From positions 640,001 through 704,000 of the forward strand of contig JBGAHS010000003.1 of the NCBI GenBank assembly GCA_044226015.1: a stretch of 64,000 nt of DNA. The letters are read 5' to 3'. The translations under genes and the position numbers were made by a program. The first letter of the stretch is position 1; every line of letters begins with the position of its first letter. The notes under the pieces were generated by a model. The model was given only the letters and a program-made list of their open reading frames with translations, did not search any database and was not told the DNA's origin. This document shows, piece by piece, positions 1-64,000 of this stretch. This DNA comes from Candidatus Obscuribacteraceae bacterium (lineage in GTDB: Bacteria > Cyanobacteriota > Vampirovibrionia > Obscuribacterales > Obscuribacteraceae).

Positions 1-5
1 GCTTC

Positions 6-599
6 TTGTTCACTTCAGGAAAAGCAGGCTGGGTAGGACTTACAGCAATTTCAGCAAGTGACAGCGCGCGTCCGTCAGATTCTTTTGGGCAGCAACTCGC
101 TGACACCACTCTTGGTGCAGCACGAGGACTTGCTACTAGAGCATTGTTCATGAAGATCAACGAGCAGAACTGGAACCCGGTCATGAAGGGCTGGACCTAT
201 GGCTTAGGAGATAGATTTATTGATAACAGCCTCAACAGTCGCTATTATCTAAACGGCGACGGCAAGGTAGACCTTGCCTCATTTAGAGATGGGGCTTTGA
301 CTGCACTTCATCACACAATTGGTGCACAAGCACTAGCGACTGATGCAGCGACTCTCAGTGTATCTGCATTACTCATTCCAATCGATAAGTACATGGGCGG
401 TGCTTACTTCAAGAATGTATTGGCACAGAAACTAACAATGGCTGGAGTTTCAGGATTGAGCGAAGGCTCACTAAAAGAGCTGAACCGTCAGCAGGACAGA
501 ATGAAAGGAATCGATTGGCAGAAAGTGGCTCAGAAAGGCGGAGAAAGAGCAATTTTAGACACACTTTCCGCCGTGCCAGGTTCGCATCTCTGGTACTAA
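6..599 (+). CDS. Hypothetical protein, probably 5'-truncated by the window edge
   Basis: Open frame from the window start to TAA at 599; no motif recognised. Confidence 0.6.
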   Translation: MFTSGKAGWVGLTAISASDSARPSDSFGQQLADTTLGAARGLATRALFMKINEQNWNPVMKGWTYGLGDRFIDNSLNSRYYLNGDGKVDLASFRDGALTALHHTIGAQALATDAATLSVSALLIPIDKYMGGAYFKNVLAQKLTMAGVSGLSEGSLKELNRQQDRMKGIDWQKVAQKGGERAILDTLSAVPGSHLWY

Positions 600-1015
600 A
601 AGAACTAGAAAGAACAACAGAGAAAGATCTGGGCCAATCCAAGGTTATCGCCTAAGCTACGCTGCATTCGCAAAGCAGCGCGAGGTGGACTGCTTTTTAA
701 CAGGGATTTATGTTACGGCAGAAGAATGCGCGTGGCTCACACTCTAGCTTGCGCAGCAAGATAATAAAAAAATTGTGCTTAACAAACAAAGATTGAGCTG
801 ACACTACTCAAACCAGATTTTGAGCCATGTTCGTTACTAGGCTCTGCTCGTCTCAAAGTTTCGTCCCAATATCCCCTGCAACTCCCAGCAAATAGAAAAA
901 GCAACGCATCCATTACTTATCTCGACAGCCAAATCTGGCAGTCCAGGAAAGATGCCTGCGTTTGCCGGACGAACTTTGAGACGAACCTTCATCAACCTAA
1001 AGCAAAGGAAATAAC

Positions 1016-2137
1016 ATGAGCAGCATTCGACTGATCGCCCCCACCGCTGGCTTCGGCGTCCAACTCCTTCAGAAAGAACTGGCGGCGAACGCCGGCAAGA
1101 ACGTCCTCGTCTCGCCGCTGAGCGTCAGCGTCGCGATGGCGATGGCCATGAACGGCGCGCGTGGGAAGACTCGCAAGCTGATCGCCTCTGGACTGCAACT
1201 GCCCGACTTTGGCAGCCTCGCGGCGACCAACCTTTCCTATGCCAATCTGCTGGCCGAACTCAACGACAAGGAAGCTCTCGGCGTCGACCTCGCCGTGGCC
1301 AACGCCATCTGGGCGAAGCAGGACTTCCCCTTCAACCCGCAGTTCATCGGCTCGGTGGCCGCGCAATTCAATGCGCAGATCAGCAACGCCGACTTCAGCG
1401 ACCCCGCCACGCTGGTGGCACTCAACCAGTGGGCGTCGGACAACACGAACAAGCGCATCACGAAGATTCTCGACGAAATCTCGCCCGAGAAAATTCTCTT
1501 CCTTCTGAATGCGGTCTACTTCAAGGGAGAATGGACGGTCAAGTTCGACAAGACGCTCACGAAGGACGAGGACTTCTTCGCGCCGTCGGGCACTCGCAAG
1601 CATCCGCTCATGCAGCGCCAGGGCAACATGGTCTGGACGCGCGGCAAGAACTACCAGGCGGTGAAGCTGCCGTTCGGCAAGAACGAGCGCACGAGCCTCT
1701 GCGTCTTCCTGCCGGCGCCTGGTGTCAGCGTCGAGTCGGTCGTCGCCGGCCTCAGCGCGAGCGAAATTCGCAATCTGGTCACGCTGGAGGAAGGCACCGA
1801 CGGCACGCTCTTCCTGCCCCGCTTCAAGCTCGACTATGACGTCTGCCTGAATGATTCGCTTCAGGCTCTCGGCATGGGCGATGCTTTCAACTCGGGCAGC
1901 GCCGACTTCTCGGCCATGGCGAGCGGTCCGATCTTCATCAGCGAGGTCAAGCACAAGACCTTCGCCAGCTTCGACGAGGAAGGCGGTGAAGCGGCAGCTG
2001 TGACTTCGGTCGGCGTCGGCATCGAGTGCGTTCCGGTCAGCTTCAACATGCGCTGCGACCGCCCCTTCGCGATCGCGCTGCAGGACAAGCAGACCGGAGC
2101 CCTGCTCTTCAGCGGCGTCGTCAACGACCCGCAGTAA
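1016..2137 (+). CDS. Serpin family serine protease inhibitor
   Basis: NVLVSPLS, LLNAVYFKGEW, LPRFKL, hinge DEEGGEAAAVT and C-terminal DRPF...LLFSG motifs; AAGGA RBS. Confidence 0.97.
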   Translation: MSSIRLIAPTAGFGVQLLQKELAANAGKNVLVSPLSVSVAMAMAMNGARGKTRKLIASGLQLPDFGSLAATNLSYANLLAELNDKEALGVDLAVANAIWAKQDFPFNPQFIGSVAAQFNAQISNADFSDPATLVALNQWASDNTNKRITKILDEISPEKILFLLNAVYFKGEWTVKFDKTLTKDEDFFAPSGTRKHPLMQRQGNMVWTRGKNYQAVKLPFGKNERTSLCVFLPAPGVSVESVVAGLSASEIRNLVTLEEGTDGTLFLPRFKLDYDVCLNDSLQALGMGDAFNSGSADFSAMASGPIFISEVKHKTFASFDEEGGEAAAVTSVGVGIECVPVSFNMRCDRPFAIALQDKQTGALLFSGVVNDPQ

Positions 2138-2181
2138 GGGCACAACTTGGGCACCGTAAAACTAAAGGCTGAGTAAGCCTG

Positions 2182-2222
2182 GCGCTGGTTGAGGATTCGT
2201 CCTCTTCCAGCGCTTTTTTTCT
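2182..2222 (+). terminator. Intrinsic terminator after the serpin
   Basis: GCGCTGG-TT-GAGGA-ttcg-TCCTC-TT-CCAGCGC stem followed by a T run. Confidence 0.75.
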
Positions 2223-2341
2223 TCTCTGAGCATTCTATTATATCCTATCGTATTAATCCAGAGAATTGTAAAGGCGAAAGAAGAAACAGGGAGGCAAGAT
2301 CCTGAGATCTTGCCTTCCCTTTTGTTCTTAGAGACGAGCTG

Positions 2342-2683
2342 CTAGAGCAGATCGCGCTCAACGCAAAGCTTCACCGCGGCTTCGTGCTCGGCAGCCTGCT
2401 GGCATGCTTCGCGAATCCAGTGGTGTGCACGCGCATAGATTTCGAGCCGATGCTTCTCGCTGCCCAGAGCTTCCTCGGTACGCGAAAGCATGATGCGCAG
2501 CGAATCGTTGCCGGAGTATTCCATGCGGAAACCCGACTCGTCGTTGAGCTGCTCGATGAGACTGGAGGCGAGTTCCGTATAGCGGCCTTCGACGCGAATT
2601 GCGAAGGGCAGCTTATAGACCCGTTCCAGGGGCGAGTGCTGGCTGAAGCTCAGCTCGGCACACTTATCCGTGTGAGCGTTCAT
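2342..2683 (-). CDS. Hypothetical protein (113 aa)
   Basis: AAAGGA RBS before ATG; no motif recognised. Confidence 0.6.
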   Translation of the reverse strand: MNAHTDKCAELSFSQHSPLERVYKLPFAIRVEGRYTELASSLIEQLNDESGFRMEYSGNDSLRIMLSRTEEALGSEKHRLEIYARAHHWIREACQQAAEHEAAVKLCVERDLL

Positions 2684-2775
2684 GTTGTATCCTTTCTTAC
2701 TTTTTCAACTGTGCTAGAGAAACACAGGTGGAAAAGGTGAGTCTCCTCACCTTTTCCGACTTGTGTCTCGAATCG

Positions 2776-2952
2776 CTAGCGAAGCAGGTATCCCATCAGG
2801 AAGAAGAGCCCAGTGATAACAGTTCCGCCAATCAGACCGGGAATTGCCGGCCAGCCAGTAGCCAGCAGAACAAAGCAGCTGAGCACCCAGAGGATGATGA
2901 GCCAGCCCAGGTTGATGGGGAGATCGTTTTTGTAGCCTTCCGGTTTGTTCAT
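2776..2952 (-). CDS. Small 2-TM membrane protein (58 aa, absent from the ORF track)
   Basis: Read by hand: MNKPEGYKNDLPINLGWLIILWVLSCFVLLATGWPAIPGLIGGTVITGLFFLMGYLLR*. Confidence 0.6.
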   Translation of the reverse strand: MNKPEGYKNDLPINLGWLIILWVLSCFVLLATGWPAIPGLIGGTVITGLFFLMGYLLR

Positions 2953-3026
2953 GAAAAATCCATTTGAATGTTGAAGTGAAGTTGAACGAGTGTTAGTAAC
3001 AAATAGAACCGATGAAAAAATTGACT

Positions 3027-3065
3027 AAAGAAAGAAGCGACTCCCCGAGCCGAAACTCGGGGAGT
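3027..3065 (-). terminator. Intrinsic terminator at the end of the lipid cluster
   Basis: ACTCCCCGAG...CTCGGGGAGT stem just after the 3071 stop, with a U-rich tail on the minus strand. Confidence 0.6.
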
Positions 3066-3070
3066 GCTCA

Positions 3071-4138
3071 TCAATAGCGTTTGGCGAGTTCCAGCAGCTC
3101 AGCAATCTTGAGCCGAACCTGATCGATAGCTTCGAGTTCATCGCTCGGCAAAGAGCCAACAGCGATGGGCTCACCCACGACGACAACGCCACCATAGATG
3201 GTGATTTGCGAATGCCGGTAGGCAGCAAGCGCAGCCTCGCGTTTGGCGACCACGTCAGCACGCTCGGACGGCGAAAGCGCGTCGAGGTCGAGCTTGAACA
3301 GTGGGTCCCAGTGACGCGGGTTGCGCATACCGAGGAACAACGAACGTGTCCGGTTGAAGAGCTTCTGACTCCAGTGCGCTTCTTTCGGGTCGCGCCTGTA
3401 GTGAATCGCCAGAGGAAGAATCGAGACGGGTTCGCCCGACTCTTGTGCAGCATCTCGTGCCACACGAATGGCTCCTGCGCGAAACTCTTCCTTCTTGAGC
3501 TGATTGTCCGGCATCAACGCCCCCTGCGGTGCAATCGCAAACGCGATGTCATCGCCAGGAAGCGAGAGCGTAAAGCAGCTCGCAAAGAAAGAAGCCAGCG
3601 CCAGCAGCTCGCTACCTATGCAGAACAGGAAGGTCGCGAGCCCGAAGCCGATGATGCCGAGCCAGGCGGCAACGGCGGTGCGCATGCGCAAACCGCACTT
3701 GCGCATGGCAAGCACTTTCACGGACGCGCTCTGACCAGCAGCCCGTTCGGCTTTGGTCTTGAACGTAACCGTGACGATTCCTATCCAAGCCGCCAGCACA
3801 CCGAAGAAACCAGTGAATTGAGCAGCGTCGCCCAGGGCACGGAAGTGGCGCCCGGTGGCCGACCGCACCATGGCGAAGTCGGCAGGAATCTGATGATTGG
3901 CGACAACGACGACGCGTCCCTTGCGAGGCGCATTTTCCTTGCCGACAACCTTGATGGGTCCGATGGTGAGGAAGCCGACCAGCCGAGCCGCCCCGCAATA
4001 CATGAGCTTTGCAAAGGCGCTCGTATCGGGAACGACGTGTCCGCTAGTCTGGAGCTTCCCGGCGTGATACCGCCAGTAGAAGTACCATACCAGCACCGCC
4101 AGAAGCAGTGCGGCAGGCACACAGAGAAGTGCGCTCAT
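3071..4138 (-). CDS. PlsC-like lysophospholipid acyltransferase with an internal TM hairpin
   Basis: NHQIPAD (HX4D), APQG (FPEG-like), FRAGA, ILPLAI, VVVGEPI; paralog of 14212..15270. Confidence 0.85.
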   Translation of the reverse strand: MSALLCVPAALLLAVLVWYFYWRYHAGKLQTSGHVVPDTSAFAKLMYCGAARLVGFLTIGPIKVVGKENAPRKGRVVVVANHQIPADFAMVRSATGRHFRALGDAAQFTGFFGVLAAWIGIVTVTFKTKAERAAGQSASVKVLAMRKCGLRMRTAVAAWLGIIGFGLATFLFCIGSELLALASFFASCFTLSLPGDDIAFAIAPQGALMPDNQLKKEEFRAGAIRVARDAAQESGEPVSILPLAIHYRRDPKEAHWSQKLFNRTRSLFLGMRNPRHWDPLFKLDLDALSPSERADVVAKREAALAAYRHSQITIYGGVVVVGEPIAVGSLPSDELEAIDQVRLKIAELLELAKRY

Positions 4139-4359
4139 TCTGTTTCTTCTTTCTCAATAAAATTTCTCCAGTTGAGAGAAGCGAGGACGGCATCGTGATG
4201 CCGTCCTGCATATTGCTGCCAGCTTTCGCCAGCGCGCACTCAAAGGCTAGCCCGTGTTAGAGGCCAGCAACAGGAATGCGCTCATTGCGCTGAGTCTTGA
4301 AACACTGCCCGAAAGGCGGAGAAGCTCCCCGCCTTTCCTCTTCGTGCAGTATTGATGCT

Positions 4360-4689
4360 TCAGCTCAGCCGGGCGAGGAGCGCGAAGAGGATCCGCTCGA
4401 TGGCCTTGATGCCGCCCACGATGAAGCCCCAGGCGACACCGACGAAGGGCACGCTGGCGACCACGCAGATGAGGCCGAAGAGATTGCCGCCGGCGACAAC
4501 CGCAGCAGTCGAGATGAAGCCCATCACGACCGCGGCAGCGACCACGCCCAGCGCGGTGAAGAAGAAGAAAGCCTCGGCGCTCCGGAACTTCCAGCGCTCG
4601 GCCAGGAAGTAGGCGACACGTCCGCTGGTGACAGCGGCGATGGCGACGGAGGCGACGATGAGGGCGAGACCGAAGATGTCGATATGCAT
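4360..4689 (-). CDS. Small 3-TM membrane protein, array family C
   Basis: Hydrophobic; C-terminus ERILFALLARLS shared with the other family C copies. Confidence 0.8.
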   Translation of the reverse strand: MHIDIFGLALIVASVAIAAVTSGRVAYFLAERWKFRSAEAFFFFTALGVVAAAVVMGFISTAAVVAGGNLFGLICVVASVPFVGVAWGFIVGGIKAIERILFALLARLS

Positions 4690-4729
4690 TGTCTGTATCC
4701 TTTCTTGTCGTATGGTCTAGCGCTGTCGA

Positions 4730-5206
4730 TCAGCGCTTGTCGCCGTTCCAGAGTTCGACCAGGAAATGCCCGAGCCCGTAGCAGGCGACGAAACCAGCAG
4801 CCGCGACGGTGCCGTTCGTCCAGTTCACGAGCGGGTTTCCGGTCGCCGTGAAGATCTGCATGCAGGCGGTGGCGAAGTAGCCCATCACGGTGAGAACCGC
4901 GACACCGGTGAAGATCTCGCCGGTGGACAGGCGCATCGAAGCCTTCTGCCGCATGTTCTTCAGCAGACGCAGGAGGAAGAAGAAGCTGCCGATGATGGCG
5001 GCGAAGAGCGTGCCGCCGAGGACGACCGGCATGATGGCCATGAAGATGCCGCCGATGTAGTTAAGGACGGCGAAGACGCCGACCACGGACGACGCACCGA
5101 CCAGCGCCAGGAAGGCGTTGGTCTTGTCGAGACCGACACGAATCACCTCGGGCTCCTTGCCGGGCTCGGGGTTGACGGCCGGGATGCTGTTGAGATCATT
5201 GCTCAT
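4730..5206 (-). CDS. 4-TM membrane protein, array family A (subtype A2)
   Basis: GGTLFAAIIGSFF, VMGYFATACMQ, GNPL..W motifs shared with 6501..6965. Confidence 0.85.
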   Translation of the reverse strand: MSNDLNSIPAVNPEPGKEPEVIRVGLDKTNAFLALVGASSVVGVFAVLNYIGGIFMAIMPVVLGGTLFAAIIGSFFFLLRLLKNMRQKASMRLSTGEIFTGVAVLTVMGYFATACMQIFTATGNPLVNWTNGTVAAAGFVACYGLGHFLVELWNGDKR

Positions 5207-5247
5207 TTAGAACCTCGTTCTGTTCGAGTATGGGGGGGGAGAGCTGC

Positions 5248-5568
5248 TCAGTCGAACTTGCGGATCAGCTGCGAAAGCACTCGCTCGAGCGCCAGGTTGC
5301 CGCAGATGACGAAGATCCAGCTGATTCCGATGAGCGGGATGCTTCCGAGCACCGAGACGATGCCGCCGATGATGCCCAGCTTGTCGATGGCAGCACCGGA
5401 GACGAAGAACATGATGATGGCGCCAAGGCAGCCGGAGACCAGGTAAGGGAAGGGATGCGAGCCCCCCCAGCGCAGATCGGCCAGGCGAATGTAGATCTGC
5501 CCGCTGCTGACGAAGCCGAGGAACATGGAGGAGATGAAGAGAAGTCCGAAGTATGCTTGCATATTCAT
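5248..5568 (-). CDS. Small 3-TM membrane protein, array family C
   Basis: Start moved to MNMQAY after an AGGAG RBS; C-terminus ERVLSQLIRKFD. Confidence 0.8.
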   Translation of the reverse strand: MNMQAYFGLLFISSMFLGFVSSGQIYIRLADLRWGGSHPFPYLVSGCLGAIIMFFVSGAAIDKLGIIGGIVSVLGSIPLIGISWIFVICGNLALERVLSQLIRKFD

Positions 5569-5587
5569 CACGAGTCTCCTTCTGTGT

Positions 5588-6055
5588 TCAGCGGCCGGAC
5601 TTGCTCTTGTCGCCGCTCTCATTGAAGAGCTGCTTGGCAAACTTGCCGCCAGCGAAGAGCATGCCGAAGAGAGCAGCCGAACCGACACCGTAGGTCCAGA
5701 GGCTGGACGGGTCGGCACCGGGCTGGAAAGTAGCGACACAGGCGGCGGCGAAGTAGCCGAGCACGCCGATGACAGCCAGGGCACGGTAACAGTCCGTGAT
5801 GGCGACCGACTTCTGCGCAGAGCGGCGAATGCGCTTGAGCATGAAGACGATGCTGATGAAGACGCTCATCAGAGCAGCGAAGAGCGTCACGCCGGCGACG
5901 TAGGGGAAGGCGCTGGTGGCGACGAAGCCGACCAGCTTGAAGAGGCTGTAGATGCTCAGGGCGATCGCAGCCAGCAGAGCGCCGGCGCCGAGGCTGAAGA
6001 GACGACCCTTGTCGCCATCGACCTGCTCGACCGGATTGGTGTTCTCATTGCTCAT
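5588..6055 (-). CDS. 4-TM membrane protein, array family A (subtype A1)
   Basis: Start MSNENTN after a GAGGT RBS; PYVAG.TLF, GYFAAACVATFQP.ADPS.LW shared with 7666..8196. Confidence 0.85.
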   Translation of the reverse strand: MSNENTNPVEQVDGDKGRLFSLGAGALLAAIALSIYSLFKLVGFVATSAFPYVAGVTLFAALMSVFISIVFMLKRIRRSAQKSVAITDCYRALAVIGVLGYFAAACVATFQPGADPSSLWTYGVGSAALFGMLFAGGKFAKQLFNESGDKSKSGR

Positions 6056-6141
6056 TGTGCTTACCTCTTTTCGAGTATGGGTTGCAGAATCAGGACCCGG
6101 GAGCAGAGTCTGTTCCCGGGACAGTTTCAGACCGCTGCGGC

Positions 6142-6471
6142 TCAGGAGAGCCGGGTCATCAGCCCGTTGAGAATACGGTTGATGCCCATGGTCATGCCGA
6201 TGGGGAAGGCCCAGATGAAGCCCGCCGCCGGAATCGAAGCAGCCATGACGACGAGCCCGCCGATGTAGCCGAAGTGAGCCAGGGCCGGCACGCAGATGTA
6301 GCCCATGATGGAAGCGCAGAGCACGGCGCCACCGACACAGAAGACGAAGCCGGTGAACGTGTTCGGCCAGTCGATGCCCATCTTCTTGCAGACGAAGTCG
6401 CCGATGCGCAGTCCGGTGACGCCAGCCAGAGCGACGGTGATCACGAGGATGCAGAGAGCATAGGAGCTCAT
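6142..6471 (-). CDS. Small 3-TM membrane protein, array family C
   Basis: Start MSSYAL after an AAGGA RBS; C-terminus NRILNGLMTRLS. Confidence 0.8.
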   Translation of the reverse strand: MSSYALCILVITVALAGVTGLRIGDFVCKKMGIDWPNTFTGFVFCVGGAVLCASIMGYICVPALAHFGYIGGLVVMAASIPAAGFIWAFPIGMTMGINRILNGLMTRLS

Positions 6472-6500
6472 GTGGTGTTTCCTTTTCTTCGAGATAAGGT

Positions 6501-6965
6501 TCAGGACTTGCTGCTGTTGCTGTCGTTCCAGAGCCCGGCGACGAAGCGCCCGAGCCCGAAGACAGTAGCGAAGCCGGCGCAGGCGATCGAGCCCGTGCAC
6601 CAAAGCGAGAGCGGGTTGCCACCGCTGCCGGTGAAGAGCTGCATGCAGGCCGTGGCGAAGTAGCCCATGACGGTGAAGACCGCCAGAGCCGTGAAGCCCT
6701 CCCAGAAGGAGAGACGCAGGCTGCTGCGCACGCGCATCAGCTTGAGCATCTTCATCAGGTAGAAGAAGCTGCCGACGATGGCAGCGAAGAGCGTCCCGCC
6801 GAGCAGGAAAGGCATCGCGCCAGCGAAGACGAGGCTCGCCTTCTGCAGGAAGTAGAAGCCCGTGCCAGCGCCAGCGGCACCGGCGGCGAAGAGCGCGATA
6901 TTGCTGAGCGTGACACCGCTGAGGTCGATGTTGATGTCGACCGGGTTCTTGGTCAGATTGCTCAT
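6501..6965 (-). CDS. 4-TM membrane protein, array family A (subtype A2)
   Basis: GGTLFAAIVGSFF, VMGYFATACMQ; GAGGA RBS. Confidence 0.85.
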   Translation of the reverse strand: MSNLTKNPVDINIDLSGVTLSNIALFAAGAAGAGTGFYFLQKASLVFAGAMPFLLGGTLFAAIVGSFFYLMKMLKLMRVRSSLRLSFWEGFTALAVFTVMGYFATACMQLFTGSGGNPLSLWCTGSIACAGFATVFGLGRFVAGLWNDSNSSKS

Positions 6966-6994
6966 GTGTACTTATCCTCTTTCTTGTGGGTTGC

Positions 6995-7333
6995 TCAGGA
7001 GAGCTTCTTGAGCAGATTTCCCAGAATCCGCTCGAGAGCCTTGTTGCCGCCGACCACCACGATCCAGCTGAAGCCGACCACGGGAATCGCCGCGAAGCAG
7101 GTGATGATGCCGAAGGGAATTCCTCCCACGTCGAGCGCCGCCTGCTGCACGAAGTAGATGATCAGCCCGGCGACAGCGCCGCCGAACAAGGTGAAGACGT
7201 CACGACCGTCCCCACGGATGCCCCAGCGATTCGCAAAGTTGCGCGCGAAGATGCCGCTGGAGACGCCGGCATAGATGACCGCCAGCATGGTGAGGAAGGT
7301 GGAGAACTCGAAGGGAAGCATGCTGTAGTGCAT
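6995..7333 (-). CDS. Small 3-TM membrane protein, array family C
   Basis: IPVVGFSWIVVVGGNKALERILGNLLKKLS matches the end of 5248..5568. Confidence 0.8.
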   Translation of the reverse strand: MHYSMLPFEFSTFLTMLAVIYAGVSSGIFARNFANRWGIRGDGRDVFTLFGGAVAGLIIYFVQQAALDVGGIPFGIITCFAAIPVVGFSWIVVVGGNKALERILGNLLKKLS

Positions 7334-7358
7334 TTGTCAGTTCCTTCTGCTTGAGCTT

Positions 7359-7640
7359 TCAGCTCGGGATGTCGATGTTGCGGAGAGCCTTGAGAGTCTC
7401 CCAGATGTGGCTGGCACCGATGCCAGCGAACAGCATGTAGAGACCCCAGACGGCGACTTGCAGCCACCCGTTGTCGGGAAGCAGGAAGGGCGTGAGCATA
7501 GCCGCGCCCACCATCGTGATGAGCACGAAGGCGACGCGAGCTTGCATCTGGTGATGCACCAGCCAGAGCCAGACGCGGTAGGCGCCGACGCCGACGATTG
7601 CCAGCAGAATGATGCTGATGATACCGAGAACGGCAGACAT
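7359..7640 (-). CDS. Small 3-TM membrane protein (93 aa)
   Basis: Start MSAVLG after an AAGGA RBS; three hydrophobic segments. Confidence 0.75.
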   Translation of the reverse strand: MSAVLGIISIILLAIVGVGAYRVWLWLVHHQMQARVAFVLITMVGAAMLTPFLLPDNGWLQVAVWGLYMLFAGIGASHIWETLKALRNIDIPS

Positions 7641-7665
7641 TAGGATTTCCTTTCGTCGTTCGAGC

Positions 7666-8196
7666 TCAGTTGGTCTTCGACTTCTTGGCCGAGCCCTCAT
7701 TGAAGAGCTGGCCAGCCCACTTGCCGCCGCCGAAGAGCATGCCGAAGAGGGCCGCCGTGCCGACACCGTAGCTCCAGAGCGTGGACGGGTCGGAAGCGGG
7801 CTGGAAGGTGGCGACGCAGGCGGCGGCGAAGAAGCCGAGCACCGAAATCACCGCCATCGCCGTGTAGCAGTCCCAGATGGCGAAGGTCTTCTGCGCCGAG
7901 CGGCGGAACTTCTTCAGCATCGTCACGATGCTGAGGAAGACGGTCATCAGCGTGACGAAGAGCGCCGCGCCGGCGACGTAGGGCGCCGCCGAGCTGATGA
8001 TGCCGCTGACGAGAGCGACGAGGCTGTAGCCGCTGAGGATGACGGCGGCCACGACCGCTCCGAGACCGAGCGAGAACATGCCCCCCTTGTTGCCGCTCTC
8101 CGTGGTCGGAGTCGGCGTCTCGGGAGCCTTGGGCGCATCGGGAGTCGGGGAGGTCGGGGCGACCGTTTCTCCGGGATTCTGATTGATGTCCGTCAT
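7666..8196 (-). CDS. 4-TM membrane protein, array family A (subtype A1), Pro/Thr-rich N-terminus
   Basis: Start MTDINQ after an AAGGA RBS; clear paralog of 5588..6055. Confidence 0.85.
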   Translation of the reverse strand: MTDINQNPGETVAPTSPTPDAPKAPETPTPTTESGNKGGMFSLGLGAVVAAVILSGYSLVALVSGIISSAAPYVAGAALFVTLMTVFLSIVTMLKKFRRSAQKTFAIWDCYTAMAVISVLGFFAAACVATFQPASDPSTLWSYGVGTAALFGMLFGGGKWAGQLFNEGSAKKSKTN

Positions 8197-8316
8197 TGAC
8201 GAAATCCTTCGTTGCGTTGAGCGTACTTCAGACGCTCTGTTGAAGCTTGTGCGGAGCCCCGGATGGACTCCGCACGGTTTGCCAGTAGCACTTGCCACCG
8301 TTTACGCATTACAACG

Positions 8317-8970
8317 CTAGATGCGCTCCCAGTTCATCGTCGGCGGCGTGAGCACACCGAGCGAGAGTCCGAACTTGAGAGCGTCGTCGACCCGCATATC
8401 GGTCTCGACGACAGCGCTTGTGGGAACGACGACGACGACACCGCTTGTCGGGTTCGGCATCATCGGCACATAGATGATGTAGCGCTTCACATCACCTTCG
8501 TGCGCGGGCGGAATTTCGTTGGTCACGAAGCCCATGGTTTTGAGCCCCGGAGTCCAGTCGAGGAACACGACCTTACGGAAGCGTGATTCGCCCCCTTGCT
8601 CGCCGAATGAATCCACGACATTGCGCGCCGATGAATAGATGAGGCGCAGGACCGGCGTTTTGTGAAGAACGCTGTCCACGAAATTCAGACCGATTTGTCC
8701 ATGCCGGAACGCAGCGAGCGCGCCGACAAGGCTCAAAAGAAGCAACGCCATGATGAGACTGACGCCTGGAATATGTCCTTCAGCCAGCGGTCCTTTCAAC
8801 CAGCTAGCCGGCAAGACGCGACGCACAAACTCGTCAGCGAAACTGCCGAAGGCAGCGTCAACGAGATTGTATGCGAAGTTCAGGACAACGATGCTCAAAA
8901 TCAGTGGCGCCAGGAAGAGCGCACCGCGAATGATGGCGGCACGCAATTTCTCAGCAAGATTTGTAGTCAT
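8317..8970 (-). CDS. DUF502 family membrane protein
   Basis: IPGVSL, PVLRLIYSS, GFVT, YVPMMPNPTSG, ALKFGLSLG motifs. Confidence 0.9.
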   Translation of the reverse strand: MTTNLAEKLRAAIIRGALFLAPLILSIVVLNFAYNLVDAAFGSFADEFVRRVLPASWLKGPLAEGHIPGVSLIMALLLLSLVGALAAFRHGQIGLNFVDSVLHKTPVLRLIYSSARNVVDSFGEQGGESRFRKVVFLDWTPGLKTMGFVTNEIPPAHEGDVKRYIIYVPMMPNPTSGVVVVVPTSAVVETDMRVDDALKFGLSLGVLTPPTMNWERI

Positions 8971-9169
8971 AGCTCGTTCCTTTCGGAAGAACCGACAAGG
9001 GGGGCGAGCGAACTCGCCTCCCTTGCGTTCTGGCGGGCGCGGTTTGCGCCTGCCAGTCCAGCGTGATAGAAGAACAAGCTTGCGCTTATTCTATCGAAGT
9101 AATTGATCAGGCGTGACCGTCAGGTTGCGTAAACCTGTCAACCACCCATGATGCTGATGCTGCGTCAGC

Positions 9170-11002
9170 TTACTTCGACTCAGCGTAGACCGCGTCGATT
9201 TCAGCAGCGAAGCGCTTGATGAGCACCTTGCTGCGAATCTTCAGGGTCTCGGTGATGACGCCACTGTCGATGGTGGCAGCCAGCGGCATGATCTTGAACC
9301 GCTTCACCTGCTCCCAGTGCTCGAGCGACTTGTTGGCGCCAGCGATGGCTTCCGCCACAGCCGCCTTCACCGCATCGTGCTCGGCGTAGAACTTCGCCGC
9401 GTCGGCCCCCGCAGGAGCAGCGCCAGCCAGTTTCTTCGCCTCGTCCTGATTGACGAAGATGAGCGCGATCGGATACTTGCGACCGTGAGCAACCGGCACG
9501 CTGTAGTGAATGATCGGGAAGTGCTTGAGCGCACCCTCGAGCTTCTCACGCGAGACGTACTTGCCGCCGGAAGTCTTGTACATGCCGTCCTTGCGGCCCA
9601 GCACGTAGACGAAGCCGTCGTCGTCCATGCGTCCGAGGTCGCCGGTCTTGTACCAGCCATCCTCGGAAAACGCGTTGGCGGTCGCCTCGGGGAGGTTCCA
9701 GTAGCCTTTGAAGACCTGCCCACCGAAGAGCTGAATCTCGCCGGTACCGGGCTCGTCCTCGCTCGGGTCGTGCGCGATGCGAACCTTGCAGTCCGGCACC
9801 ACGTAGCCGACCGAGCCGACCTTGTTCTTGGGACCCTTGCCGGGCGCCCAGCTCGGACGATTGGTCACGATGCCGCCGACCGTCTCCGTCGCGCCGTAGC
9901 CCTCGAGAATCTCGATGCCCAGGCGATTGAAGAAGTGCAGCACATCCGCGTTGATCGGAGCGCCACCGGAGACAGCCATGCGCAGGCGCCCGCCGAGCTT
10001 GGCGCGCACCTTGTCGAAGACGATGCGGTCGAAGATCTTCCCGGCGGTCGTTCCCGGCTTGCTCGCCAGAGCCAGCTTGAAGAGCGGCTTCCAGACGAAG
10101 AGCGTGTTGAGCACCTTGCCGATGCCTTCCGCCGGGTTCTTGACGCCGTTGTAGATCTTCTCCCATACCGCCGGCACGCCAGCCAGAACCGTGGGACGGA
10201 AGCGCCCCATGTTCTTGGCCAGCTGGTCGATCGCCGAGAAGGCGACCGGCGTGCCGTTCCAGGTGCAGAGCCCCATGCCGTCGACGCGCTCGAGCACGTG
10301 CGAGAGCGGCAGATAGCTGAGCACGAGGTCCTTCTCGGTGATGCCGAGACCGACCTGCGACATCGAAGCCATCTTGGCCGCGATGTTGCCGTGGGTGATC
10401 ATGCAGCCCTTCGGCGCGCCCGACGAACCCGACGTATAAATGAACGTCCCCAGGTCATCCGGCGCCAGGTCGGCGAAGTAGGTGCCCGGCTTGCGCTGGG
10501 CGCGCATCGCAGACAGCTCGGCATCGACCGCGGGGTAGCGGGCGAGGGACGGCGCCGCCTTGGCGACCGCCTCGAAGATGCTGCCGCCGAGCTTCACGAG
10601 GTCTTCCAGCGACGTGAGCGCATCGATGAAACGATAGCCCTCGCCGACCGTGACCTTCTTGATCTGCTCGTCGTCGGCCGCGAAGCTGAGCTTCACGCCG
10701 GCGTCCTTGAGCACGTAGGCAGCCTGCTCGGCAGAGCTGTTCGGATAGATCGGAACGGTGACGGCGCCCAGGGACTGGATGGCATAGTCCGCCCAGACCC
10801 ACTCGGCCGAGTTCCAGCCGAGAATGGCGACACGGTCGCCCTTCTGAACGCCCTTCTTGCGGAGAAACGCCATGATCAGAGCGACCGCCGTTCCCGACTG
10901 GGACCAGCTGATCTGCTTGAGATCGGCGCCGTTGTCATAGACGATGGCGCAGGCATCGGGAGTGCTGAACGCACGAGCCCAGAACTTTTGAATCAGTGTC
11001 AT
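9170..11002 (-). CDS. fadD: Long-chain fatty acyl-CoA ligase (AMP-dependent synthetase)
   Basis: YTSGSSGAPKG, SYLPLSHVLER, EGYGATE, WYKTGDLG, GRKD; start MTLIQ after a GGAG RBS. Confidence 0.95.
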   Translation of the reverse strand: MTLIQKFWARAFSTPDACAIVYDNGADLKQISWSQSGTAVALIMAFLRKKGVQKGDRVAILGWNSAEWVWADYAIQSLGAVTVPIYPNSSAEQAAYVLKDAGVKLSFAADDEQIKKVTVGEGYRFIDALTSLEDLVKLGGSIFEAVAKAAPSLARYPAVDAELSAMRAQRKPGTYFADLAPDDLGTFIYTSGSSGAPKGCMITHGNIAAKMASMSQVGLGITEKDLVLSYLPLSHVLERVDGMGLCTWNGTPVAFSAIDQLAKNMGRFRPTVLAGVPAVWEKIYNGVKNPAEGIGKVLNTLFVWKPLFKLALASKPGTTAGKIFDRIVFDKVRAKLGGRLRMAVSGGAPINADVLHFFNRLGIEILEGYGATETVGGIVTNRPSWAPGKGPKNKVGSVGYVVPDCKVRIAHDPSEDEPGTGEIQLFGGQVFKGYWNLPEATANAFSEDGWYKTGDLGRMDDDGFVYVLGRKDGMYKTSGGKYVSREKLEGALKHFPIIHYSVPVAHGRKYPIALIFVNQDEAKKLAGAAPAGADAAKFYAEHDAVKAAVAEAIAGANKSLEHWEQVKRFKIMPLAATIDSGVITETLKIRSKVLIKRFAAEIDAVYAESK

Positions 11003-11130
11003 GGAGAGAACTCCTTCTCTTTCAGGTCGCCTCTGCGACCCGGGGCACTCATCTGGAGCGCCCATTTAGCTGATGAGAACTGACAGGGTGATTTCGCAAT
11101 CACCCTGTCTCGATTGCACTGAAGAGCGGC

Positions 11131-12093
11131 TCAGACAGCCGCTTTCTTCTCCTTCTTCGCCTTCTGGTATTCGACGAACTTCGCCACGCACTCGGCCGAA
11201 GCCGGCGTGTGGCAGAGGTTGGCGAAAGAGCAGGACTCTTCCACCATCGCCGCGTTCTTGTCGCCGCGCATCGCCGCCTTCATGACCTTGAGGGCCTCGA
11301 GCGGAGCCGGATACTTGCCGCGCGTCTGGACCTTGATGGCCAGGGCGGCGAGCGCCGAGATGCAGCTGACGCCGATGGCGGAGTCGCCGATCGCACGCGT
11401 GAACTTCTGCATCGCCGAGGGCTCACGAGTCGGAGGCGACTCGCCCAGAACGACGCCGACCGCGCGGCTGAAGAGCTTCGACTCCGGCACCAGCTCGTCG
11501 ACCAGCCCAGTCTGCAGCGCCTTGCGCGCCGACCAGGGCTTGAGCGGGTTGGTGATGAGCGGCACAGCAGCAGCGAAGCCCAGCATCAGCGGAGCGCGCA
11601 CCGTGCCGCCCCAACCGGGAAGCACGCCGAGCGCGACCTCGGGCAGACCGATGACCGTCGACTTGTTGTCGGTGGCCAGGCGGTACTTGCAGACCAGGGT
11701 CAGCTCGGTGCCGCCGCCGAGGCAGCGACCACGAATCGCGGCGACCGTCGGAAACGGCAGCGCCTCGATGCGCGCGAGCAGAGCCTTGCCCTGATTGCAG
11801 CCGTCGTAGGCGATTTCGGGCGGCATCGACTGCGCGTACTGAATCTCCTTGATGTCGGCGCCGGCGATGAAGCAGTCGTCCTTGGAAGAGCGGAAGACAG
11901 CGCCGACGAACTCGCCGGGCTTCTCGAGCACCTTCACGACATGGTCGAGCTCCTTCATCACCAAGCTGGACAGCAGGTTGACCTTGCTGACCTTGCTGTC
12001 GAAGGTGACGATGGCGACGCGGTTCGACAGAGTGCTGAGCTCGACGACGTTGCCACGGAAGAGAAGACGAGACTTGATGGGGTTGCGGGTCAT
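11131..12093 (-). CDS. Enoyl-CoA hydratase matching only the N-terminal domain of FadJ/FadB
   Basis: FIAGADI, CLGGGTE, GLPEV.LG.LPG.GGT, TRGKYPAP; no dehydrogenase domain follows. Confidence 0.9.
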   Translation of the reverse strand: MTRNPIKSRLLFRGNVVELSTLSNRVAIVTFDSKVSKVNLLSSLVMKELDHVVKVLEKPGEFVGAVFRSSKDDCFIAGADIKEIQYAQSMPPEIAYDGCNQGKALLARIEALPFPTVAAIRGRCLGGGTELTLVCKYRLATDNKSTVIGLPEVALGVLPGWGGTVRAPLMLGFAAAVPLITNPLKPWSARKALQTGLVDELVPESKLFSRAVGVVLGESPPTREPSAMQKFTRAIGDSAIGVSCISALAALAIKVQTRGKYPAPLEALKVMKAAMRGDKNAAMVEESCSFANLCHTPASAECVAKFVEYQKAKKEKKAAV

Positions 12094-12165
12094 GTAATCC
12101 TCATTTCATCAGGTTGAGGCGCCGCACCGTATTTGGTGCGGCGCCAGAGGGATAGAACGAAGGGT

Positions 12166-12981
12166 TCAGGCGCTCGGCTTGAGCGCGAGAACCTTCTGCC
12201 TGAGAATCTCGGTGGCTTCGCGAGGGTCGCTCGGAAGCTCCGTGTTGGCAATCGGCTCGCCGATCACGACTTTGACGCCGCGCCGATAGTAGAACGCACC
12301 GACGAGCGGCACGAGCCACTGCAGCGGGATGGGCAGCTTCAGAATCCACTTGCCCGGGTAGCGCCCGTAGTGCATGTAACCGGGCACGACGTGAACCGGT
12401 CGGCCCAGACGAGCGGACGCTTCCTGAACCATACGAACGGCGCCGGTCTTGAACTTGCCGACCGTTCCATCCATATTGGTCCAGGCCTCGGGGAAGATGA
12501 CCTCGATGTTGGCGCCGTCCTCGGCGGTGAGAACTTTCACCGACGCGTTGAAGGCGGCATGACCATTGTCGAGGTCGACAGAGAAGACGCCCCACTTGCT
12601 GAAGAGCAAGCCGAGCAGCCCGCCACCGACCTTCATCACGCCCTGCGCTGCCGGGTATCGAGCCTTGCGGTTGAGCACCACAGGAGCGATCGCCACGTCG
12701 AGCAGACTGCCGTGATTGAAGGCCAGCACGAAGGGAGCCGGCAAATCCGCCAGCTTCTCATGCCCGACTGCGTCGATCTTGCCGACGAAGCCATCGACCC
12801 AAGCCTTCGCGAAACGCACCATTCCACGGTGCGCCCGGTCAGACGGGGTCGGAGCCAAGTAGCCGCACTCGACGACTTGCTTGGCTCTCCTGAGAGCATC
12901 CTTCAAACGGGGAAGAAACCAGGCCAGTGCGGCAGCGAAAGCGCCGCAGGCCAGGAGCAGAACAATCAAGTTGATCGACAT
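12166..12981 (-). CDS. PlsC-like 1-acylglycerol-3-phosphate acyltransferase
   Basis: N-terminal TM, NHGSLLD, IFPEA, FKTGAVRM, VVIGEPI. Confidence 0.9.
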   Translation of the reverse strand: MSINLIVLLLACGAFAAALAWFLPRLKDALRRAKQVVECGYLAPTPSDRAHRGMVRFAKAWVDGFVGKIDAVGHEKLADLPAPFVLAFNHGSLLDVAIAPVVLNRKARYPAAQGVMKVGGGLLGLLFSKWGVFSVDLDNGHAAFNASVKVLTAEDGANIEVIFPEAWTNMDGTVGKFKTGAVRMVQEASARLGRPVHVVPGYMHYGRYPGKWILKLPIPLQWLVPLVGAFYYRRGVKVVIGEPIANTELPSDPREATEILRQKVLALKPSA

Positions 12982-13022
12982 GTCGATCTCCTTCTGGATC
13001 CAATTAGATGAGAACCACGGGC

Positions 13023-14114
13023 TCAGTAGAGCCCGTGATCAGCGAACACCCGCTCGGCACGCCGGGCGAGGTCTTGCTTCTCCTTTGCAGGAGCCGGAAT
13101 GTAGTCGCGCCAGTAGCCCAGCGCGTCGAACAGGCTCTGCACCTTCTCGAGCCTCTCGCCAGCCAGCAGCCCCTCCAGAGCCAGACGTGCCGTAGCCGCT
13201 TCGAAGCTGACCAGCATCGCCAGCCACTTCTCGTCGTCCGACAAGTTGAACTTCAGGGAGTGGACATGCTCGATGTGCGGGCGGAACTCGATGACGCCAG
13301 TGGTCTCCGGACCCCAATGGAAATCCGGGTGAACCTGCCAGAGCACGCGAGCCATCCTGTGCAGCCGACCAGAGACAGGGCTGAGCCTGTCTTCGCCGAC
13401 GCGGCAGGCGATGATCTTGCGCGGGTCCGAACCGAAATGACGAATCATCACGCCCACCGGGCAGAGACCGTCACGGCTCAGACCGCCATCGAAGAGCATC
13501 ATGCCCTTGTACTCGATGGCGGCGATGACACCGACGATGGTGGCACTGGACCGCACAGCCAGCTCGAGCGGAGCAGGATGAACGGACAGCTGCGTCTTGC
13601 GACCAAAGGTATCGCAGAGGAAGACGCCGTCCTTGTTGAAGACAACGGCAGAGCCGTCGCGCGTGGTCGCCATCGTCACGAACTTCTCCGGCCAGCTCTC
13701 GATGCCGCGCTTGCGGGCTTCGTTGAGCACGAACTTGCCGAGGTTGTTGGAACCCAGCAGTCCGGTCACATGCCAGTCGGCGTACTCCTTCGGGCCGGTA
13801 GGCTCGATGAGCGAGTCCATGCCGCGACGCAGCACGTTGCCGACCCCACGGCGAATGGCGTGAGCCATACCGTCCTGGAACGTGACGTACCTGGTGAAGT
13901 CGGTCTCCAGCGTGATATGCAGCGCCTCTTTCGCGCTGATACCGGTCGCGGTGACGGCACTGAAGATGCCACCGCCGCTGACGCCGAAGTTCTTCGTGAT
14001 CTTCAAGCCAGCCATGCCGCACGCGGCAAAGGCACCAGCTCCGGCGAGCACAGCTGTCGCACCGCCCGAGCTAATCGCGAGCTCATAGCCGCTGGCAACA
14101 TCCGTGTTAGTCAT
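13023..14114 (-). CDS. Patatin-like phospholipase
   Basis: LAISSGG oxyanion motif, GVSGG nucleophile elbow, AVRSS, FDGG; start MTNTD after a GAGGT RBS. Confidence 0.9.
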   Translation of the reverse strand: MTNTDVASGYELAISSGGATAVLAGAGAFAACGMAGLKITKNFGVSGGGIFSAVTATGISAKEALHITLETDFTRYVTFQDGMAHAIRRGVGNVLRRGMDSLIEPTGPKEYADWHVTGLLGSNNLGKFVLNEARKRGIESWPEKFVTMATTRDGSAVVFNKDGVFLCDTFGRKTQLSVHPAPLELAVRSSATIVGVIAAIEYKGMMLFDGGLSRDGLCPVGVMIRHFGSDPRKIIACRVGEDRLSPVSGRLHRMARVLWQVHPDFHWGPETTGVIEFRPHIEHVHSLKFNLSDDEKWLAMLVSFEAATARLALEGLLAGERLEKVQSLFDALGYWRDYIPAPAKEKQDLARRAERVFADHGLY

Positions 14115-14211
14115 AACGCACCTCTCTTTCCACAAGAGAAAGAGGGAACCCAGCGTGAGCCGGGGTCCCTCTAGTCGTGGGTGAATCAGGGTTGAAGTGA
14201 GTGAGAAGCGA

Positions 14212-15270
14212 TCAGTGCTGCTTCGCGGTCTCGTAGAGCTCCACGATGCGAGCGCGAACGATGGCGATGGCCTCGATCGGATCTTCCGGCAGGTCAGCGA
14301 TGGAGATGGGGTCGCCGACCACGACAACGCCACCGTAGTTGGTGACGTTGGACTTCTTGTGCGCCTTCATGATCTCCTTGCGCTTCGCCTCGGACTCGGC
14401 ACGCTCGTCCGCGGTCATGGCTTCCAGGTCCTTCTTGAACTCCGGATTCCAGGCCTTGGGGTTGCGGGTGCCGAGGAACATGGAACGCATGCCCTTGAGG
14501 TGGCGGTGCGTCCAGTCGGCGCCGTTCGGGTCGCGCTTGTAGTGAATCGCCATCGGAACGATGGTGACCGGCTCGCCAGCAGCCGAAGCCGCAGCCTTGC
14601 CAATGCGCACAGCACCCGGACGGAAGAGTTCCTTCATGTCCGGGTCATCCGGCAGAAGGGCGCCCTGCGGGAAGATGCCGAGGGCGGGGCCGCTGCCAGG
14701 CATGCCGGCAACGACCAGAGCGAGAACGACCGCACCGAGGGCATACCAGGGCATGCCGAAGTGCAGAGACGCGACGAAGCCGGCAGCCGAAGCGAGCCAC
14801 AGGGTCACAGCGACACCGAAGCTGATGCGCCAGTTCTTGGCGGCAACAGAACGAATGCAGCCTTGCTCAGCAGCCTGACCATCGGTCTTCTGCTTGAACG
14901 CAACCGAGATGACGCCGCCGCAAGCAGCGAGCACGCCGAAGAAGCCGCCCAGCTGGTCCGCAGCGGTGAGCATGCGGAAGTGGCGCCCCGAACCGCGACG
15001 AACCATCGCGAAGTCGCAGGGCAGTTGGTGGTTGGCGGCGAAGATCACTCGCCCGCCGCGCGGAAGCTTGTTCTTGCCGATCACCTTGACCTTGCCGACC
15101 GTGAGGAAGGTCAGCAGGTAGGCGAACGCAGCCATGCCGAACTCACCGAACCAGCTCGTCTGCGGCGGCACGTAGCCGCTCTGCGGGAAGCGGGCAGCGT
15201 GGCCCTTCCAGAACATGTACCAACCGGCAACGCCGAACAGCGCGCCGAGGATGCTGATGATGTAGATCAT
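14212..15270 (-). CDS. PlsC-like lysophospholipid acyltransferase with an internal TM hairpin
   Basis: ANHQLPCD, IFPQG, FRPGA, IVPMAI, VVVGDPI; start MIYII after a GGAG RBS. Confidence 0.88.
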   Translation of the reverse strand: MIYIISILGALFGVAGWYMFWKGHAARFPQSGYVPPQTSWFGEFGMAAFAYLLTFLTVGKVKVIGKNKLPRGGRVIFAANHQLPCDFAMVRRGSGRHFRMLTAADQLGGFFGVLAACGGVISVAFKQKTDGQAAEQGCIRSVAAKNWRISFGVAVTLWLASAAGFVASLHFGMPWYALGAVVLALVVAGMPGSGPALGIFPQGALLPDDPDMKELFRPGAVRIGKAAASAAGEPVTIVPMAIHYKRDPNGADWTHRHLKGMRSMFLGTRNPKAWNPEFKKDLEAMTADERAESEAKRKEIMKAHKKSNVTNYGGVVVVGDPISIADLPEDPIEAIAIVRARIVELYETAKQH

Positions 15271-15432
15271 CTTGTATCTCCGTAGAGTTTGAGAGTTAAA
15301 GCTGCACATGCAGTCTTCGAAATAGGGCTCAGCTGGAAGCTTTAGCCCCTCCGTGAAGAAAGCTCACCGGGTAGCCACTTCCTATATTTAGTGGCGAGCC
15401 AGAAAGCCCATTTGCCTTGCGGTAGAAACAGC

Positions 15433-15537
15433 TCAGGAGAGGACGTTCAGGTTTCCGAACATCTTCTTCATGAGTTCGTCCCAGGACTTGCGCGGATGCA
15501 CAATCCAGCGGACAGCTTTGCGGATGCGTTCTTTCAT
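15433..15537 (-). CDS. 34-aa basic amphipathic peptide (absent from the ORF track)
   Basis: MKERIRKAVRWIVHPRKSWDELMKKMFGNLNVLS*; AAAGGAG RBS; codon style matches the neighbours. Confidence 0.55.
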   Translation of the reverse strand: MKERIRKAVRWIVHPRKSWDELMKKMFGNLNVLS

Positions 15538-15610
15538 GCATCGCTCCTTTTTTCTTCTTTTAGAGGAAGAACGAGGGGAGAGCTTGCGCTCGCCCCTCGT
15601 CCGGAGAACC

Positions 15611-17584
15611 TCAGTCCTTCTGTTCGTAGGACTGGAAGATGGGCTTCACCGGAACGCCCTGGAGCTCACGAATGTTGCCACTCATGATGTGCCCCATGGT
15701 CTCCTTCGAAGCCGCCTTGATGCCCTTCGAGGTCGGCGCCTTGCCGCTGAGACGGCAGGTCATCATCTCGCAGAGCATGTTGAGGGCAGCCACACGACCG
15801 GTATCACCGGCGGCGGCAGCGCTACGCGCACCCTCGATGGCGACGAACATCGTGACGATGTCGGCCAGCGGCTGGTAGACCTCGAACTCGGTGATGAGCT
15901 GCTCGTCTGCGAGCTTCTCGCCGAACTTGAACACGAGCGAGACGAGGTTCTTCTTCCAGGCGAACCACTTCTTGGCCGCGAACTCGAGATGCGCGATGAA
16001 ACGCTCGTCGAGCCCGCTCAGGTCGCCGACGACCTTGCCCTTCTTGACGCCGCGGTAGCAGTTGAACAGCACCGGCAGGAAGCCCGAGGCGCCGCCGATG
16101 ATCTTCTTGCGATTCTTCACGAGACCGCTCTTGCCCTTCCACAGCGTGGCGAGGATGGTCGGCAGGCCGAGGTGGAACTTCTTCAGGTTCGGCATCAGGT
16201 CGAACATGTTGACGCCGGCTTCCTTGAAGCCACGCCCCATGTCCTCCAGACCCGCACCGCGAAGCGCCTTGACCAGCGAGTTGACGCCAGCCTGAGCCAG
16301 CATCGGGTTCGGACCCTCGTAGACGCTTGCGACCAGCGCGTTGGCGATGTTGTCGCCGAGCGGATGACCGCGGAAGAACGAGCGCCCACCGTGGATTTCG
16401 ATCCCGGTCTTGCACATCACGTCCCGGAGCTCGTTGGTGCTCCAGGTCTTGGCGATCATCGCCGAGAGGTCACCGGCGCGACCCTGGTCCACCTGGTCGG
16501 CGGTCCAGAGCGAGAGCAGCTCCGAGCCGGCGATGTCGGCCGCGATCGTCGCCATGCGATACTGGATGCCCAGCCGCTGGTCGAGCGTCACGCCGAAGGT
16601 CTTGCGCATCTTCACCCACTGCGGACAGGAGGCGAGAATGATGCTCATCATGATCGAGGCGCTGACGCCGACCGCCCAGCGGCCGTCGTCGAGATCCTTG
16701 AAGATGGCTTCCAGACCGTTGCCGGGCAGAATGTTGCCGACCGGAACGCGCAGCCCGTTGAAGACGAGGCCGTTGTTCTCGAGCGCCGGCTGCAGAACGT
16801 GCAGGTTGTAGCGGTTGAGCCGGAACTCAGCCGTGTCCTCCTTCGGCAGGTCGACCTTCACGACCTTGAACTGGTCGTTGATCTTCATGAACACCGCCAC
16901 CTCGGCGCCGTAGGTCGCGCGCGAGATGAAGAGCTTCTCGCCATAGATGCGCAGCTCGTCGCCTTCGATGACGCCGTAGGTGCGAATCTTGGTGATGTTG
17001 CAGCCAGCCGAGGGCTCGGTACCGGCGAAGGCGCCCTGGAAGAGCGCGGTCGCCATGTGCGAGAGGAAGACCTGCTTCTGCTCTTCGGTGCCGAAGTGCT
17101 TGAGCGCACCGACCGGACCGATGAGCGTCTTCACCGACATGGTGCCGGGGATAACGGGGTCGCCGATGCGGCCGAGAACCAGCATGACCTTCGCGAGGTC
17201 TTGCATGGTTGCGCCAGCTCCGCCGTACTCGGTCGGGATGGTGAGCCCGTAGAAGCCGGCGGTGGTGAGTTCGGCCTCGAGCGTCGGATTGAAGGCGCCC
17301 TTCTCGTTGAAGAGGGCATTCTTGCCGAGGTATTCCTCGACGAGCGCGACGCAGCGATCCAGAACGACCTTGACGCTCGGCGTCATCTCGTCGCCCTTGC
17401 GAGCGAAGAGGCTGATGTCGAGGTCACGGGAGAGAAGCGCCTCCTGGATGGCTCCGGGAAGCTTCTGATGCTTGCTGGCCGCAGCTTGCGCATTGTCGAC
17501 CGCGTTGACAGCATCGATTTCCTGCTGACCCTTGCCGGCTCGCTTGAGGGCATCGGTGAGCAGATCATTGGAATGATTGGTCAT
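15611..17584 (-). CDS. Acyl-CoA dehydrogenase family protein with a C-terminal extension
   Basis: GLTIPTEYGGAG, AFAGTEPSAG, GEKLFIS, RKTFG, IHGGR, VYEGPN. Confidence 0.95.
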   Translation of the reverse strand: MTNHSNDLLTDALKRAGKGQQEIDAVNAVDNAQAAASKHQKLPGAIQEALLSRDLDISLFARKGDEMTPSVKVVLDRCVALVEEYLGKNALFNEKGAFNPTLEAELTTAGFYGLTIPTEYGGAGATMQDLAKVMLVLGRIGDPVIPGTMSVKTLIGPVGALKHFGTEEQKQVFLSHMATALFQGAFAGTEPSAGCNITKIRTYGVIEGDELRIYGEKLFISRATYGAEVAVFMKINDQFKVVKVDLPKEDTAEFRLNRYNLHVLQPALENNGLVFNGLRVPVGNILPGNGLEAIFKDLDDGRWAVGVSASIMMSIILASCPQWVKMRKTFGVTLDQRLGIQYRMATIAADIAGSELLSLWTADQVDQGRAGDLSAMIAKTWSTNELRDVMCKTGIEIHGGRSFFRGHPLGDNIANALVASVYEGPNPMLAQAGVNSLVKALRGAGLEDMGRGFKEAGVNMFDLMPNLKKFHLGLPTILATLWKGKSGLVKNRKKIIGGASGFLPVLFNCYRGVKKGKVVGDLSGLDERFIAHLEFAAKKWFAWKKNLVSLVFKFGEKLADEQLITEFEVYQPLADIVTMFVAIEGARSAAAAGDTGRVAALNMLCEMMTCRLSGKAPTSKGIKAASKETMGHIMSGNIRELQGVPVKPIFQSYEQKD

Positions 17585-17734
17585 GTCATTAGTCCTTGTT
17601 GCGAGAACCGCGAGCAACCGAATGGCGCTGCTGAGTCCTCGTTGGTCAGACAGAATCGACCCAAAGAGTTGGAACTTCAGCTCCAACCTTGAGTACTCGC
17701 GTTTGTGATAGAGAAACGTCAAAGTCCGCCGAGC

Positions 17735-17896
17735 TTATCCCCTTTCGAGGAGAAACCAGACGAACCCGAGAACCGCCTCAGTCGTGTAGCAAGAGATGAG
17801 GAAACCCACCGGGTTAGCCACACGCTGCACACGACTTTCAAAGCAGTAGAGCACAACAGGTGCAAGCATGGCGATTGCCAGAAGAAAGACTGCCAT
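17735..17896 (-). CDS. Small 2-TM protein (53 aa) at the head of the lipid cluster
   Basis: MAVFLLAIAMLAPVVLYCFESRVQRVANPVGFLISCYTTEAVLGFVWFLLERG*; AAGGAG RBS. Confidence 0.55.
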   Translation of the reverse strand: MAVFLLAIAMLAPVVLYCFESRVQRVANPVGFLISCYTTEAVLGFVWFLLERG

Positions 17897-18494
17897 GTGC
17901 GAACTCCTTGAGTCGGTCAGTACGCTTACAATCCAGCCGGTCAGCCAGTTAGATGCCCGATCCGCAAACTAGCGGTGAAGAAATTATCGAGTTGCTGAAG
18001 CAGATGCGATTTGCAGTTGCTGTAGACCTGAAGGGAAAGAAGAACGTATTGACAACATCATTATGTGCCTGCCCCCTGGGGCGCTCCAAAGATGGGCGTG
18101 TAACACGGCTGTAACACGCAGAACACAAACTCTCGAAAGCCCCATTTTACGGTTTCGAAGTTCTTCACACTTGTTCACCATTCTCTGAAATACGAGTTCG
18201 ACTACGCAAATCCCGCAAACAGATCTTCGAAGTTCGGCTTGCGCAGCGTTACCACCTGCAGCAGAGGAAGTGCTTTCTGCATATATAGGCAGCAAAAAAA
18301 TGTGAATCCACGCAATCCACTTGCTCCAAAAAGTACTGCTGCCCCCAGTCCACTAACGCAGCTCCACAAGCCTGCTGCGATGCACTCGGCAAATCGCAGG
18401 CGCGGCAAATCGCTACGCAAGCTTAGTGAATTCTGCCGAAAGAAAGGACTGATATGCTGGATGAAGACCCCGCTTCGGTTATTAGACCACTCTA

Positions 18495-20354
18495 ATGCGC
18501 ATAGCCTTACAGCCAGGCACTTTGTTTCACCAACGCTACCTCATCAGCAAGCAGCTGGGTGCAGGCGGCATGGGCAGCGTTTATCTGGCTGAGCAAGTCG
18601 ACGCAAAAAGAAAAGTGGCCCTCAAGATTCTCCACTCTGATGACTCAAGCGACGAAAAAATAGACCGCTTTTTGCGGGAGTTTCAGGTTTTGTCCAAACT
18701 CCAACACATAAACGTAGTCACCTTCTATTCGGCTGCGATTACTCCGGAAGGCACAAAATATGCGGTAACCGAGTACATCACAGGCAAGAGCCTTCAAACA
18801 GTGCTGCAAGAAGAGGGTCGCCTGAGCTGGGCGCGTGTATGCAATATTGGTTCACAAATTTGCGATGCCATTGAATACGCAAATGCGCAAGGCATTGTCC
18901 ATCGAGACCTGAAGCCAGCCAACATTATGCTGGTTAATCACCCAGCCCCAGACACAGTCAAAGTAATTGATTTCGGGCTTGCCAAAATCACTTCCGGCGA
19001 CCTTATGAAAACGCTCACCCAGACTGGCGAAATCATAGGCAGCCCCCACTACATGAGCCCTGAGCAAATTCTAGGGCACAATGTTGATGAACGCTCAGAT
19101 CTTTATTCGTTAGCTTGTATCATCATCGAATGCCTTTCTGGACGAAAAATATTCGACAGCGACCAGGCACTGAGCATCATCAGAAGCCACATTCATGATG
19201 ATGCACGCAAATTCTTAGAACACCAGTTCGACAAAAATGATAAGGCGCTGATTTCCTCGCTTGCCCGCGCCTTAGCCAAAGAGCCGGAGAAACGCCACAA
19301 AACAGCATCCGAATTCAAAAATGAACTGATTGCTATCTGCGCCCAGCACGAATCATCAACACTTGCCTCTGTAGGTTCCGCAAACACCACAGGTAAATGG
19401 GGCGTTTTCCTGCTCATTCCCATTTTGCTTCTTGCAGGAATCTATGGCAGTTCTTTGATGCAAAAGCAAAACAAAGTGCCCGCCATAAAGACAAGCCCAA
19501 GCAATAGTTTCGAAACCATCGTTGCGAAGTTATATAGGGATTCTTATCGGCTGGAAGAACATCTGAAGAAGGAAAAAAATCACGAAAGGCAACTTGAGCT
19601 GTTCGAGGAATATCGAATGAAGGTGCGCAAATTGAATGAATTCCTCCATGACGTTAAAGGAAGAGAACTAGAAGAAGTTGAGAACTGCAAACGATTGCTC
19701 AATTTCAGTGAGATTGCATCGGATGAGCCACGAATTTTCAGGCTTGAAACATATCACACTATCGTCGGCCGATATATCACCATGAATGACTATGATTCAG
19801 CACTCATCTATCTTGAAAAAGAACGAAGAATTCTTGATGAAGTCACGGAAGAACTGCCTTCCGTTAGAGCCCGCCTTTACAGCACGTTCGTTTCAGTTTA
19901 TGGAATAAAACATCGATTTGATGATTGCTTGAAGTATTTACCGAAAGCTTTTGCCGAATACAGAAAATCCAACAAAGAAACCTTTCTTGCTTCAGACCAG
20001 GGAAGGGCTGTGCAATTTCTTGAGGGCCGCCCTATGTTCAAGGTTGCACCTAACAAATCATTCAATTCAAACGTCTTGTACGAAGTCTATGAAACTCTGG
20101 CTGAAATCACGCCAGCTGACTCCAACGAAGCTGCAAAGCTGGGGGAAATTTTCAGCCAGCTAGCCGCTTTCTTCATGGAACAGCACGATTTAAAGATAGC
20201 TGCAGAAATATTGAAAAATGAGGAATTGTTTCTCTCTAAGCAAAGTTCAAGCTCAGAAATCGAAGCAGAGAAGAAAAACTGCGCAAGACTCCTGAAAAAA
20301 CTGAAACAAACCAATAAGACAGTCTCTGCAGGCGCGCCTGATTCGGAAAACTAA
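18495..20354 (+). CDS. Hanks-type Ser/Thr protein kinase with a TM helix and helical C-terminal domain
   Basis: GAGGMG, VALK, HRDLKPAN, DFG, GSPHYMSPEQ; TM segment WGVFLLIPILLLAGIYG. Confidence 0.95.
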   Translation: MRIALQPGTLFHQRYLISKQLGAGGMGSVYLAEQVDAKRKVALKILHSDDSSDEKIDRFLREFQVLSKLQHINVVTFYSAAITPEGTKYAVTEYITGKSLQTVLQEEGRLSWARVCNIGSQICDAIEYANAQGIVHRDLKPANIMLVNHPAPDTVKVIDFGLAKITSGDLMKTLTQTGEIIGSPHYMSPEQILGHNVDERSDLYSLACIIIECLSGRKIFDSDQALSIIRSHIHDDARKFLEHQFDKNDKALISSLARALAKEPEKRHKTASEFKNELIAICAQHESSTLASVGSANTTGKWGVFLLIPILLLAGIYGSSLMQKQNKVPAIKTSPSNSFETIVAKLYRDSYRLEEHLKKEKNHERQLELFEEYRMKVRKLNEFLHDVKGRELEEVENCKRLLNFSEIASDEPRIFRLETYHTIVGRYITMNDYDSALIYLEKERRILDEVTEELPSVRARLYSTFVSVYGIKHRFDDCLKYLPKAFAEYRKSNKETFLASDQGRAVQFLEGRPMFKVAPNKSFNSNVLYEVYETLAEITPADSNEAAKLGEIFSQLAAFFMEQHDLKIAAEILKNEELFLSKQSSSSEIEAEKKNCARLLKKLKQTNKTVSAGAPDSEN

Positions 20355-20490
20355 ACCTAGCGCAGCATTATTGATAGCTCATAGCTCATTTGAACTGTGA
20401 TATAGTCTGCAATCGATTCAAACTACGAATCGAAGCAGCCACTGCAAGTCTAAGCTTGCAAACTATCAGGTAGGTAGGACCATCAGGACC

Positions 20491-21246
20491 ATGCAAGAAC
20501 TCGAAGCCAAAGCTGTAATTCTCGATATTGAAGGAACTTGTTCAGCCAAATCATACTTAAACGATGTGCTCTTTCCTTTCGCCAAAGAAAACGCTCGTTC
20601 TTATCTGGAACGCTGTTGGGACGAGCAGAATACACTTGAAGCATGCGATCAAATAGCAAGAGAAACAGGCAGAGCTAGCAGCTACGATTGGCTTTGTGGA
20701 TTTGAAAAACGAAGTGATCAAATTGACGCGGTTATGACTGAAGTGATCAAGCTAATGGAGGCGAATTCAAACTCCAGAGGACTGAAAGAACTCCAGGGCT
20801 TCATCTGGGCCGAAGCTTATTCTAGTGGACTTCTATGCTCGCAAGTATTCATTGACGTGCCTCAAGCGCTTGCTTGCTGGCGTGCAGGCAAAGTCACCAT
20901 GGCTATTTACGATGCAGCTATTTCGACTGCGCAAAGAGTCTTCTTCAAACATACGGAATTTGGCGACCTCTCCGATTACTTCGCCGGATTCTTTGACACT
21001 AGCAGCGGTGCAAAGTTAGAGCCTGAAAGTTATAAGAGAATCTCAAGACTGCTTGGACAAGAGCCGGCAGAAATAGTCTACTTCAGTGATTGCGAGAAAG
21101 AACTCGATGTAGCCAAAAATGCGGGACTGCAAACAGTCATGGTGGCGCGCCCGGAGAATAGTCAAACACAGACTCAAAAACATATTTCCATACCAAGTTT
21201 TTACGATGTGCGCATCGTAGAATCACTGGCCTCAGACCCTGTATAG
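20491..21246 (+). CDS. mtnC: Enolase-phosphatase E1 (acireductone synthase)-like HAD hydrolase
   Basis: ILDIEGT, LFPFA, LKELQGFIW, FFDT..GAK, FSD..KELD. Confidence 0.88.
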   Translation: MQELEAKAVILDIEGTCSAKSYLNDVLFPFAKENARSYLERCWDEQNTLEACDQIARETGRASSYDWLCGFEKRSDQIDAVMTEVIKLMEANSNSRGLKELQGFIWAEAYSSGLLCSQVFIDVPQALACWRAGKVTMAIYDAAISTAQRVFFKHTEFGDLSDYFAGFFDTSSGAKLEPESYKRISRLLGQEPAEIVYFSDCEKELDVAKNAGLQTVMVARPENSQTQTQKHISIPSFYDVRIVESLASDPV

Positions 21247-21627
21247 CTTACATAGCTTTACTAAAGCGCGACTATTTGAAAACATATTAAGCGGCCCAGA
21301 CAGAGTTCTTTTGGGCCGTTTTCAGTACAAAAAAAACTTGTGTCAGCTGCGTCAGGTCAGCTTCAGTTCAGCAAATGGGTTATTTTGCGAAGAGTCTATA
21401 AACAGGAACAAAATGGGCGCTTGACATTACCCAGTACAAAACCCTAGAACCAAATTATCTTTCGTCTTCACCAACTCCTCGGTGCTCTGGTTTCTAGTTA
21501 TCCATTCACACTTTCCAAACTCGTCGCTCGGCATTTCTGTGTCACGAACATACTCGTGGACGCCGACTTGCACACAAACAAGTGTGCAACTTTGCGTGCG
21601 CCGCACGCGTTTTTGGAAAGGGAAACC

Positions 21628-22272
21628 ATGACGAATACGGCACAATCGGCAGCAGCTTTCGATCAATACAAGATCTACGTGGCAGGAGCTGCTGTCACCC
21701 TTTTGCTTGTAGGTTCTCTGAGCGGCATGTGGCTGTCTCTCAACCATTTGGCTGAGAGCATCAGTGCCTTCACTGGGTCTACACCGGGAAATTCCTGGTT
21801 CATGGCTGTAACAATCGACGTTATGCTCCTTGGCGCGGAGCTGGCTATGATTGTCGAAAGCGATGAGCCATGGCATGTCTGGATCATTCCAGGCGGACTT
21901 TTCATGCTCTGCGGCGCCATGTCCGTAGGGTTGAACGTTTGGGCGTTTGTTGAGCACGCTCCCAGTGCGAAACAATTCGCTATGGAATTTGCAATTGCAC
22001 TCGGTATTGTCCTCCCTCTGGCCATCGTGCTTGCATGCTTGTCGTGCAGCAAGGTTCTCCAGAAAGCAGTACCGTTGTACATCCTGTCGCGCCAGTCTCC
22101 CCAGACTCGGCAGGACGCAGATTCCGTTGCGGATGTAGCAACGCCCAATTCGGATGACCAGAATCCGTCTCGTGGTAAGCACTACCTCCGGAACAAGGCA
22201 CGCAGGGAGCGGGCCCGCATCCGGAAGATGAGCTTCAACGAGCCGGCCGATCAGGTCGCCAAGGCCGCCTAG
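21628..22272 (+). CDS. 4-TM membrane protein, DUF2637-like
   Basis: S..HL, W..AVTID and SVGLNV pattern; basic C-terminal tail. Confidence 0.55.
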   Translation: MTNTAQSAAAFDQYKIYVAGAAVTLLLVGSLSGMWLSLNHLAESISAFTGSTPGNSWFMAVTIDVMLLGAELAMIVESDEPWHVWIIPGGLFMLCGAMSVGLNVWAFVEHAPSAKQFAMEFAIALGIVLPLAIVLACLSCSKVLQKAVPLYILSRQSPQTRQDADSVADVATPNSDDQNPSRGKHYLRNKARRERARIRKMSFNEPADQVAKAA

Positions 22273-22547
22273 AACCCCAGAAGGGGGAGGAGTGCTGGTT
22301 AACCCCAGCATTTCTCTTTTCGCCTAAATTCTACTATTTGTTATAGCATACCGGATCATTTTTATAAGCTTCCTAATCCATAATCTTGTTCGGTCAGCGC
22401 TGCCTCCTCTACAGAGAGCGAGCCAGAGGCCCGCTCTCCAAGATTTTTTCACAGCAGCTGGTTTTACCAGCCGCGCGGCCGACCACCTTGCAGTGCCCAC
22501 CCGAAAAGCATCAGACAAACAACGGCGACGACCAGGAGCTTGTAATC

Positions 22548-22745
22548 ATGAAGGATCTCAACTCGACCGTGAAGCGGAGCTTAGTCAAAGCTGGCGCCAC
22601 CGCCACCACCACCGGTGTCAACGCACGAGGCAGCAGCACTCGTGAAAGAATTGTCGCTCGTCAGTCCAGAATTGGGGGAACAAGCCCCTTCGGAGGAATT
22701 CCTGTTGTTTGCAATTTCTGCGACTGTACTGAAACGATACGCTAA
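22548..22745 (+). CDS. 65-aa peptide with a C-terminal CxxCxC motif
   Basis: CAGGAG RBS before MKDLNS; ends GGIPVVCNFCDCTETIR. Confidence 0.5.
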   Translation: MKDLNSTVKRSLVKAGATATTTGVNARGSSTRERIVARQSRIGGTSPFGGIPVVCNFCDCTETIR

Positions 22746-22929
22746 GCTGCTATGAATAAGAGAGCCGACCGCACAATCGCAGTTCCAGAAGCTGCGATTA
22801 TTGGCTCTTCGCACTGTGTTATGACGCAAAAACGAACTACAAAATTCGTCATCCAAGTACTAAACTTTGCAATCTCGTACCAAAGACGTTGGCAAAAGTT
22901 ATAATGTCCAAGCATTTTGGAGAAATGAA

Positions 22930-23571
22930 ATGAAAAGCAAATCAATCTTATTTTCGGCACTGCTTACACTCACCTTGAGTCATGAATGCCTGGCAGTCAC
23001 AGGGTCTGGAAAAGCCGGAAAAGAAGATCGAAAAGTTCCAGCATTTCACGGCATTTGCATAATGCTGCCTGCCCAACTTGAAGCGAAGCAGGGAGCTCCT
23101 GGTCCTCTTACAATCGAAGCGGATGACAACATTCTTCCCTACATCAAAACAGAGGTGAAGGATGGAATACTGTACATAGACTCAAAAGAGAGTCTGCAGA
23201 CTCGCTCTAAGATGTCCTTCAAAGTCAGTTCCAGCAAGCTCGATCAATTACAAAGCAAAGGTACATGCACGGCTAAAGTCAGTGACTTGAAAGGTGCGGA
23301 ATTTAAAGCTTCTTCTAGCGGCACCGCATCCATGAGCATATCTGGAGAGGTCGGCAAGTTCATTTCACAGATTGACGGCACCGGAACAGTGGACTCAAGT
23401 AAGCTTAAAGCGAAAGCTGTAGTAATTGATATCAAAGGCACTGGAACTGCAAAGGTTGATGCCAGCGAGTCTCTCGATGCCACAATCAAAGGAACTGGAA
23501 CAGTAAAATACTCGGGCAACCCCAAAGTGAAGCAGAGCATTTTTGGGCTTGGTAACGTTTCAAAAATCTGA
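22930..23571 (+). CDS. Secreted GIN-domain (DUF2807) beta-repeat protein
   Basis: Signal peptide, GSGK start, EADDNILPYI, repeated GTG..., ends YSGNP. Confidence 0.9.
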   Translation: MKSKSILFSALLTLTLSHECLAVTGSGKAGKEDRKVPAFHGICIMLPAQLEAKQGAPGPLTIEADDNILPYIKTEVKDGILYIDSKESLQTRSKMSFKVSSSKLDQLQSKGTCTAKVSDLKGAEFKASSSGTASMSISGEVGKFISQIDGTGTVDSSKLKAKAVVIDIKGTGTAKVDASESLDATIKGTGTVKYSGNPKVKQSIFGLGNVSKI

Positions 23572-23917
23572 GCGTTCTCTCGAAACGAGAAGGTAGCAAG
23601 CAGAACCGTTCACGATCAAACTTGCTACCTTCGAAGCTGCTACGGAATCGTAGTGGCATCATGATTTCATAATCACCTTGTGGTGCCGTCTCTCATAAGG
23701 CGGCAGAGATTGATGCATCTCGATCTTCTTCCCATTCAAAGTCCTTATTTTCGAATTCAATTCAGTACAAATGAGACCCATCACATAAACGACATTTGAT
23801 GGATCAATCTTTTACATCCGCAAAACCTTGTGCTGCAATAGTTTGCTCCAAGATGTACGGATGCAAAGGATTCAGGACTTGACTGCGTGCTATCATCGAA
23901 CGCCTCTGGAATAGGAA

Positions 23918-25399
23918 GTGCTGATGCTATTTAACAGCTTCACTTACCTCGTTTTCTTACCAATAGTGGTTGCCCTTTATTGGGTCCTTCCACCTTTGGC
24001 TAGACGAGTTCTTTTACTGGTAGCAAGCTATTTGTTCTACATGAATTGGATGCCGACTTATGGGCTCTTGATTCTCGGGCTAACAATAGTCAACTTCTAC
24101 TTCGGCATATTTCTCGACAAATACCATCACGCAAAGAAGCCCATTCTTACAGCCGCTCTGGTATTCAATCTGGGCTGTCTCTGCTTCTTCAAGTATGCTG
24201 ATTTCCTCCTCAAGTCTCTATGGAATGCACTACATTTCGGCTCATCAGCAATGGGAATGGAGAACGCGCTGCTTGCAAAATGCCCCGAACTGCACATCTT
24301 ACTTCCGCTAGGAATCTCTTTTTTCACTTTTGAATTCATCCACTATCTAGTGGACATTTACCGTGGTGCAAAACCTATGAAGAACTTCGCATGGTTTGCA
24401 CTTTTTGCGGCTTTCTTTCCATCACAAATTGCTGGTCCAATCAAACGTTATCAGGATTTCGATGAACAGCTTCATGCAAATCATAAGTTCGACCCCAACA
24501 TGTTTCGTGAAGGCTTGGGGCTGATTTTCATTGGCTTGTTCAAGAAAATGGCGCTAGGAGACAATCTCGGACATGTAGTCGCAGTAGGATTCAACAACCC
24601 TGCTGCTATGGGAACACTTGACGCCTGGCTGGCAGCAATCGGATTCACAATCCAAATTTACGTTGACTTCTCTGGATACACCGACATAGGACGGGGCTCG
24701 GCGCAGCTTCTCGGTTACAAACTACCGAGCAATTTCAACTGGCCATTTCTAGCGGCAAATCTGACAGAGTTCTGGCGCCGCTGGCATATCTCGCTGTCCA
24801 CATGGTTGCGTGATTATCTCTTCATTCCCATGGGTGGATCGCGCGTTCCTAACTGGAAATTGAAACGCAATCTATTTATCACAATGGCACTAGGTGGGCT
24901 CTGGCACGGAGCCGACTGGAATTATGTGATCTGGGGAATCTTCCACGGCACTGGGCTCGTACTTTCAAAAGACTGGAGTGATTTTGTAGATCGCACACCA
25001 GCTCTAAAGAATCTTCGCCCGACGCCATTCTGGCACTGGAGTGGAGTCGCATTCACATTCACATTTTTGATTTTTGCTTGTGTTCTGTTCAGAGCATCAG
25101 ATGTACCCCAGGCATTGCACGTAGCAAGCCGCATGTTCAACCTGGCGCCTTCCTATGAAGTCATCCACGCGTTTTTCACCTCAACGCTTCCATATTCTCT
25201 ATTTGCTTACTGCGCATTTTTGACATTCGAAAAATTGAGCAAGATGGCAGAGGCAAAACCAGTTCCAGTTCTGACAGAACTAGTATCTTTCTGGAACAAT
25301 TCCTTCCCCACAAGACTTGCCAGCTACGCAACTCTTGCAGTGATGATAATGGGTCTTGCACCAGAAGAAGTTGCTCCTTTCATCTACTTCCAGTTTTAG
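23918..25399 (+). CDS. MBOAT family O-acyltransferase (AlgI/DltB-like)
   Basis: MLFNS, PLGISFFTF, DFSGYTDI, EFWRRWHISLS, GLWHGA, terminal FIYFQF. Confidence 0.96.
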   Translation: MLMLFNSFTYLVFLPIVVALYWVLPPLARRVLLLVASYLFYMNWMPTYGLLILGLTIVNFYFGIFLDKYHHAKKPILTAALVFNLGCLCFFKYADFLLKSLWNALHFGSSAMGMENALLAKCPELHILLPLGISFFTFEFIHYLVDIYRGAKPMKNFAWFALFAAFFPSQIAGPIKRYQDFDEQLHANHKFDPNMFREGLGLIFIGLFKKMALGDNLGHVVAVGFNNPAAMGTLDAWLAAIGFTIQIYVDFSGYTDIGRGSAQLLGYKLPSNFNWPFLAANLTEFWRRWHISLSTWLRDYLFIPMGGSRVPNWKLKRNLFITMALGGLWHGADWNYVIWGIFHGTGLVLSKDWSDFVDRTPALKNLRPTPFWHWSGVAFTFTFLIFACVLFRASDVPQALHVASRMFNLAPSYEVIHAFFTSTLPYSLFAYCAFLTFEKLSKMAEAKPVPVLTELVSFWNNSFPTRLASYATLAVMIMGLAPEEVAPFIYFQF

Positions 25400-25408
25400 G
25401 GCGGGTTT

Positions 25409-25612
25409 ATGACAAACACAGTATTGACCCAAGAAACGAAGCCGCTTCAAGAGCACCCCGAAGCGCCCAAGCCGCACCGCCCATGGTGGCTCTCCACATT
25501 ACAGTTCACTGGAACTCTTTTACTCGGAGTTTGTGTGCTCGAATCCTATTTCAACTTTGCCGGAGTTGGGAACGAAGAGTTTTTGCAAAATGGGATAACA
25601 GGTCTTACGTAG
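25409..25612 (+). pseudogene. Probable truncated N-terminus of the MBOAT partner gene
   Basis: Starts 9 nt after the MBOAT stop, has one TM anchor and ends after 67 aa; AlgI-like genes are normally followed by a membrane-anchored SGNH/AlgJ-type gene. Confidence 0.5.
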
Positions 25613-25746
25613 CTTCGTTAGAAGTGCGCAGGACCTCTCGATTGTCAGTTGTTTCTACAACGAGTGTGCGAGACAGCTCGTTCACACACTCCAACCTGTT
25701 CGCCCGTAAAACGGCTCAACTTCCTTTTATGCAGGAGGTCAATTCT

Positions 25747-27867
25747 ATGTCGGAAAATGAAAAGCTCAGAACTCTGCTGAGCTTGAAGCCGATCAAGGCA
25801 GAGGAACTCAGCTTCGGCGAGTACCTCAGGCGGCTCAAAACAGAGCCCGCCATCGCCGAGACGGCTGCAAGCCTGCTGGTGAGAGCAACTGAAGCTAGTG
25901 GCGAGTTCAACAAAGCTCTTCCCGAGCAACTCCCCTATCTAAGGATGCTCAAACAGTTCGGCATCACCGCCTACAATGCGTTCGCGCATGTACGCGGTTC
26001 CCAACGCACTGTTCACCGCATTCTCAACCACCTTCGCGCTGCTGCTGTCAACGGATATCAGCTGCGCCAGGCACTGATTCTTCGCGGCGGTCCTGGTTCG
26101 GGCAAAAGCTTCCTGGCTGATGCCCTGAAGGATGTGCTCGAAGGACAGCTCATCTACACCGTCGCCGGCTGCCCAGTGCACGAGAACCCGCTCAACTTGC
26201 TTACCTTGCTTCCCGCCGAGACCGTCAAGGCACTGGGCAAAGAGCTGGGCGTCGAGCAAGTCATCGCAGACAATCTGTCTGTCGCAGGTCGTCCTTGCCA
26301 GCACTGCTGGAAACAACTTATGGATGGGAAGGACGAAAATAATCCTCCCAATCTGTTCGATGTACCTATCCAGGTGATGCGCATCTCGTGTCGCGAGTTC
26401 GGCGTGTCCACGTGGACGCCGGCGGCTCCAGGGCAAGGCACCAGATTGAGCAGCGCTCTTGCAAGAGGGTCTCGTGGCATTATCGACATGCCCGAAATCT
26501 TCTCGGTGGCACAACCGGCTCAGGGTCAAGCATCAGAACTGGACGTGCTCCTGGAGGTCACCAACGACCGCCGCATGCCCGCCAGCGCTGACGGCGAGAC
26601 TCAAGGCTATCTGCCATTCGACGGCGTGCTGATCGGACAGACCAACCATGGCGCGTGGGACGCCTTCATCAAGAGCCAGAAGGACCCCAACAAGTTCACG
26701 CGTCGCTTCCATGTAATGGATGTGCCCTACATCCTCTCTGTGACGGAAGAAGAGCTGGCGTACCGTGATTTCATCGGACAGATGAAGGAACGCCCGCACA
26801 TCGACCCCATGGCTCTGAAGATGGCTGCACTGCTGGCTGTCATCTCTCGTATGAAAAAGACTCATGATGTGGACATCGTGAGCCGTGCCCGGATGTACGA
26901 CGGTGAAAACCTCGTCATTACCAAGAAGACCGGCAGCGAATCGAGTCGCGACACCCTTCCGCTCGGCGGCTGGGGCGAAGCGGCATCGACTTCGAAGTCG
27001 CGCGCAAGGCAAGAGAAAGAGTACTTCACTGTGCTCGACCTCTGGCGTGATGCGGGCGAAGACGAAGGCATGTATGGACTGAACATGGCCGACATGCTCT
27101 CCACCGTCAGTCAGGCGATCGACTTCTATATGAAGCGAAAGCCGCAGTTCCTGTCCTCGTTGCGCATGATTAGCTTCCTGCGCGCGAAGGTCATGGAAAT
27201 GTCCAAGAAACCGGGGCTGACCGACAAGGAGAAGGAGGTCATCAGCAACTGCCTCGAGTTCCTCAAACCAGCAACATCGAAGACTGAGAAACCCGGCATC
27301 ATTGAAGAGGAATACCGTCGCATCCTGCGGCGCGAACTCTTCTCGGTGGTGGCACCGGACTTCGACACGCGCGCCGGAGAAATTTTCCAGCGCTACAGGG
27401 AACACGCCAAGCACTTTTCGCAAGGCGCCAAATACTTTATGGATGCAAATGACAGGAGCCATAAAGTCAATGTCGACACCGATTTCCTCGACACTGTTGA
27501 CCGCTGGTGCGGTGTGACAGGCGAAGAGGACAGAGGCAAGGCACGACTGGCACTGGAAGCTGATTTGCTCGACCTGATTCGCGACAATGCTCGCAGGCTC
27601 AAAGCTGGTGACGACAGTGCCAGCGAAAAATTTGAGCTGAGCTGGCAGTCGCTACCGCGTCTTGAGAAGGGCATCCGCGCGATGCTCAACGAAGAGATCG
27701 TGAAGAAGGTCGAGAAGATTCTTCGTCCCGAGTTCGAGTTGAAAGACGACGAACTCAAGCACCGTAAGGAGTCGCTCGAGCGTTTCCGTGCGCTCGGATA
27801 TTCCGAGCAATCGCTCGAAGAGGCTCTCCAATACATCCAGGACTACGAGCTGTGGAAGCTCTCCTGA
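25747..27867 (+). CDS. prkA: PrkA/YeaG family AAA+ ATPase (serine kinase), copy 1
   Basis: Walker A GGPGSGKS, CPVHENPL, SRGIIDMPE, FDGVLIGQTN, VPYILS, DEGMYG; AGGAGG RBS. Confidence 0.9.
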   Translation: MSENEKLRTLLSLKPIKAEELSFGEYLRRLKTEPAIAETAASLLVRATEASGEFNKALPEQLPYLRMLKQFGITAYNAFAHVRGSQRTVHRILNHLRAAAVNGYQLRQALILRGGPGSGKSFLADALKDVLEGQLIYTVAGCPVHENPLNLLTLLPAETVKALGKELGVEQVIADNLSVAGRPCQHCWKQLMDGKDENNPPNLFDVPIQVMRISCREFGVSTWTPAAPGQGTRLSSALARGSRGIIDMPEIFSVAQPAQGQASELDVLLEVTNDRRMPASADGETQGYLPFDGVLIGQTNHGAWDAFIKSQKDPNKFTRRFHVMDVPYILSVTEEELAYRDFIGQMKERPHIDPMALKMAALLAVISRMKKTHDVDIVSRARMYDGENLVITKKTGSESSRDTLPLGGWGEAASTSKSRARQEKEYFTVLDLWRDAGEDEGMYGLNMADMLSTVSQAIDFYMKRKPQFLSSLRMISFLRAKVMEMSKKPGLTDKEKEVISNCLEFLKPATSKTEKPGIIEEEYRRILRRELFSVVAPDFDTRAGEIFQRYREHAKHFSQGAKYFMDANDRSHKVNVDTDFLDTVDRWCGVTGEEDRGKARLALEADLLDLIRDNARRLKAGDDSASEKFELSWQSLPRLEKGIRAMLNEEIVKKVEKILRPEFELKDDELKHRKESLERFRALGYSEQSLEEALQYIQDYELWKLS

Positions 27868-27906
27868 GCCCCAGCCATTCACCTTTAGATTGAGAGGAAT
27901 TAAATC

Positions 27907-30090
27907 ATGTCTCAGAATCACATTGACACCCGCTTCGTTTCCCGTGAAGAACCCTTCAGCGGTAGCTTCACCGAACTCCTCGCCGAGATCAAGAAGTATC
28001 CGGCAATGGTCGAATCGGCCAAGGCTCGTCTGCACCGCATGATCGTGCGTGGCGGCGTCGACCAGAACCGTTCGGCTGAAATCCAGCGCATCTACGGCAA
28101 GGACGGTCTGGTCGCCTACAACGCGTTCAGCCAGTTCTACGGCATCGACCCGTCCATCTACCTTGTCGTGAACAACTTCCTGGGTGCTGCCGTCAAGGGT
28201 GCGGAAGCCGACAAGCAGGCGCTCGTCGTCATCGGACCTCCGGGCTCGGGCAAGTCGGACTTCTTCGCTCGCGTCAAGCAAATCTACCGCGGCTCTGAGC
28301 CCATCCCCTTCCTGGGCGGCTCTCGCGTGCACGACAACCCGCTGAACCTGCTGTTCATGATCGATCGCGTTGCTCGCGAACGTTCGGGCGGCAAGATGTC
28401 CAACAAGCGTGCCGAGATCGCCAAGATCATCGAATCGCTGGGCGTCGCCGACCTCATGGACTGGAGCAACCCGGACTGCACTCGCGTTCTCACCGGCAAC
28501 GGCGTCGGCGCGAACATCGAAGGTCTCTCGCAGCTCAGCACTGATGACCTGGTCTCGGCCATCGTCTTTGGTCTCGGTTTGCCCCGCAGCACCCGCAACA
28601 ACATCGGTCGTCCCGAGCCGATGGTGCAGGACATGCTGCTCGGCAAGTTCATCAACAAGAACGCGCCTGTGGACCTCGCGCAGTACCCGATCGAGTCCAT
28701 GTTCTTCGACAGCGATGACGAAGGCTCGGCTGGTATCGTGGACGTGCCTGAAGTTCAGCCCCTGAACTTCGACATCGGCACCTGGATCGGTACCGAAAAC
28801 CTGGCCATGCTCGGTCGTCTGCCTTCGGGTGACCCGCGGCTGGTCGAACTCAACGGCGCCTACAACAAGGGCAACCGCGGTCTCGTCATCAAGACCGAAG
28901 GTCTGAAGAACCCGCCCGAAGCTCAGCGCGTCACGCTGGAAGCTCTCCAGGGTCGCCGCGTCGGCATCCCTGCTCCGCTGGGTGGTTCGCTCCACTTCGA
29001 CGGTCTGGTCATCATCCACTCCAACGAAGGTGAGTACGACCGCTTCATCAAGGAGCGCGTCAACGAGCCCTACGTTGACCGTTTCTGGAGAATCTGGTTC
29101 CCCTACCCGATGGAAGCCCGCCAGGTCCAGAAGGTTCACGAGAAGTTCTGGAAGGGCTCTGACTTCGCCAAGCCCGAGTCGCTTGGTGGCGTGCACGTCG
29201 ACCGTGACGTCTTCGAGTACACCTCGCGCCTGGCTGTTCTCTCCGCTCTGGAAGCACACCCCTCGGTGCCGCTTGCCACGAAGCTGGACGCTTACGATGG
29301 TCGCGACATTCGCCAGAAGGGCATGGGCACGAAGGTGTCCGCCGCCGAACTGCGCCAGCAGGCTTCGCCGCGCGAAGGTCTGTCCGGTATGTCGCCTCGT
29401 GAAGTCGCCAAGATCGTCAACGCGATCGCGGCTGAAGTGGGTCCCGGCAAGGCTGTGACGAGCCGCCTGGTTCGTGACCGCGCCTCGGAATGGTTCCGCA
29501 GCAACGTGCAGGACGAGGAGAAGCTGAAGAGGCTCCAGGGCTTCATCGCCAACGAGCTCGACAGCTGGCGTGCCAAGAATCGCAAGCAGGTCTGGCTGGC
29601 TGCGATGGTCCCCTCATTTACTACTGAGTGCCAGGATGTGTGGGAGCGCTATCTGGATAACATCCAGGCGTTCGCCCGCGACAAGTCCGTGCGCATGACC
29701 GGTTACGGTCGTGGTCCGGTCGGTGGCGATGAACCGTTCATGCGGGAAATCGAGTCCGATCCAGATTGGGGCGTCAGCGCTGCTGAAGCGCCGAAGTTCC
29801 GCGCGGAGATTCTCTCGGCTGTGATGCAGCACACGACGGAAACCGGTAACGCCGTGGTTCCGTACAGCTGCCACGACGCTCTGAAGAACTGCATCGAGCG
29901 CTACGTTCTGCGCAAGGTGCAGGAGACTGCTCGTACCTTCTCGACCTCCAGCGCGCGCTCCGAAGAGGACAAGCGTAAGCTGTCGGAAGTGAAGCGCCGC
30001 CTGATCGACGACTTCGGTTTCAACGACTGGAGCGCCGACGAGCTGCTGCGTGAAGCGGAAGAATCGAAGGGCTTCGTTCTCGTCAAGTAA
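27907..30090 (+). CDS. prkA: PrkA/YeaG family AAA+ ATPase, copy 2
   Basis: FYGID, GPPGSGKS, GAYNKGNRG, FDGLVIIHSNEGEY, EGLSGMSPR. Confidence 0.93.
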   Translation: MSQNHIDTRFVSREEPFSGSFTELLAEIKKYPAMVESAKARLHRMIVRGGVDQNRSAEIQRIYGKDGLVAYNAFSQFYGIDPSIYLVVNNFLGAAVKGAEADKQALVVIGPPGSGKSDFFARVKQIYRGSEPIPFLGGSRVHDNPLNLLFMIDRVARERSGGKMSNKRAEIAKIIESLGVADLMDWSNPDCTRVLTGNGVGANIEGLSQLSTDDLVSAIVFGLGLPRSTRNNIGRPEPMVQDMLLGKFINKNAPVDLAQYPIESMFFDSDDEGSAGIVDVPEVQPLNFDIGTWIGTENLAMLGRLPSGDPRLVELNGAYNKGNRGLVIKTEGLKNPPEAQRVTLEALQGRRVGIPAPLGGSLHFDGLVIIHSNEGEYDRFIKERVNEPYVDRFWRIWFPYPMEARQVQKVHEKFWKGSDFAKPESLGGVHVDRDVFEYTSRLAVLSALEAHPSVPLATKLDAYDGRDIRQKGMGTKVSAAELRQQASPREGLSGMSPREVAKIVNAIAAEVGPGKAVTSRLVRDRASEWFRSNVQDEEKLKRLQGFIANELDSWRAKNRKQVWLAAMVPSFTTECQDVWERYLDNIQAFARDKSVRMTGYGRGPVGGDEPFMREIESDPDWGVSAAEAPKFRAEILSAVMQHTTETGNAVVPYSCHDALKNCIERYVLRKVQETARTFSTSSARSEEDKRKLSEVKRRLIDDFGFNDWSADELLREAEESKGFVLVK

Positions 30091-30336
30091 ACAGGAACTT
30101 CCTGCATAGGAGCAGGAACTCTGACTTGAATATTGGTATGAGGTATGGCGCGTGTCGCAACCTTATTCCCGTAAGCTTGCTCAGAGATATGGCTCAACGG
30201 GTGCAAGCACTCGAGGGAGCTGTGTGTGATAGACCCGGGGGGAGGGAATTGGTTTTGCCGATTCCCTCCCTCTCGTCTTTTCCTGTTCTCGCAGACATCA
30301 ATTTATATATGGCTCGAAAGAGCAGGAGGTTTTTCA

Positions 30337-31890
30337 ATGAACGAAAATGATGAACTCGAATCCGCAGGGCAAGCCCCGCGGAAGAGTCGAGTGCGTGTCA
30401 GAGAGGACAGTTCGCTGCCGCCTCTGGTCAACACGCACTTGCTCGCAAGTCGTACCGTAATCAACCCACCTGGTCCTCCGCACAAAGACCGCACCGGTCC
30501 TGACCAGGAGCGCTACAAGGAACGCAATCGTCCAAGCAAGGACAAGCTTCCCGACATCATCCGCAACAACCCCATCTTCGACGACAAAGGCAAGGTCAAG
30601 GTCCCCATCAGTGGTGGCTACGAACCGCGCTGGCGTCCTGGTCGTGACCAGCAAGGTGGTGGCGGCGGCGGTGGCGGTAAGAAAGCTGGCGAAGACGAAG
30701 CAGACATGACCTACACCGAGATGAGCTACGAGGAATTCCTCCAGCTCTTCTTCGACGGGCTTGAGCTGCCGTTTTTGCTGCGCAAGATGATCGCTCAAAC
30801 CGAGGTCAAGACGCACAAGCGTCGTGGCATTACCAACCAGGGTCCGAAGTCTCGCCTCAACAAGCTGGAGTCGGCCAAGTCTCGCCTCAAGCGCGCCATC
30901 GTAATGAAGAACGCGCACCCGGAAGAGTTCACTCCGAACTTTGCCGAGCAATGCCAGGCTGTTTTCGAGTCGTACCTTTTCTATGCCGCAATGGCTAGCG
31001 AGGTCGATTCGCTCGTCGAGAAACCGAATTACGAGGTGCTCGATGAGACACAGTTCTTGCTCGACGTTGCCAACGCCGGTCGCGAAGAGCAAGACGCAAA
31101 CGAGCTTGAGTTCCGCACTGCAGTCCTGCTGCAAGCTCAACTGCATCTGCAGGCGAGCCCCAGCGAAAGCCGGGTTTCGTACAAGGTGCACGAGCTGATT
31201 CAAGAGCGCGTGGAAGAATTCGTCAAGGAGCTGATTCGCCAGGGCACTGATATTCCCGGTGTCGAAGAGGTGCCGTTCCACAAGTCGGACCTCAAGTACG
31301 GGCGCATCGAAGAGAAGATGGAACCGGACAGCAAGGCAGTGGCATTCCTGCTGCTCGACCGTTCGGGCTCCATGAATGGCGACCCCATCGCCATTGCAAA
31401 GGCGTTCTTCCTGCTGAACATCCTCTTCCTGCGCGCCAAATACAAGAACGTCGCCATCGTCATGATCGCGCACGACGCCAAAGCAGAGCGAATTCTGGAC
31501 GAAAAGAAGTTCTACCAGATTGAAGCAAGCGGCGGCACAGTGGCGGTTCCGGCGTGGAAGATGGCTCTGGAAATCGCCGAGGCTGAATACTCGTCGAGCG
31601 GCTGGAACCGTTATATGTTCCACGCCACCGACGGTGTACTCTTCGACGGTGACACAGTCATCGCAGACTGGTGGACGAAGCTCATCGAGTCGCCGTTCAA
31701 CTACTGCGGCTACCTGGAAATCATCGCTGGCGGCTGGACCAATCCGAAAGATTGGGACGCCGGCGGCAAGGCGTTGCTCAAACTGAAACCCGCCATTGCT
31801 GCACACGTGGGCATGGCTCGGGTCGCTTCTCTTGCGGACCTGCCGCGTGCATTCAAGGAGATCCTCGACAAGGACCGTGTGAAGAGCTAG
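30337..31890 (+). CDS. yeaH: YeaH/YhbH (DUF444) vWA-domain protein
   Basis: Gly-rich GRDQQGGGG..AGE, LFFDGLELP, VPF...DLKY, MIDAS DRSGS, SGGT, WNRY.FHATDG. Confidence 0.92.
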   Translation: MNENDELESAGQAPRKSRVRVREDSSLPPLVNTHLLASRTVINPPGPPHKDRTGPDQERYKERNRPSKDKLPDIIRNNPIFDDKGKVKVPISGGYEPRWRPGRDQQGGGGGGGGKKAGEDEADMTYTEMSYEEFLQLFFDGLELPFLLRKMIAQTEVKTHKRRGITNQGPKSRLNKLESAKSRLKRAIVMKNAHPEEFTPNFAEQCQAVFESYLFYAAMASEVDSLVEKPNYEVLDETQFLLDVANAGREEQDANELEFRTAVLLQAQLHLQASPSESRVSYKVHELIQERVEEFVKELIRQGTDIPGVEEVPFHKSDLKYGRIEEKMEPDSKAVAFLLLDRSGSMNGDPIAIAKAFFLLNILFLRAKYKNVAIVMIAHDAKAERILDEKKFYQIEASGGTVAVPAWKMALEIAEAEYSSSGWNRYMFHATDGVLFDGDTVIADWWTKLIESPFNYCGYLEIIAGGWTNPKDWDAGGKALLKLKPAIAAHVGMARVASLADLPRAFKEILDKDRVKS

Positions 31891-32020
31891 TGCTCTCCTA
31901 CGGCTTCTGCGTCGCATAGTTTCGCTCATTTCGAGAGCCAGAGAAGCTCGTCTTCTCTGGCTCTGCGCATGAAGTCGTTTCAAGCACCAACCTTTTTCCA
32001 CAGACCAGGAGGTTTTGATT

Positions 32021-33817
32021 ATGTCTAACGAAAGAAAAGATCTCGGTCCGTACGAACGGATCGCGAGGTCAATCGAATTGCTCGATGAACGCATGACCCG
32101 CGCTGGCAACCGCGTCGGGCTGCGGCCTTACCCGACCGAATACGAACTCGTCACCGACGAGCAGATGGTCGAACTCATTCCTTATGTGATGATGCCGGTT
32201 CACTATCGTCACTGGCGATACGGCAAACAAGCACTGCAAGAGAAGAAGCGCGCCGGCACCTTCCACATCTTCGAGGCGGTGCTCAACACCGACCCGTCGA
32301 TTTGCTACCTAGGCACCACCAACACGCTGGAAATGCAAGCTCTGGTGATGGGACACGCTAAGTGGGGTCACGTCGACTTCTTCGCCAACAACAAGCTCTT
32401 CAAGGAGACCGGCGCTAACTCAGTCGTCAACCGCTTTGCTCTGGCAAAGCAGAAAATCGACGAGCTGATCGAAGACCCGAACTGGGGCTGGGAAGCTGTC
32501 GAAGCCATTCTCGACGCCGCACACGCCCTGGAAGATCACGTTGCCTGGCTGCCCAGCATCGCTCAAACTTCCGACAAGGAAATGCGAGAAGAGGCTATGG
32601 GACAGCTGCGGGAACTGCGTCGGCGCATCGCGGACGAAGGCTCGCGCTCTGAGCTGACCAAGCAAATGCTGGAGAAGGAAGCCGCCGACCTGCAAGCAAG
32701 GCTGCTTCGCTACCCGCTTTTCCCCACGCAGGACATCCTCGGGTTCTTGATGGACCCCGCCAACACGCCCAAGCTACCGGAGGAAGCGCACACACTTCTT
32801 TCCTTCGTGCGTGACCAGGCGCTCTACTTCCAGCCGCAAGGACGCACCAAGTTCATGAATGAAGGCTGGGCTTCGTACTGGGAAAAGCATCTGCTGCTGC
32901 AGCCGGAGCTTTCGCTGCCGATCGACTTCCGTCTGTCGCTGGCGAAGTACTGGACCATGCACAGCCGGCAAGCGACCAACTGGTACCTCGACCCCTACGC
33001 GCTCGGGCTCAACGTCTTCGAATACATCGACGAAAAGTACGGTTACGACGAAGGCGAAGCCGAGATGGAAGTGAAGCCCATCATCATGGTGGACGACAAC
33101 ACCGTGGTAGAGGCGGACGAAACGCGCACCGTCAAGTACATGAAGCGAAATCGCGACAAGATGCTCGAAGTGCGCAAGCACTACGACGACAACCGCTTCC
33201 TCGAGGAATTCCTTAACGAAGAGCTCTTCGAGAAGATTAACCTGCAAGCGCTGGAGTGGGTGCGCCGGCTGATGAAGCAGATTTCTGGTCTGCTGCGCAA
33301 GAACGGCTGGAACCCCGGGCTTGCCCCCGACCCGCTGCCCATCACGCTCAACGGTTTGATGGAAGTAGTGGAACTCTGGTCCAACACTGCCGAAACCAGC
33401 CAGCAGATTCACGCCCAGTCTGGTGCGCCGCTCTTCCCGGTTCCGCCGCAGATTCTTCAAGAGCTTGCCACGGTGCTGCAGATTGTCGGTGCATTCGACG
33501 CCAACCCTCACAAGGCGCGTCGTCAGCTCGTCATGCGCACTGCGTATCACTCCAAGCCGATGATTTACATCGCGGACACCGGCCGTCGCACTGATGGCGT
33601 CTGGACCCTGAAGCACGAGTTCGACCCGAGCTTCGGTCCGCTGATGCAGTCGGAAGCGCGAGACACGCTCAAGTACTTCCGTCGCCTCTGCTGCGAGCCA
33701 GTTCGACTCGTGACGCTTGAACAGCGTACCGACAAGGATGGGCGCCCCACAGGACCGCTTCTGCCCTACGAATACCTCACCGAAGATGGTGTCACCGTGA
33801 AGGAGCGTTTCCTCTAA
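32021..33817 (+). CDS. spoVR: SpoVR/YcgB family protein
   Basis: MPVHYRHWRYGK, IFEAVLNTDP, HAKWGHVDFFANN, YFQPQGRTKFMNEGWASYW, PYALG. Confidence 0.95.
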   Translation: MSNERKDLGPYERIARSIELLDERMTRAGNRVGLRPYPTEYELVTDEQMVELIPYVMMPVHYRHWRYGKQALQEKKRAGTFHIFEAVLNTDPSICYLGTTNTLEMQALVMGHAKWGHVDFFANNKLFKETGANSVVNRFALAKQKIDELIEDPNWGWEAVEAILDAAHALEDHVAWLPSIAQTSDKEMREEAMGQLRELRRRIADEGSRSELTKQMLEKEAADLQARLLRYPLFPTQDILGFLMDPANTPKLPEEAHTLLSFVRDQALYFQPQGRTKFMNEGWASYWEKHLLLQPELSLPIDFRLSLAKYWTMHSRQATNWYLDPYALGLNVFEYIDEKYGYDEGEAEMEVKPIIMVDDNTVVEADETRTVKYMKRNRDKMLEVRKHYDDNRFLEEFLNEELFEKINLQALEWVRRLMKQISGLLRKNGWNPGLAPDPLPITLNGLMEVVELWSNTAETSQQIHAQSGAPLFPVPPQILQELATVLQIVGAFDANPHKARRQLVMRTAYHSKPMIYIADTGRRTDGVWTLKHEFDPSFGPLMQSEARDTLKYFRRLCCEPVRLVTLEQRTDKDGRPTGPLLPYEYLTEDGVTVKERFL

Positions 33818-33821
33818 GAAA

Positions 33822-33862
33822 AGCAAGAGAGAGCAGCGAGCAATCGTTGCTCTCTCTTTGCT
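33822..33862 (+). terminator. Stem-loop after spoVR
   Basis: AGCAAGAGAGAGCAGCGA...TCGTTGCTCTCTCTTTGCT inverted repeat. Confidence 0.6.
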
Positions 33863-33927
33863 GAACGCTACTTCAAACCAACGTCTGAGAGTTTCTTCTC
33901 AACTGCTTCAAGATAGGAGAAAACTGT

Positions 33928-34563
33928 ATGAGGATCACAAAACCTCGCAGGCCCGGTGACATGATCATCGTGGACCTGGTGAAACCGAGCACGCTGTCTC
34001 CGGATGGCTGGCTCAAACCAATCGAGTTCGAACTCAACGAACCGCCCACGCTCTACGTCCGTGTTCCACATGGGCAATTCGCTGTTCGCGTCATGAGCAC
34101 TGCCGACACCGAAGTGATGATTCACATCGGCGGTGTGAAGGTGGTCGATGCGCGCGTCGGCAAGGGCATCCACATCTTCTCGCAAGACAGTGAAGGTCGC
34201 GCGTTTTCCTACGGAGACAGCGCCCCCACTGCCGAAACTGCTGCGCAAGAGCAACAGCTGCTGGTCGCAAACGAAGAGCATGACGCATGCGCCAACACGC
34301 ATGGTCAGGTTGCTGTTCATGTGCGCTTCGCTGATGAAGTGGACGCCGCCGGCAGCCCTCGTCCAGGTGTCAGCCGTGACTTCGCGCAGCCGGTCTTCTT
34401 CCAGATGAACCCGCCAGGTCAACACGAAGAAGCGCTGGCAGGTCTTCTGCGTCGTATGAAAGCGCCGCAGAAGCTAACTGAAGCCGACGACATCTTCTCT
34501 GAAAACGGCGACGCGAAGCCCGTGCCGAAGCGCATGTGCATCAACTGCGGGCACGAACACTAA
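33928..34563 (+). CDS. Hypothetical protein with a C-terminal CxxC-H motif
   Basis: AGGAGA RBS; ends CINCGHEH. Confidence 0.75.
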   Translation: MRITKPRRPGDMIIVDLVKPSTLSPDGWLKPIEFELNEPPTLYVRVPHGQFAVRVMSTADTEVMIHIGGVKVVDARVGKGIHIFSQDSEGRAFSYGDSAPTAETAAQEQQLLVANEEHDACANTHGQVAVHVRFADEVDAAGSPRPGVSRDFAQPVFFQMNPPGQHEEALAGLLRRMKAPQKLTEADDIFSENGDAKPVPKRMCINCGHEH

Positions 34564-34648
34564 TTCGTTCCTGAACAAGCGGCTTCTCCATCAGATTTCT
34601 GGTGGAGAAGCTCGCTTGCTTTTTCTTTTTCAAGACAAGGAGAAAGCC

Positions 34649-35032
34649 ATGAATTTTGACCCTGTTGAACTCGTGGGTTCTAGCAAGATCCCGTTTGTTA
34701 CCAAGATTCTCGCCCAAAGCGACGGTGCCACCATCACTGGTGTGCGCCTGGGCGAACAAATCGAAATCGCTCTGGAGGAAGACCAATACTCTGGTCGCCA
34801 ATGGGCTGTGAAATTCAACGAAGTGAATCTCACGCTCGTCGGCAAGGGCACCTTCACGGTAAACCCTCGCAATCCTCAATTCGGCATGCGCGTCTTTCGC
34901 TTCGATTGCTCTGGCTTTGGTCCGGGAGACATCGAGCTTCACGAGGTCGTATCCGAATTCGCCTTCAGTGATTTTGCAGGAACTGCGATTCCTGGCGGAA
35001 AAACCTTCCGCGTATGCATCGAAATCAACTAA
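34649..35032 (+). CDS. Possible chagasin/I42-like Ig-fold protein
   Basis: V.LGEQIEIALEE.QYSG.QW...G.RVFRF....G...IEL pattern resembles I42; the NPTTG loop is degenerate. Confidence 0.5.
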   Translation: MNFDPVELVGSSKIPFVTKILAQSDGATITGVRLGEQIEIALEEDQYSGRQWAVKFNEVNLTLVGKGTFTVNPRNPQFGMRVFRFDCSGFGPGDIELHEVVSEFAFSDFAGTAIPGGKTFRVCIEIN

Positions 35033-35408
35033 CCTACTAAGCAGCATGAAAGACGGCTTCACACCCCTCTTTCATGCTGCTCTGGTTTTTTGCTAGGACC
35101 TACTACACCACTACGTACCTCAAAAAAAACAATGGTGCACTATTGTCCGAAAACGATTGAATAAGCGCCCTCTCATCGGAGACCCTTACCGGCAAGTAAC
35201 TTCGCAGAGTCGCGTATGCCCACGTGGGGGTTAGGCTGCAATACTCTTTCTCAAATCTAATCAGAAATGCATATGGTTGCCTTGATAGAGAGCAGTCGAA
35301 AGTTCTAATTTGCAAGGGTCATTTCTCACCCAACATCAATCAGGCGAACTTCACAACCCAAACCGACTTGATGCTAACAAAATTCTCTCAGATGAAAGGA
35401 GCATCACT

Positions 35409-36443
35409 ATGCAACTCGTCTGTTTAGCAGTCCCCTTGGGACTCGTCTTACTGTTTCTCTGGCTCTCCCGCAGGTCTTCGACAGCATGCCCGAGCGGCAT
35501 CGCCTCCGCACCGGAACCGAAGAAGAAAACCATCGCAACTCTAACCCGCGAGGGAATCAACTCCCTCGACGAACTGAGATTGGCGCTTCAATACGCCATT
35601 CAGCTCGAATTCTCGACAATTCCGCCCTACCTAACTGCAGAGTGGTCGATAAAGGATCAGAAGCAGCAAGCCCGCACTATCATTCATGAAATCGTAATTC
35701 AAGAAATGGTGCACATGGGCCTGGCATGCAACATGCTCAGCGCTATTGGCGGCAAAGCACGCCTGACACAGGCGGGCTTCGTTCCTTCCTATCCGTGCAC
35801 AGGATTGCCCGGGGGCGTTCATCCGGACCTGAAAGTCTCGCTGCTGCCACTCTCAGCAGAAGCACTCAAGATTTTCATGGAAATTGAAATGCCACAGCAT
35901 GGACCAATTGCAGCAGCCAGCGGTGTAAACATCGGCGACTTCTACGACGCCATAGCCGATGGCTTCAAGCGACTGAGCCCGACCTTTGGTGGTGGATTTC
36001 AGCTTGAGCACTCGTTTGCGGTAGGAGAACTCTTCCGCATCAACAATCTTGAAGATGCCCTCAAGGCGATTCGAACCATTAAGGACCAGGGAGAGGGCAG
36101 CCAACAAACCCCCATGCCAGAGGACTCACCCTCCGGCGAGCCTTCACACTACTATGCGTTTAAGCAATTGCTTGTCGGCAAACGCTTGCGCAAGGCTGAT
36201 GACGGCAGTTGGCACTTCGACGGAGAAGACATGCCACTACCTGCAGTGCACTCATTCGGCGTCGGCAGCGTGCCTGAGACAGCTGACTTCAACAGCACAC
36301 TGACTGCGCTTCTGAAAGCACTGGAAGATGTTTGGGGCAACGGAGCGCCCTTTCATCAAGCGATGCAAGCCATGATGCGCATGCGCAAACAGGGCATCGG
36401 CTTGATGGAGCGTGGAATTCTGCCAGACTTCCATCCACAATAA
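35409..36443 (+). CDS. Ferritin-like domain protein (VioB C-terminal type) with an N-terminal TM anchor
   Basis: AIQLEFSTIPPYLTA, QEMVHM.LACN.L.AIGG, FMEIE.P, IGDFY, QGEG, SHYYAF. Confidence 0.88.
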   Translation: MQLVCLAVPLGLVLLFLWLSRRSSTACPSGIASAPEPKKKTIATLTREGINSLDELRLALQYAIQLEFSTIPPYLTAEWSIKDQKQQARTIIHEIVIQEMVHMGLACNMLSAIGGKARLTQAGFVPSYPCTGLPGGVHPDLKVSLLPLSAEALKIFMEIEMPQHGPIAAASGVNIGDFYDAIADGFKRLSPTFGGGFQLEHSFAVGELFRINNLEDALKAIRTIKDQGEGSQQTPMPEDSPSGEPSHYYAFKQLLVGKRLRKADDGSWHFDGEDMPLPAVHSFGVGSVPETADFNSTLTALLKALEDVWGNGAPFHQAMQAMMRMRKQGIGLMERGILPDFHPQ

Positions 36444-36707
36444 TTGCGCCAGACTGAAGCAAGACCGCAAAAGCAGAAGATGACATTGAACCACGTGTTC
36501 TTTGCCATCTTCTCGCTTTTTGCGCTTTTACAGCTACTACTATAGCGATTCGTATCAATCAAAAAAAACGGAAGTTCCATGACCTCAAAATAGACATTCA
36601 TCACAAAATCCCTCTGAAATCAAAGAACTGACAATTCGTATTCTCCCCATGTAAATCGGAGCAGGATTTCTTAGAATCAGCTCAGGGTTTGTTTGGGGAT
36701 TGGGTAA

Positions 36708-37130
36708 ATGAGCGACAAGAATTTTCAACTGTCAGATAGTCCAAAACTTGATATAGAGAACGGCAAAGCCGCTGCCACTCTGTTAAGTTCTGACGCCTGG
36801 TCCGAGCCATTAAATCGAGTTGGCTTTGGACAGCACGGCAAAGACATCGCAATTGCTACTGCTAGCGGTGCTGCAGCAGGAACTCTAGTTGGCATTGGAA
36901 TCGGAGCAGCCAACGACTCCATAAGCAGAGTCATGTCCGAAGTTACCCGCGTTCCGATGCAGACGCTTTTCTCTGCCATGAGTGGAAAAGCAATTGTACT
37001 TGAGCCACTTGTCTTAGAAAGTTCCATTCCGCGAATAGCCAGCAGAGGCGGACTTATCGGTGCAGCAACAGCACTGGCGGCATACGGCGCATATGAGCTG
37101 TATGAGAATTACAAGCATAAAGACAAATAG
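36708..37130 (+). CDS. Hypothetical glycine-zipper-like membrane protein
   Basis: GAAAGTLVGIGIG and GGLIGAATALAAYG segments. Confidence 0.65.
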   Translation: MSDKNFQLSDSPKLDIENGKAAATLLSSDAWSEPLNRVGFGQHGKDIAIATASGAAAGTLVGIGIGAANDSISRVMSEVTRVPMQTLFSAMSGKAIVLEPLVLESSIPRIASRGGLIGAATALAAYGAYELYENYKHKDK

Positions 37131-37265
37131 AGTGAACTAATAGTCGTGTTTTCTTCTGCATGGCTGCGAACTCTCTAAGCCGATTATTTTCAGAGCTAAT
37201 ACATTTGCTTTCCATGAGCGTAAAATGAACACTCGGCGATTCGCCGCGCTTACTGGAGGCAAACC

Positions 37266-38237
37266 ATGGAATATTTGAATTCAATCGCAGAAGCAGTGGG
37301 AAACACACCGCTAATTCGATTGAACCATTTCAATATCTCAGCAAACCATAGAATTTTTTTGAAATGCGAATTTCTCAACCCTGGTGGCTCAGTCAAAGAC
37401 AGAATTGCCTTTCACATGGTAGAAGAAGCAGAAAGAAGCGGAAAGCTTAAGCCCGGTGGATTGATGGTCGAGGCAACCGGAGGAAACACCGGAATAGGAT
37501 TGGCAATGGCAGCTAATCTTAAAGGCTATAAACTACTTTGCGTGATGACCGAGAAGGTCGGAAAAAAGAAGGTTTCTTTGATGAAAATTCTCGGCGCGGA
37601 ATGCATTGTCGTTCCGGGCGGAAAGAGCATTGCAGACCCAGAACACTACATCAACAAAGCAAAACAAATTGCTCAAGAAAAGGGCGCCTGGTTCGTTGGT
37701 CAATTTGAAAACCAAGCAAATCTCGAAGCTCACTACAATACAACAGGACCAGAGCTTTGGGAGCAGACAGGAGGCAAGATTGATGCGTTCGTGGCTGGTA
37801 TAGGCACTGGTGGCACTCTCTGCGGCGCGGGAAGATATCTCAAAGAGAAGAAACCAGCGGTAGAACTTATCCTGGCTGACCCAGAAGGAAGCTTACTGGC
37901 AGCCTGGTTAAACCATTCGAAGGAGACCCCGGGCTCTTACCTTGTTGAAGGAATTGGCGGAGACTTCATTCCCGACATCGTAGACCTTTCGTTGATCGAC
38001 AAAGCAATAACGATTTCAGACAGAGAGTCGATAGAAACGACACACAAACTGGCAAGAGAAGAGTCCATTTTTGTTGGTGGCTCAGCAGGATGCATTGTCG
38101 CAGCAGCTGTCCACTACTGCCTCTCATCAAGAAAAGAAGAACTCAACGTTGTCGCAGTTTTACCAAGTACCGGGCATCTTTACACCGACACTGTATTTGA
38201 TACCAACTGGCTAGACCTGAAGTTGCCAAAGCAGTAA
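37266..38237 (+). CDS. Cysteine synthase / cystathionine beta-synthase family PLP enzyme
   Basis: GNTPLIRL, NPGGSVKDR, EATGGNTG, GIGTGGT, EGIG. Confidence 0.95.
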   Translation: MEYLNSIAEAVGNTPLIRLNHFNISANHRIFLKCEFLNPGGSVKDRIAFHMVEEAERSGKLKPGGLMVEATGGNTGIGLAMAANLKGYKLLCVMTEKVGKKKVSLMKILGAECIVVPGGKSIADPEHYINKAKQIAQEKGAWFVGQFENQANLEAHYNTTGPELWEQTGGKIDAFVAGIGTGGTLCGAGRYLKEKKPAVELILADPEGSLLAAWLNHSKETPGSYLVEGIGGDFIPDIVDLSLIDKAITISDRESIETTHKLAREESIFVGGSAGCIVAAAVHYCLSSRKEELNVVAVLPSTGHLYTDTVFDTNWLDLKLPKQ

Positions 38238-38518
38238 ATGAACTGTGCCAGAAAGCTCTGAGCTTCGTCCCTAAGTCGCGGATTTTCTGCATCGCTCATA
38301 GAAGCAAAAACGCACCGGCTTTCGCCAGTGCGTTTTTACATCGGGTTGGTTGGGCTGGTGAATTCAATATAGTTTTCCAAACTGACATGAGCGTGACACA
38401 GCTGCACACAATTTGAGAAATTGCGGAGATGCGGAACGCACCTACTACACGCCTTCGTATACGAAAAGAAAAAAGCAACCCCTGAAGAAAGGCATGTGCC
38501 AATCTCCAGGGGTGCTCC

Positions 38519-38971
38519 TTAAGCCGAACGGAAATCCAGAGCAAAGTACAGCGCACAGAATCGATAGCCAAACGGCAAACGAATATACGCCTTGCCCAGA
38601 TACAAGCCCGGCTCAATCATGCGAATTTCGTCGCGGATGTAGAAAGCGATGAACGAGGTCTTCAGGTAATCGATGATAATCGCATCACCGCCGTCAGACC
38701 AACTCTTGCCGCGAAAAACTTCCGCATGCACGAACTTCAGCCCGAGAATCTTGTTCACCAGAGCCGCATAGCCTGGACGTTCTCGTGTAAAGACCTTGCC
38801 CCGCCAGACCATATTAGCGAGCAGGGAAAACAACTCACCGATGATCGTTCCGTTGCCAAAGATGGCCACCCCATTGGCGTCGCCATCCGGAACCTCAGGT
38901 ATAGTGCATCGTTCGTAAAGACTCGAAAGCACTTGATTTTTCAAAACTGCCACTTGATTCAACGTAACCAC
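38519..38971 (-). CDS. Conserved hypothetical protein
   Basis: WRGKVF, IIIDY, IRDEIR...PGLYLG, YFAL; likely GTG start after AAGGA. Confidence 0.75.
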   Translation of the reverse strand: MVTLNQVAVLKNQVLSSLYERCTIPEVPDGDANGVAIFGNGTIIGELFSLLANMVWRGKVFTRERPGYAALVNKILGLKFVHAEVFRGKSWSDGGDAIIIDYLKTSFIAFYIRDEIRMIEPGLYLGKAYIRLPFGYRFCALYFALDFRSA

Positions 38972-39035
38972 GATCCTTAGTTCCTTAGAAAAAAACGGAG
39001 AGGAGAGACAAGCGCCTCTCCTCTCCAACAACGAA

Positions 39036-39521
39036 TCACACAAGTTCTCCACGCATGCACAGCTCGTCGAAAGCCTCCCGCTCGAGCTTGCCTTCGAGCT
39101 TTTTCAGCTCGCTGACGAGTTCGAGGTAACGAGCGACTTGCTTGCGAGCCTTCCGCTTGCGGTAGAGTTCACGACGCCGAGCCAGCTTCCGCTGGTGCTC
39201 CGTTTCCATCTCATCGAGCAGCTCCTTCAGGTCGAAGTTGTCAGACTCGAGGAGTTCAACGGGGTCAAGCTCGGCGAGGTCGACGGTGCTGCCGCAGTAC
39301 TCCTCGGAGTTGCCACACCAGTAACCCCCATCCATGTCTTGCGAACGCTCATCGAGTTCGTAGCAGATCTCATCCGTCTGATCCGCGATCTCCTTCTGAG
39401 CGGCCATTCGCATGCGCTTATGCGCCAACTTCTTGTAGCTCTTGCGCCAGCCACGCGTGAAGTCAGTACTGTTGCCGCGCCCCGTGATGATGAGACGCAA
39501 ATTCGCGCTGCGGTCGAGCAT
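39036..39521 (-). CDS. Hypothetical protein with basic and acidic helical segments
   Basis: AAGGAGA RBS; biased codon usage. Confidence 0.7.
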   Translation of the reverse strand: MLDRSANLRLIITGRGNSTDFTRGWRKSYKKLAHKRMRMAAQKEIADQTDEICYELDERSQDMDGGYWCGNSEEYCGSTVDLAELDPVELLESDNFDLKELLDEMETEHQRKLARRRELYRKRKARKQVARYLELVSELKKLEGKLEREAFDELCMRGELV

Positions 39522-40261
39522 TCAGCTCTCCTTTCGGGCAGGGAGGGACAGGTCAAAACCTGAAGCCACAGTTCTAAGATGTTCAAGAAATATTTGATGT
39601 GACTTGAGGCTTTTTACCGGTAAACGCTTTGGGGGAGAAATGATGCTTCATCCTCCAACTCTTCCAACTGCCTTTTCCGTCTAGATGAAGCCCAAACGAA
39701 AATAAGTCACATTCACGTAGGCGGTTTTTACTAAAGAACCTTCAAACATGCTTATGCGAACCGCCGCTAAGTTCTTCCAAGACCAAATATCAAGCCCCAA
39801 CCAGCTTAAGCGCTGCTAAACAAGCGGTGTTAAAAATCTCATTCTTCGACTACAGATTTGCACAGTTCCACAGTGTTGATATCACCCGTGGTGCAGCATC
39901 GCTAGTTATGATCCTGAAAATAAACGAAAAAAAGGGCATTTACTTAGAACACTACTGCATGCGCTTTAAATTTAAAGCGGCTGCAATGCCCACACGGCAA
40001 GCGCTGTGGGACGTGGTTACAAGACCGCAGTACAAAAGTGAAGGTTTCATTTAGATTCTCAAAATTCGTAAGGTGAATTATAACTTTCACTTCTCGCCAC
40101 AAGAACAACCAGGCAAATCGCACCGCTAACTACCAAACACACACAAGAAATTACTTCCAGACAACAGGAGAGGTTGTTTGGACAGTTCAAGTGTGTGGGC
40201 GTTGCGAAGAAGTGATTGAAGCTCTCCTGGTTCCACATACCATATCCTATGAGGTAGACCC

Positions 40262-41344
40262 ATGGTCACTCTTTCTTCTCCTGCTGCAATCAAGGCTGCC
40301 CTCGACGAAGTCGTCATCGGACAGCACATGGCGAAGCTGATGCTTTCGGTCGGCGCCTACAACCACTATGCTCGCGCGATTCGTGCCCAGGAGGTGCAGC
40401 GCGGGATTCTGCCGACCAACGCCATCGAGGTCGAGAAGTCGAACATCCTGCTCTGCGGTCCCACCGGTTCCGGCAAGACCCACCTCACCCGTGCGCTCGC
40501 TCGCATCCTCGCGGTTCCTTTCGGCACCGCCGATGCGACGAAGATCACCGAGGCGGGCTATGTCGGCGAAGACGTCGAGAACGTCGTTCTGCCGATGCTG
40601 GCCAGCGCGAACTACAACATCGAGCAGGCGCAGTTCGGCATCGTCTACATCGATGAGATCGACAAGAAGGCTCGCAAGGGCGAAAACGTGTCGATCACGC
40701 GCGATGTCAGCGGCGAAGGCGTCCAGCAGGCTCTGCTGACGCTGCTCGAGGGCACGGTGCTCAACGTTCCGCCGAATGGTGGTCGCAAGCATCCGCAGCA
40801 GGATTTCCTCAAGCTCGACACGACGAACATCCTGTTCATCGTCGGCGGCGCCTTCGTCGGTCTGGACAAGATCGTCGCTGCGCGCAAGGAGACCCGCGGC
40901 GCCAGCATGGGCTTCAACGCGAAAATCGTCGAGAAGGACGAGAACGCGGACACGTCGCATCTCTATCAGGAAATCACCGACCGCGACCTGGTTCAGTTCG
41001 GACTCATCCCCGAGCTGGTCGGTCGTATTCCGGTTCGTGCTGGTCTGCTCCCGCTGACCATGGACGACCTGGTGCGCATCCTGACGGAGCCCAAGAATGC
41101 GATCGTCGCTCAGCAGAAGGCTCTGCTGTCCGGCGATGTCGAACTCACTTTCGAGGACGACGCGCTGCTCGCCATCGCCGAGGAAGCCACCCTGACTCGC
41201 ACCGGTGCTCGCGGTCTGCGCGGCATCATCGAGGAGGTCATGCTCCCCATCAACTACCTGCGCCCGAAGTCCGTCACGATCACCCGCAAGGATGTCATCG
41301 AGCGGCGCAAGGCGATCGACTCCCTCTGCCAGTCTGTTGCGTGA
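40262..41344 (+). CDS. clpX: ClpX-type AAA+ unfoldase lacking the N-terminal zinc-binding domain
   Basis: [52 protein letters not shown] loop, TGARGLR. Confidence 0.95.
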
Positions 41345-41602
41345 GGTGAGTTGATGAGGCACACGAACAGGGTGAATGGACAGAACCCATAAGCTGGGTT
41401 TGTCCGTTCACCTGAGTAGGGGGGGTGCACGATTCTTACGACTACCCAACTTCGCCAAAGGAGCAAATGCTGCAATCTGTGCAGCGTTTGCTCCTTGTCT
41501 GCGTCTTTTGGTTTTTTCGGGCCATCTACGATTGCGAGTAGTATAAAGAGAACTCAAGGACTGTATACTGATTCCTTCCGTTCCACCCAAAAGAAGCAAG
41601 CA

Positions 41603-42931
41603 ATGAGCATCAACACATTCCTCATCAAAAGCAGCACCGTAGGAGCCCTTGGTGGGTTGCTCTTCGGATTTGACACTGCAGTTATTTCTGGAACAACAAC
41701 TGCTCTCACTAAAGAATACAATCTGACACCAGACTTATTGGGGTTCGCTGTTTCTAGCGCTCTCTGGGGAACTGTCATCAGTTCAATGCTCGCTGGAATT
41801 CCCGGTGATAAATATGGTGCACGCGACACACTTCGCATCGCAGCAGTTATGTACGTTGTCTCTGCCGTGGGCTGCGCACTCGCTTGGAACTTACCATCTC
41901 TTCTTTTCTTTCGATTTATTGGCGGCTTGGGAATCGGCTGCTCATCGGTCTTAGGCCCCGTCTACATCGCAGAAATAGCACCGGCACAATGGCGCGGCAG
42001 ACTCGTTGGTTTATTTCAAACAAACATTGTCTTAGGAATTCTTGTTGCATATGCATCAAATTACCTGATTGGAACAATGGGATTGGGCGATTTAGAATGG
42101 CGTTGGAAACTCGGTGTTTCAGGTATTCCCGCAGCTCTTTTTCTGGCAATGTTGTTTGGTATTCCGCGCAGCCCTCGCTGGTTGGTGGCAAGAAACCACA
42201 TAGATGAGGCCCGCGATGTTCTGCGACTTACGGGCGTTGAAAACTACGAGCAAGAGCTGAATGAAATTGTTGAAAACATTCAGCATGAACACTCACAATC
42301 AAAAGAGCCACTGTTTTGCAAGAAATATCGCTTTCCGATTTTTCTTGCTATAGCGGTTGGCATGTTCAATCAACTATCAGGTATCAATGCAATTCTCTAC
42401 TACTTAAACGACATCTTTGCGCTTGCTGGTTTTTCCAAAATGTCTGGCGACCTTCAAGCAGTCATAATCGGCACCACAAACCTGGTCTTTTGTTTGCTTG
42501 CTATGTCGCTTATAGACAAGATAGGAAGGCGCACCCTCTTACTCATTGGAGCTGTCGGCACCGCTGTATGCATGGGTGGAGTTGCCGCTGTATTTTTCAC
42601 TCAACAAAATCTTAGCTTGCTAGTCTGGCTTCTGGTGGGCTTCATAGGCTTCTTCTCTTTTTCACAGGGCGCAGTAATCTGGGTGTACATTTCCGAAATT
42701 TTCCCCACTCCGGTTCGCGCAAAAGGTCAGAGCTTGGGCAGCTTTACACATTGGATTATGAACGCTTTGATTTCGTGGATTTTTCCAATCATGGCAAAAT
42801 CATCGGGTGCATACCCATTCGCCTTTTTCTCTCTGATGATGCTCTTGCAATTTTTCGTCGTATGGAAATTCTTCCCAGAAACTAAGGGGATCACGCTTGA
42901 AGAAATGGAACATACATTGAAGATCTCATAG
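41603..42931 (+). CDS. Sugar porter family MFS transporter
   Basis: GLLFGFDTAVISG, YIAEIAP..WRG, PRSPRWL, NQLSGINAILYY, SEIFP, PETKG. Confidence 0.96.
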   Translation: MSINTFLIKSSTVGALGGLLFGFDTAVISGTTTALTKEYNLTPDLLGFAVSSALWGTVISSMLAGIPGDKYGARDTLRIAAVMYVVSAVGCALAWNLPSLLFFRFIGGLGIGCSSVLGPVYIAEIAPAQWRGRLVGLFQTNIVLGILVAYASNYLIGTMGLGDLEWRWKLGVSGIPAALFLAMLFGIPRSPRWLVARNHIDEARDVLRLTGVENYEQELNEIVENIQHEHSQSKEPLFCKKYRFPIFLAIAVGMFNQLSGINAILYYLNDIFALAGFSKMSGDLQAVIIGTTNLVFCLLAMSLIDKIGRRTLLLIGAVGTAVCMGGVAAVFFTQQNLSLLVWLLVGFIGFFSFSQGAVIWVYISEIFPTPVRAKGQSLGSFTHWIMNALISWIFPIMAKSSGAYPFAFFSLMMLLQFFVVWKFFPETKGITLEEMEHTLKIS

Positions 42932-43078
42932 CTCAATCGCCGCAGCAATGCCATCGCCTGTGGTGCCGATGGCAAATGAGCAACAGGCACCCAACGCAGC
43001 TGCAGCCTGTCAATATAAAAAAACCGCTCCGCATGCGCTAAAATTTCCTGGTCGTCTCTGTGGTAATTTCAAACAGCA

Positions 43079-43771
43079 ATGAAAAACAAATTTTCCACCC
43101 AGAAGTTTTTGATAGCAATTCTTGCTGCCTTTTCTTTTTTAGCTGTTTCATTTTCTTCTAGCAGAGCTGAAGAGCTCAATCTGAGCAGATTTGAACAAGA
43201 CATAAAGAACTTCCAGAACAAAGATCAAAAACAAAAGAGAAGTTCTGCTGAAACAGTCTTTGTCGGCAGTTCAACGTTTACAATGTGGAAAAAGCTCGAA
43301 TCTGAATTCAGCGAGTTCAAGGCAATAAACCGTGGCTTTGGCGGCTCAACATTGCCAGAAATCAATCACTACTTTGATCAACTTGTTTGTAACTACAAGC
43401 CAAAAAGGGTAGTGCTTTACGCCGGTACGAACGACATCGCCGAGTTGCATCATACAGGCAAGGAAGTCGCAAAAGACGTGGAGGCATTCTACAGCAAGCT
43501 GTCTTCTTGCTGTCCTGAAGCCGAATTTTACTTTGTTTCTATGAGCATGGCACCTTGCAGAACTGAATTTGAGAATCAGTATGATGAGGGAAACAAAGCC
43601 GTCCTTGAGTTCGTGAAACGCACAAAGCATGCGCATTACATCAATGTTGTACCGCTAATGCGAAACAAGCAAAACAGACTGCGTGCAGAATTGTTCGGTC
43701 CTGATCACCTGCACATGACGGAATCAGGCTATGCGCTCTGGAAACCAGCCATTTTGAAGGCACTCCGCTAG
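43079..43771 (+). CDS. Secreted SGNH/GDSL hydrolase
   Basis: Signal peptide, FVGSS, NRGFGGS, YAGTND, DHLH. Confidence 0.92.
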   Translation: MKNKFSTQKFLIAILAAFSFLAVSFSSSRAEELNLSRFEQDIKNFQNKDQKQKRSSAETVFVGSSTFTMWKKLESEFSEFKAINRGFGGSTLPEINHYFDQLVCNYKPKRVVLYAGTNDIAELHHTGKEVAKDVEAFYSKLSSCCPEAEFYFVSMSMAPCRTEFENQYDEGNKAVLEFVKRTKHAHYINVVPLMRNKQNRLRAELFGPDHLHMTESGYALWKPAILKALR

Positions 43772-44292
43772 AGTCGTCCTTCATGAATGCGGGAAATCCG
43801 TTGTTGATGTCTTCCGGAATCAAGGGATTGGCAAAGTCATCCCATCCTGAGCGCCTCATCATGCAAAGGCTTCGACTTGAACACATAGCGAGGCTTGCAT
43901 TGTTTCACACAAACGGCTGCATTAAAGCTCATGCGAGCTTGTCAAGAGAACCTCACGCAAACCGCGCGAGGGCTCTAACTCACGATTTAATCTAACCCCA
44001 GAGAGCCAGGCATTTGTGAGCGCGTGGCCCAGCGCGCCTTGGAGGGATCCACAGAAGCCCACCGTGACTCGCGCCTACGCATTTCCCGCAGTCCACAGGG
44101 TTGACCTGCCCTGCCCCCGAACCGCAGGGTGGGGATATCACTGTTTCTTCACCACCCAACACAAGGAGTTCATCGCCTCACAAACCCATTAGCCGCAAGG
44201 CCTTTTGTGACCTCTCTTTTCAGCAGTAGCTGGGCAGGGAGCTTGTGTCTTTTTTGCGAACAACCAAACCGCTCCTGAAAGGACAAAAACAC

Positions 44293-46203
44293 ATGACTAC
44301 CGCGAACATCAAGCTGGAAGCCGCTGCGCACAACAACGACTCGGTCACCATCATCGCCTGGGACTGGACGCACGGGAAGAAGATCGAGGGCTGCCTCGGC
44401 TTCGCCATCACCCGCATCTCCAAGTCCGGCAAGCGTGAAGTGATCGAGACGAAGTTGCCCTTCGACGGCCAGCAGAACCACGACTGGAAGAGCCAACCGA
44501 GCACGGTCTGGCCCGTTCAGCGCAAGTGGTGGATCGACTTCACCGGCAGCACCGGCGAAACGTACACCTACGAAATCCAGGCCATGGGCGGCACGCCGAA
44601 CAAGCTGGTCCCCATCGCCGGCGTCGTCGCCACGACGAACGCTGTCACCCTGAGCACCACCGTCGACGAGACCTTCGATGTCGCGTTCACGCGCGGCATT
44701 CTCTCCACGCAGTGGCTCGCTCACGTCATCGGTCTCAACGCCGAAGGCGAACCGGACTTCCAGAAGATCATCGATGCGCTGGCTGACTACGAGAAGCCGG
44801 ACAACGTCATTCGCAAGCACCTGGTCGGCAACGTCCCCGGTCTGCTGATGGCGCCCATCGAGGACTGCAAGAAGGACGGCGGGCACGTCTATGCCGCGCT
44901 CTACGAACTCAGCTCGAAGCAGCTTGTGGACTTCCTCCTGAAGAACCTCAAGTATTTCTCGCTGATTCTCGGCAACACCGGCAAGGACGACCTGACCAAC
45001 ACCGCCTCCCGCAAGGCGCTGCACGCCGCCGGCGCGGACATCCACGACCGCACCATCGGTGAGTGGGGCATTCCGCACAACAAGAGCCAGGTTCGCTGCA
45101 ACAAGAGCGGGAAGCCCGTGGATGTGACGACCGGTTCGACGAACTGGACCGACACCGGCATGGGCTGCCAGGCGAACATGGTCGCTCGCGTCCGCAACGC
45201 GGAAGTGGCTGCGAACTTCAAGGACTACTGGGACCGTCTGCTCGCAGACAACTCGGTGCAGTCCCTCGAGTTCCGCAAGCGCAACGCTCGCGGTTACGAC
45301 CCGGTCAAGCTCAATGACGGCACCGTCATCGAGACCTGGTTCCAGCCCAGCATGCCCGACAAGACGAAGCCGCGCGACGCCGAGCTGTCGCCGTTCCTGA
45401 AGCGCGTCAAATCGCTGATGGAAGGCGCCAAGGAAGTGCTCTGCGGCGAAGTCTTCTACCCCGGAAGCCCGTCCGTGGTCCACTTCATGGCGGAAATCTG
45501 GGACAATCGTCCGGACCTCTACCAGTTCCTCACGGTCAGCACCCCCGACGCCCTGCGTGGCGTCAAGTGCAAGCGCCGCAAGGGACGGCAGCCGCTCTTC
45601 ACGCTGGCGACCGGTCGGGAGTCCGACTTCGCCGACTTCGTGAAGGAACTGCTCAAGCTGCCGGAAGCTCATGCCATCACGCATGGCAAGATCATCGTCA
45701 TCGACCCGTGGGGGGAGAAGCCGGTGGTCATCTTTGGCTCCGATAACCTCGGTGCCAAGGCGAGCTACGGCAACGACGAAAACGCGCTGATCGTCATCGG
45801 CAACAAGCGTCTCGCTCAGTTCGTTTTCGTGAACATGTTCGATGTGAACAAGCACTTCCAGTCGCGCGCCGCCTCTCGGGCTGCCCGCTTCGGAGGCAAC
45901 AAGTCCGGCTGGACCGGTCGCTTGAGCACGACGGACACCTGGCAGTCCTACTGGCTGGACGGTTACCACGCGCTCGAAGCCCAACTGCTTGCCACCGGCA
46001 AGTGGGACGGCAGCGGACTCGAGGACGACCCGAACGCCAAGCCGGAATTCGTGATTCCGTGGCAGCCGCGCCCGCGCAACGCTGCCATCGGTGCGGTTCC
46101 GTCCGACGACGACAACAGCGTGCTTGCCGGCGACCTCGAACATCTCCGCTTCGGCAACGTGCCGGCAGCGTTCATGGACGAGCCGCCGGTCGACTCGCAC
46201 TAA
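44293..46203 (+). CDS. Phospholipase D-like (HKD) protein
   Basis: PHNK...TGSTNWT and THGKIIVIDP...GSDN...NDEN; AAAGGA RBS. Confidence 0.9.
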   Translation: MTTANIKLEAAAHNNDSVTIIAWDWTHGKKIEGCLGFAITRISKSGKREVIETKLPFDGQQNHDWKSQPSTVWPVQRKWWIDFTGSTGETYTYEIQAMGGTPNKLVPIAGVVATTNAVTLSTTVDETFDVAFTRGILSTQWLAHVIGLNAEGEPDFQKIIDALADYEKPDNVIRKHLVGNVPGLLMAPIEDCKKDGGHVYAALYELSSKQLVDFLLKNLKYFSLILGNTGKDDLTNTASRKALHAAGADIHDRTIGEWGIPHNKSQVRCNKSGKPVDVTTGSTNWTDTGMGCQANMVARVRNAEVAANFKDYWDRLLADNSVQSLEFRKRNARGYDPVKLNDGTVIETWFQPSMPDKTKPRDAELSPFLKRVKSLMEGAKEVLCGEVFYPGSPSVVHFMAEIWDNRPDLYQFLTVSTPDALRGVKCKRRKGRQPLFTLATGRESDFADFVKELLKLPEAHAITHGKIIVIDPWGEKPVVIFGSDNLGAKASYGNDENALIVIGNKRLAQFVFVNMFDVNKHFQSRAASRAARFGGNKSGWTGRLSTTDTWQSYWLDGYHALEAQLLATGKWDGSGLEDDPNAKPEFVIPWQPRPRNAAIGAVPSDDDNSVLAGDLEHLRFGNVPAAFMDEPPVDSH

Positions 46204-46312
46204 CAAGTGCGCAGTCTGAACTGACATGAACCCAGGACTGGAGGAGCGAAAGCTTCTCCTTTCCTGGGTTCTCTGTTTCTCATTTACAAACAACTTCAAA
46301 AGGAAACTCTGA

Positions 46313-46636
46313 ATGAAAACCTGCGACACGACCACCTGCGGCGCCACCTCTTGCTCCGGCGCCTGCGCCTGCTCCAAGGGCATCCGCACGCTCTACCTGC
46401 CGGCACGCGGTCCCAACGAGCGGCTCGGCGAATTCGGCATCGTGCGCTCCGCCGAGGCCAACATGGTCGAAGTCCCCAACAACTGGGACATCGTTCCCAG
46501 CAGCGTCAGCCCCTACCACCGGCATCTGGTCGATGGCAACGGCAAGCCGGTCTGCTGCATCCTCGACAAGTCGCTCGGCGGCGGCAGCTACCAGTTCACC
46601 TGCAGCGACAACTGCGCCGACGCGGCCAAGAGCTAA
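46313..46636 (+). CDS. Small Cys/His-rich protein, paralog 1
   Basis: ACAC, P.RGP, VP..W.I.P..VS..H.HL.DG.G....CIL and DNCA shared with 48682..49011. Confidence 0.8.
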   Translation: MKTCDTTTCGATSCSGACACSKGIRTLYLPARGPNERLGEFGIVRSAEANMVEVPNNWDIVPSSVSPYHRHLVDGNGKPVCCILDKSLGGGSYQFTCSDNCADAAKS

Positions 46637-46690
46637 GCTCTCGACGCCATCCGAAGCACGGCACATCGCCGTAACTCACGGAGTTCACAA

Positions 46691-46942
46691 ATGACCCTCT
46701 GGCTCATCGCCGGAACCTTGTTCATCATCGGACTGGCTTCCGGCTTCTTTGCTGTCAAGTCGCAATTCAGCCGCAGCGACGCAGTCGTGCCCACGATACT
46801 ACTGGTGGTGCTCGCCCCGCTCTCCGGCTTCATGCTGTACAGCGGAACCGACGCCATCCAGTACATGGGACTGTATCTGCTGCTCTGCGTCGGACAGCTC
46901 ATCGGACTGCTGGTTCGGGGGCTGAATCTCCTCGAACGCTGA
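46691..46942 (+). CDS. Small 3-TM membrane protein
   Basis: GGAG RBS; three hydrophobic segments. Confidence 0.75.
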   Translation: MTLWLIAGTLFIIGLASGFFAVKSQFSRSDAVVPTILLVVLAPLSGFMLYSGTDAIQYMGLYLLLCVGQLIGLLVRGLNLLER

Positions 46943-46947
46943 ACTAG

Positions 46948-46994
46948 AAAACTGCCAATCGGAAGCGAAAGCTCTGGTTGGCAGTTTTTCTTTT
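46948..46994 (+). terminator. Intrinsic terminator
   Basis: AAAACTGCCAATC...GGTTGGCAGTTTTT inverted repeat with a T tail. Confidence 0.65.
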
Positions 46995-47238
46995 GCACGC
47001 TTCTACTACCGGGAATCGTAGCACAGCAAACACACTCGGGGTCAAGCAAAAGCCTTGCATTCATTGTGCCTCCCAAGGCAAACCTTATGCATGCCTGAGC
47101 CACCGCTAGTGACACCAATGCAAGCGCAGCAGATTTCACAAAAGCTCAGCTAGAACCGCCATGATGGCGGCGCTCCCAGTCCCTTCTGAACAGCCAGAAG
47201 GATTGCGTTCCCAGCACCCTTGAACCCATCAACACAAT

Positions 47239-48318
47239 TTACTTCCCTGTGCCTGCAGCTGATTTTGCGCCGCCATTAGCAGCAGCAGCCGAGCTTCCTC
47301 CATACAGCATCGCAACAGTTTTCTTATCTCTCTCTGACATAATTCCTCTGGCTGCCTCGTAATTGGCTGCAGCAAACATCACATCATCTGGTCCGCTACT
47401 GTGCCCACCAATTCCAATAGCATGCCCTACTTCATGCAAGCAAACATGCCGCACATAGGTATCAGTAATACCATTGGTCATCATCGGATGCTGCGTCAAG
47501 ATTATCATTTCCACACGCATAATATGCCGGGTCGGATCTTGCAAAACTAGAGCTTGCCCGCCTTCCTGCGGATTCACCACATCTTTGATATTTGCAGACC
47601 ACTGACAGTTAACTCCGTTGTTTTGCATCGAGTCGACGAAATTAAATTGCAACTTTCCGCCGGAAGCATCGGACCATTGCTTGAAGGCTCCTTTCAAAAG
47701 TTCCACATACTCCGGCTTGAAGCCAGGGACATTTTCGCCCGACTTGATGTAAACATTCACTGGCATTTTAGCCCACGAGCCGCCACCACCGGCGATGGCT
47801 TCATTCAAGTAATTGTCTTGGCCTTTGCTGCTAACTCCTTTCATTCGATCTACTTCGATCTGCAACGTTTTTATCATCAGGTTTATGCGTGGAGCATATT
47901 GCCCCTTCGGAAAAGCAGCCAGATATTTCTTGTAAGTAGACAACGCTTCGGAGCTCTGACCGTTTAATTGATAAAGCTGCCCAATATTCACTAACACCAT
48001 TTCATCATTTGGGTGCAAAGCATCTGCTTTCTTAAGCTCTTCCAAGGCTTCAGCATTTCTTCCACGCAAAGCTAGCGCAGAGCCCAAATTTTGATGAGCA
48101 GCATAAAAATTTGGCAGCGCTTTAACTACAGTCTTTAGTTTTTCTATAGCTTGATCAGTCTTGCCAGTCTGCATGTCTGCCTGAGCACCGTTGAAAATGT
48201 TCATCAACTCCATGGTCATTCCCGGCGGTGCCTCGATGGTCTGTGCGGACACCGCAACTGAAAACAAAATCAACCCGAGAGAAATAGCAAGCGAGGATGA
48301 GAGTTTTGAAATGCGCAT
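47239..48318 (-). CDS. Secreted TPR-repeat plus matrixin-type zinc metalloprotease
   Basis: Signal peptide, TPR-like repeats, HEVGHAIGIGGH, Met-turn DVMF. Confidence 0.92.
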   Translation of the reverse strand: MRISKLSSSLAISLGLILFSVAVSAQTIEAPPGMTMELMNIFNGAQADMQTGKTDQAIEKLKTVVKALPNFYAAHQNLGSALALRGRNAEALEELKKADALHPNDEMVLVNIGQLYQLNGQSSEALSTYKKYLAAFPKGQYAPRINLMIKTLQIEVDRMKGVSSKGQDNYLNEAIAGGGGSWAKMPVNVYIKSGENVPGFKPEYVELLKGAFKQWSDASGGKLQFNFVDSMQNNGVNCQWSANIKDVVNPQEGGQALVLQDPTRHIMRVEMIILTQHPMMTNGITDTYVRHVCLHEVGHAIGIGGHSSGPDDVMFAAANYEAARGIMSERDKKTVAMLYGGSSAAAANGGAKSAAGTGK

Positions 48319-48681
48319 TCAAGGCTCCTGAAAAACTTTCCAGTGTGAACATTCCTCAATCTAAGCAAGCTAAAACACTGCATGTGTTCTGTGTGTTTGT
48401 GCAGTTGGCAGAGCTGGGCCGACTAACTTTTGTTAACTCCCGTAGATACACCATGCCCCTGCGCTTGAGGCGGCATGCCCCTGCCTGCAAGAGTGAGTCA
48501 CAACTCTTATCGCCTCGACACCAATAAACGCCATACCCAGAACACAGCCAGACCAATATTCATCCTTTACCAGCTTAGCGACTAGCGCTGAGCGAGGTGA
48601 ATTGTCGGCTGCGGCGATCTGAGTTTTTCGCTGACTTCCTTGAAGCCAGTAACTCTCAACGTGATAGCGAAAGGATACCCA

Positions 48682-49011
48682 ATGAGCAACGACACCACCG
48701 CCAAGACGAAGTGCGACGCCTGCGCCTGCGGCAATCTGAAGCATGTGCACATCCCGCCGCGCGGTCCCATCGACGAGCTCGTGGCTCGCGGCGCCAGGCG
48801 CACCTGCATGCCCGCGGACTTCCACAGCATCCAGATCGCGGTTCCGCGCGACTGGGCCATTCTGCCGACCGGCGTCAGCGACCTGCACGACCATCTCTGC
48901 GACGGCGAAGGCAACGTGATTGCCTGCATCCTCCGCAAGACCGGAAGCGGCGGCGCCGGCTCTTTCCAGATCGCCAGCAAGGACAACTGCGCCGAACTGG
49001 CGAACAGCTGA
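48682..49011 (+). CDS. Small Cys/His-rich protein, paralog 2
   Basis: AAAGGA RBS before MSNDTT; aligns end to end with 46313..46636. Confidence 0.8.
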   Translation: MSNDTTAKTKCDACACGNLKHVHIPPRGPIDELVARGARRTCMPADFHSIQIAVPRDWAILPTGVSDLHDHLCDGEGNVIACILRKTGSGGAGSFQIASKDNCAELANS

Positions 49012-49113
49012 TTCCCGTGGTGCGTTGATTCACGTTGAACAACGCACTGCACGTTTCTCCCTGAGGCGGCTTCATACGAAGCCGCTTTCATTCCAACAAC
49101 TCGGAGCAAAACA

Positions 49114-49677
49114 ATGACTTCGGACGAAGCCAAGAAAGTCGTTATCAACTTCTTCAAGACCCTCCTCCTCGTCGACATCGGCTGGGCGGCAATTCTCGCC
49201 ACCCTTCAATCGCTGATTCTCGGTCAGGCGGGTGTCTCCATCGGCGCCAGCGGCGTCGCCACCACCGTCGCGGTCGGCACCAGCTGGATCATGACGTTCG
49301 TCCTCGGACTCTTCCAGGGCGCGCTGCTCCTGTTCTTCATCATGCTCATCTGGGGCGGCTGGTTCTACTTCTACCGCCTCGTGACGCACACGCTCGACCG
49401 CGGCGCGCAGCAAGCCATCGCCATGGTCTTCCTCGGCGTGGGCGCGCTTGACGTGCTCTGGGGCGTCCTCCAGGGTCTCTACTCCGCCGCGATCGTCGCG
49501 GGCATCGGCTCGGCCCCTGCGGTCAGCGCCAGCATGCCTGTTCTGATTTCGGCCTCGGTGCTGAGCTTCATCGTGTCGTTCGGCATCGGGCTCTTCTTCG
49601 CCGCCGTCGCCTTGACCGTTCTCGCGGCCTTCGGCATCGTCGGCATGATCATCTGGAGCTGGTTCACCAAGAAGTGA
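49114..49677 (+). CDS. Polytopic membrane protein
   Basis: Highly hydrophobic, about 5 TM segments; GGAG RBS. Confidence 0.8.
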   Translation: MTSDEAKKVVINFFKTLLLVDIGWAAILATLQSLILGQAGVSIGASGVATTVAVGTSWIMTFVLGLFQGALLLFFIMLIWGGWFYFYRLVTHTLDRGAQQAIAMVFLGVGALDVLWGVLQGLYSAAIVAGIGSAPAVSASMPVLISASVLSFIVSFGIGLFFAAVALTVLAAFGIVGMIIWSWFTKK

Positions 49678-50287
49678 ACTGAGGTCTGATGGCTGAACCA
49701 GAGAGGGTTGGGAACTAGCTCCCGACCCTCTCTGGATTTTGCAAACGGAAAAGGAGAAATTGGTGCTAAGCCAAGAACCCTTGGTACATCATATTTTTCC
49801 GCCCTACTGCTACAAGTATTAGTAGAATGCCAAAAAGGGGAAAACGGCAAAAAACTTCGCTCGAAAAATGCCACCATTATCGATACCAGCCATAACGATG
49901 ACAGAGTCGCTAAAACTCAAATTTGAAGTAACCCAGCACACGCTTCGATAGCTGCGCAAGCAAAGACAAAAAATGAGTTTCAGATCAGCTGCCACGTCGG
50001 GTAGCGCCGAAGCTAGCATCATCAGGCGCCAATGTAAGCATGCAGGCTGGGCGGCTTTTAAATCTTAAAGAGAACTTAGACCACAGCCTCCGCGGGCAGT
50101 TGCAGACTCAGCATCATGTCTGTTAGGTGTACTGCACCTACCCGTAACAGCAAACAACAGTTCGAAAAACACCAAGCAAGCCCACTTCGCATCAATGATT
50201 TTTTGAGAACCAGCAAATTCATTTGCTCAGTTCGAATTGCCTGTCTGCTGCATCTCACTGGCTTCTAACTTAACAACGGAGCTCCCT

Positions 50288-51604
50288 ATGGAACGCATAA
50301 CAGCGATCTTCGGGATGCTGACTATACTTGCTGTTTGTGTGCTCATTTCCGAGTCACAATCAAACATGCAAGAAACGTCGCGTCTCAAACGTTTCTTCAA
50401 GAGAGTTCAGGATGGCTTCCGCAGCGTCAATTGGCGACTTGTATGCACTGGAATCGCATGCAATTTCGTCCTTGCTGCAGTCATGCTGAAAGTGCCAGGA
50501 ACCAGCGATGCCGTCATGAGCATCGGCACTGGCATCGCCAAAATGATCGACTTCGCAATGGAAGGTGCAGTTTTTGTTCTCGGCGACACTCTCGTCCATG
50601 GCAAATTCTTCAAGCCCGGACAGGAAGTCGCTCAGCAAGAATTCATCTTCGCAATCAGAATCGGCTTCTCAATCATCTTCGTCTCAGGGCTGGTTTCAAT
50701 CGCCTATTACTTCGGGCTGCTGCAGCGCGTTGTGAAGCTATTCGCTCGCTTCTTGATGAAGTCTCTCGGACTTTCTGGTCCAGAGTCGCTCTCCTGCGCA
50801 GCGGCAGCGTTTGTCGGACAGGTCGAATGCCAGCTCTTGATCAAGCCCTACATGCCCAAGTTGACCCGGTCTGAGCTCTTCACTTCGATGACTGCGGCCA
50901 TGGCCACAACTGCCGGCTCGGCACTCGTAGTGTACGTGAGCATGGGAATGCCGGCGAACTTCCTGATAACCGCATCGCTGATGTCCGCACTCAACGGCAT
51001 CATTCTGGCGAAGATTGTTTGCCCCGAGAAAGAGCCTCACAAGCTCATTCGTGACTCGAACATCGAACTGTCAGTCGACGGCGTAAACGTCTTCGACGCA
51101 GCATCACACGGCGTAATGAGCGGCGCAGATATCGCGGTCAAAGTAATCACCATGGTGGCATTCGCAATCGGCTTCATGGCGATGGTCAACTTCGGCCTCG
51201 AGAAAGTTCTTGCATCGGTTGGCATTCATGCCACGGTCCAAGACATTCTAGCCTACCCGTTCATGCCAGTTGCATGGCTCATCGGCGTGCCCTGGCACGA
51301 GTGCTTCCACGTCGGCAGGCTCATGGCGACCGAACTGGTCTTCAACGAAGTCGTGTCTTACGGAGAACTCGCTCCTGTCATTCACGGCGCTGGACCATAC
51401 CTGCTTGCAGCGAAAACGCAGCTCATCGCTTCTGTAGCGCTCTGCGGCTTCGCGCACCTCGGCTCCATTGGTATCAACATTGGTGGCTTGGGTGCAATGG
51501 CTCCAGAACGCCGTGCCGAAATCGCAGGGATGGCATTCAAATCCATGATGGTCGCTAACATGGCCACCTGGTTGAGTGCTGCAATCTGCGGAATTCTTTA
51601 CTAA
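50288..51604 (+). CDS. nupC: Concentrative nucleoside transporter (NupC/CNT family)
   Basis: ESL..AA.AFVGQ.E, L.IKPY, SELF..MT..MAT.AGS, NEVVSY, ALCGFA..GSIGI.IGG. Confidence 0.93.
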   Translation: MERITAIFGMLTILAVCVLISESQSNMQETSRLKRFFKRVQDGFRSVNWRLVCTGIACNFVLAAVMLKVPGTSDAVMSIGTGIAKMIDFAMEGAVFVLGDTLVHGKFFKPGQEVAQQEFIFAIRIGFSIIFVSGLVSIAYYFGLLQRVVKLFARFLMKSLGLSGPESLSCAAAAFVGQVECQLLIKPYMPKLTRSELFTSMTAAMATTAGSALVVYVSMGMPANFLITASLMSALNGIILAKIVCPEKEPHKLIRDSNIELSVDGVNVFDAASHGVMSGADIAVKVITMVAFAIGFMAMVNFGLEKVLASVGIHATVQDILAYPFMPVAWLIGVPWHECFHVGRLMATELVFNEVVSYGELAPVIHGAGPYLLAAKTQLIASVALCGFAHLGSIGINIGGLGAMAPERRAEIAGMAFKSMMVANMATWLSAAICGILY

Positions 51605-51783
51605 GTCCGCATTTAACACCGAGAGCGCGTCTCTGGGCTCGCTCTCGGTTATGACCCCATGCTGCCACCTCCTCGTGGTGGGGTCGGAAATCATCTCCAC
51701 AGAAGAGATGAGCTAAGTGAAAGGTCAGGTGACCTTTCAAGCGCAGCCCAGAAAACTCTCAACACAACAGACAAAGGTAAAAC

Positions 51784-52077
51784 ATGAACACCCTGATCTT
51801 CACTCTCGTTGCGGCAAGCCTCGCTTCAGCAGCCAGCTACGCTCTCAGCGCCTGGTTCTGGAACACCGAGTATTCACGCACGAATCACAGTGGTGATGGC
51901 GGCGGACCTGCCGGCGGCGTCTGGTGCACCTTCGGCGGAACGGCCGCATCTCTCATCCTGCTGGCTAAATTCTGGCCCTCTTACATTCCTGCGGACCACG
52001 CAATCTGGGTGCTTGGGCTTGTAGCAGCTAGCTCTTTCATCGCAGGGTTCGTGCCCCTCTTCCGCAACAAGCGCTGA
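51784..52077 (+). CDS. Small 3-TM membrane protein
   Basis: AAGGT RBS; hydrophobic segments. Confidence 0.7.
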   Translation: MNTLIFTLVAASLASAASYALSAWFWNTEYSRTNHSGDGGGPAGGVWCTFGGTAASLILLAKFWPSYIPADHAIWVLGLVAASSFIAGFVPLFRNKR

Positions 52078-52622
52078 GCCCCATAAGGCTGAAAGCGCCT
52101 TAAGTTGAACTCGACGAGGGAATGGTATGGCAAATCTCTTGCCTATCATTCCCTCCTTCTTTCGTTCTTTTCGCTTTTCCAAACACTACTACGCCTGATA
52201 GCAGACCATAACACAACTCGAAAACTCAAGGATCAAGAGCGAAGCTGGGCGTACAAAGATCTGCAAAAGCGCTTGAATGACTAATTGAGATCCTTCTCAT
52301 TGTTCTGCAAATTCATGACACCAGGCACGGTGCAAATAAAGCATTCCTTAAGCTTTGAAAGACTTATACTTAGCGTTTCTTCAGTTTTTGCATTTGGCGG
52401 ATACTTTCTTGCGACAGAGGGATAAAGTTTATCCCGCCCTGGGGGTAGGGCATGCAGGGCTGCGCCAGGCTGCTTTAAATGAAAATACGCACAGCTACCA
52501 CACAGCCAGTGGATATAGGGGGCTCGTGTGTAAGAGGATATGGCGTCCATTTTTCATTACTCAGATACAGGAGCGAACCACCGAAACCCCCAAGCAACTG
52601 AAGTTCACGAAAGGAACAGCGA

Positions 52623-53132
52623 GTGCCTGAAATTCTTCTGTCTCTCATTCTCTCATCATCGCTTCTATTGCTCGTCGTCACAGCGCAGCTCTACACCGTC
52701 TTCGAACCGTACATAGCATATCGGCGAAGGACTGCTGATGCTGTCGAGCTCATCATGTACCACTCACAGGACAAGAAGTTGCACATCATCGCTGAATGGT
52801 GGGCAGCTCGTCTTTCGACTCCTGCAACGGCATGGTACGAAGAGGAAAACGATGACGCTCGCGCCCTCAAAGAATCAATTCTGGAAGGTCTCGTGCGTCA
52901 TCGATTTTTGTTCGGCGACGACCCCGTGAAACTTGAGTACGGAACTCGAGTTTCGCCTCTGCTGACTCGCGCTCTGATGCAGGTGCAGGCAGCGATGCCC
53001 GAGCTTGCTAAAGTCAACAGAGTAATGAGCGTGAAACCAAATGTGGTGACTGTCGATGGCAACATCTGCATCTGGCGAGGTCGACCACGTGAGTACAAGT
53101 CGCGCTTTTGCGACTTCTATCCAGAACCATAA
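52623..53132 (+). CDS. Hypothetical membrane-anchored protein
   Basis: GTG start after AAGGA; N-terminal TM. Confidence 0.65.
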   Translation: MPEILLSLILSSSLLLLVVTAQLYTVFEPYIAYRRRTADAVELIMYHSQDKKLHIIAEWWAARLSTPATAWYEEENDDARALKESILEGLVRHRFLFGDDPVKLEYGTRVSPLLTRALMQVQAAMPELAKVNRVMSVKPNVVTVDGNICIWRGRPREYKSRFCDFYPEP

Positions 53133-53159
53133 CAACAAGAATCCCGAAAGGATAGCATC

Positions 53160-53735
53160 ATGCATGACATGCACATGATGATGGGCGCAGCCTGCTGCTC
53201 ATCAGGACATTCCACCGAATGGATGTCTTATCTTGGACTCTTCCTCTCGATGCTGTTCGGAGCATTCCATGCTTCGCGCATGTTCCAGAAGACGTGCCGC
53301 CAGGGTGAAGACGCTTGCCACCTGTTCATGTATGCCGGCATGGCCTACATGTTCATTCCCAACCCTGAGCTTCACGTCATCCCCGGCTCGCTCTGGGCTC
53401 TGGCGTTCAGCATCACGGCGCTTCTTTCCGTCACCAAGATGTATCGCACTCAAAACGCTTCCACTAGCGGCGTCCTGCATACGCTCATGAACCTCGCCAT
53501 GGCCAGCATGTTCGTCGTGCTGCCAGGTGCAGAATTCACCAACACGCTCTGGAACGTGTTCTACGGCGTTTACATCGGCTTCTACGCGATCAAATTCTTC
53601 TCGCCCCAAGCTGCCATGGAAGGTGGCACCGGCGATCGCTTCAACCCTGCACTCGTCTACAACGTTTCCAACATCGTCATGGCAGCTCTGATGCTCGCTA
53701 TGACTCTCACCCCCATGTGCATGCACATGGGCTAA
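53160..53735 (+). CDS. Met/His-rich polytopic membrane protein (DUF5134-like)
   Basis: MHDMHMMM start, HLFM..GMAYM, HTLM.LAM..M, ends PMCMHMG. Confidence 0.7.
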   Translation: MHDMHMMMGAACCSSGHSTEWMSYLGLFLSMLFGAFHASRMFQKTCRQGEDACHLFMYAGMAYMFIPNPELHVIPGSLWALAFSITALLSVTKMYRTQNASTSGVLHTLMNLAMASMFVVLPGAEFTNTLWNVFYGVYIGFYAIKFFSPQAAMEGGTGDRFNPALVYNVSNIVMAALMLAMTLTPMCMHMG

Positions 53736-53770
53736 TTCAATCGCAAGCACAAAAAGAAAGGAAGAAACTC

Positions 53771-53956
53771 ATGCTCACAACCATCGCAACTCTGGCTTTC
53801 GGTGCCCTTTTCGGCATCGTCCTCGCGAAGAAGACCGCGGCTTGCTGCAGCACGCCCGACGGACAGAAGTTCAAGTTCGCGAACTTCTTCTCTGGCGGCT
53901 GCAAGTGCAAGTCATCTCCCGGCTCGCCTTGCCGCTGCGGTGACTGCAGCTGCTGA
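53771..53956 (+). CDS. Membrane-anchored Cys-rich peptide (metallothionein-like)
   Basis: TM segment followed by CC, CKC, CRC, CSC (8 Cys in 61 aa). Confidence 0.65.
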   Translation: MLTTIATLAFGALFGIVLAKKTAACCSTPDGQKFKFANFFSGGCKCKSSPGSPCRCGDCSC

Positions 53957-54041
53957 TGCGGCTGAATGAATAAAGCCAAGCAGTCTCGCTTCATAGCAGG
54001 CGAGACTGCTTTTTCGCAAGAACTCAGGAAGGATTCCTCAG

Positions 54042-54506
54042 ATGACTGACAACACCGACACCACATCCGATACCAAGACTCTCGCTCAACTCATCGAGTT
54101 CGCTCGAGAGTCAGGTCGCCACATTCGCGCTCAAGCTACCAGGACGGGCTATGCCAGCATCGTCGAGATGGAGCAGCGTGAAGGCGACGCCGGCATGTGT
54201 GCCATTCGCGCGCAGGCTACGATTGCCCAGGTGCCGCTTCTGGTAGCACGGGCGATCGCCTGCTCGTGGGAGCAGCAGATCGAGGTTCCTGTCATGGTGC
54301 TGAACCAGGCGGACTTTCCCGGTCCGAGCTGTCGTTCGCCGCACACCATGGCGCCCTCCATGCTGACTCCGTCGCAACTCGGCTCGGCCGGCAAGGTGGT
54401 CTTCGACTATCTGGCCGCTGAGGGCATGGAGCCGCGCCTCAAGTACGTCTATGACGGCATGACGCGGACCTTCACCCTGCAGATCGCAATTCCGATCAGC
54501 TTCTGA
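54042..54506 (+). CDS. Hypothetical protein
   Basis: AAGGA RBS; biased codon usage; followed by a terminator. Confidence 0.75.
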   Translation: MTDNTDTTSDTKTLAQLIEFARESGRHIRAQATRTGYASIVEMEQREGDAGMCAIRAQATIAQVPLLVARAIACSWEQQIEVPVMVLNQADFPGPSCRSPHTMAPSMLTPSQLGSAGKVVFDYLAAEGMEPRLKYVYDGMTRTFTLQIAIPISF

Positions 54507-54511
54507 TTTCC

Positions 54512-54563
54512 TGGAAGAAGGCGGCTCTCACGAGTCGCCTTCTTCCTCTTCTTTTTTACTTTT
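54512..54563 (+). terminator. Intrinsic terminator
   Basis: GGAAGAAGGCGGCT...AGTCGCCTTCTTCC stem with a T tail. Confidence 0.7.
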
Positions 54564-55175
54564 AAACCGCTTTTTGAAACCCGGTTTACGCTGTACGCAC
54601 GCTTTTTTGTATCAGTTGTCTTCGGTTCGACAAAAGTTGCTGCTACCACCAATAACACCATAACCTCACAGCAGCGATTACCAGAAATGGTACGCAAAAC
54701 TGTCACCTCAGCAGCAAACATTAACCAGTAAGGCACTGGGAAATTCCACCAACTTTTCCATTTTAAAGTGCCGCAAAGATCTGTAATCTTGTAAACAACT
54801 GCTTATTACCTATTTGCTAATCAGAGCAAGAAAAAACCGAAAACGGCTTAATACCATACGTCACGCCCAAGTGTTCGATATGCCATGTGCAAGCTGGGCC
54901 AGGAATACTTAGGCTACAAAAAAACTAAGAGCCGCAGCATATACCGCATAAAGTCACGCTTTCCGGTGCCGCCAGAGCGCAGCTGCATTTGACTGAGGCA
55001 ACGCAATCATAATAAACCATGACTGTCTCTCTCATTTCGTTCAGCATCAGGTCCCTCCAAACAGACCGTCCTACCACAAAAAACGAAGCGACCTCATGCC
55101 TACGCCGTGTGAGAGATAGACAGCCATGTTCGCGTTCGGACAGTTCAACCCCCAACTCCGCAACAGGAGAGCACT

Positions 55176-55259
55176 ATGCCCAACAACAACCAGACCACCG
55201 TCCTCATCTACATCGCGCTGATGTTCCTCTTCATCTTCGCGATGTCCGGTCACCACTGA
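55176..55259 (+). CDS. 27-aa single-TM peptide, copy 1
   Basis: MPNNNQTTVLIYIALMFLFIFAMSGHH*; AGGAGA RBS. Confidence 0.75.
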   Translation: MPNNNQTTVLIYIALMFLFIFAMSGHH

Positions 55260-55320
55260 CCGCCGGCCACTCGCAATTCGGCGAGCAGTCCATCCACCCG
55301 CTCCGCAACAGGAGAGCACT

Positions 55321-55404
55321 ATGCCCAACGGCAATCAGGTCTACGTCCTCATCTACATCGCCATGATGTTCCTCTTCATCTTCGCGATGTCCGGTCACCA
55401 CTGA
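55321..55404 (+). CDS. 27-aa single-TM peptide, copy 2
   Basis: MPNGNQVYVLIYIAMMFLFIFAMSGHH*; AGGAGA RBS. Confidence 0.75.
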   Translation: MPNGNQVYVLIYIAMMFLFIFAMSGHH

Positions 55405-55469
55405 CCGCCGGCCCGCTCGCAATTCGGCGAGCTAGCCACCATCCACCCACTCCGCAACAGGAGATCACC

Positions 55470-55553
55470 ATGCCCAACGGCAACCAGGTCTACGTCCTCA
55501 TCTACATCGCCATGATGTTCCTCTTCATCTTCGCGATGTCCGGTCACCACTGA
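55470..55553 (+). CDS. 27-aa single-TM peptide, copy 3
   Basis: Same peptide as copy 2 with a synonymous AAT/AAC change; AGGAGA RBS. Confidence 0.75.
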   Translation: MPNGNQVYVLIYIAMMFLFIFAMSGHH

Positions 55554-56435
55554 CCGTCGACAGACTACTCAGTCTTCATTGACTGAGTGAGGATTCTTCC
55601 TGTTCACGTTTCAACCAGACCGGGATGAAGCGGAAAGGGTGCTTAACAGCACCCTTTCTTGCTTCCGAGCGTTAGTGTCTTTATGAATCAGTAAACCGTC
55701 GCTGAGATTTTACATTTTTTTCGCCACTTTTTTGTCCTTTTCGCCGCTGTTTGGTACCATGCGGCGCCATGAGGATCGTATTTCCAAGGCAAATAAAGTC
55801 GACGGCCAATTTCATTGAGCCAGTCCAATTTCTTTTTGCATTTTAAATCGCAAATTGGCGAGTACTGTTTTTGAATTTACTCTGTTCCAAACCACGCATA
55901 GCATGCCGACTCATTCTCTATTCCGGAATAGACAGCTGCATATAAACAAGCTGATTGCCAAATCAACCAACAGCAAATTTAGCAGTCAGAACTACAATTA
56001 CCCACAGTTGTCTGCAAGAGGATCCACACCCTAGCAAGGCCCTGCTAAGCAACGAAATGTGACAATGCTTCTATTCGTTGAATGCGCATTGCACCAGCGC
56101 GCAAGACGCCTTAGGGTAATAATAACCTTTCACTGTACGTAGCACTCCCGAATTTTCCAGAAACAACGACCTGATATCACAAACCAGCACATTGATGTGA
56201 CAACACCACATCTGGTATCAGTCGTCTGGCGTGCAGGAGGAAGGCTTGAGTCATACCCGCACGACCGGCATGTCCGCTCGATGACGGCACTTTGGCGCAA
56301 ATAGCAGTTAAACGCGACAGGCTTCGGCTTGCCGCTAAACAGGGCTATTTGCGATGCTGCGTTTGAAAGAGCAAATACAGACAGTCCTGCTTGGCACCAG
56401 AAAGACCTGTCGCTTCAAATGCGAAGGGTCTAAAA

Positions 56436-57119
56436 ATGTCTAAGCAGTGCCACAGCAATTCCAAGAAGGTCTTCACCGTTTACCTGGCTGGTGACCTTTG
56501 GACTCACAAGGATCTCGTTGGAAACGCGATTCTTGCGGAATACATCAACAAAGTCTCTCGCGGTCGATACCAGTGCGTCCTTCCTCAGGATCTCGAAGAG
56601 CCCGTCCACAGAACGGTTGACATCAGGAATGTCGACTTGAAACACGTCCTCACTTCGGACATGGCTATCTTCAATTTCGACGGCTCCTATCTTGATTCAG
56701 GAACGGTCGTAGAGTTCATCTACGCCAAGATGCTCGACATTCCGTCGGTGATTTTGCGCACCGATTTCAGAGCATCAGGTGAAGGTAGCAAGGACCAGGA
56801 CCCCTGGAACCTGATGGCCTCTAACTGGCCTCGCGCCAAAGTTTTGTGCCTGCATGGCATGGCCGAGTACCAGAAGGTCAGAAAGGCGGGTCCCCTTGCA
56901 AAAACGTTGAAGCTTCTCTACACAAGCCTTGCCAAAAATCTCATCGAAAAGCTCGATGAAGCTCGTGCCGAAACGCCTCTTATTGCTGACCCCAGGAAGA
57001 TGGCTATGATCTACGATTGGGCTGTGAACTGCCCCGGCGCAGGCTACAGCGACCTTTTCGAAGGTGAACAAATTGAGACGATCCTGAAAGACAAGTCCAA
57101 GAAAGGCTTGCTCGCCTGA
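56436..57119 (+). CDS. Nucleoside 2-deoxyribosyltransferase family protein
   Basis: VYLAG, LPQD, D...V..SD..IFNFDG..LDSGTVVE, RTDFR, WNLM. Confidence 0.85.
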   Translation: MSKQCHSNSKKVFTVYLAGDLWTHKDLVGNAILAEYINKVSRGRYQCVLPQDLEEPVHRTVDIRNVDLKHVLTSDMAIFNFDGSYLDSGTVVEFIYAKMLDIPSVILRTDFRASGEGSKDQDPWNLMASNWPRAKVLCLHGMAEYQKVRKAGPLAKTLKLLYTSLAKNLIEKLDEARAETPLIADPRKMAMIYDWAVNCPGAGYSDLFEGEQIETILKDKSKKGLLA

Positions 57120-57192
57120 CGTGGACATCACTAAAGGAAATGAACAGGGGGCGGTGATACTCACCGCTCCCACAAAGATAAAGAGAACGCCT

Positions 57193-58020
57193 ATGCTTGA
57201 AAAAAGCACATGCCCCCCGCTGCCATCAGCTCTCGTCCATGACAGCTGGGGTGCTTACCTGCAGCGCACTTCAGTCTCAGACGCAGGCGACCCCCAACAG
57301 AGGGAAGATCTGAAGAGCTGCTGGTTTCGCCTGAACCGAATTCTGCCGCCCAACGATCGACTGTTCAGGCAGCTTCATGCCGCTTGCGAAGCCACTCAAC
57401 TCATCGATGGGTTGCCACGCCACGACGCAGAAATCAGCGAAGAAGATATCGCGCGGATCGCTGCCATCCATTTCCTTCGGGAAACTCCGCATGCTGTGTT
57501 TTCAGTTGCGCAAGAGCTGAAACACATCAACGAATGTGCGGCACGCGCAGTCACCAAGATTACAGGTGTTTTGCGTGGTCAGAAGAAGGCGCTTCTGTCT
57601 GATCGCCTGACTCGGCTGTCCGACGAAATCGAAGAGCTCGAGGCGCTGTTCAAAGCAGAACAGGCGGAACAAGCCATTCTTCCGCGCCAGCCCTATCAGC
57701 TGCGACAGCTCATTTTGGCAGAGCTGGTGATTAGCATCGAAGCGATGCTGAGTGAGCTGACTCCGCTCCGGCAGGCTCTGCATGGCAGTAGCTATGCGCT
57801 TGGCGAGACGATTCGCTGCCACGAAGCAAGGTTGTTTTGGTGGCGGCGCAAAATCAAGAAGCTCCGCGACAATCCCAGTCAACGCCAGACCGCAACTCTT
57901 CTGGCAGCGAAGGAAGAACTTACAGTGATTTGCCGGGACTTCGCGGCTCTGAAAGATCGCTGTTTCCACGACTGCAAAGAATTCGGATACGCGTTCTTCG
58001 ACCGCGGCGGCCCAAGGTGA
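57193..58020 (+). CDS. Hypothetical helical protein
   Basis: Long ORF followed by a hairpin; start uncertain (57121 GTG or 57193 ATG). Confidence 0.65.
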   Translation: MLEKSTCPPLPSALVHDSWGAYLQRTSVSDAGDPQQREDLKSCWFRLNRILPPNDRLFRQLHAACEATQLIDGLPRHDAEISEEDIARIAAIHFLRETPHAVFSVAQELKHINECAARAVTKITGVLRGQKKALLSDRLTRLSDEIEELEALFKAEQAEQAILPRQPYQLRQLILAELVISIEAMLSELTPLRQALHGSSYALGETIRCHEARLFWWRRKIKKLRDNPSQRQTATLLAAKEELTVICRDFAALKDRCFHDCKEFGYAFFDRGGPR

Positions 58021-58681
58021 GCAGCAAGAAAGAATGTGGAGCGAGGCAACTCGTTCCGCATTCTTTCTGCCATCTCCTGCCCTTTTGGCATTTTAAATCT
58101 ACCTTTTGCAATTTCATGCCACTAAAGCACCAAATTCTGGTACTCAAATCAGCTACAAAAGCGAGAACTCAACACTTCAATCGAAGCCAGAGAATTTCAC
58201 AGCACTTTTTGACTTTTAAAATACAAAAAGCCAGGCAAATTTACGCCCTGTTTAAAGTCCACCTTACACAGTCACAAGCGGTATTTGCCAAATTCTTCCT
58301 CAAGCTTATCCCTCTCACTCACTTCGGCTATGGCTCCTGCCGTGCAGGCTGTCAGGGCGCAAATCGTGAGCACAGCCAATCGATTAAGCATTTTCAAAAT
58401 CCTCTAGTAGTAAGATTCCTTGTTTGCAAAATTTGCCTGAACACTCTAACAGCTGAATAGTTGCCCTAAAAATCATCGCGACTTTTTGCATTTTAAAAGT
58501 CAAAAAGTACAAAAGTAAGTTGGAAAAAGGCATTTAAAAGTCAAAAAGCGGCATGAAGCAAGAATGCTCCACACCGCTCTTAGATAGCAAATCACCCAGG
58601 AGGGTGCGACTGATGATTCAGTGCACCACTCCTGGATGACCGCTAGTCAGGCGAGCCAGTTCAGGCGCCGGCGAAGAAGGG

Positions 58682-59407
58682 TTACTTCTTCTCCGACTCC
58701 TTCTTCAGCTCGTCGAGCGCGTCCTGACCTTCCTTCTTCTTCTTCTCTTCCTCGAGGCGGTCCTTGGCGCTGTCCTTGTCCATGTCGCGCTTGGCGCGCT
58801 CCTTCTCCAGCTCTTCGTCGATCTGCTTGTCGGCGTCGGCGAAGCCGCCCATGCCGTCCTGGATCTCCTTCAGCTGGTCGCGGACCTCGTTCTCGATGCG
58901 CAGCGCCGCCGTCAGCTCGACCTTGCCTTCGTTGGTCTGGATCTGGTCGGCAGCCTTGGACAGCAGCTCCGCCGTCGAAGCCAGCGCCTTGCGCGATTCC
59001 TCGGCCGACGCGTTGAACTCGGCGACGGTCTTCTTGTAGTTCTCGACCTTCGCGGCGGCGGCCTTCCAGTCGCGGGCGAGCGACTGCTGGTCGGCCTCGC
59101 TCATGTTCATCTTGACGGCGTCGAGCGCGCGCTGCTTGGCGGCGTCGGAAGCTTCCTGCAGCTTGTCGAGCTGCTTCTTCGCTTCGACCGACTTGGCGAT
59201 GGACGACGCGACCGAGTCACGCTGCTTCTTCGAGAGCGCCACGAGCTGGGCGTACTGCTGCTTCTGCTTCTCCAGCGGCGTGGTCGAGCCCTTCACGAGC
59301 TTGTTCCACCAGATGCTGATCGCATCGCGGGTCGGCTTGTGGAAAACGGCAACGCCCACGGCGAGAGCAGCGGCGCCAGCGATGATGAGGTTCGTGTCGA
59401 TGACCAT
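58682..59407 (-). CDS. PspA/IM30-like coiled-coil protein with an N-terminal hydrophobic anchor, copy 1
   Basis: 241 aa; P-L-E..., VA..IA, RA..A, LAR, GF...., C-terminal DALDELK pattern typical of PspA; AAGGAG RBS. Confidence 0.8.
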   Translation of the reverse strand: MVIDTNLIIAGAAALAVGVAVFHKPTRDAISIWWNKLVKGSTTPLEKQKQQYAQLVALSKKQRDSVASSIAKSVEAKKQLDKLQEASDAAKQRALDAVKMNMSEADQQSLARDWKAAAAKVENYKKTVAEFNASAEESRKALASTAELLSKAADQIQTNEGKVELTAALRIENEVRDQLKEIQDGMGGFADADKQIDEELEKERAKRDMDKDSAKDRLEEEKKKKEGQDALDELKKESEKK

Positions 59408-59419
59408 ACGTATTCTCCT

Positions 59420-59600
59420 TCGTGCAGTGTTCTGCAAAAATTGATGCCCGAATTTGTTGAGCGCGTGAGCAAGGTCCGCGCTGTAAGCAGGAACGGCACA
59501 AGCACCCGGCGGAAGCCGAGCGACTCATGCCACTACAAATGGTGTCGTTCCATCTGCAGTAGAAACCTCTCCGTAAGGAGAAAAGGTTTCTGCCGCAGAC
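59420..59600 (-). promoter_or_regulatory. Conserved structured leader upstream of PspA-like copy 1
   Basis: Stem sequences shared with 60432..60656 while the loops differ. Confidence 0.5.
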
Positions 59601-59693
59601 TGACGCTCAGGGTGGCAGCCTGGCAATGCCAAACTGCCACCCCTTGCGTTTTAGTCAGAACTCAGCGAGTCGAGTCCAGCCGGCGAAGAAGGG

Positions 59694-60419
59694 TTACTTC
59701 TTCTCGCCTTCCTTCTTCAGCTCGTCGAGCGCGTCCTGGCCGTCCTTCTTCTTCTTCTCGTCTTCGAGGCGGTCCTTGGCGCTGTCCTTGTCCATGTCGC
59801 GCTTGGCGCGCTCCTTCTCCAGCTCTTCGTCGATCTGCTTCTCGGCATCGTTGAAGCCGCCCATGCCGTCCTGGATCTCCTTGAGCTGGTCGCGGACCTG
59901 GTTCTCGATGCGCAGGGCCTCGGTCAGTTCGACCTTGCCTTCGTTCGTCTGGATCTGGTCGGCGGCCTGCTGCAGCAGCTGGGCGGTGGCGACGAGAGCC
60001 TTGCGGGCTTCGTCGGCCGACGCGTTGAACTCGGCGACGGTCTTCTTGTAGTTCTCGACCTTCGCGGCCGCGGCCTTCCAGTCGCGGGCGAGCGACTGCT
60101 GGTCAGCCTCGCTCATGTTCAGGCGGACGGCGTCGAGCGCGCGCTGCTTGGCGGCGTCGGACTCCTCCTGCAGCTTGTCGAAGCGCTTCTTCGCCACGAC
60201 CGACTTGGCGATCGAGCTGGCGACGTTGTCGCGCTGCTTCTTCGAGAGGACCACCAGCTCCTGGTAGCGCTTCTTCTGCTTCTCGAGCGGCGTGGTGGCG
60301 CCGTTGATGAGCTTGTTGTACCAGATGCTGATCGCGTCGCGCGTCGGCTTGTGGAAGATGGCCACGCCAACGGCGAGAGCAGCGGCGCCAGCGATGATGA
60401 GGTTCGTGTCGATAACCAT
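59694..60419 (-). CDS. PspA/IM30-like protein, copy 2 (most divergent)
   Basis: 241 aa from MVIDTN after AAGGAG; colinear with copies 1 and 3. Confidence 0.8.
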   Translation of the reverse strand: MVIDTNLIIAGAAALAVGVAIFHKPTRDAISIWYNKLINGATTPLEKQKKRYQELVVLSKKQRDNVASSIAKSVVAKKRFDKLQEESDAAKQRALDAVRLNMSEADQQSLARDWKAAAAKVENYKKTVAEFNASADEARKALVATAQLLQQAADQIQTNEGKVELTEALRIENQVRDQLKEIQDGMGGFNDAEKQIDEELEKERAKRDMDKDSAKDRLEDEKKKKDGQDALDELKKEGEKK

Positions 60420-60431
60420 AGTCAAATTCTC

Positions 60432-60656
60432 CTTAGTGCAGCGTTGTAGCTGCGGTTTGGTGCTGTCCATTGTTTGCGAAAGCGCGTGGACAGCGAGGCG
60501 CGCTGTGAACAGAAACGACATTGCATCCGGTCTTGCATCCTTTGCCGAAGCAGCGGAAACCAGTCCAGAAGCACATGACACTACAGACAGTGGCGACCAT
60601 CTGCAGTAGGAGTTGCTAGCACCCGTTATGGATTGCTAACAACCACTGCCGCAGAC
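60432..60656 (-). promoter_or_regulatory. Conserved structured leader upstream of PspA-like copy 2
   Basis: Same stems as 59420..59600. Confidence 0.5.
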
Positions 60657-60706
60657 GAGACGGCAGCCCAGATAAATCTGAGCTACCGCCCGCCTTCAGA
60701 ACGACT

Positions 60707-61054
60707 TCAGTTCTTGACGAACAGGCGTCCGACCATCGCCGCGATGAACAGGCTCATGCTGGCACCGTAAGTGCCCTGCAGGATGAACATCGGAATGGTG
60801 GCGCCGGCGTACCAGAGACCGCCAAGAACAGCAGCAACGAGCAGCGCCGGAACCAGCCGCTTCAGAGCCTCGCTGCCGGACGGACCAGCGTAGAGGTAGA
60901 GCGAAAAGTAGGCGCTGACCAGCAGTCCAACAGCCGCACCAGCCGCACCGCTGACGTAGTCAACGGTCGGACCAAGGCTGAAGAGAAAGCCAGTGATGAC
61001 GCCCGACACCATCCACGTGGTGGCAATCGGGTTATTCTTGATCCACTGAATCAT
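60707..61054 (-). CDS. Small 4-TM membrane protein between PspA-like copies
   Basis: AAAGGA RBS; four hydrophobic segments. Confidence 0.8.
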   Translation of the reverse strand: MIQWIKNNPIATTWMVSGVITGFLFSLGPTVDYVSGAAGAAVGLLVSAYFSLYLYAGPSGSEALKRLVPALLVAAVLGGLWYAGATIPMFILQGTYGASMSLFIAAMVGRLFVKN

Positions 61055-61173
61055 GGATAAGCAGTCCTTTCTTTGCTTTGAGATTTGTTGTTCAACGAAA
61101 ACACCCGAGAGTGCGATGATTGCTCACCAACACTCCCGGGTGTGACGTCAGTTCAGGCGCCGGCGAAGAAGGG

Positions 61174-61899
61174 TTACTTCTTCTCCGACTCCTTCTTCAG
61201 CTCGTCGAGCGCGTCCTGACCTTCCTTCTTCTTCTTCTCTTCCTCGAGGCGGTCCTTGGCGCTGTCCTTGTCCATGTCGCGCTTGGCGCGCTCCTTCTCC
61301 AGCTCTTCGTCGATCTGCTTGTCGGCGTCGGCGAAGCCGCCCATGCCGTCCTGGATCTCCTTCAGCTGGTCGCGGACCTCGTTCTCGATGCGCAGCGCCG
61401 CCGTCAGCTCGACCTTGCCCTCGTTCGTCTGGATCTGGTCGGCAGCCTTGGACAGCAGCTCAGCCGTCGAAGCCAGCGCCTTGCGCGACTCCTCGGCCGA
61501 CGCGTTGAACTCGGCGACGGTCTTCTTGTAGTTCTCGACCTTCGCGGCCGCGGCCTTCCAGTCGCGGGCGAGCGACTGCTGGTCGGCCTCGCTCATGTTC
61601 ATCTTGACGGCATCGAGCGCGCGCTGCTTGGCGGCGTCGGACTCCTCCTGCAGCTTGTCGAGGTGCTTCTTCGCTCCGACCGACTTGGCGATGGACGACG
61701 CGACCGAGTCACGCTGCTTCTTCGAGAGCGCCACGAGCTGCGCGTACTGCTGCTTCTGCTTCTCGAGCGGCGTGGTCGAGCCCTTCACGAGCTTGTTCCA
61801 CCAGATGCTGATCGCATCGCGGGTCGGCTTGTGGAAGACGGCGACGCCCACGGCGAGGGCAGCAGCACCAGCGATGATGAGGTTGATGTCGATGGTCAT
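61174..61899 (-). CDS. PspA/IM30-like protein, copy 3
   Basis: 241 aa; nearly identical to copy 1. Confidence 0.8.
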   Translation of the reverse strand: MTIDINLIIAGAAALAVGVAVFHKPTRDAISIWWNKLVKGSTTPLEKQKQQYAQLVALSKKQRDSVASSIAKSVGAKKHLDKLQEESDAAKQRALDAVKMNMSEADQQSLARDWKAAAAKVENYKKTVAEFNASAEESRKALASTAELLSKAADQIQTNEGKVELTAALRIENEVRDQLKEIQDGMGGFADADKQIDEELEKERAKRDMDKDSAKDRLEEEKKKKEGQDALDELKKESEKK

Positions 61900-62082
61900 A
61901 GTGATTTCTCCAGTTTGTGCAGCGTTCTAAGCTGCGGATTGTGAATGGGTTGAGAAACTCTCGCGTCTTCTTCACAGAAGTCGCGAATGCAATTCATTAG
62001 AGGAAGGGAAATGCCGTGCGTGTTTCTCAGATGAGTGCGAACACTCACCCGATAGCACGCACGGCATGACTGCGACTTCTAC

Positions 62083-63999
62083 TTAGTAGTTGTCGCCACC
62101 CGACGGGGTACCGCCGACGTTGCCACCACCCGAAGGAGTGCCACCGCCCCAGTTGCCGCCGCCAGAGTTGTTGTTGTCGTCACGGCGACGACGGTCTTCT
62201 TCTTCGCGACGCCGGCGATCTTCCTCTTCGCGACGACGACGCTCTTCCGCTTCACGCCGACGATTCTCCTCGTCGATGCGGCGCTGTTCCTCCTGCCACT
62301 CGCGGATCTGCTCCTGAATGGCAGCAGCGAGCTGAGCGTCAGCCCAGCGTTCGGCGCTGTCTGCAGCCGAGTCAGCGCGACGGATGCTGTTGCGAGCACC
62401 TTCGTAGTCACGGCTGCGAATCTCGGCGCTAGCCTGACCGAGATAACGCTGCGCTTCGCTGAGGTCCAGCGTGATCGGAATGACGATCACACGGGAGCGG
62501 CCGCCCCACGTAGCGGTCTGCGTCCAGGAGCGAATCTTGAGCGCGGTGATGCGCGATTCGACCTGGGACAGCTCACTGCGCGCCGTGTTGGCGAGCGACT
62601 TGTCGGCTTCGGCCAGACGCTTCGCTTCGTCAGCCACCGTCTTCTTCGATTCCGCCTGGCGCGACAGAGCCTGCCAGTCAGACTTGGCCACACGGTAGCT
62701 CGCCTCCAGTTCCGCGAGGACCTGGTTGGCGTCGGTCAGCTTCTGACGCGCCGGAGTGCGCACGTCAGGGTGGTCGACGGACTGAGACGCCGAGGAGATG
62801 GCGCTCTTCACAGCCGCGATGCGCTCACCAGCAAGCTGGTAGTCGCGCTTCTCGCTGTCGATGCTGCCATCGACCTTCTTCAGGTCTGCGAACAGCTTGT
62901 CGGCAGCTTCGGCAGCAGCCGGCCAGTCGGTGATGTCCTTGGCGACATCGCTCTTCTGGTTGCGGAGCACCGGCAGCAGCGCAGCGTAGGCGCCGTCCGT
63001 CTGCTTGGAGGTGGTGAACGAATTGGCTTCCAGCTTCGACTTCAGCGAGGTGCTGAACTGGTCGCTATTGGCCACGGTCGACTTCGCGTGCGACCGCAGG
63101 TTACGCAGTTGCTTCAGCCGAGTGGAGATCTCGACCAGGGCGTTGCGGCTGCCCTGCACGTCCGAACCAGCGTTCTCCATGAGCTTGCGAGCCGCGACGT
63201 AGCGCTGCTCGAAGTACGCCGCACGCACCTTGGCCAGCTCAGCAGCAGTCGCCTCGCTCACCTTGGTCGCACGAACGAGCTTCTCCGGCTCACCCTGGAA
63301 GTTCTTCGCCAGGAAGTCCGCCTTGAGGGCATCGACATCCTTGCCGGACGCCGGAAGTTCAGCAGTCAGCTTGCCCAGGTTGTCCCGGACAGCCGGCACC
63401 GACTTCTCGACAGCAGCCTTGGCAGCGATAACGGTATCGACAGTCGCGACCGCCGCAGCCGAAGCCTTGGACGACGCCGCCTTCTCCGCTTCCGCCTTCA
63501 CCAGGTCACCAGCGAGCAACGCCTTGTGAGCGTCATCGAGGTGCTGCTGCGACTCGTCGAGCTGCGAGTCCGGATTGGCGCCCGCTTCGTTCAGCAGGAA
63601 CTTCTCCGCGACGCCCGCCGGAACTTCGCCCTGTTCCGGGTAGTTGTAGCCGGCCTTCTGAGCCCGCACTTCAGAGACACGCTTGCGCGCGTTCTTCAGC
63701 TCGGTCTCGGTGCCGCCCAACTGGTCCTTCAGCTTCAGGGCATGCTCGATGTCACCCTTCAGCGCTTCGGCTTCCTTCTCGACGGTCTCGGAGTCCGAGA
63801 ACGCCGCCAGCGGGTCGCTCTGGAGGATATCCAGGAACGCCTTCTGGTCCGCCTTGATCTTCTGATAGCGCGGCTCGTAGGGCGAGAAGTCGAGCCCCTT
63901 CTCCTTGATGCTGGCGCGCAGGTCGTCGACCGCCTTGGTGATGGCTTCGATTTCCTGACGGTTCGTCTCCGCTCCGCGGAAGCTCTTGCGGATGGAGCC
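62083..63999 (-). CDS. Large coiled-coil protein with an E/R-rich helix and Gly-rich tail (5' end outside the window)
   Basis: Frame stays open to the window end (over 638 aa); EEEDRRRR repeats; ends GGGNWGGGTPSGGGNVGGTPSGGDNY. Confidence 0.88.
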   Translation of the reverse strand, partial: GSIRKSFRGAETNRQEIEAITKAVDDLRASIKEKGLDFSPYEPRYQKIKADQKAFLDILQSDPLAAFSDSETVEKEAEALKGDIEHALKLKDQLGGTETELKNARKRVSEVRAQKAGYNYPEQGEVPAGVAEKFLLNEAGANPDSQLDESQQHLDDAHKALLAGDLVKAEAEKAASSKASAAAVATVDTVIAAKAAVEKSVPAVRDNLGKLTAELPASGKDVDALKADFLAKNFQGEPEKLVRATKVSEATAAELAKVRAAYFEQRYVAARKLMENAGSDVQGSRNALVEISTRLKQLRNLRSHAKSTVANSDQFSTSLKSKLEANSFTTSKQTDGAYAALLPVLRNQKSDVAKDITDWPAAAEAADKLFADLKKVDGSIDSEKRDYQLAGERIAAVKSAISSASQSVDHPDVRTPARQKLTDANQVLAELEASYRVAKSDWQALSRQAESKKTVADEAKRLAEADKSLANTARSELSQVESRITALKIRSWTQTATWGGRSRVIVIPITLDLSEAQRYLGQASAEIRSRDYEGARNSIRRADSAADSAERWADAQLAAAIQEQIREWQEEQRRIDEENRRREAEERRRREEEDRRRREEEDRRRRDDNNNSGGGNWGGGTPSGGGNVGGTPSGGDNY

Positions 64000-64000
64000 G

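Follow-up and report, generated by a model that had tools for sequence, protein, structure and literature searches.

Positions 4360-8196 of the 64,000-nucleotide stretch analysed here (the window), which comes from a little-studied relative of the cyanobacteria that does not photosynthesise, carry a nine-gene cassette in which members of two membrane-protein families, A and C, alternate, and both families are uncatalogued. We tentatively propose, with a probability of roughly 0.3, that this probably movable cassette encodes a holin-like membrane-permeabilising subunit, C, and an adjacent four-helix protein, A, that likely binds and restrains it. According to this proposal, each three-helix C would permeabilise the membrane by forming a pore in the manner of a holin, the neighbouring A would hold it back through physical contact, the system might serve stress- or infection-triggered depolarisation or the release of cytoplasmic hydrolases, and the several C variants would widen the range of triggers or partners. 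In more general terms, the array is likely a module able to move, whose C proteins change fast and may form pores, while A, the better conserved of the two partners, restrains them. As two uncatalogued families that are always paired, A and C present a compact candidate, amenable to testing, for a new pore-regulator or immunity module of the membrane, whose weight is limited by a narrow distribution.

On the minus strand the genes follow the order A1-x-C-A2-C-A1-C-A2-C (Table 1), and all nine open reading frames lie where a previous sequence-only reading of this DNA had placed them. Each is preceded by a purine-rich, ribosome-binding-like stretch, and the spacers measure 19-86 nt. The alternating array described in that reading is borne out by these reading frames and by a single contig of 24.3 kb from run X2 of a different study (2016) that covers window positions 1-12295 with 83 letter differences and 20 gaps; because this independent contig spans the array, a chimeric assembly or other assembly artefact is ruled out. 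TGA is the stop codon in 9/9 array genes, and read-through of TGA into a polyprotein was also rejected, since the frame is kept in none of the eight spacers and the arrays of genome G002 and of locus C9 mix stops. The inverted repeat at the midpoint gave no terminator call in the terminator listing, and the one past the last gene lacks a T-run and therefore gave no call either. The protein x is 44% identical to the product of the same-position gene in the G002 array and has weak stand-alone homologs elsewhere.

Table 1. Features of the A-C array and its flanks, listed in transcription order with the flanking genes last (window coordinates).
Feature	Coordinates	Strand	Description	Basis
A1a	7666..8196	-	subtype 1 of family A; 176 aa with a Pro/Thr-rich N-tail and 4 hydrophobic segments	
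x	7359..7640	-	93 aa, 3 hydrophobic segments	
C1	6995..7333	-	family C, 112 aa	
A2a	6501..6965	-	family A subtype 2, 154 aa	
C2	6142..6471	-	family C, 109 aa, most divergent C within the array	
Inverted repeat	6097..6120	-	G+C-rich, array midpoint, in the longest spacer (86 nt)	read from sequence
A1b	5588..6055	-	family A subtype 1, 155 aa	
C3	5248..5568	-	family C, 106 aa	
A2b	4730..5206	-	family A subtype 2, 158 aa	
C4	4360..4689	-	family C, 109 aa, last gene, closes the cassette	
Inverted repeat	4311..4337	-	directly past last gene C4	read from sequence
DUF502	8317..8970	-	flank outside the cassette; directly adjoins the second acyltransferase in relatives	
Acyltransferase	3071..4138	-	flank outside the cassette; PlsC-type, the second acyltransferase in the lipid operon	

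The division into two paralogous families is real: BLASTP against a database of the nine proteins matched every within-family pair (A, 6/6, E 1e-17 to 1e-59; C, 6/6, E 1e-6 to 1e-15, 31-43% identity), and A and C are mutually unrelated (hhalign probability 0.5%). Within family A, identity amounts to 68% for A1/A1, 52-57% for A2/A2 and 29-36% for A1/A2. The motifs reported for A and C were recovered as described, except that G.TLF is present in only three of the four A proteins and reads GAALF in A1a. Hydropathy profiles likewise agree with the four membrane segments claimed for A and the three claimed for C. The predicted topology of A has both ends in, four membrane spans and a basic cytoplasmic loop, whereas C, oriented by the positive-inside rule, has a basic loop 1 and is predicted to place its N-terminus outside and its C-terminus, which is amphipathic and basic (net charge +1 to +3 in 10/10), inside. 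AF2 modelled C3 as a three-helix bundle (pLDDT 91.5, pTM 0.76) and A1b with a pLDDT of 77 and a pTM of 0.49. In support of the sequence-only reading, no known family accounts for either protein, and scans of Pfam, PHROGs, NCBIfam, PADLOC and PDB sequences gave no significant match to A or to C. The A model scored at best E 0.28 against the viral fold library, and the C model reached at best Z 7.8 over ~60 residues against PDB representatives, a common helical hairpin, with no chain at Z>=8, a family missing from such fold-search lists not being thereby excluded. The literature covered, to which most subscription journals do not belong, holds nothing on families A and C or on high-GC islands in Obscuribacter.

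Both families are restricted to one genus of the Obscuribacteraceae, and A occurs in 2/107 genomes of the order. The genome that contains the window (G000) encodes six A and six C proteins, all within two A-C arrays, and G002 encodes four of each; some twenty further A homologs lie on other contigs, two of them 18.8 kb and 35.9 kb long. Also in support of the sequence-only reading, the co-occurrence of A and C is strict: each of the ten intact A genes known from genomes is directly followed by C, and in a third genome, G007, a joint remnant consists of the C-terminal stub of an A2-type gene (E 4e-4, small local search) just before a C-terminal stub of C (E 1.7e-14). The nine-gene order is kept in G002 at about 45-50% protein identity to this array, there placed between ordinary host genes, and the occurrence of the cassette at unrelated sites in two genomes therefore makes it likely movable. 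No fused A-C form was detected among the 11 matches in 1.84 billion representatives or, as weak evidence, among 7996 longer candidates; one long match (E 3e-4, 35 residues, repeat protein) was set aside as chance.

The lipid operon in which the array had been said to be embedded is an incidental neighbour. In G002:C137 and G003:C81, DUF502 directly adjoins the second acyltransferase and the operon lacks the array, and the G002 array lies among host genes; the lipid flippase or permease role that had been suggested gained no support. We consider it unlikely that A and C together make up a heteromeric transporter of small solutes or lipids, with paired SMR or AzlCD-type systems as models and paralogs tuned to different substrates. 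Such a transporter would fit the strict A-C pairing, the Gly/Ala/Ser-rich helices (19-35%), the conserved Asp/Glu ahead of TM3 and the G-[YF]-x-A-x-A-C motif inside TM3 of A, and weak GtrA (PF04138) scores in 3/15 C sequences, the best of which (E 0.0086) is under the cut-off; against it stand the lack of conservation of the lipid-operon context, the absence of a prominent transporter fold in the PDB comparison of C, and a divergence of C faster than expected of a substrate-binding subunit. SMR heterodimers, YdcZ and AzlCD are small hydrophobic proteins that are encoded by adjacent genes and work as a pair, and opposite charge bias is a trait of paired SMR proteins. The array shares with these systems the adjacency of genes for small hydrophobic proteins, but A and C are non-homologous, have no family match above cut-off and show no opposite topology. 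Paired SMR and YdcZ transporters have two 4-TM subunits that are homologous and oppositely biased in charge; here neither the partners nor the subtypes are oppositely biased, A1 and A2 having the same basic loop. As regards GtrA flippases, C4 of the window reaches 14.3 bits where the cut-off is 26.1, and the C model has three helices, not four.

The sequence-only reading had derived the array from successive duplications of two genes to four and then to eight, a scheme that holds for A alone; in family C, C2 and C4 are not sisters. Within a genome the copies of A have been made alike, a conversion tract being seen, and such conversion blurs the history of the array. Duplicated A pairs are 50-75% identical compared to 25-43% for duplicated C pairs, C copies diverge fast, and across all eight units the A-to-C correlation is weak (rho 0.14, p 0.19), such that C subtype does not track A subtype. 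Since a GC3 near 0.85 constrains synonymous sites, dN/dS ratios between paralogs were set aside. The pattern of constant A and variable C suggests ongoing selection for new specificities. It is highly improbable that the array consists of duplicates without function, acquired recently and now on their way to being lost, as the narrow distribution and the eroded copy in G007 might be taken to indicate: all 22 genes are intact across the three arrays, the five differences listed between the A and C genes and run X2 are all synonymous, and the nine-gene order persists despite the protein divergence from G002.

The comparison with holins bears most directly on the proposed role of C. With a size of 106-115 aa, three membrane helices, a predicted N-out/C-in topology and a basic C-terminus, C resembles holin superfamily III and the class I holins (Phage_holin_3_1 PF05106, Phage_holin_3_3 PF16083, LydA-like), although its C-terminal tail is only mildly basic by holin standards, which counts against the holin reading. 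The nearest Atlas clusters of C are unnamed and mostly viral (0.87-0.88), and the nearest named ones by Atlas features are superfamily III holins (0.77-0.80). In Foldseek searches of the viral fold library, named holins likewise make up 10 of the best 50 rows and 4/5 rows with TM >0.5, in a library whose small three-helix membrane proteins are often holins regardless. None of these similarities reaches significance (Foldseek E at best 0.14; Atlas <0.9, with recognition below threshold), those to four individual holins included (TM 0.52-0.54, E 0.23-0.97), and 0/15 C sequences match the holin models of Pfam and PHROGs at E 0.5. In contrast to superfamily III, the four diverged C copies alternate with a second family, and they lie outside a prophage and without a linked endolysin: none was found beside either G000 array, and the neighbours of the three arrays include neither an endolysin nor a prophage context. 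An amidase lies 1.9 kb from the G002 array, has an intermediate GC3 (0.57) and does not adjoin the other arrays. The weak A-to-C correlation and the lack of relatives in IMG/VR and in phage or plasmid collections also count against the holin reading.

The pairs Y and LysA of phage P2 and LydA and LydB of phage P1 also set a small pore-type protein beside a regulator, LysA of P2 being a 141-aa antiholin with four TM helices, but neither forms a fourfold alternating array. Profile comparison revealed no similarity of C to P2 Y (hhalign probability 5%) or of A to P2 LysA (0.7%). According to PMC9025707, holin-antiholin genes may be unlinked from the endolysin, as for lydAB of phage P1, so that endolysin linkage is not obligatory, and in the same source LydB is without a predicted TM domain, whereas A has TM segments.

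We regard as doubtful the idea that the array is a bank of inner-membrane immunity or exclusion proteins without a pore of its own, directed against incoming pore-forming toxins or the DNA entry of related mobile elements. Immunity proteins to pore-forming colicins are inner-membrane proteins of comparable size with 3 or 4 TM segments, and orphan immunity arrays occur. The likeness in TM counts, sizes and tandem diversification on mobile DNA, the patchy distribution of the cassette on foreign DNA and its membership of a pool in which membrane-stress proteins abound are consistent with such a bank. However, there is no Pfam, NCBIfam or PADLOC match (the best of the PADLOC anti-phage models, SLATT, reached E 0.013 with 1/9 proteins), no recognised cognate toxin gene adjoins any of the three arrays, and independent immunity proteins would not need the strict A-C alternation.

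About 176 high-GC3 genes of foreign appearance form a pool that includes the cassette. The cassette matches the codon usage of this pool, whose named members, often in tandem copies, are for the most part proteases, AAA+ ATPases, lipid enzymes and SPFH proteins. No donor was found. Pattern scans, which detect close relatives only, gave no match when A, two acyltransferases and PrkA were queried against IMG/VR and none in phage and plasmid records for A1b, so that a viral or plasmid donor was set aside within that reach; a JGI metagenome scan for A confirmed 0/66 candidates. It seems quite unlikely that A and C serve a structural role or remodel membranes, having come from some high-GC donor (a large element or another organism) and been retained by the host in a membrane-stress and proteolysis toolkit with PspA-like, SPFH, FtsH and HtpX genes. 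The shared codon usage and the position of the C9 array directly upstream of an M50 intramembrane protease speak for this origin, but the M50 gene is absent beside the other two arrays and the donor is missing. An extended form of the pore-regulator reading, which we also deem unlikely, would be an undescribed chromosomal system whose interchangeable, diversifying C pores sense different triggers while A is kept uniform by conversion, the cassette being one cargo of an unrecognised high-GC reservoir that keeps supplying four chromosome regions of the genus, the largest of which flanks the replication origin, with about 170 genes for proteases, lipid catabolism and membrane stress. The genus-wide pool of foreign composition that the cassette reveals in Melainabacteria may matter more than the array. 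High expression was ruled out as the source of its high GC3, since the ribosomal genes and groEL have a host-like GC3 of 0.37-0.55.

The sequence-only reading had described an alternating array of two paralogous families of small membrane proteins, A (subtypes A1 and A2) and C, and we found its nine genes, including the 93-aa gene x, as claimed on the minus strand, with BLASTP matches in all six A pairs and all six C pairs and no relationship between A and C when the two families were compared. A single contig from an independent sequencing run (X2, from another study in 2016) spans window positions 1-12295 at ~99.3% identity, running from a host-type gene across the entire array, and a second X2 contig, over 12313-20000, has equal depth. 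The array is chromosomal and no chimera. Among the differences from X2 that were listed (40 of 492 rows), those in the array comprise at least five synonymous ones in A and C and at least one non-synonymous one in x. All nine array genes (4360-8196) stop at TGA, the codon that ends 69 of the 157 genes of the island set; a read-through product was ruled out because the spacers are out of frame.

Coordinates of the array and associated features (G000, own genome; C, its contigs, the window being C6:640001-704000; L, stretches read beyond the window, in local coordinates)
Feature	Location	Strand
A1a	window 7666-8196	minus
x	window 7359-7640	minus
C1	window 6995-7333	minus
A2a	window 6501-6965	minus
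C2	window 6142-6471	minus
A1b	window 5588-6055	minus
C3	window 5248-5568	minus
A2b	window 4730-5206	minus
C4	window 4360-4689	minus
Stand-alone x homologs	G000 C1:1207530-1207940; L054:19118-19480	
Lipid operon copies	window 3071-17584; L001:137-6360 and 18110-19987; G000 C1:1169018-1178595	
High-GC3 regions	C6:398-853 kb (window included); C1:1.14-1.28 Mb; C8:700-735 kb; C9:1-30 kb	
M4 proteases	L019:182-2461; L019:11515-12603; G000 C6:778706-779728; C6:824005-825096	
PrkA, DUF444 and SpoVR genes	window 25729-33817	
Cys-rich genes	window 46313-46636; 48682-49011	
Coiled-coil genes	window 58682-61899	
vWA clusters	L023:4314-13737; L024:954-14286	
Contig-end paralogs	L019:18777-19262 (end of C8); L014:224-697 (start of C9)	

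Within the order, family A occurs in two and family C in three of 107 genomes (only 39 of which reach 90% completeness with no more than 5% contamination), all of one genus. Protein collections returned 19 matches for A, some from the genome itself, and nine for C, and at 50% clustering there were 11 for A, one discarded as chance; since match scores drop from strong to nothing, the families are small and isolated. Both are uncatalogued, literature listings and abstract openings contained no description of either, and although the design of the array resembles known paired membrane modules, A and C are assigned to no existing family. The genome holds exactly six A and six C genes, in this array and in a second, A1-C-A2-C, on contig C9, and the relative G002 has the identical nine-gene order with x in the same place. 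The claim that A and C co-occur was borne out, as C follows all ten intact A genes in the genomes examined (x intervening twice), among which no intact C lacked an upstream A. Only stubs are present in the relative G007, an A2-type C-terminus followed directly by that of a C, so A and C decay together. Four further A proteins, matching all four A types of the array, come from contigs of one size (18,788), and A1b-like and C2-like proteins from contigs of another (1,427), suggesting that more arrays exist. We consider it probable that A and C act together somehow. Gene x is less bound to the array and has weak stand-alone homologs; two with high GC3 are mutually similar and flanked by unrelated genes.

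In the family A tree (FastTree, midpoint root, from which no order of events was drawn), A1 stands apart from the rest with support 1.0, and within subtypes same-genome copies are closer than same-position copies across genomes: A1 identity is 67% in G000, 73% in G002 and 47-52% between them, and A2 identity 50%, 75% and 44-50%, respectively. The DNA of A2a and A2b in G002 is 93-97% identical across three 60-base windows and 47-52% in the first 120 bases. The simplest reading, given that order and the single x are common to both arrays, would be that the ancestor already had the nine-gene cassette and that its A copies later underwent conversion, the alternative being parallel duplication. Of the proposed history, in which a two-gene unit doubled repeatedly, the A subtypes agree, but the C copies (25-43% identical in the two nine-gene arrays) lack the C1-C3 and C2-C4 pattern expected of clean doubling. 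Similarity of A against that of the next C gave rho 0.14 (p 0.19) with eight units and 0.30 (p 0.03) with ten, and was strong (0.85, p 0.003) only without the two terminal C4; because this correlation is weak and the score stays the same when each C is paired with the A downstream of it, the test does not fix cognate pairs. A is constant and C variable across the arrays.

The AF2 model of C (C3) is confident (pLDDT 91.5, pTM 0.76, 15 sequences), with helices at 3-34, 39-64 and 66-105; basic residues in loop 1 and the amphipathic C-terminal helix imply a predicted N-out, C-in topology. No solved fold stands out against it and the viral fold library gave no significant match, with named holins making up 10 of the top 50 rows there, including four of the five with TM above 0.5. 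A protein-feature neighbour search (Atlas) also pointed towards holins at low scores, and direct comparison of C with P2 Y and of A with P2 LysA was negative; the likeness to holins is slight, and base rates explain part of it. Family A proteins carry four hydrophobic segments, and the loop joining segments two and three is basic; TM3 contains G-[YF]-x-A-x-A-C and is preceded by a conserved acidic residue. The model of A (A1b) is only fair (pLDDT 77, pTM 0.49), fuses the first two segments into one helix and matched nothing in the searches run, the viral fold library among them. Our leading reading, at a probability of about 30%, is that C would be holin-like and restrained by A as a four-helix regulator; A-C binding, pore formation and purpose we infer. 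An immunity or exclusion role is somewhat less probable, followed by a heteromeric transporter with A and C as its subunits and then by a donor-derived role in membrane stress. No endolysin was linked to the arrays, and in phage P1 the holin and antiholin genes do lie away from the endolysin gene (PMC9025707).

The lipid operon in which the array had been placed (acyl-CoA dehydrogenase, acyltransferase, patatin, PlsC, enoyl-CoA hydratase, acyl-CoA ligase, DUF502 and second acyltransferase) proved not to be its home, as DUF502 and the second acyltransferase adjoin without it in G002:C137 (gap of 11 bases) and in a further relative, G003:C81 (72 bases), a gap that the nine genes occupy exactly in G000. 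The array is probably mobile. In G002 it is a high-GC3 block of 3.8 kb with host-type genes on either side, and on C9 it lies upstream of an M50 protease, with a lipid-operon paralog 3 kb beyond; no neighbour is common to all three arrays. The acyltransferase family occurs in seven of 107 genomes, only in the same genus, either as a single long form or split in two, and G000 has three diverged copies (~40-50% identity) of the fatty-acid and phospholipid operon.

Array GC3 is 0.83-0.91, versus ~0.45 in most host genes. With a simple purpose-made gene caller and a cut-off of at least 0.7, 176 of 5421 G000 genes form a high-GC3 pool, 170 of them within four regions, the largest flanking dnaA (C6:816 kb). 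Pool genes are interleaved with host genes, ribosomal genes have host-like GC3, and the same pattern recurs in G002, G003 and G007. Named proteins among 88 scanned, a hand-picked part of the pool that also includes orphan membrane proteins, are mostly proteases, AAA+ ATPases, lipid enzymes, SPFH and vWA proteins, with no capsid, terminase or replication gene. Searches of IMG/VR (with A, two acyltransferases and PrkA) and of phage and plasmid records (with A1b) found no donor.

Several further pool genes were noted. Two tandem PrkA-family ATPases, DUF444 and SpoVR have island-type codon usage, and two paralogous Cys-rich genes (107-109 aa) each precede a small membrane-protein gene. Downstream of a long EzrA-like gene lie three near-identical 241-aa coiled-coil proteins (GC3 0.93-0.94) that are anchored at the N-terminus and by eye look like PspA; the one scanned had no Pfam match. 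Four thermolysin-family (M4) proteases of island type have short N-termini and resemble protealysin, and one is preceded by two paralogous orphans (141-144 aa) that recur at C6:578218. Two parallel vWA-TPR-vWA-MoxR-DUF58 clusters precede S41 proteases, and an FtsH is also present; after each comes a similar pair of small genes. Finally, paralogous membrane-protein genes of the same strand and composition at the ends of C8 and C9 suggest that these contigs join within one island.

What the first reader, a model, noticed from the sequence alone, without database searches (positions are those of the whole stretch)
55155..55665. Triplicated 27-codon membrane microprotein cassette
Seen: three tandem units, each with an AGGAGA RBS and MPN(N/G)NQxxVLIYIA(L/M)MFLFIFAMSGHH*. 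The units are separated by a short CTCGC-AATTCG-GCGAG hairpin and followed by a terminator-like stem (about 55632-55660). The cassette sits isolated in about 1.9 kb with no long ORFs. Coding length is fixed at 84 nt while the spacers carry indels, which fits selection on the peptide. All three are below the ORF-track cutoff. Inference: a dosage-amplified single-TM peptide, such as a type I toxin-like peptide, a membrane-complex regulator, or a His-His metal-binding or signalling peptide.
Basis: partly seen in the sequence, partly recalled or inferred. Interest (0 to 1): 0.8.

Follow-up and report, generated by a model that had tools for sequence, protein, structure and literature searches.

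The report
Triplicated tiny membrane-peptide gene
Three back-to-back copies of an overlooked 27-amino-acid gene likely make a small membrane peptide of a rare, uncatalogued family in non-photosynthetic relatives of cyanobacteria; it most likely acts as a helper or stress peptide in the membrane rather than as a toxin or metal binder, and the triplication itself may be incidental.

Summary
Three 27-codon ORFs (period 145/149 nt) each have an AGGAGA 5 nt before ATG, inside a 1.9-kb intergenic gap. Contigs from a separate study carry both junctions.

Coding is well supported:
- Codon use matches this genome's GC3-rich gene class (4 of 4222 comparable intergenic ORFs score as high; three are these).
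- Five distinct homologues exist elsewhere (24, 37 and 38 aa). All start M(P)NGNQ and keep the hydrophobic helix.

Triplication needs no special selection, since the genome has 103 tandem arrays outside long ORFs (only this one has an RBS-led ORF in its unit).

Some type I toxin search criteria are met (small, TM, tandem, isolated, local anti-SD). But the peptide has no K/R/D/E, one terminator is shared, and no convincing antitoxin complement was found.

Best reading: a new, rare family of single-pass small membrane proteins (YohP/accessory-peptide kind) on one predicted three-cistron mRNA. No partner is identified, and no RNA or ribosome data were available. A bolder, unexcluded reading is a conserved membrane leader carrying a swappable C-terminal peptide.

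The parts
54989..55013 (+). Possible promoter, TTGACT ... CATAAT with a non-canonical 13-nt spacer; would start an RNA near the base of the leader hairpin (inferred, weak)
   Evidence: Read directly; not called by the sigma-70 scan (2 sites found against 1.9 expected, both on the minus strand)
55016..55130 (+). Long imperfect hairpin upstream of copy 1, predicted 5' leader stem
   Evidence: -33.6 kcal/mol, z -3.1 on +; -52.7, z -4.2 on -; no real homologue in 107 genomes
55156..55170 (+). Copy 1 RBS (AGGAGA 55165-55170) with a 4-bp CUCC/GGAG hairpin
   Evidence: SD paired with upstream bases, P 0.93
55176..55259 (+). Copy 1 ORF, 27 aa, differs from copies 2/3 at 4 residues
   Evidence: codon log-likelihood 16.7
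55270..55286 (+). Spacer hairpin after copy 1
55301..55315 (+). Copy 2 RBS (AGGAGA 55310-55315) with anti-SD hairpin
   Evidence: P 0.79
55321..55404 (+). Copy 2 ORF, MPNGNQVYVLIYIAMMFLFIFAMSGHH
   Evidence: codon log-likelihood 13.9
55415..55432 (+). Spacer hairpin after copy 2
55450..55464 (+). Copy 3 RBS (AGGAGA 55459-55464) with anti-SD hairpin
   Evidence: P 0.86
55470..55553 (+). Copy 3 ORF, same peptide as copy 2 (one synonymous change)
   Evidence: codon log-likelihood 15.9
55566..55589 (+). 9-bp hairpin after copy 3 (different from the repeated spacer hairpin)
55633..55665 (+). Shared terminator-like stem (11 bp) with short pyrimidine tail, symmetric enough to act on both strands (inferred)
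   Evidence: region z -5.3; z -3.9 on +, -6.8 on -

Best explanation
The cassette is three tandem copies of a 27-codon ORF that likely encodes a translated, uncharged single-pass inner-membrane peptide of a rare M(P)NGNQ-start family, predicted to be made from one three-cistron mRNA and likely to act by helix-helix contact in the membrane as an accessory or stress peptide. Shown: the ORFs, RBSs, repeats, codon bias and homologues. Inferred: transcription from about 55020 to the terminator at about 55660; post-translational insertion with the N-terminus out and C-terminus in (a Lys follows the helix in all long homologues; positive-inside rule recalled); action through the conserved Asn-x-Asn-Gln cap and helix, since the C-terminal tail varies from almost nothing to 14 residues. 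The three copies likely arose through the tandem duplication that is common in this genome; any dosage benefit is untested. Whether the contact is with itself (YohP-like) or with a larger membrane protein (AcrZ/MgtS-like) is not resolved; no partner gene travels with it.
For: Codon bias: 35 of 36 two-way NNY/Ile codons end in C, against a genome median of 0.45. 4 of 4222 intergenic ATG ORFs of 22-32 aa reach a codon log-likelihood of 13.9 or more under a model trained on 58 GC3-rich genes, and three are these copies. Homologues: G003 24-aa ORF with its own GGAGA RBS (E 2.8e-4 with one query), 6 of 8 replacements against copy 2 conservative by BLOSUM62 >= 0; P0002, P0003/P0006, P0004/P0005 of 37-38 aa (4 hits among 1.84 billion proteins; 5 of 15 candidates). 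Their upstream extensions look unrelated to each other, which places the start at M(P)NGNQ. Invariant columns: M1, N3, N5, Q6, L10, M16, F17, I20, F21. Best 18-residue window mean Kyte-Doolittle 2.3-2.7, hydrophobic moment 0.27-0.50, zero K/R/D/E. AlphaFold2 of P0003 gives one helix, residues 3-37, mean pLDDT 80.5, 7-row alignment. RBS opening energy 8-13 kcal/mol lies within the range of 63 island genes, though copy 2 is in the top 11%. Other tiny SD-led hydrophobic ORFs in the same codon style occur in this genome and around the G003 homologue. YohP is a 27-aa, mainly N-out/C-in stress peptide (PMC12719787, passages).
Against: No expression data. No partner: loci of 14 other genomes with the downstream deoxyribosyltransferase gene and 3 with the upstream 154-aa gene show no family member within 1.5 kb, and the G003 copy sits beside a ClpP-like gene. 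The family is patchy (strong hits in 2 of 401 class genomes), so it is not a core accessory subunit. The window copies lack the tail conserved in the 37-38-aa members and could be shortened alleles. The SD is predicted paired locally (P 0.79-0.93, against 9 of 63 island genes above 0.6), a toxin-mRNA-like feature. No canonical promoter was called. The codon score also rewards any GC3-rich DNA of island origin.
Confidence: 0.55

Rival explanations
1. A type I toxin-antitoxin locus: the peptide depolarises the membrane and is held silent by the anti-SD hairpin, the structured leader and an unidentified small RNA.
For: Meets the search criteria of PMC2887945 (passages): under 70 aa, TM, tandem in one intergenic region, 669 nt from the upstream gene (threshold 400) and over 830 nt from the downstream gene (threshold 250). 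A short anti-SD just upstream of the SD is a determinant named in PMC8594479 (passages); it is present in all three copies and, with other letters, in G003 (P 0.59). The leader is long and structured. One leader/downstream-flank duplex of -30.1 kcal/mol beat 8 shuffles. A minus-strand TANNNT box lies at 55567.
Against: No K/R/D/E in the peptide, whereas most membrane toxins have positively charged C-terminal residues, with IbsC, ShoB and DinQ as exceptions (PMC8309996 section 2). Spacers of 61-65 nt and one shared terminator leave little room for per-copy promoters or antitoxins. RBS duplexes with four flanking strands were no better than shuffles; the longest perfect complement to the leader was 8-9 nt, at chance level. 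The -30.1 duplex is matched by 4 of 110 genomic controls and was the best of four comparisons. RBS opening energy is within the island range, CDS folding is mostly explained by codon choice (z -0.6 to -2.2), and the codons fit high expression. No Rfam match above noise.
Confidence: 0.17
2. The window copies are shortened, drifting alleles of a 37-38-aa membrane peptide, multiplied by this genome's general tandem-repeat process with no selected function of the array.
For: 103 TRF arrays of period 40 or more lie mostly outside long ORFs; 77 non-intragenic tandem-duplication loci; a triplicated coiled-coil gene lies 3 kb away. The tail of the long members is absent here. Copy 1 versus 2: 4 non-synonymous against 2 synonymous codons. 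An orphan 36-nt piece of the unit lies in decayed DNA on contig C1.
Against: All three frames, RBSs and stops are intact. Copies 2 and 3 differ by 1 of 84 coding bases (synonymous) but 3 of 31 leader bases plus spacer indels. An independently short form (24 aa) with intact RBS exists in G003. This is the only one of the 103 arrays whose unit carries an SD-led ORF. I saw no frameshifted remnant of the long tail after the stop (read by eye).
Confidence: 0.14
3. A leader-plus-core precursor: the conserved hydrophobic part is an export or processing leader and a variable C-terminal piece is released, a hydrophobic 9-10-mer in the long members and Gly-His-His here.
For: The N-terminal 23-24 positions are conserved while the tail varies. 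The long members share small-Lys-small before Ala, then Glu/Thr-Leu-Ile/Leu-Pro and a hydrophobic end in Gly or Ser. This resembles streptococcal SHP pheromones, which are C-terminal fragments starting at Asp/Glu (PMC3679016, passages). In the window, Ala-Met-Ser precedes Gly-His-His, fitting the recalled -3/-1 rule. Met/His/Cys-rich genes lie 1.2-2 kb upstream.
Against: No basic n-region. The G003/P0001 form ends with the helix and has no core. P0002 has Thr, not an acidic residue. No regulator, transporter or maturase family was found in the 13 neighbours scanned against Pfam. SHP/Rgg is described from Gram-positive bacteria (listing). No cleavage predictor was available, and the gene context of the long members could not be read.
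Confidence: 0.1
4. A repeated structured non-coding RNA whose ORF is incidental.
For: The unit folds better than shuffles on the + strand (z -3.8), as does the whole region (z -9.9, inflated by repetition).
Against: Folding is largely reproduced by synonymous resampling. The G003 homologue keeps the peptide but not the fold (z +0.2) or the spacer hairpin. Protein-level homologues exist. No Rfam family.
Confidence: 0.04

Closest known systems
E. coli YohP and other stand-alone small membrane proteins (PMC12719787 passages; PMC12648545 abstract and sections 10, 13)
   Same: 27 aa, one predicted TM helix, too short for co-translational SRP targeting, likely N-out/C-in, no catalytic capacity
   Different: No sequence match was found in any library searched; YohP dimerises through a glycine motif, while this helix has no conserved Gly; here three copies share one predicted mRNA; stress induction is untested
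Accessory small membrane proteins AcrZ, MgtS, MgtU (named in PMC12719787 passages)
   Same: Single helix with conserved residues that could dock on a larger membrane protein
   Different: No partner identified or co-located; family found in only 2 of 401 class genomes
Tandem type I toxins Ibs/Sib, Ldr/Rdl, ZorO/OrzO (PMC2887945 passages; PMC8309996 section 2; PMC8594479 passages)
   Same: Small hydrophobic ORFs repeated in one isolated intergenic region; local anti-SD hairpin; structured leader
   Different: No charged residues, 61-65 nt spacers with one shared terminator, no antitoxin complement above chance, codon use of highly biased genes
Streptococcal SHP pheromone precursors (PMC3679016 passages)
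   Same: Short hydrophobic precursor; the long homologues end in a hydrophobic stretch after Glu (four of five records), mostly ending in Gly
   Different: No adjacent Rgg-type regulator; window copies have no acidic residue and no such tail; host is in Melainabacteria

Membership tests
Small single-pass membrane protein (SMP) | ORF of 50 aa or fewer with RBS and coding signature | tested here: met
Small single-pass membrane protein (SMP) | One hydrophobic helix long enough to span the membrane | tested here: met
   18-residue mean KD 2.3-2.4; single helix in homologue P0003
Small single-pass membrane protein (SMP) | Translation and membrane location shown | not testable with these tools
   Needs Ribo-seq, proteomics or a tagged construct
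Type I toxin-antitoxin | Small TM ORF, tandem, isolated (>400 nt upstream, >250 nt downstream) | tested here: met
   criteria
Type I toxin-antitoxin | Charged or positively charged C-terminal residues | tested here: not met
   Zero K/R/D/E in the window copies, only two His; exceptions exist among toxins
Type I toxin-antitoxin | SD sequestered by an anti-SD | tested here: inconclusive
   4-bp local hairpin, P 0.79-0.93, against 9 of 63 island genes above 0.6; opening energy within the island range
Type I toxin-antitoxin | Antisense or trans small RNA complementary to the mRNA, with its own promoter | tested here: inconclusive
   No trans complement above chance after four comparisons; no antisense promoter over the ORFs, one bare TANNNT box; a cis RNA cannot be excluded without RNA data
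Type I toxin-antitoxin | Toxicity on expression | not testable with these tools
   Bench test
SHP/Rgg pheromone precursor | Adjacent rgg-type regulator gene | tested here: not met
   Neighbours are a 154-aa protein of no family and a nucleoside deoxyribosyltransferase
SHP/Rgg pheromone precursor | Mature C-terminal peptide starting at Asp/Glu | tested here: not met
   No acidic residue in the window copies or in G003; Glu present in P0003-P0006, Thr in P0002
His-His metal-binding peptide | Conserved His residues across homologues | tested here: not met
   0 of 5 distinct homologues carry His at the C-terminus
Any catalogued protein or RNA family | Match to Pfam, NCBIfam, PHROGs, PDB, ESM Atlas clusters or Rfam | tested here: not met
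   best E 0.18; best E 2.9; best score 0.86, below 0.9

The most novel reading that the evidence does not exclude
The family is a modular precursor: a conserved M(P)NGNQ-plus-helix leader with an exchangeable C-terminal core. The core is a pheromone-like hydrophobic peptide in the long members and a Gly-His-His metal chelator here, amplified threefold. That would be a peptide export or signalling system in Melainabacteria, encoded among strings of other tiny membrane ORFs in a GC3-rich chromosomal zone.
Probability: 0.1. Interest if true: 0.75.

Novelty: new member of a known kind. Interest (0 to 1): 0.36.

Why it matters
It adds an uncatalogued microprotein family, shorter than the ORF cut-off of the first stage, in an uncultured lineage. 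My three literature searches pairing this lineage with small proteins or small ORFs returned nothing. Natural variants of 24, 27, 37 and 38 aa give a ready-made truncation series for asking which part acts. It also points to a wider hidden layer of tiny membrane ORFs in the GC3-rich zones of these genomes. The kind of object, a small hydrophobic peptide in tandem copies, is well known, and no mechanism or partner is shown, so the interest is moderate.

Tried and rejected
- Further copies in the own genome: none by blastn, nhmmer, tblastn or a family HMM (next best E 0.22); only a 36-nt orphan spacer piece on C1.
- DNA search of 60 relatives: 0 hits.
- Metagenome contig scan: 335 pattern matches, 1 passed. 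It is an AT-rich stretch with no ATG or RBS, rejected as chance.
- Viral contigs, plasmids and phages: none.
- Weak genome hits: I translated 18 of them (12, 6); none starts with the family motif. The other weak hits were not read.
- Spacer-hairpin pattern: 19 of 106 other genomes have one-mismatch hits, with reversed-control hits in 13 genomes; the 20 loci read share no context.
- Leader DNA: hits in 11 of 15 genomes of one genus; the ones read are a chance match at the tsf-pyrH junction.
- Synteny with flanking genes: none.
- G003's flanking hairpins are not repeated elsewhere in 5 genomes.
- An AT-rich upstream motif shared with G003 is not enriched in the island.
- Sequencing runs: no RNA holder listed. 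Runs X6-X11 gave only short flank pieces or loose matches.
- ESM Atlas: no usable hit.
- Gene context of P0002-P0006 could not be read.
- Earlier scan notes: nothing on this locus or sequence; genome-wide lists showed 8 of 22 and 8 of 10 notes, none on this subject.
- Literature on Gly-His-His with copper gave only two materials papers, seen as listings, so its chelating property is recalled. The YjcZ/SscA search was uninformative.
- timed out and was redone; one search stopped before its last part, which was redone.

Full report
OBSERVATION. The window holds three 27-codon ORFs at 55176-55259, 55321-55404 and 55470-55553 on the + strand. They form a direct repeat of 121 nt with spacings of 145 and 149 nt. 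Each has AGGAGA 5 nt before ATG. Copies 2 and 3 encode the same peptide and differ by 1 of 84 coding bases (synonymous), against 3 of 31 leader bases. Copies 1 and 2 differ at 9 of 84 bases, in 4 non-synonymous and 2 synonymous codons. The repeated hairpin follows copies 1 and 2; copy 3 is followed by another hairpin and an 11-bp terminator-like stem at 55633-55658. A 115-nt imperfect hairpin lies upstream at 55016-55130 (z -3.1 on +, -4.2 on -). The triplication is genuine: contigs of run X2, from another study, cross both junctions and show 25.5-fold depth on the shared core against about 12 on the flanks, and X5 crosses junction 1/2, though no piece spans the whole array.

HOST AND SETTING. 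The genome has 8.19 Mb in 13 contigs. A GTDB record titled Candidatus Obscuribacterales (L042) encodes the same 24-aa homologue as the same-genus genome G003, which places the host in Melainabacteria. Most genes have GC3 near 0.45. A class of GC3-rich genes is concentrated in about 0.73 Mb (C6 375-853 kb, the ends of C1 and C8, the start of C9), and the cassette lies in the densest part. Neighbours are a 154-aa protein of no family and a nucleoside deoxyribosyltransferase. Neither travels with the peptide in relatives (16 loci of 14 genomes and 3 loci of 3 genomes, 1.5 kb each side).

IS IT CODING? Of 36 two-way NNY/Ile codons in the three ORFs, 35 end in C (genome median 0.45). Under a codon model from 58 GC3-rich genes, 4 of 4222 intergenic ATG ORFs of 22-32 aa score 13.9 or more, and three are these copies. 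A protein search of 107 order genomes found one further hit below E 0.001, in G003: a 24-aa ORF with its own GGAGA, ATG and stop. It lies in a string of other tiny hydrophobic ORFs of 18, 32 and 52 aa separated by hairpins, downstream of a ClpP-like gene. Six of its 8 replacements against copy 2 are conservative. A profile search of 1.84 billion proteins gave 4 hits and a second search 5 of 15 candidates. With a cluster member these amount to five distinct mature sequences outside the window, of 24, 37 (two) and 38 (two) aa. All begin M(P)NGNQ; the longer upstream extensions of three records look unrelated to each other, so they are probably gene-caller artefacts. With the enlarged profile only G000 and G003 gave strong hits among 401 class genomes; 18 weak hits that I translated were not family members. 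No Pfam, NCBIfam, PHROG, PDB, Atlas or Rfam family matches. A non-coding reading is unlikely: the unit folds well (z -3.8), but synonymous resampling reproduces most of it (z -0.6 to -2.2) and G003 keeps the peptide without the fold (z +0.2).

WHAT THE HOMOLOGUES CHANGE. Length is not fixed across the family, and His-His occurs only in the window. What is conserved is the Asn-x-Asn-Gln cap and an uncharged helix (18-residue mean hydropathy 2.3-2.7, moment 0.27-0.50, no K/R/D/E in the short forms). A model of P0003 is one helix (7-row alignment, little information beyond that). The long forms add a Lys after the helix, which by the positive-inside rule (recalled) suggests N-out/C-in, followed by a conserved hydrophobic tail.

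IS THE TRIPLICATION SPECIAL? Not necessarily. TRF finds 259 arrays of period 40 or more, 103 of them mostly outside long ORFs. Self-BLAST finds 77 non-intragenic tandem-duplication loci, 12 in the GC3-rich zone and 65 elsewhere, among them a triplicated coiled-coil gene 3 kb away and a duplicated 39/40-aa membrane ORF on C9. However, this array is the only one of the 103 whose unit carries an SD-led ORF, and all three frames are intact. Dosage selection is possible but unshown.

MECHANISM. My best reading (0.55) is a small single-pass membrane protein made from one predicted mRNA (about 55020-55660; the promoter is only a TTGACT/CATAAT pair with 13-nt spacing, not called). Like other such proteins it would be inserted after translation (PMC12648545 section 10) and act through helix contacts, either with itself as the 27-aa YohP does or with a larger membrane protein (PMC12719787 passages). 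Translation, topology and partner are inferred.

A type I toxin (0.17) meets the tandem, TM and isolation criteria of PMC2887945 (passages) and has a short anti-SD of the kind named in PMC8594479 (passages): P 0.79-0.93, against 9 of 63 island genes above 0.6, and 0.59 in G003. Against it: no charged residues (PMC8309996 section 2, which lists three exceptions), little room for per-copy antitoxins, an RBS opening energy within the island range, and no complement above chance in four flanking strands. One leader duplex of -30.1 kcal/mol was equalled by 4 of 110 controls and was the best of four comparisons, so it stays inconclusive. A cis-antisense RNA cannot be excluded.

Drift of shortened alleles (0.14) and a leader-core precursor (0.10) remain. 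The latter rests on the conserved-leader, variable-tail pattern, on a resemblance of the long tails to SHP pheromones (PMC3679016 passages) and on a recalled signal-peptidase rule. It fails the SHP membership features in the window, and G003's form has no core.

LITERATURE AND LIMITS. Searches for Obscuribacterales or Obscuribacter with small protein(s), and Melainabacteria with small open reading frames and transmembrane, returned 0 papers; the library lacks most subscription journals. I read passages or named sections only, as cited, and no supplements. Supplementary Table S7 of PMC2887945 lists tandem candidates for Proteobacteria and Firmicutes and was not opened. No RNA data, oligomer fold or gene context for the long homologues was available.

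VERDICT. A real, overlooked microprotein gene, triplicated, belonging to a rare uncatalogued family: a new member of a known kind (small single-pass membrane proteins). Interest 0.36; it would rise to about 0.75 if the tail proved to be a released signal or chelator.

Noticed in passing
G000 C6:375-853 kb, C1:1125 kb-end, C8:700 kb-end, C9:0-50 kb (window lies inside): About 0.73 Mb in which roughly 5-80% of genes per 25-kb bin use a strongly GC3-rich codon set, against almost none elsewhere; contiguous with ordinary chromosome. G003's contig C24 shows the same style.
   Followed up: partly
G000 genome-wide (one search list): 103 tandem arrays of period 40-290 nt lie mostly outside long ORFs; many units contain GGTACC-, GGATCC- or CGATAGC-type cores, clustered on parts of C1, C4, C7 and C11. 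Unexplained.
   Followed up: no
window 58682-61899 (-): Three tandem paralogues of a ~241-aa N-terminally anchored coiled-coil protein (PspA-like by recall; no Pfam match above cut-off), downstream of a 545-aa coiled-coil gene.
   Followed up: no
window 53160-53735 and 53771-53956 (+): A Met/His/Cys-rich membrane protein (weak DUF5134 match, E 0.0013) followed by a 61-aa ORF with a hydrophobic start and a Cys-rich, metallothionein-like tail (resemblance recalled); possible metal-handling pair.
   Followed up: no
L004:1155-1932 (-) (G003): String of four tiny hydrophobic ORFs (18, 32, 24, 52 aa); two copies of a long imperfect palindrome flank the 24-aa homologue; the 18-aa ORF recalls the TatA membrane helix (recalled, untested).
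   Followed up: partly
L080:5723-6210 (-), L081:2008-2530 (-), L082:1534-1629 (+): More SD-led tiny hydrophobic ORFs (19, 23, about 30, 31, 39, 40, 40 aa) in the GC3-rich zone of this genome, some in strings and one duplicated; no NCBIfam match for the three tested.
   Followed up: partly
L002:1501-1536 (G000 C1:697320-697355): Orphan 36-nt copy (92%) of the unit's stop-plus-hairpin segment, without the ORF, between a decayed response-regulator gene and lexA; also present in run X2.
   Followed up: partly
G000 C10:356333-358584: Array of 18 tRNA genes within 2.3 kb.
   Followed up: no

Follow-up and report, generated by a model that had tools for sequence, protein, structure and literature searches.

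A divergent PspA/Vipp1 subfamily with a predicted transmembrane anchor, encoded in homogenised tandem copies behind a TPM-domain gene

Characterised PspA, Vipp1 and ESCRT-III proteins are described as soluble, binding membranes reversibly via helix 0 (PMC12358876). PspA is already known to occur with a TPM partner, namely in the pspA-ydjH genes of B. subtilis (PMC11237479, PMC8581546); as described in PMC8581546, two-hybrid tests show YdjH to interact with PspA, whose membrane foci depend on YdjH. According to Ravi et al., the TPM partner may have at its end a low-complexity stretch or an extended coiled coil (PMC11237479), and Table S3 of the same paper lists a SIG+TM+Snf7 architecture in contexts from Ca. 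Handelsmanbacteria, Archangium and Salinibacter. Phage pspA genes adjoining TPM genes have also been reported (10.64898/2026.10.24.761521).

The window, by which we mean the whole stretch of 64,000 nucleotides analysed here, carries a gene cluster with the following features.

61174..61899, minus strand: TM-PspA copy A, a 241-aa ORF, forming a group of 87–98% identity with copies B and C
61831..61887, minus strand: anchor helix of copy A (residues 5–23), predicted N-out/C-in
60707..61054, minus strand: hydrophobic 115-aa protein, a passenger and no conserved part of the module
59694..60419, minus strand: TM-PspA copy B, a 241-aa ORF
58682..59407, minus strand: TM-PspA copy C, a 241-aa ORF
62083..64000, minus strand, continuing to 65235 past the window end (G000:C6:702083-705235): partner gene, 1050 aa
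58544..58581, minus strand: terminator-like hairpin after copy C, the last copy, with 17 pairs and a T-rich tail; a consensus match only

The three colinear 241-aa ORFs described in the sequence-only reading are thus present with the motifs quoted there, except that AISIWWNKLV reads AISIWYNKLI in copy B. The upstream coiled-coil protein with an E/R helix and a Gly-rich tail is an ORF of 1050 aa (62083-65235), the N-terminus of which lies beyond the window end. Copies A and C are 98% identical in amino acids and 97% in nucleotides, differing at 5 residues; copy B is 87% (amino acids) and 88% (nucleotides) identical to each of them and is separated from both at 72 nucleotide sites. The hairpin likely marks the end of the gene cluster. 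An Rfam search of 11 kb gave no match at E 0.1, and a promoter scan stayed at chance level (4 observed versus 2.8). Two short contigs (213 and 290 nt) from RNA run X17 lie over copies C and B, which is no demonstration of transcription.

Misassembly does not account for the triplication. Each of the four unique flanks (57500-58686, 59372-59793, 60384-61178 and 61807-64000) is present in short-read contigs from two different studies (X1 and X2). No contig covers the whole stretch, and the window itself may stem from one of these runs. Within the repeats, the depth of the X1 contigs is about twofold (24–27 versus 12.8).

Profile comparison shows that the 241-aa proteins are a divergent subfamily of PspA/Vipp1, the bacterial ESCRT-III proteins. 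This bears out the relationship proposed in the sequence-only reading, despite the lack of any match of the single copies A, B and C to Pfam PF04012 or NCBIfam; among 37 homologs, one matched PF04012, weakly (E 0.0034). When the profile of these 37 homologs was searched against the PDB, the top four matches were Vipp1/PspA (E 2.4e-6), with profile positions 24–237 aligned to chain residues 6–216 over 214 positions. The next unrelated match had an E-value of 0.0025, and Snf7/CHMP was absent among the 60 PDB matches listed. The profile check against 23 canonical PspA/Vipp1 sequences with hhalign gave a probability of 95.5% and an E-value of 1.5e-8 over 201 columns, beginning at query position 22 and template position 3, versus 0.7% for the reversed control. 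A canonical-PspA HMM scored the family at a median of 0.25 bits versus −6.55 for reversed sequences, and the Atlas returned clusters named PspA/IM30 at 0.93.

In the monomer model, helices span residues 5-22, 24-41, 44-99 and 104-237; the hairpin is predicted with a pLDDT above 90, and the C-terminal part has low confidence, with helices 2–5 merged into one without hinges. Foldseek ranks 1–10 for this model are all Vipp1, none reaching E 0.001, and VIA gave Vipp1 a Z-score of 12.5, tied with colicin and YscO hairpins at 12.2, so that fold similarity by itself cannot tell them apart. An amphipathic helix 0 precedes the hairpin where the alignment begins (query 22–24), with a mean hydrophobic moment of 0.52 versus 0.57 and 0.62 in the two canonical PspAs of this genome. 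Where helix 1 begins, TTxxE stands in place of the EDPE motif. PF04012 was found on none of 53 family proteins checked, the named ones being called "hypothetical" or "chromosome segregation ATPase"; surveys based on PF04012 would therefore miss TM-PspA proteins.

Of 58 non-redundant homologs, 57 have a hydrophobic helix ahead of the retained helix 0, and a TM helix is predicted in 98 of 100 family sequences, a departure from the soluble state of PspA/Vipp1. In copy A, the helix at residues 5–23 is followed by a K-P kink and then by the amphipathic equivalent of helix 0 (about 24–41). The charge pattern predicts an uncleaved N-out/C-in anchor: 54 of 57 representatives have no K/R ahead of the TM helix, and 56 have at least two directly after it, in agreement with the earlier suggestion that the helix is integral. 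The partner proteins serve as an internal control. In all 26, a K/R n-region is accompanied by an AxA-like site (a looser pattern) and by one TM helix, which is followed by at least three K/R in 25. That the co-encoded partners show this opposite, textbook signal pattern counts against a cleaved signal in TM-PspA. Twice, copies have arisen that start with a plain helix 0 while retaining full length; these TM-less copies can only be cytoplasmic.

The partner is organised as follows, numbered by residue, with a periplasmic TPM domain and a cytoplasmic rod as the predicted topology.

1 to about 27: Sec signal peptide
about 28–190: TPM-fold domain, followed by an E/R/Q linker
241–259: TM helix
C-terminal side: helical rod of about 740 aa, predicted to be cytoplasmic, with the E/R helix and a Gly-rich tail whose last residue is aromatic

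The TPM-like N-terminus suspected outside the window is indeed there: the domain model (pLDDT 94) matches TPM proteins at structural ranks 1–9, with a VIA Z-score of 13.6 and an rmsd of 3.4 over 139 aligned residues. By sequence, the match to Pfam TPM (PF04536) is below cut-off, with weak matches in 2 of 17 homologs (best E 0.011), and the 17 TPM domains share no invariant column. A candidate MIT-like domain near the partner C-terminus was rejected, as its weak match (E 0.024) dropped to E 0.64 once a local profile was used and Pfam MIT gave no match, DUF4398 matching instead in 7 of 21.

The linkage of the TPM-rod and TM-PspA genes is conserved, and the module is common to dozens of related uncultured bacteria. 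Of 62 loci, 41 have the TPM-rod gene upstream, and so do 36 of 41 genomes of this bacterial family (Obscuribacteraceae by homolog names). A PspA-like copy adjoins 40 of 54 long TPM ORFs and is missing beside the other 14, some of which lie near contig ends. The two genes are inherited together only loosely (Mantel r 0.42; shared nearest neighbour at 10 of 23 loci), and between this window and G007 the partners are 54% identical and the PspA copies 22%. Both observations speak against a tight, specific interface between the two proteins. Complex prediction with the partner rod (263-1005) and the PspA body (23-241) returned a score of 0.00, "no answer", and is evidence neither way. The small gene among the copies, read at first as encoding a 4-TM protein, is a passenger: its 115-aa product shows three clear hydropathy peaks and a weaker fourth, its homologs are located away from TM-PspA arrays, and an Atlas search (best 0.88) found no family.

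This locus resembles B. subtilis pspA-ydjGHI (pspA-samGHI; PMC8581546, PMC13713150, PMC11237479) in combining a PspA-family gene with a gene for a signal peptide, a TPM domain and a TM helix. It differs in that a TM anchor is predicted within its PspA itself, which is encoded in 2–3 homogenised copies, and in the predicted 740-aa cytoplasmic rod of the partner. No SPFH (YdjI) or zinc-ribbon TM (YdjG) gene was recognised among the recurring neighbours of 33 loci or in the window cluster. Cyanobacterial Vipp1/IM30 and PspA (6ZVR, 7O3X, 7ABK; PF04012), the best sequence-profile and Foldseek matches of the family, appear to share with it the order of helix 0, hairpin and helices 3–5 as well as the length; unlike them, the family has an extra TM helix before helix 0, lacks EDPE and the Vipp1-type C-terminal extension, and is only about 15% identical, below Pfam detection. 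The SIG+TM+Snf7 proteins (PMC11237479) likewise join a bacterial ESCRT-III-superfamily domain to a predicted TM helix and differ, as described there, in the Snf7 annotation, a signal plus a TM helix, a separate adjoining canonical PspA and no listed TPM partner. LemA (PF04011) offers a functional analogy only, as single-TM helical membrane-remodelling proteins; unlike the TM-PspA bodies, predicted to be cytoplasmic, the MamQ/LemA bodies are described as periplasmic (10.64898/2026.10.21.759321), and no homology was seen. PF04011 had no match in this genome. LemA genes are linked to TPM genes.

We consider it fairly probable that the tandem copies form a high-dosage coat for membrane repair or shaping that polymerises where it sits, at the cytoplasmic side of the inner membrane. 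The subunits would remain embedded, with no recruitment from the cytoplasm. By analogy with YdjH/PspA of B. subtilis and the PspA/Vipp1 structures, the partner may sense the state of the envelope outside and position or nucleate the polymer inside, and the built-in anchor would replace separate recruiters such as YdjI/YdjG, LiaI or PspBC. One point against this explanation is that canonical pspA genes are also present in this genome, so that ordinary repair is already covered. A bolder version, which we hold only tentatively, is an ESCRT-III polymer of integral subunits. Such a coat would be present in high copy and permanently embedded, would be activated in place by a TPM-rod nucleator spanning the envelope, and would build constitutive tubes, invaginations or vesicles in the non-photosynthetic sister lineage of the cyanobacteria, as a second PspA route to membrane architecture beside Vipp1.

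The strong divergence from PF04012 and the single long helix of the monomer model would also suit a PspA descendant that no longer forms ESCRT-III lattices and instead acts with an EzrA-like partner rod as a membrane-tethered coiled-coil scaffold in cell shape, division or envelope tethering. EzrA matches occur in 5 of 26 partners, all weak (best E 4e-8), and the closed rings and rods that canonical PspA forms may be harder to build with a TM anchor. Yet homology extends from helix 0 to helix 5, at a length close to the canonical one, and takes in the C-terminal helix, described as required by Vipp1 for polymer contacts (PMC8281802), and the TM-less copies stayed full length, which makes a scaffold without lattices unlikely. 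The earlier idea of hetero-polymers, here taken to mean distinct paralogs of which, as in eukaryotic ESCRT-III, a TM copy would nucleate and others extend, found no support as stated, and we regard it as quite unlikely. It could draw on the mixed TM and TM-less pairs in 2 of 21 arrays (G000 C8, 34% identical; G382, 70%; not this array), on two further arrays with copies only 57% and 72% identical, and on the distance of copy B from A and C. However, 17 of 21 arrays contain a pair with at least 85% nucleotide identity, 43 of 50 copies that have a neighbour find their best match in their own locus, and arrays mostly form their own clades, no paralog class being common to different arrays. Among the pairs with at least 95% coding identity, 9 of 17 have both flanks at shuffle level. 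The copies are thus homogenised within each array, as the near-identity of A and C illustrates, which points to dosage rather than specialised subunits and suggests that the extra copies supply more of one protein needed in bulk.

A cleaved or outward-orienting helix would place the protein in the periplasm beside the TPM domain. AxA follows the helix in 10 of 57 representatives and a lipobox in one; against the charge pattern, the partner control and the TM-less copies, we judge this highly improbable. An origin as phage or mobile-element cargo, with a role in defence or superinfection-related membrane protection and not in host housekeeping, recalls the phage genes mentioned above and would fit the composition and distribution of the module. 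Its GC3 is 0.92–0.94, the median of the genome being 0.45, and further genes of high GC3 are interspersed in the region; as ribosomal and GroEL genes of the host lie at 0.43–0.50, the value does not reflect the high-expression bias of the host. Presence is patchy, in 42 of 104 genomes; besides this genome, a phylum sample of 301 genomes gave 2 weak partial matches only, and an insensitive GTDB-wide single-protein scan, which missed family members too, gave none. Two Atlas neighbour clusters are mostly viral, yet PHROG comparison gave no consistent match, and no relatives were found in PHROGs, phages, viral_contigs or BFVD, an insensitive search in which the canonical PspA control query was also empty. 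Moreover, a gene for an M17-peptidase N-domain flanks 12 of 33 loci, suggesting a long-held chromosomal position, and we find a mobile origin very unlikely.

Although PspA is known to occur with a TPM protein, we found no description of a TM-anchored PspA family in the openly accessible papers searched. With a predicted TM helix directly before helix 0 that was twice lost again, the family provides matched anchored and unanchored versions in nature, and such pairs could test whether ESCRT-III remodelling needs reversible recruitment, and how its polymers stay off.

As the sequence-only reading had claimed, the window (G000:C6:640001-704000) encodes three colinear 241-aa proteins; their near-identical TM-PspA genes A, B, and C (PspA/Vipp1-like, with a predicted N-terminal membrane anchor) lie on the minus strand. 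The large upstream protein that it saw running past the window proved, on inspection of the adjacent DNA, to come from an ORF of 1050 aa. Such a partner gene, encoding a TPM fold and a helical rod, forms with its TM-PspA copies a module; neighbouring copies at one locus form an array.

58682-59407, minus strand: TM-PspA copy C, ORF of 241 aa
59694-60419, minus strand: TM-PspA copy B, ORF of 241 aa
60707-61054, between A and B: hydrophobic ORF of 115 aa
61174-61899, minus strand: TM-PspA copy A, ORF of 241 aa
Reaching window position 65235, upstream of the copies: partner ORF of 1050 aa
After copy C: terminator-like hairpin of 17 pairs
G000:C8:720095-724793 (locus L027, same genome): second module, in which a TPM-rod gene accompanies two copies, one of them TM-less and the other TM-bearing

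Copies A and C share 98% protein and 97% DNA identity; B shares 87% and 88% with either. The triplication is real, since all four unique flanks of the repeats were found in short-read contigs of two studies, one run possibly being the window's own source sample, and read depth in the contig set X1 doubled inside the repeats. The 115-aa protein, earlier described as a 4-TM protein among the copies, is a passenger, because its homologs are located away from arrays: 5 of 103 other genomes hold a match, and the top three of these matches are on other contigs or ~370 kb from the arrays. Past the terminator, an AT-rich gap is flanked by two overlapping inverted repeats, of 27 nt (96%) and 25 nt (window 58196-58230 and 58482-58557). 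Beyond the window, a divergent cluster (G000:C6:708275-717737) includes a Pfam-matched VWA-domain gene and what we take by eye to be a second VWA, a MoxR-type AAA+ ATPase, a DUF58-like protein, and two secreted PDZ proteases; a similar set recurs near G000:C6:724924-731177, and the cluster was not among the recurring neighbours of other module loci.

As single sequences, none of the three copies reached the PF04012 or NCBIfam cut-offs, and what a PF04012 search of the genome recovered lay elsewhere, namely two canonical pspA genes plus one partial gene, and not A, B, or C. At G000:C8:235957-237005 (L003), the gene next after a canonical pspA is short (171 aa) and PspA-like. Searching 1.84 billion representatives with phmmer returned 43 relatives, mostly of 240-260 aa. 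The four best PDB matches to a 37-sequence profile were Vipp1/PspA chains (E 2.4e-6), colinear over chain 6-216 against profile position 24-237; tropomyosin came next (E 0.0025). Profile-profile comparison of 51 family members with 23 canonical PspA/Vipp1 sequences gave 95.5% probability (E 1.5e-8, 201 columns) versus 0.7% for the reversed-alignment control. Sequence profiles thus carry the assignment, with which the AlphaFold fold (mean pLDDT 74; helices 5-22, 24-41, 44-99, 104-237) is consistent: the top ten Foldseek matches were all Vipp1, none at E 0.001, and VIA scored Vipp1 at Z 12.5 versus 12.2 for unrelated hairpins. Atlas returned a Melainabacteria hypothetical cluster at 0.95 and two PspA/IM30-named clusters at 0.93, PF04012 falling on 36% of members in one. 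Judged by the profiles, the TM-PspA family is homologous to PspA/Vipp1, as had been proposed.

Canonical helix 0, the PspA N-terminus, aligns starting at TM-PspA residue 22-24; the hydrophobic helix is thus extra sequence in front of helix 0 and does not replace it. When 100 sequences were reduced to 58 representatives at 70% identity, 57 contained a 19-residue window with hydropathy of at least 1.6, all other segments reaching at most 1.09. K/R was absent before this helix in 54 of the 57, and at least two K/R stood just past it in 56; AxA occurred in 10, a lipobox in one, and a proline at the helix junction in 74/98. Under the positive-inside rule, by which charge distribution predicts membrane helix orientation, this pattern predicts that the helix is an uncleaved N-out/C-in anchor and that the body is cytoplasmic; the claimed integral helix is thus supported by its signature, and the rival orientation toward the periplasm would run against it. 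As an internal control, a basic n-region and AxA-like site (looser pattern) were present in 26/26 partners. Two copies, on C8 of the window's genome and in genome G382, lack the helix and begin with a plain amphipathic helix 0; both sit inside TM-bearing clades (quick tree, midpoint root), which implies two losses.

The N-terminal domain of the partner (165 residues) is confidently folded (pLDDT 94), and its VIA matches are the TPM proteins PG_0361, BA41, Psb32, and AtTLP18.3 (Z 13.6-13.1), with TPM filling ranks 1-9 and any other fold scoring 6.8 at best; Pfam PF04536 is barely matched. The model accordingly agrees with the TPM-like N-terminus suspected outside the window. Basic residues after the single TM helix (241-259) predict a cytoplasmic rod of ~740 residues, on the same membrane side as the predicted PspA body; weak EzrA matches occur in 5/26 partner rods. 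Many short TM proteins that stand alone (L037:4552-6393, L040, others), sometimes in tandem, and that have Gly/Ser/Cys-rich tails contain the same divergent TPM domain, whose profile matches 62/104 genomes of the window's family.

The PspA-like profile matches 42/104 genomes of this family. Using 97/115 PspA rows (leaving out weak rows, short fragments, and the second half of any broken copy) and 73/116 TPM rows (all long ORFs retained), we found a TPM gene directly upstream of TM-PspA at 41/62 loci, in 36/41 genomes, and a TM-PspA copy adjoining 40/54 TPM ORFs of at least 900 aa; many unpaired loci lie at contig ends. Named homologs belong to Obscuribacter, Obscuribacterales, and Melainabacteria, which points to the window's own family. 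A sample of 301 phylum genomes gave only two weak partial matches besides the window's genome. A stand-alone Peptidase_M17_N-domain gene (e.g. L071:334-1017) lies beside 12/33 module loci and was not found in the window's own locus. At L086 (genome G337), 96% identical TM-PspA copies stand on both sides of the TPM-rod gene. Frameshifted array copies, at differing positions, occur at L023, L024, L081, and L082 (G012, G365, G368), possibly as long-read indels (the assemblies of G012 and G365 consist of very few contigs) or pseudogenes.

Arrays of 2-3 copies are common and mostly form their own clades (quick tree, midpoint root). For 43/50 full-length copies having a neighbour, the nearest match lies within the same locus, and 17/21 arrays include two copies that share at least 85% nt identity. 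Among 17 pairs at 95% or above, nine (in eight arrays, A-C included) have both flanks at shuffle-level likeness. Such coding-limited identity between unrelated spacers is expected from gene conversion, and recent duplication followed by spacer turnover could also produce it. Homogenised copies point to dosage of one subunit and speak against fixed paralog classes; the rival hetero-polymer of distinct paralogs, earlier considered possible, was therefore not borne out. The TM-less and TM-bearing copies of L027, 34% identical, would be its best natural test.

Another rival holds the module to be mobile cargo. GC at third codon positions (GC3) is 0.92-0.94 in A, B, and C, the top among 4205 long ORFs (median 0.45), and their location among interspersed high-GC3 genes suggests acquisition. 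Across G000:C6:400000-853000, the C8 end, and the C9 start, genes with GC3 of 0.7-0.9, probably acquired, are interspersed singly with host-like ones (~0.45) over several hundred kb. PspA exceeds its partner in GC3 at 22/22 loci; biased conversion or the codon bias of a donor could explain the extra excess. Identities among partners go with those among PspA copies (Mantel r 0.42, 0/2000 permutations as high), which is no proof of co-evolution since kin share history; between the window and genome G007, partner identity is 54% and PspA identity 22%, and the window's array looks swapped.

In the portions covered, Ravi et al. (PMC11237479) already describe TPM partners of PspA and, in cyanobacteria, pspA genes of distinct types grouped as dyads and triads, find the bare domain in >98% of PspA homologs, and list SIG+TM+Snf7 and no TM+PspA in Table S3; a huge-phage preprint describes seven pspA-TPM neighbourhoods (10.64898/2026.10.24.761521). 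Liu et al. defined the structural features of the PspA/Vipp1 family (PMC8281802). Anchored PspA was not found in the covered text of Popp et al. (10.1101/2021.02.15.431232) or of a 2025 review (PMC7619361), where the word 'transmembrane' is absent, and a LemA preprint (10.64898/2026.10.21.759321) offers a functional analogy. No description of the TM-PspA family was found in the literature covered. The pairing with TPM is thus known; what is new, as read from sequence, is a homologous yet distinct PspA variant, anchored and amplified.

In B. subtilis, PspA foci require YdjH, which binds PspA in two-hybrid tests (PMC8581546), and a sensor role has been proposed for SamH (PMC13713150). Tubulation of membranes by PspA is driven by helix 0 (PMC12358876). 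Borrowing from YdjH/SamH and from this tubulation, we hold that the TM-PspA module may work like PspA-YdjH. TM-PspA could also serve as a non-polymer scaffold; the most likely reading, by analogy, is an anchored ESCRT-III coat sited by the TPM-rod partner. TM-PspA subunits would be inserted in the inner membrane with helix 0 held on the cytoplasmic leaflet, and would polymerise as a coat where the partner, its TPM domain facing the periplasm, marks sites.
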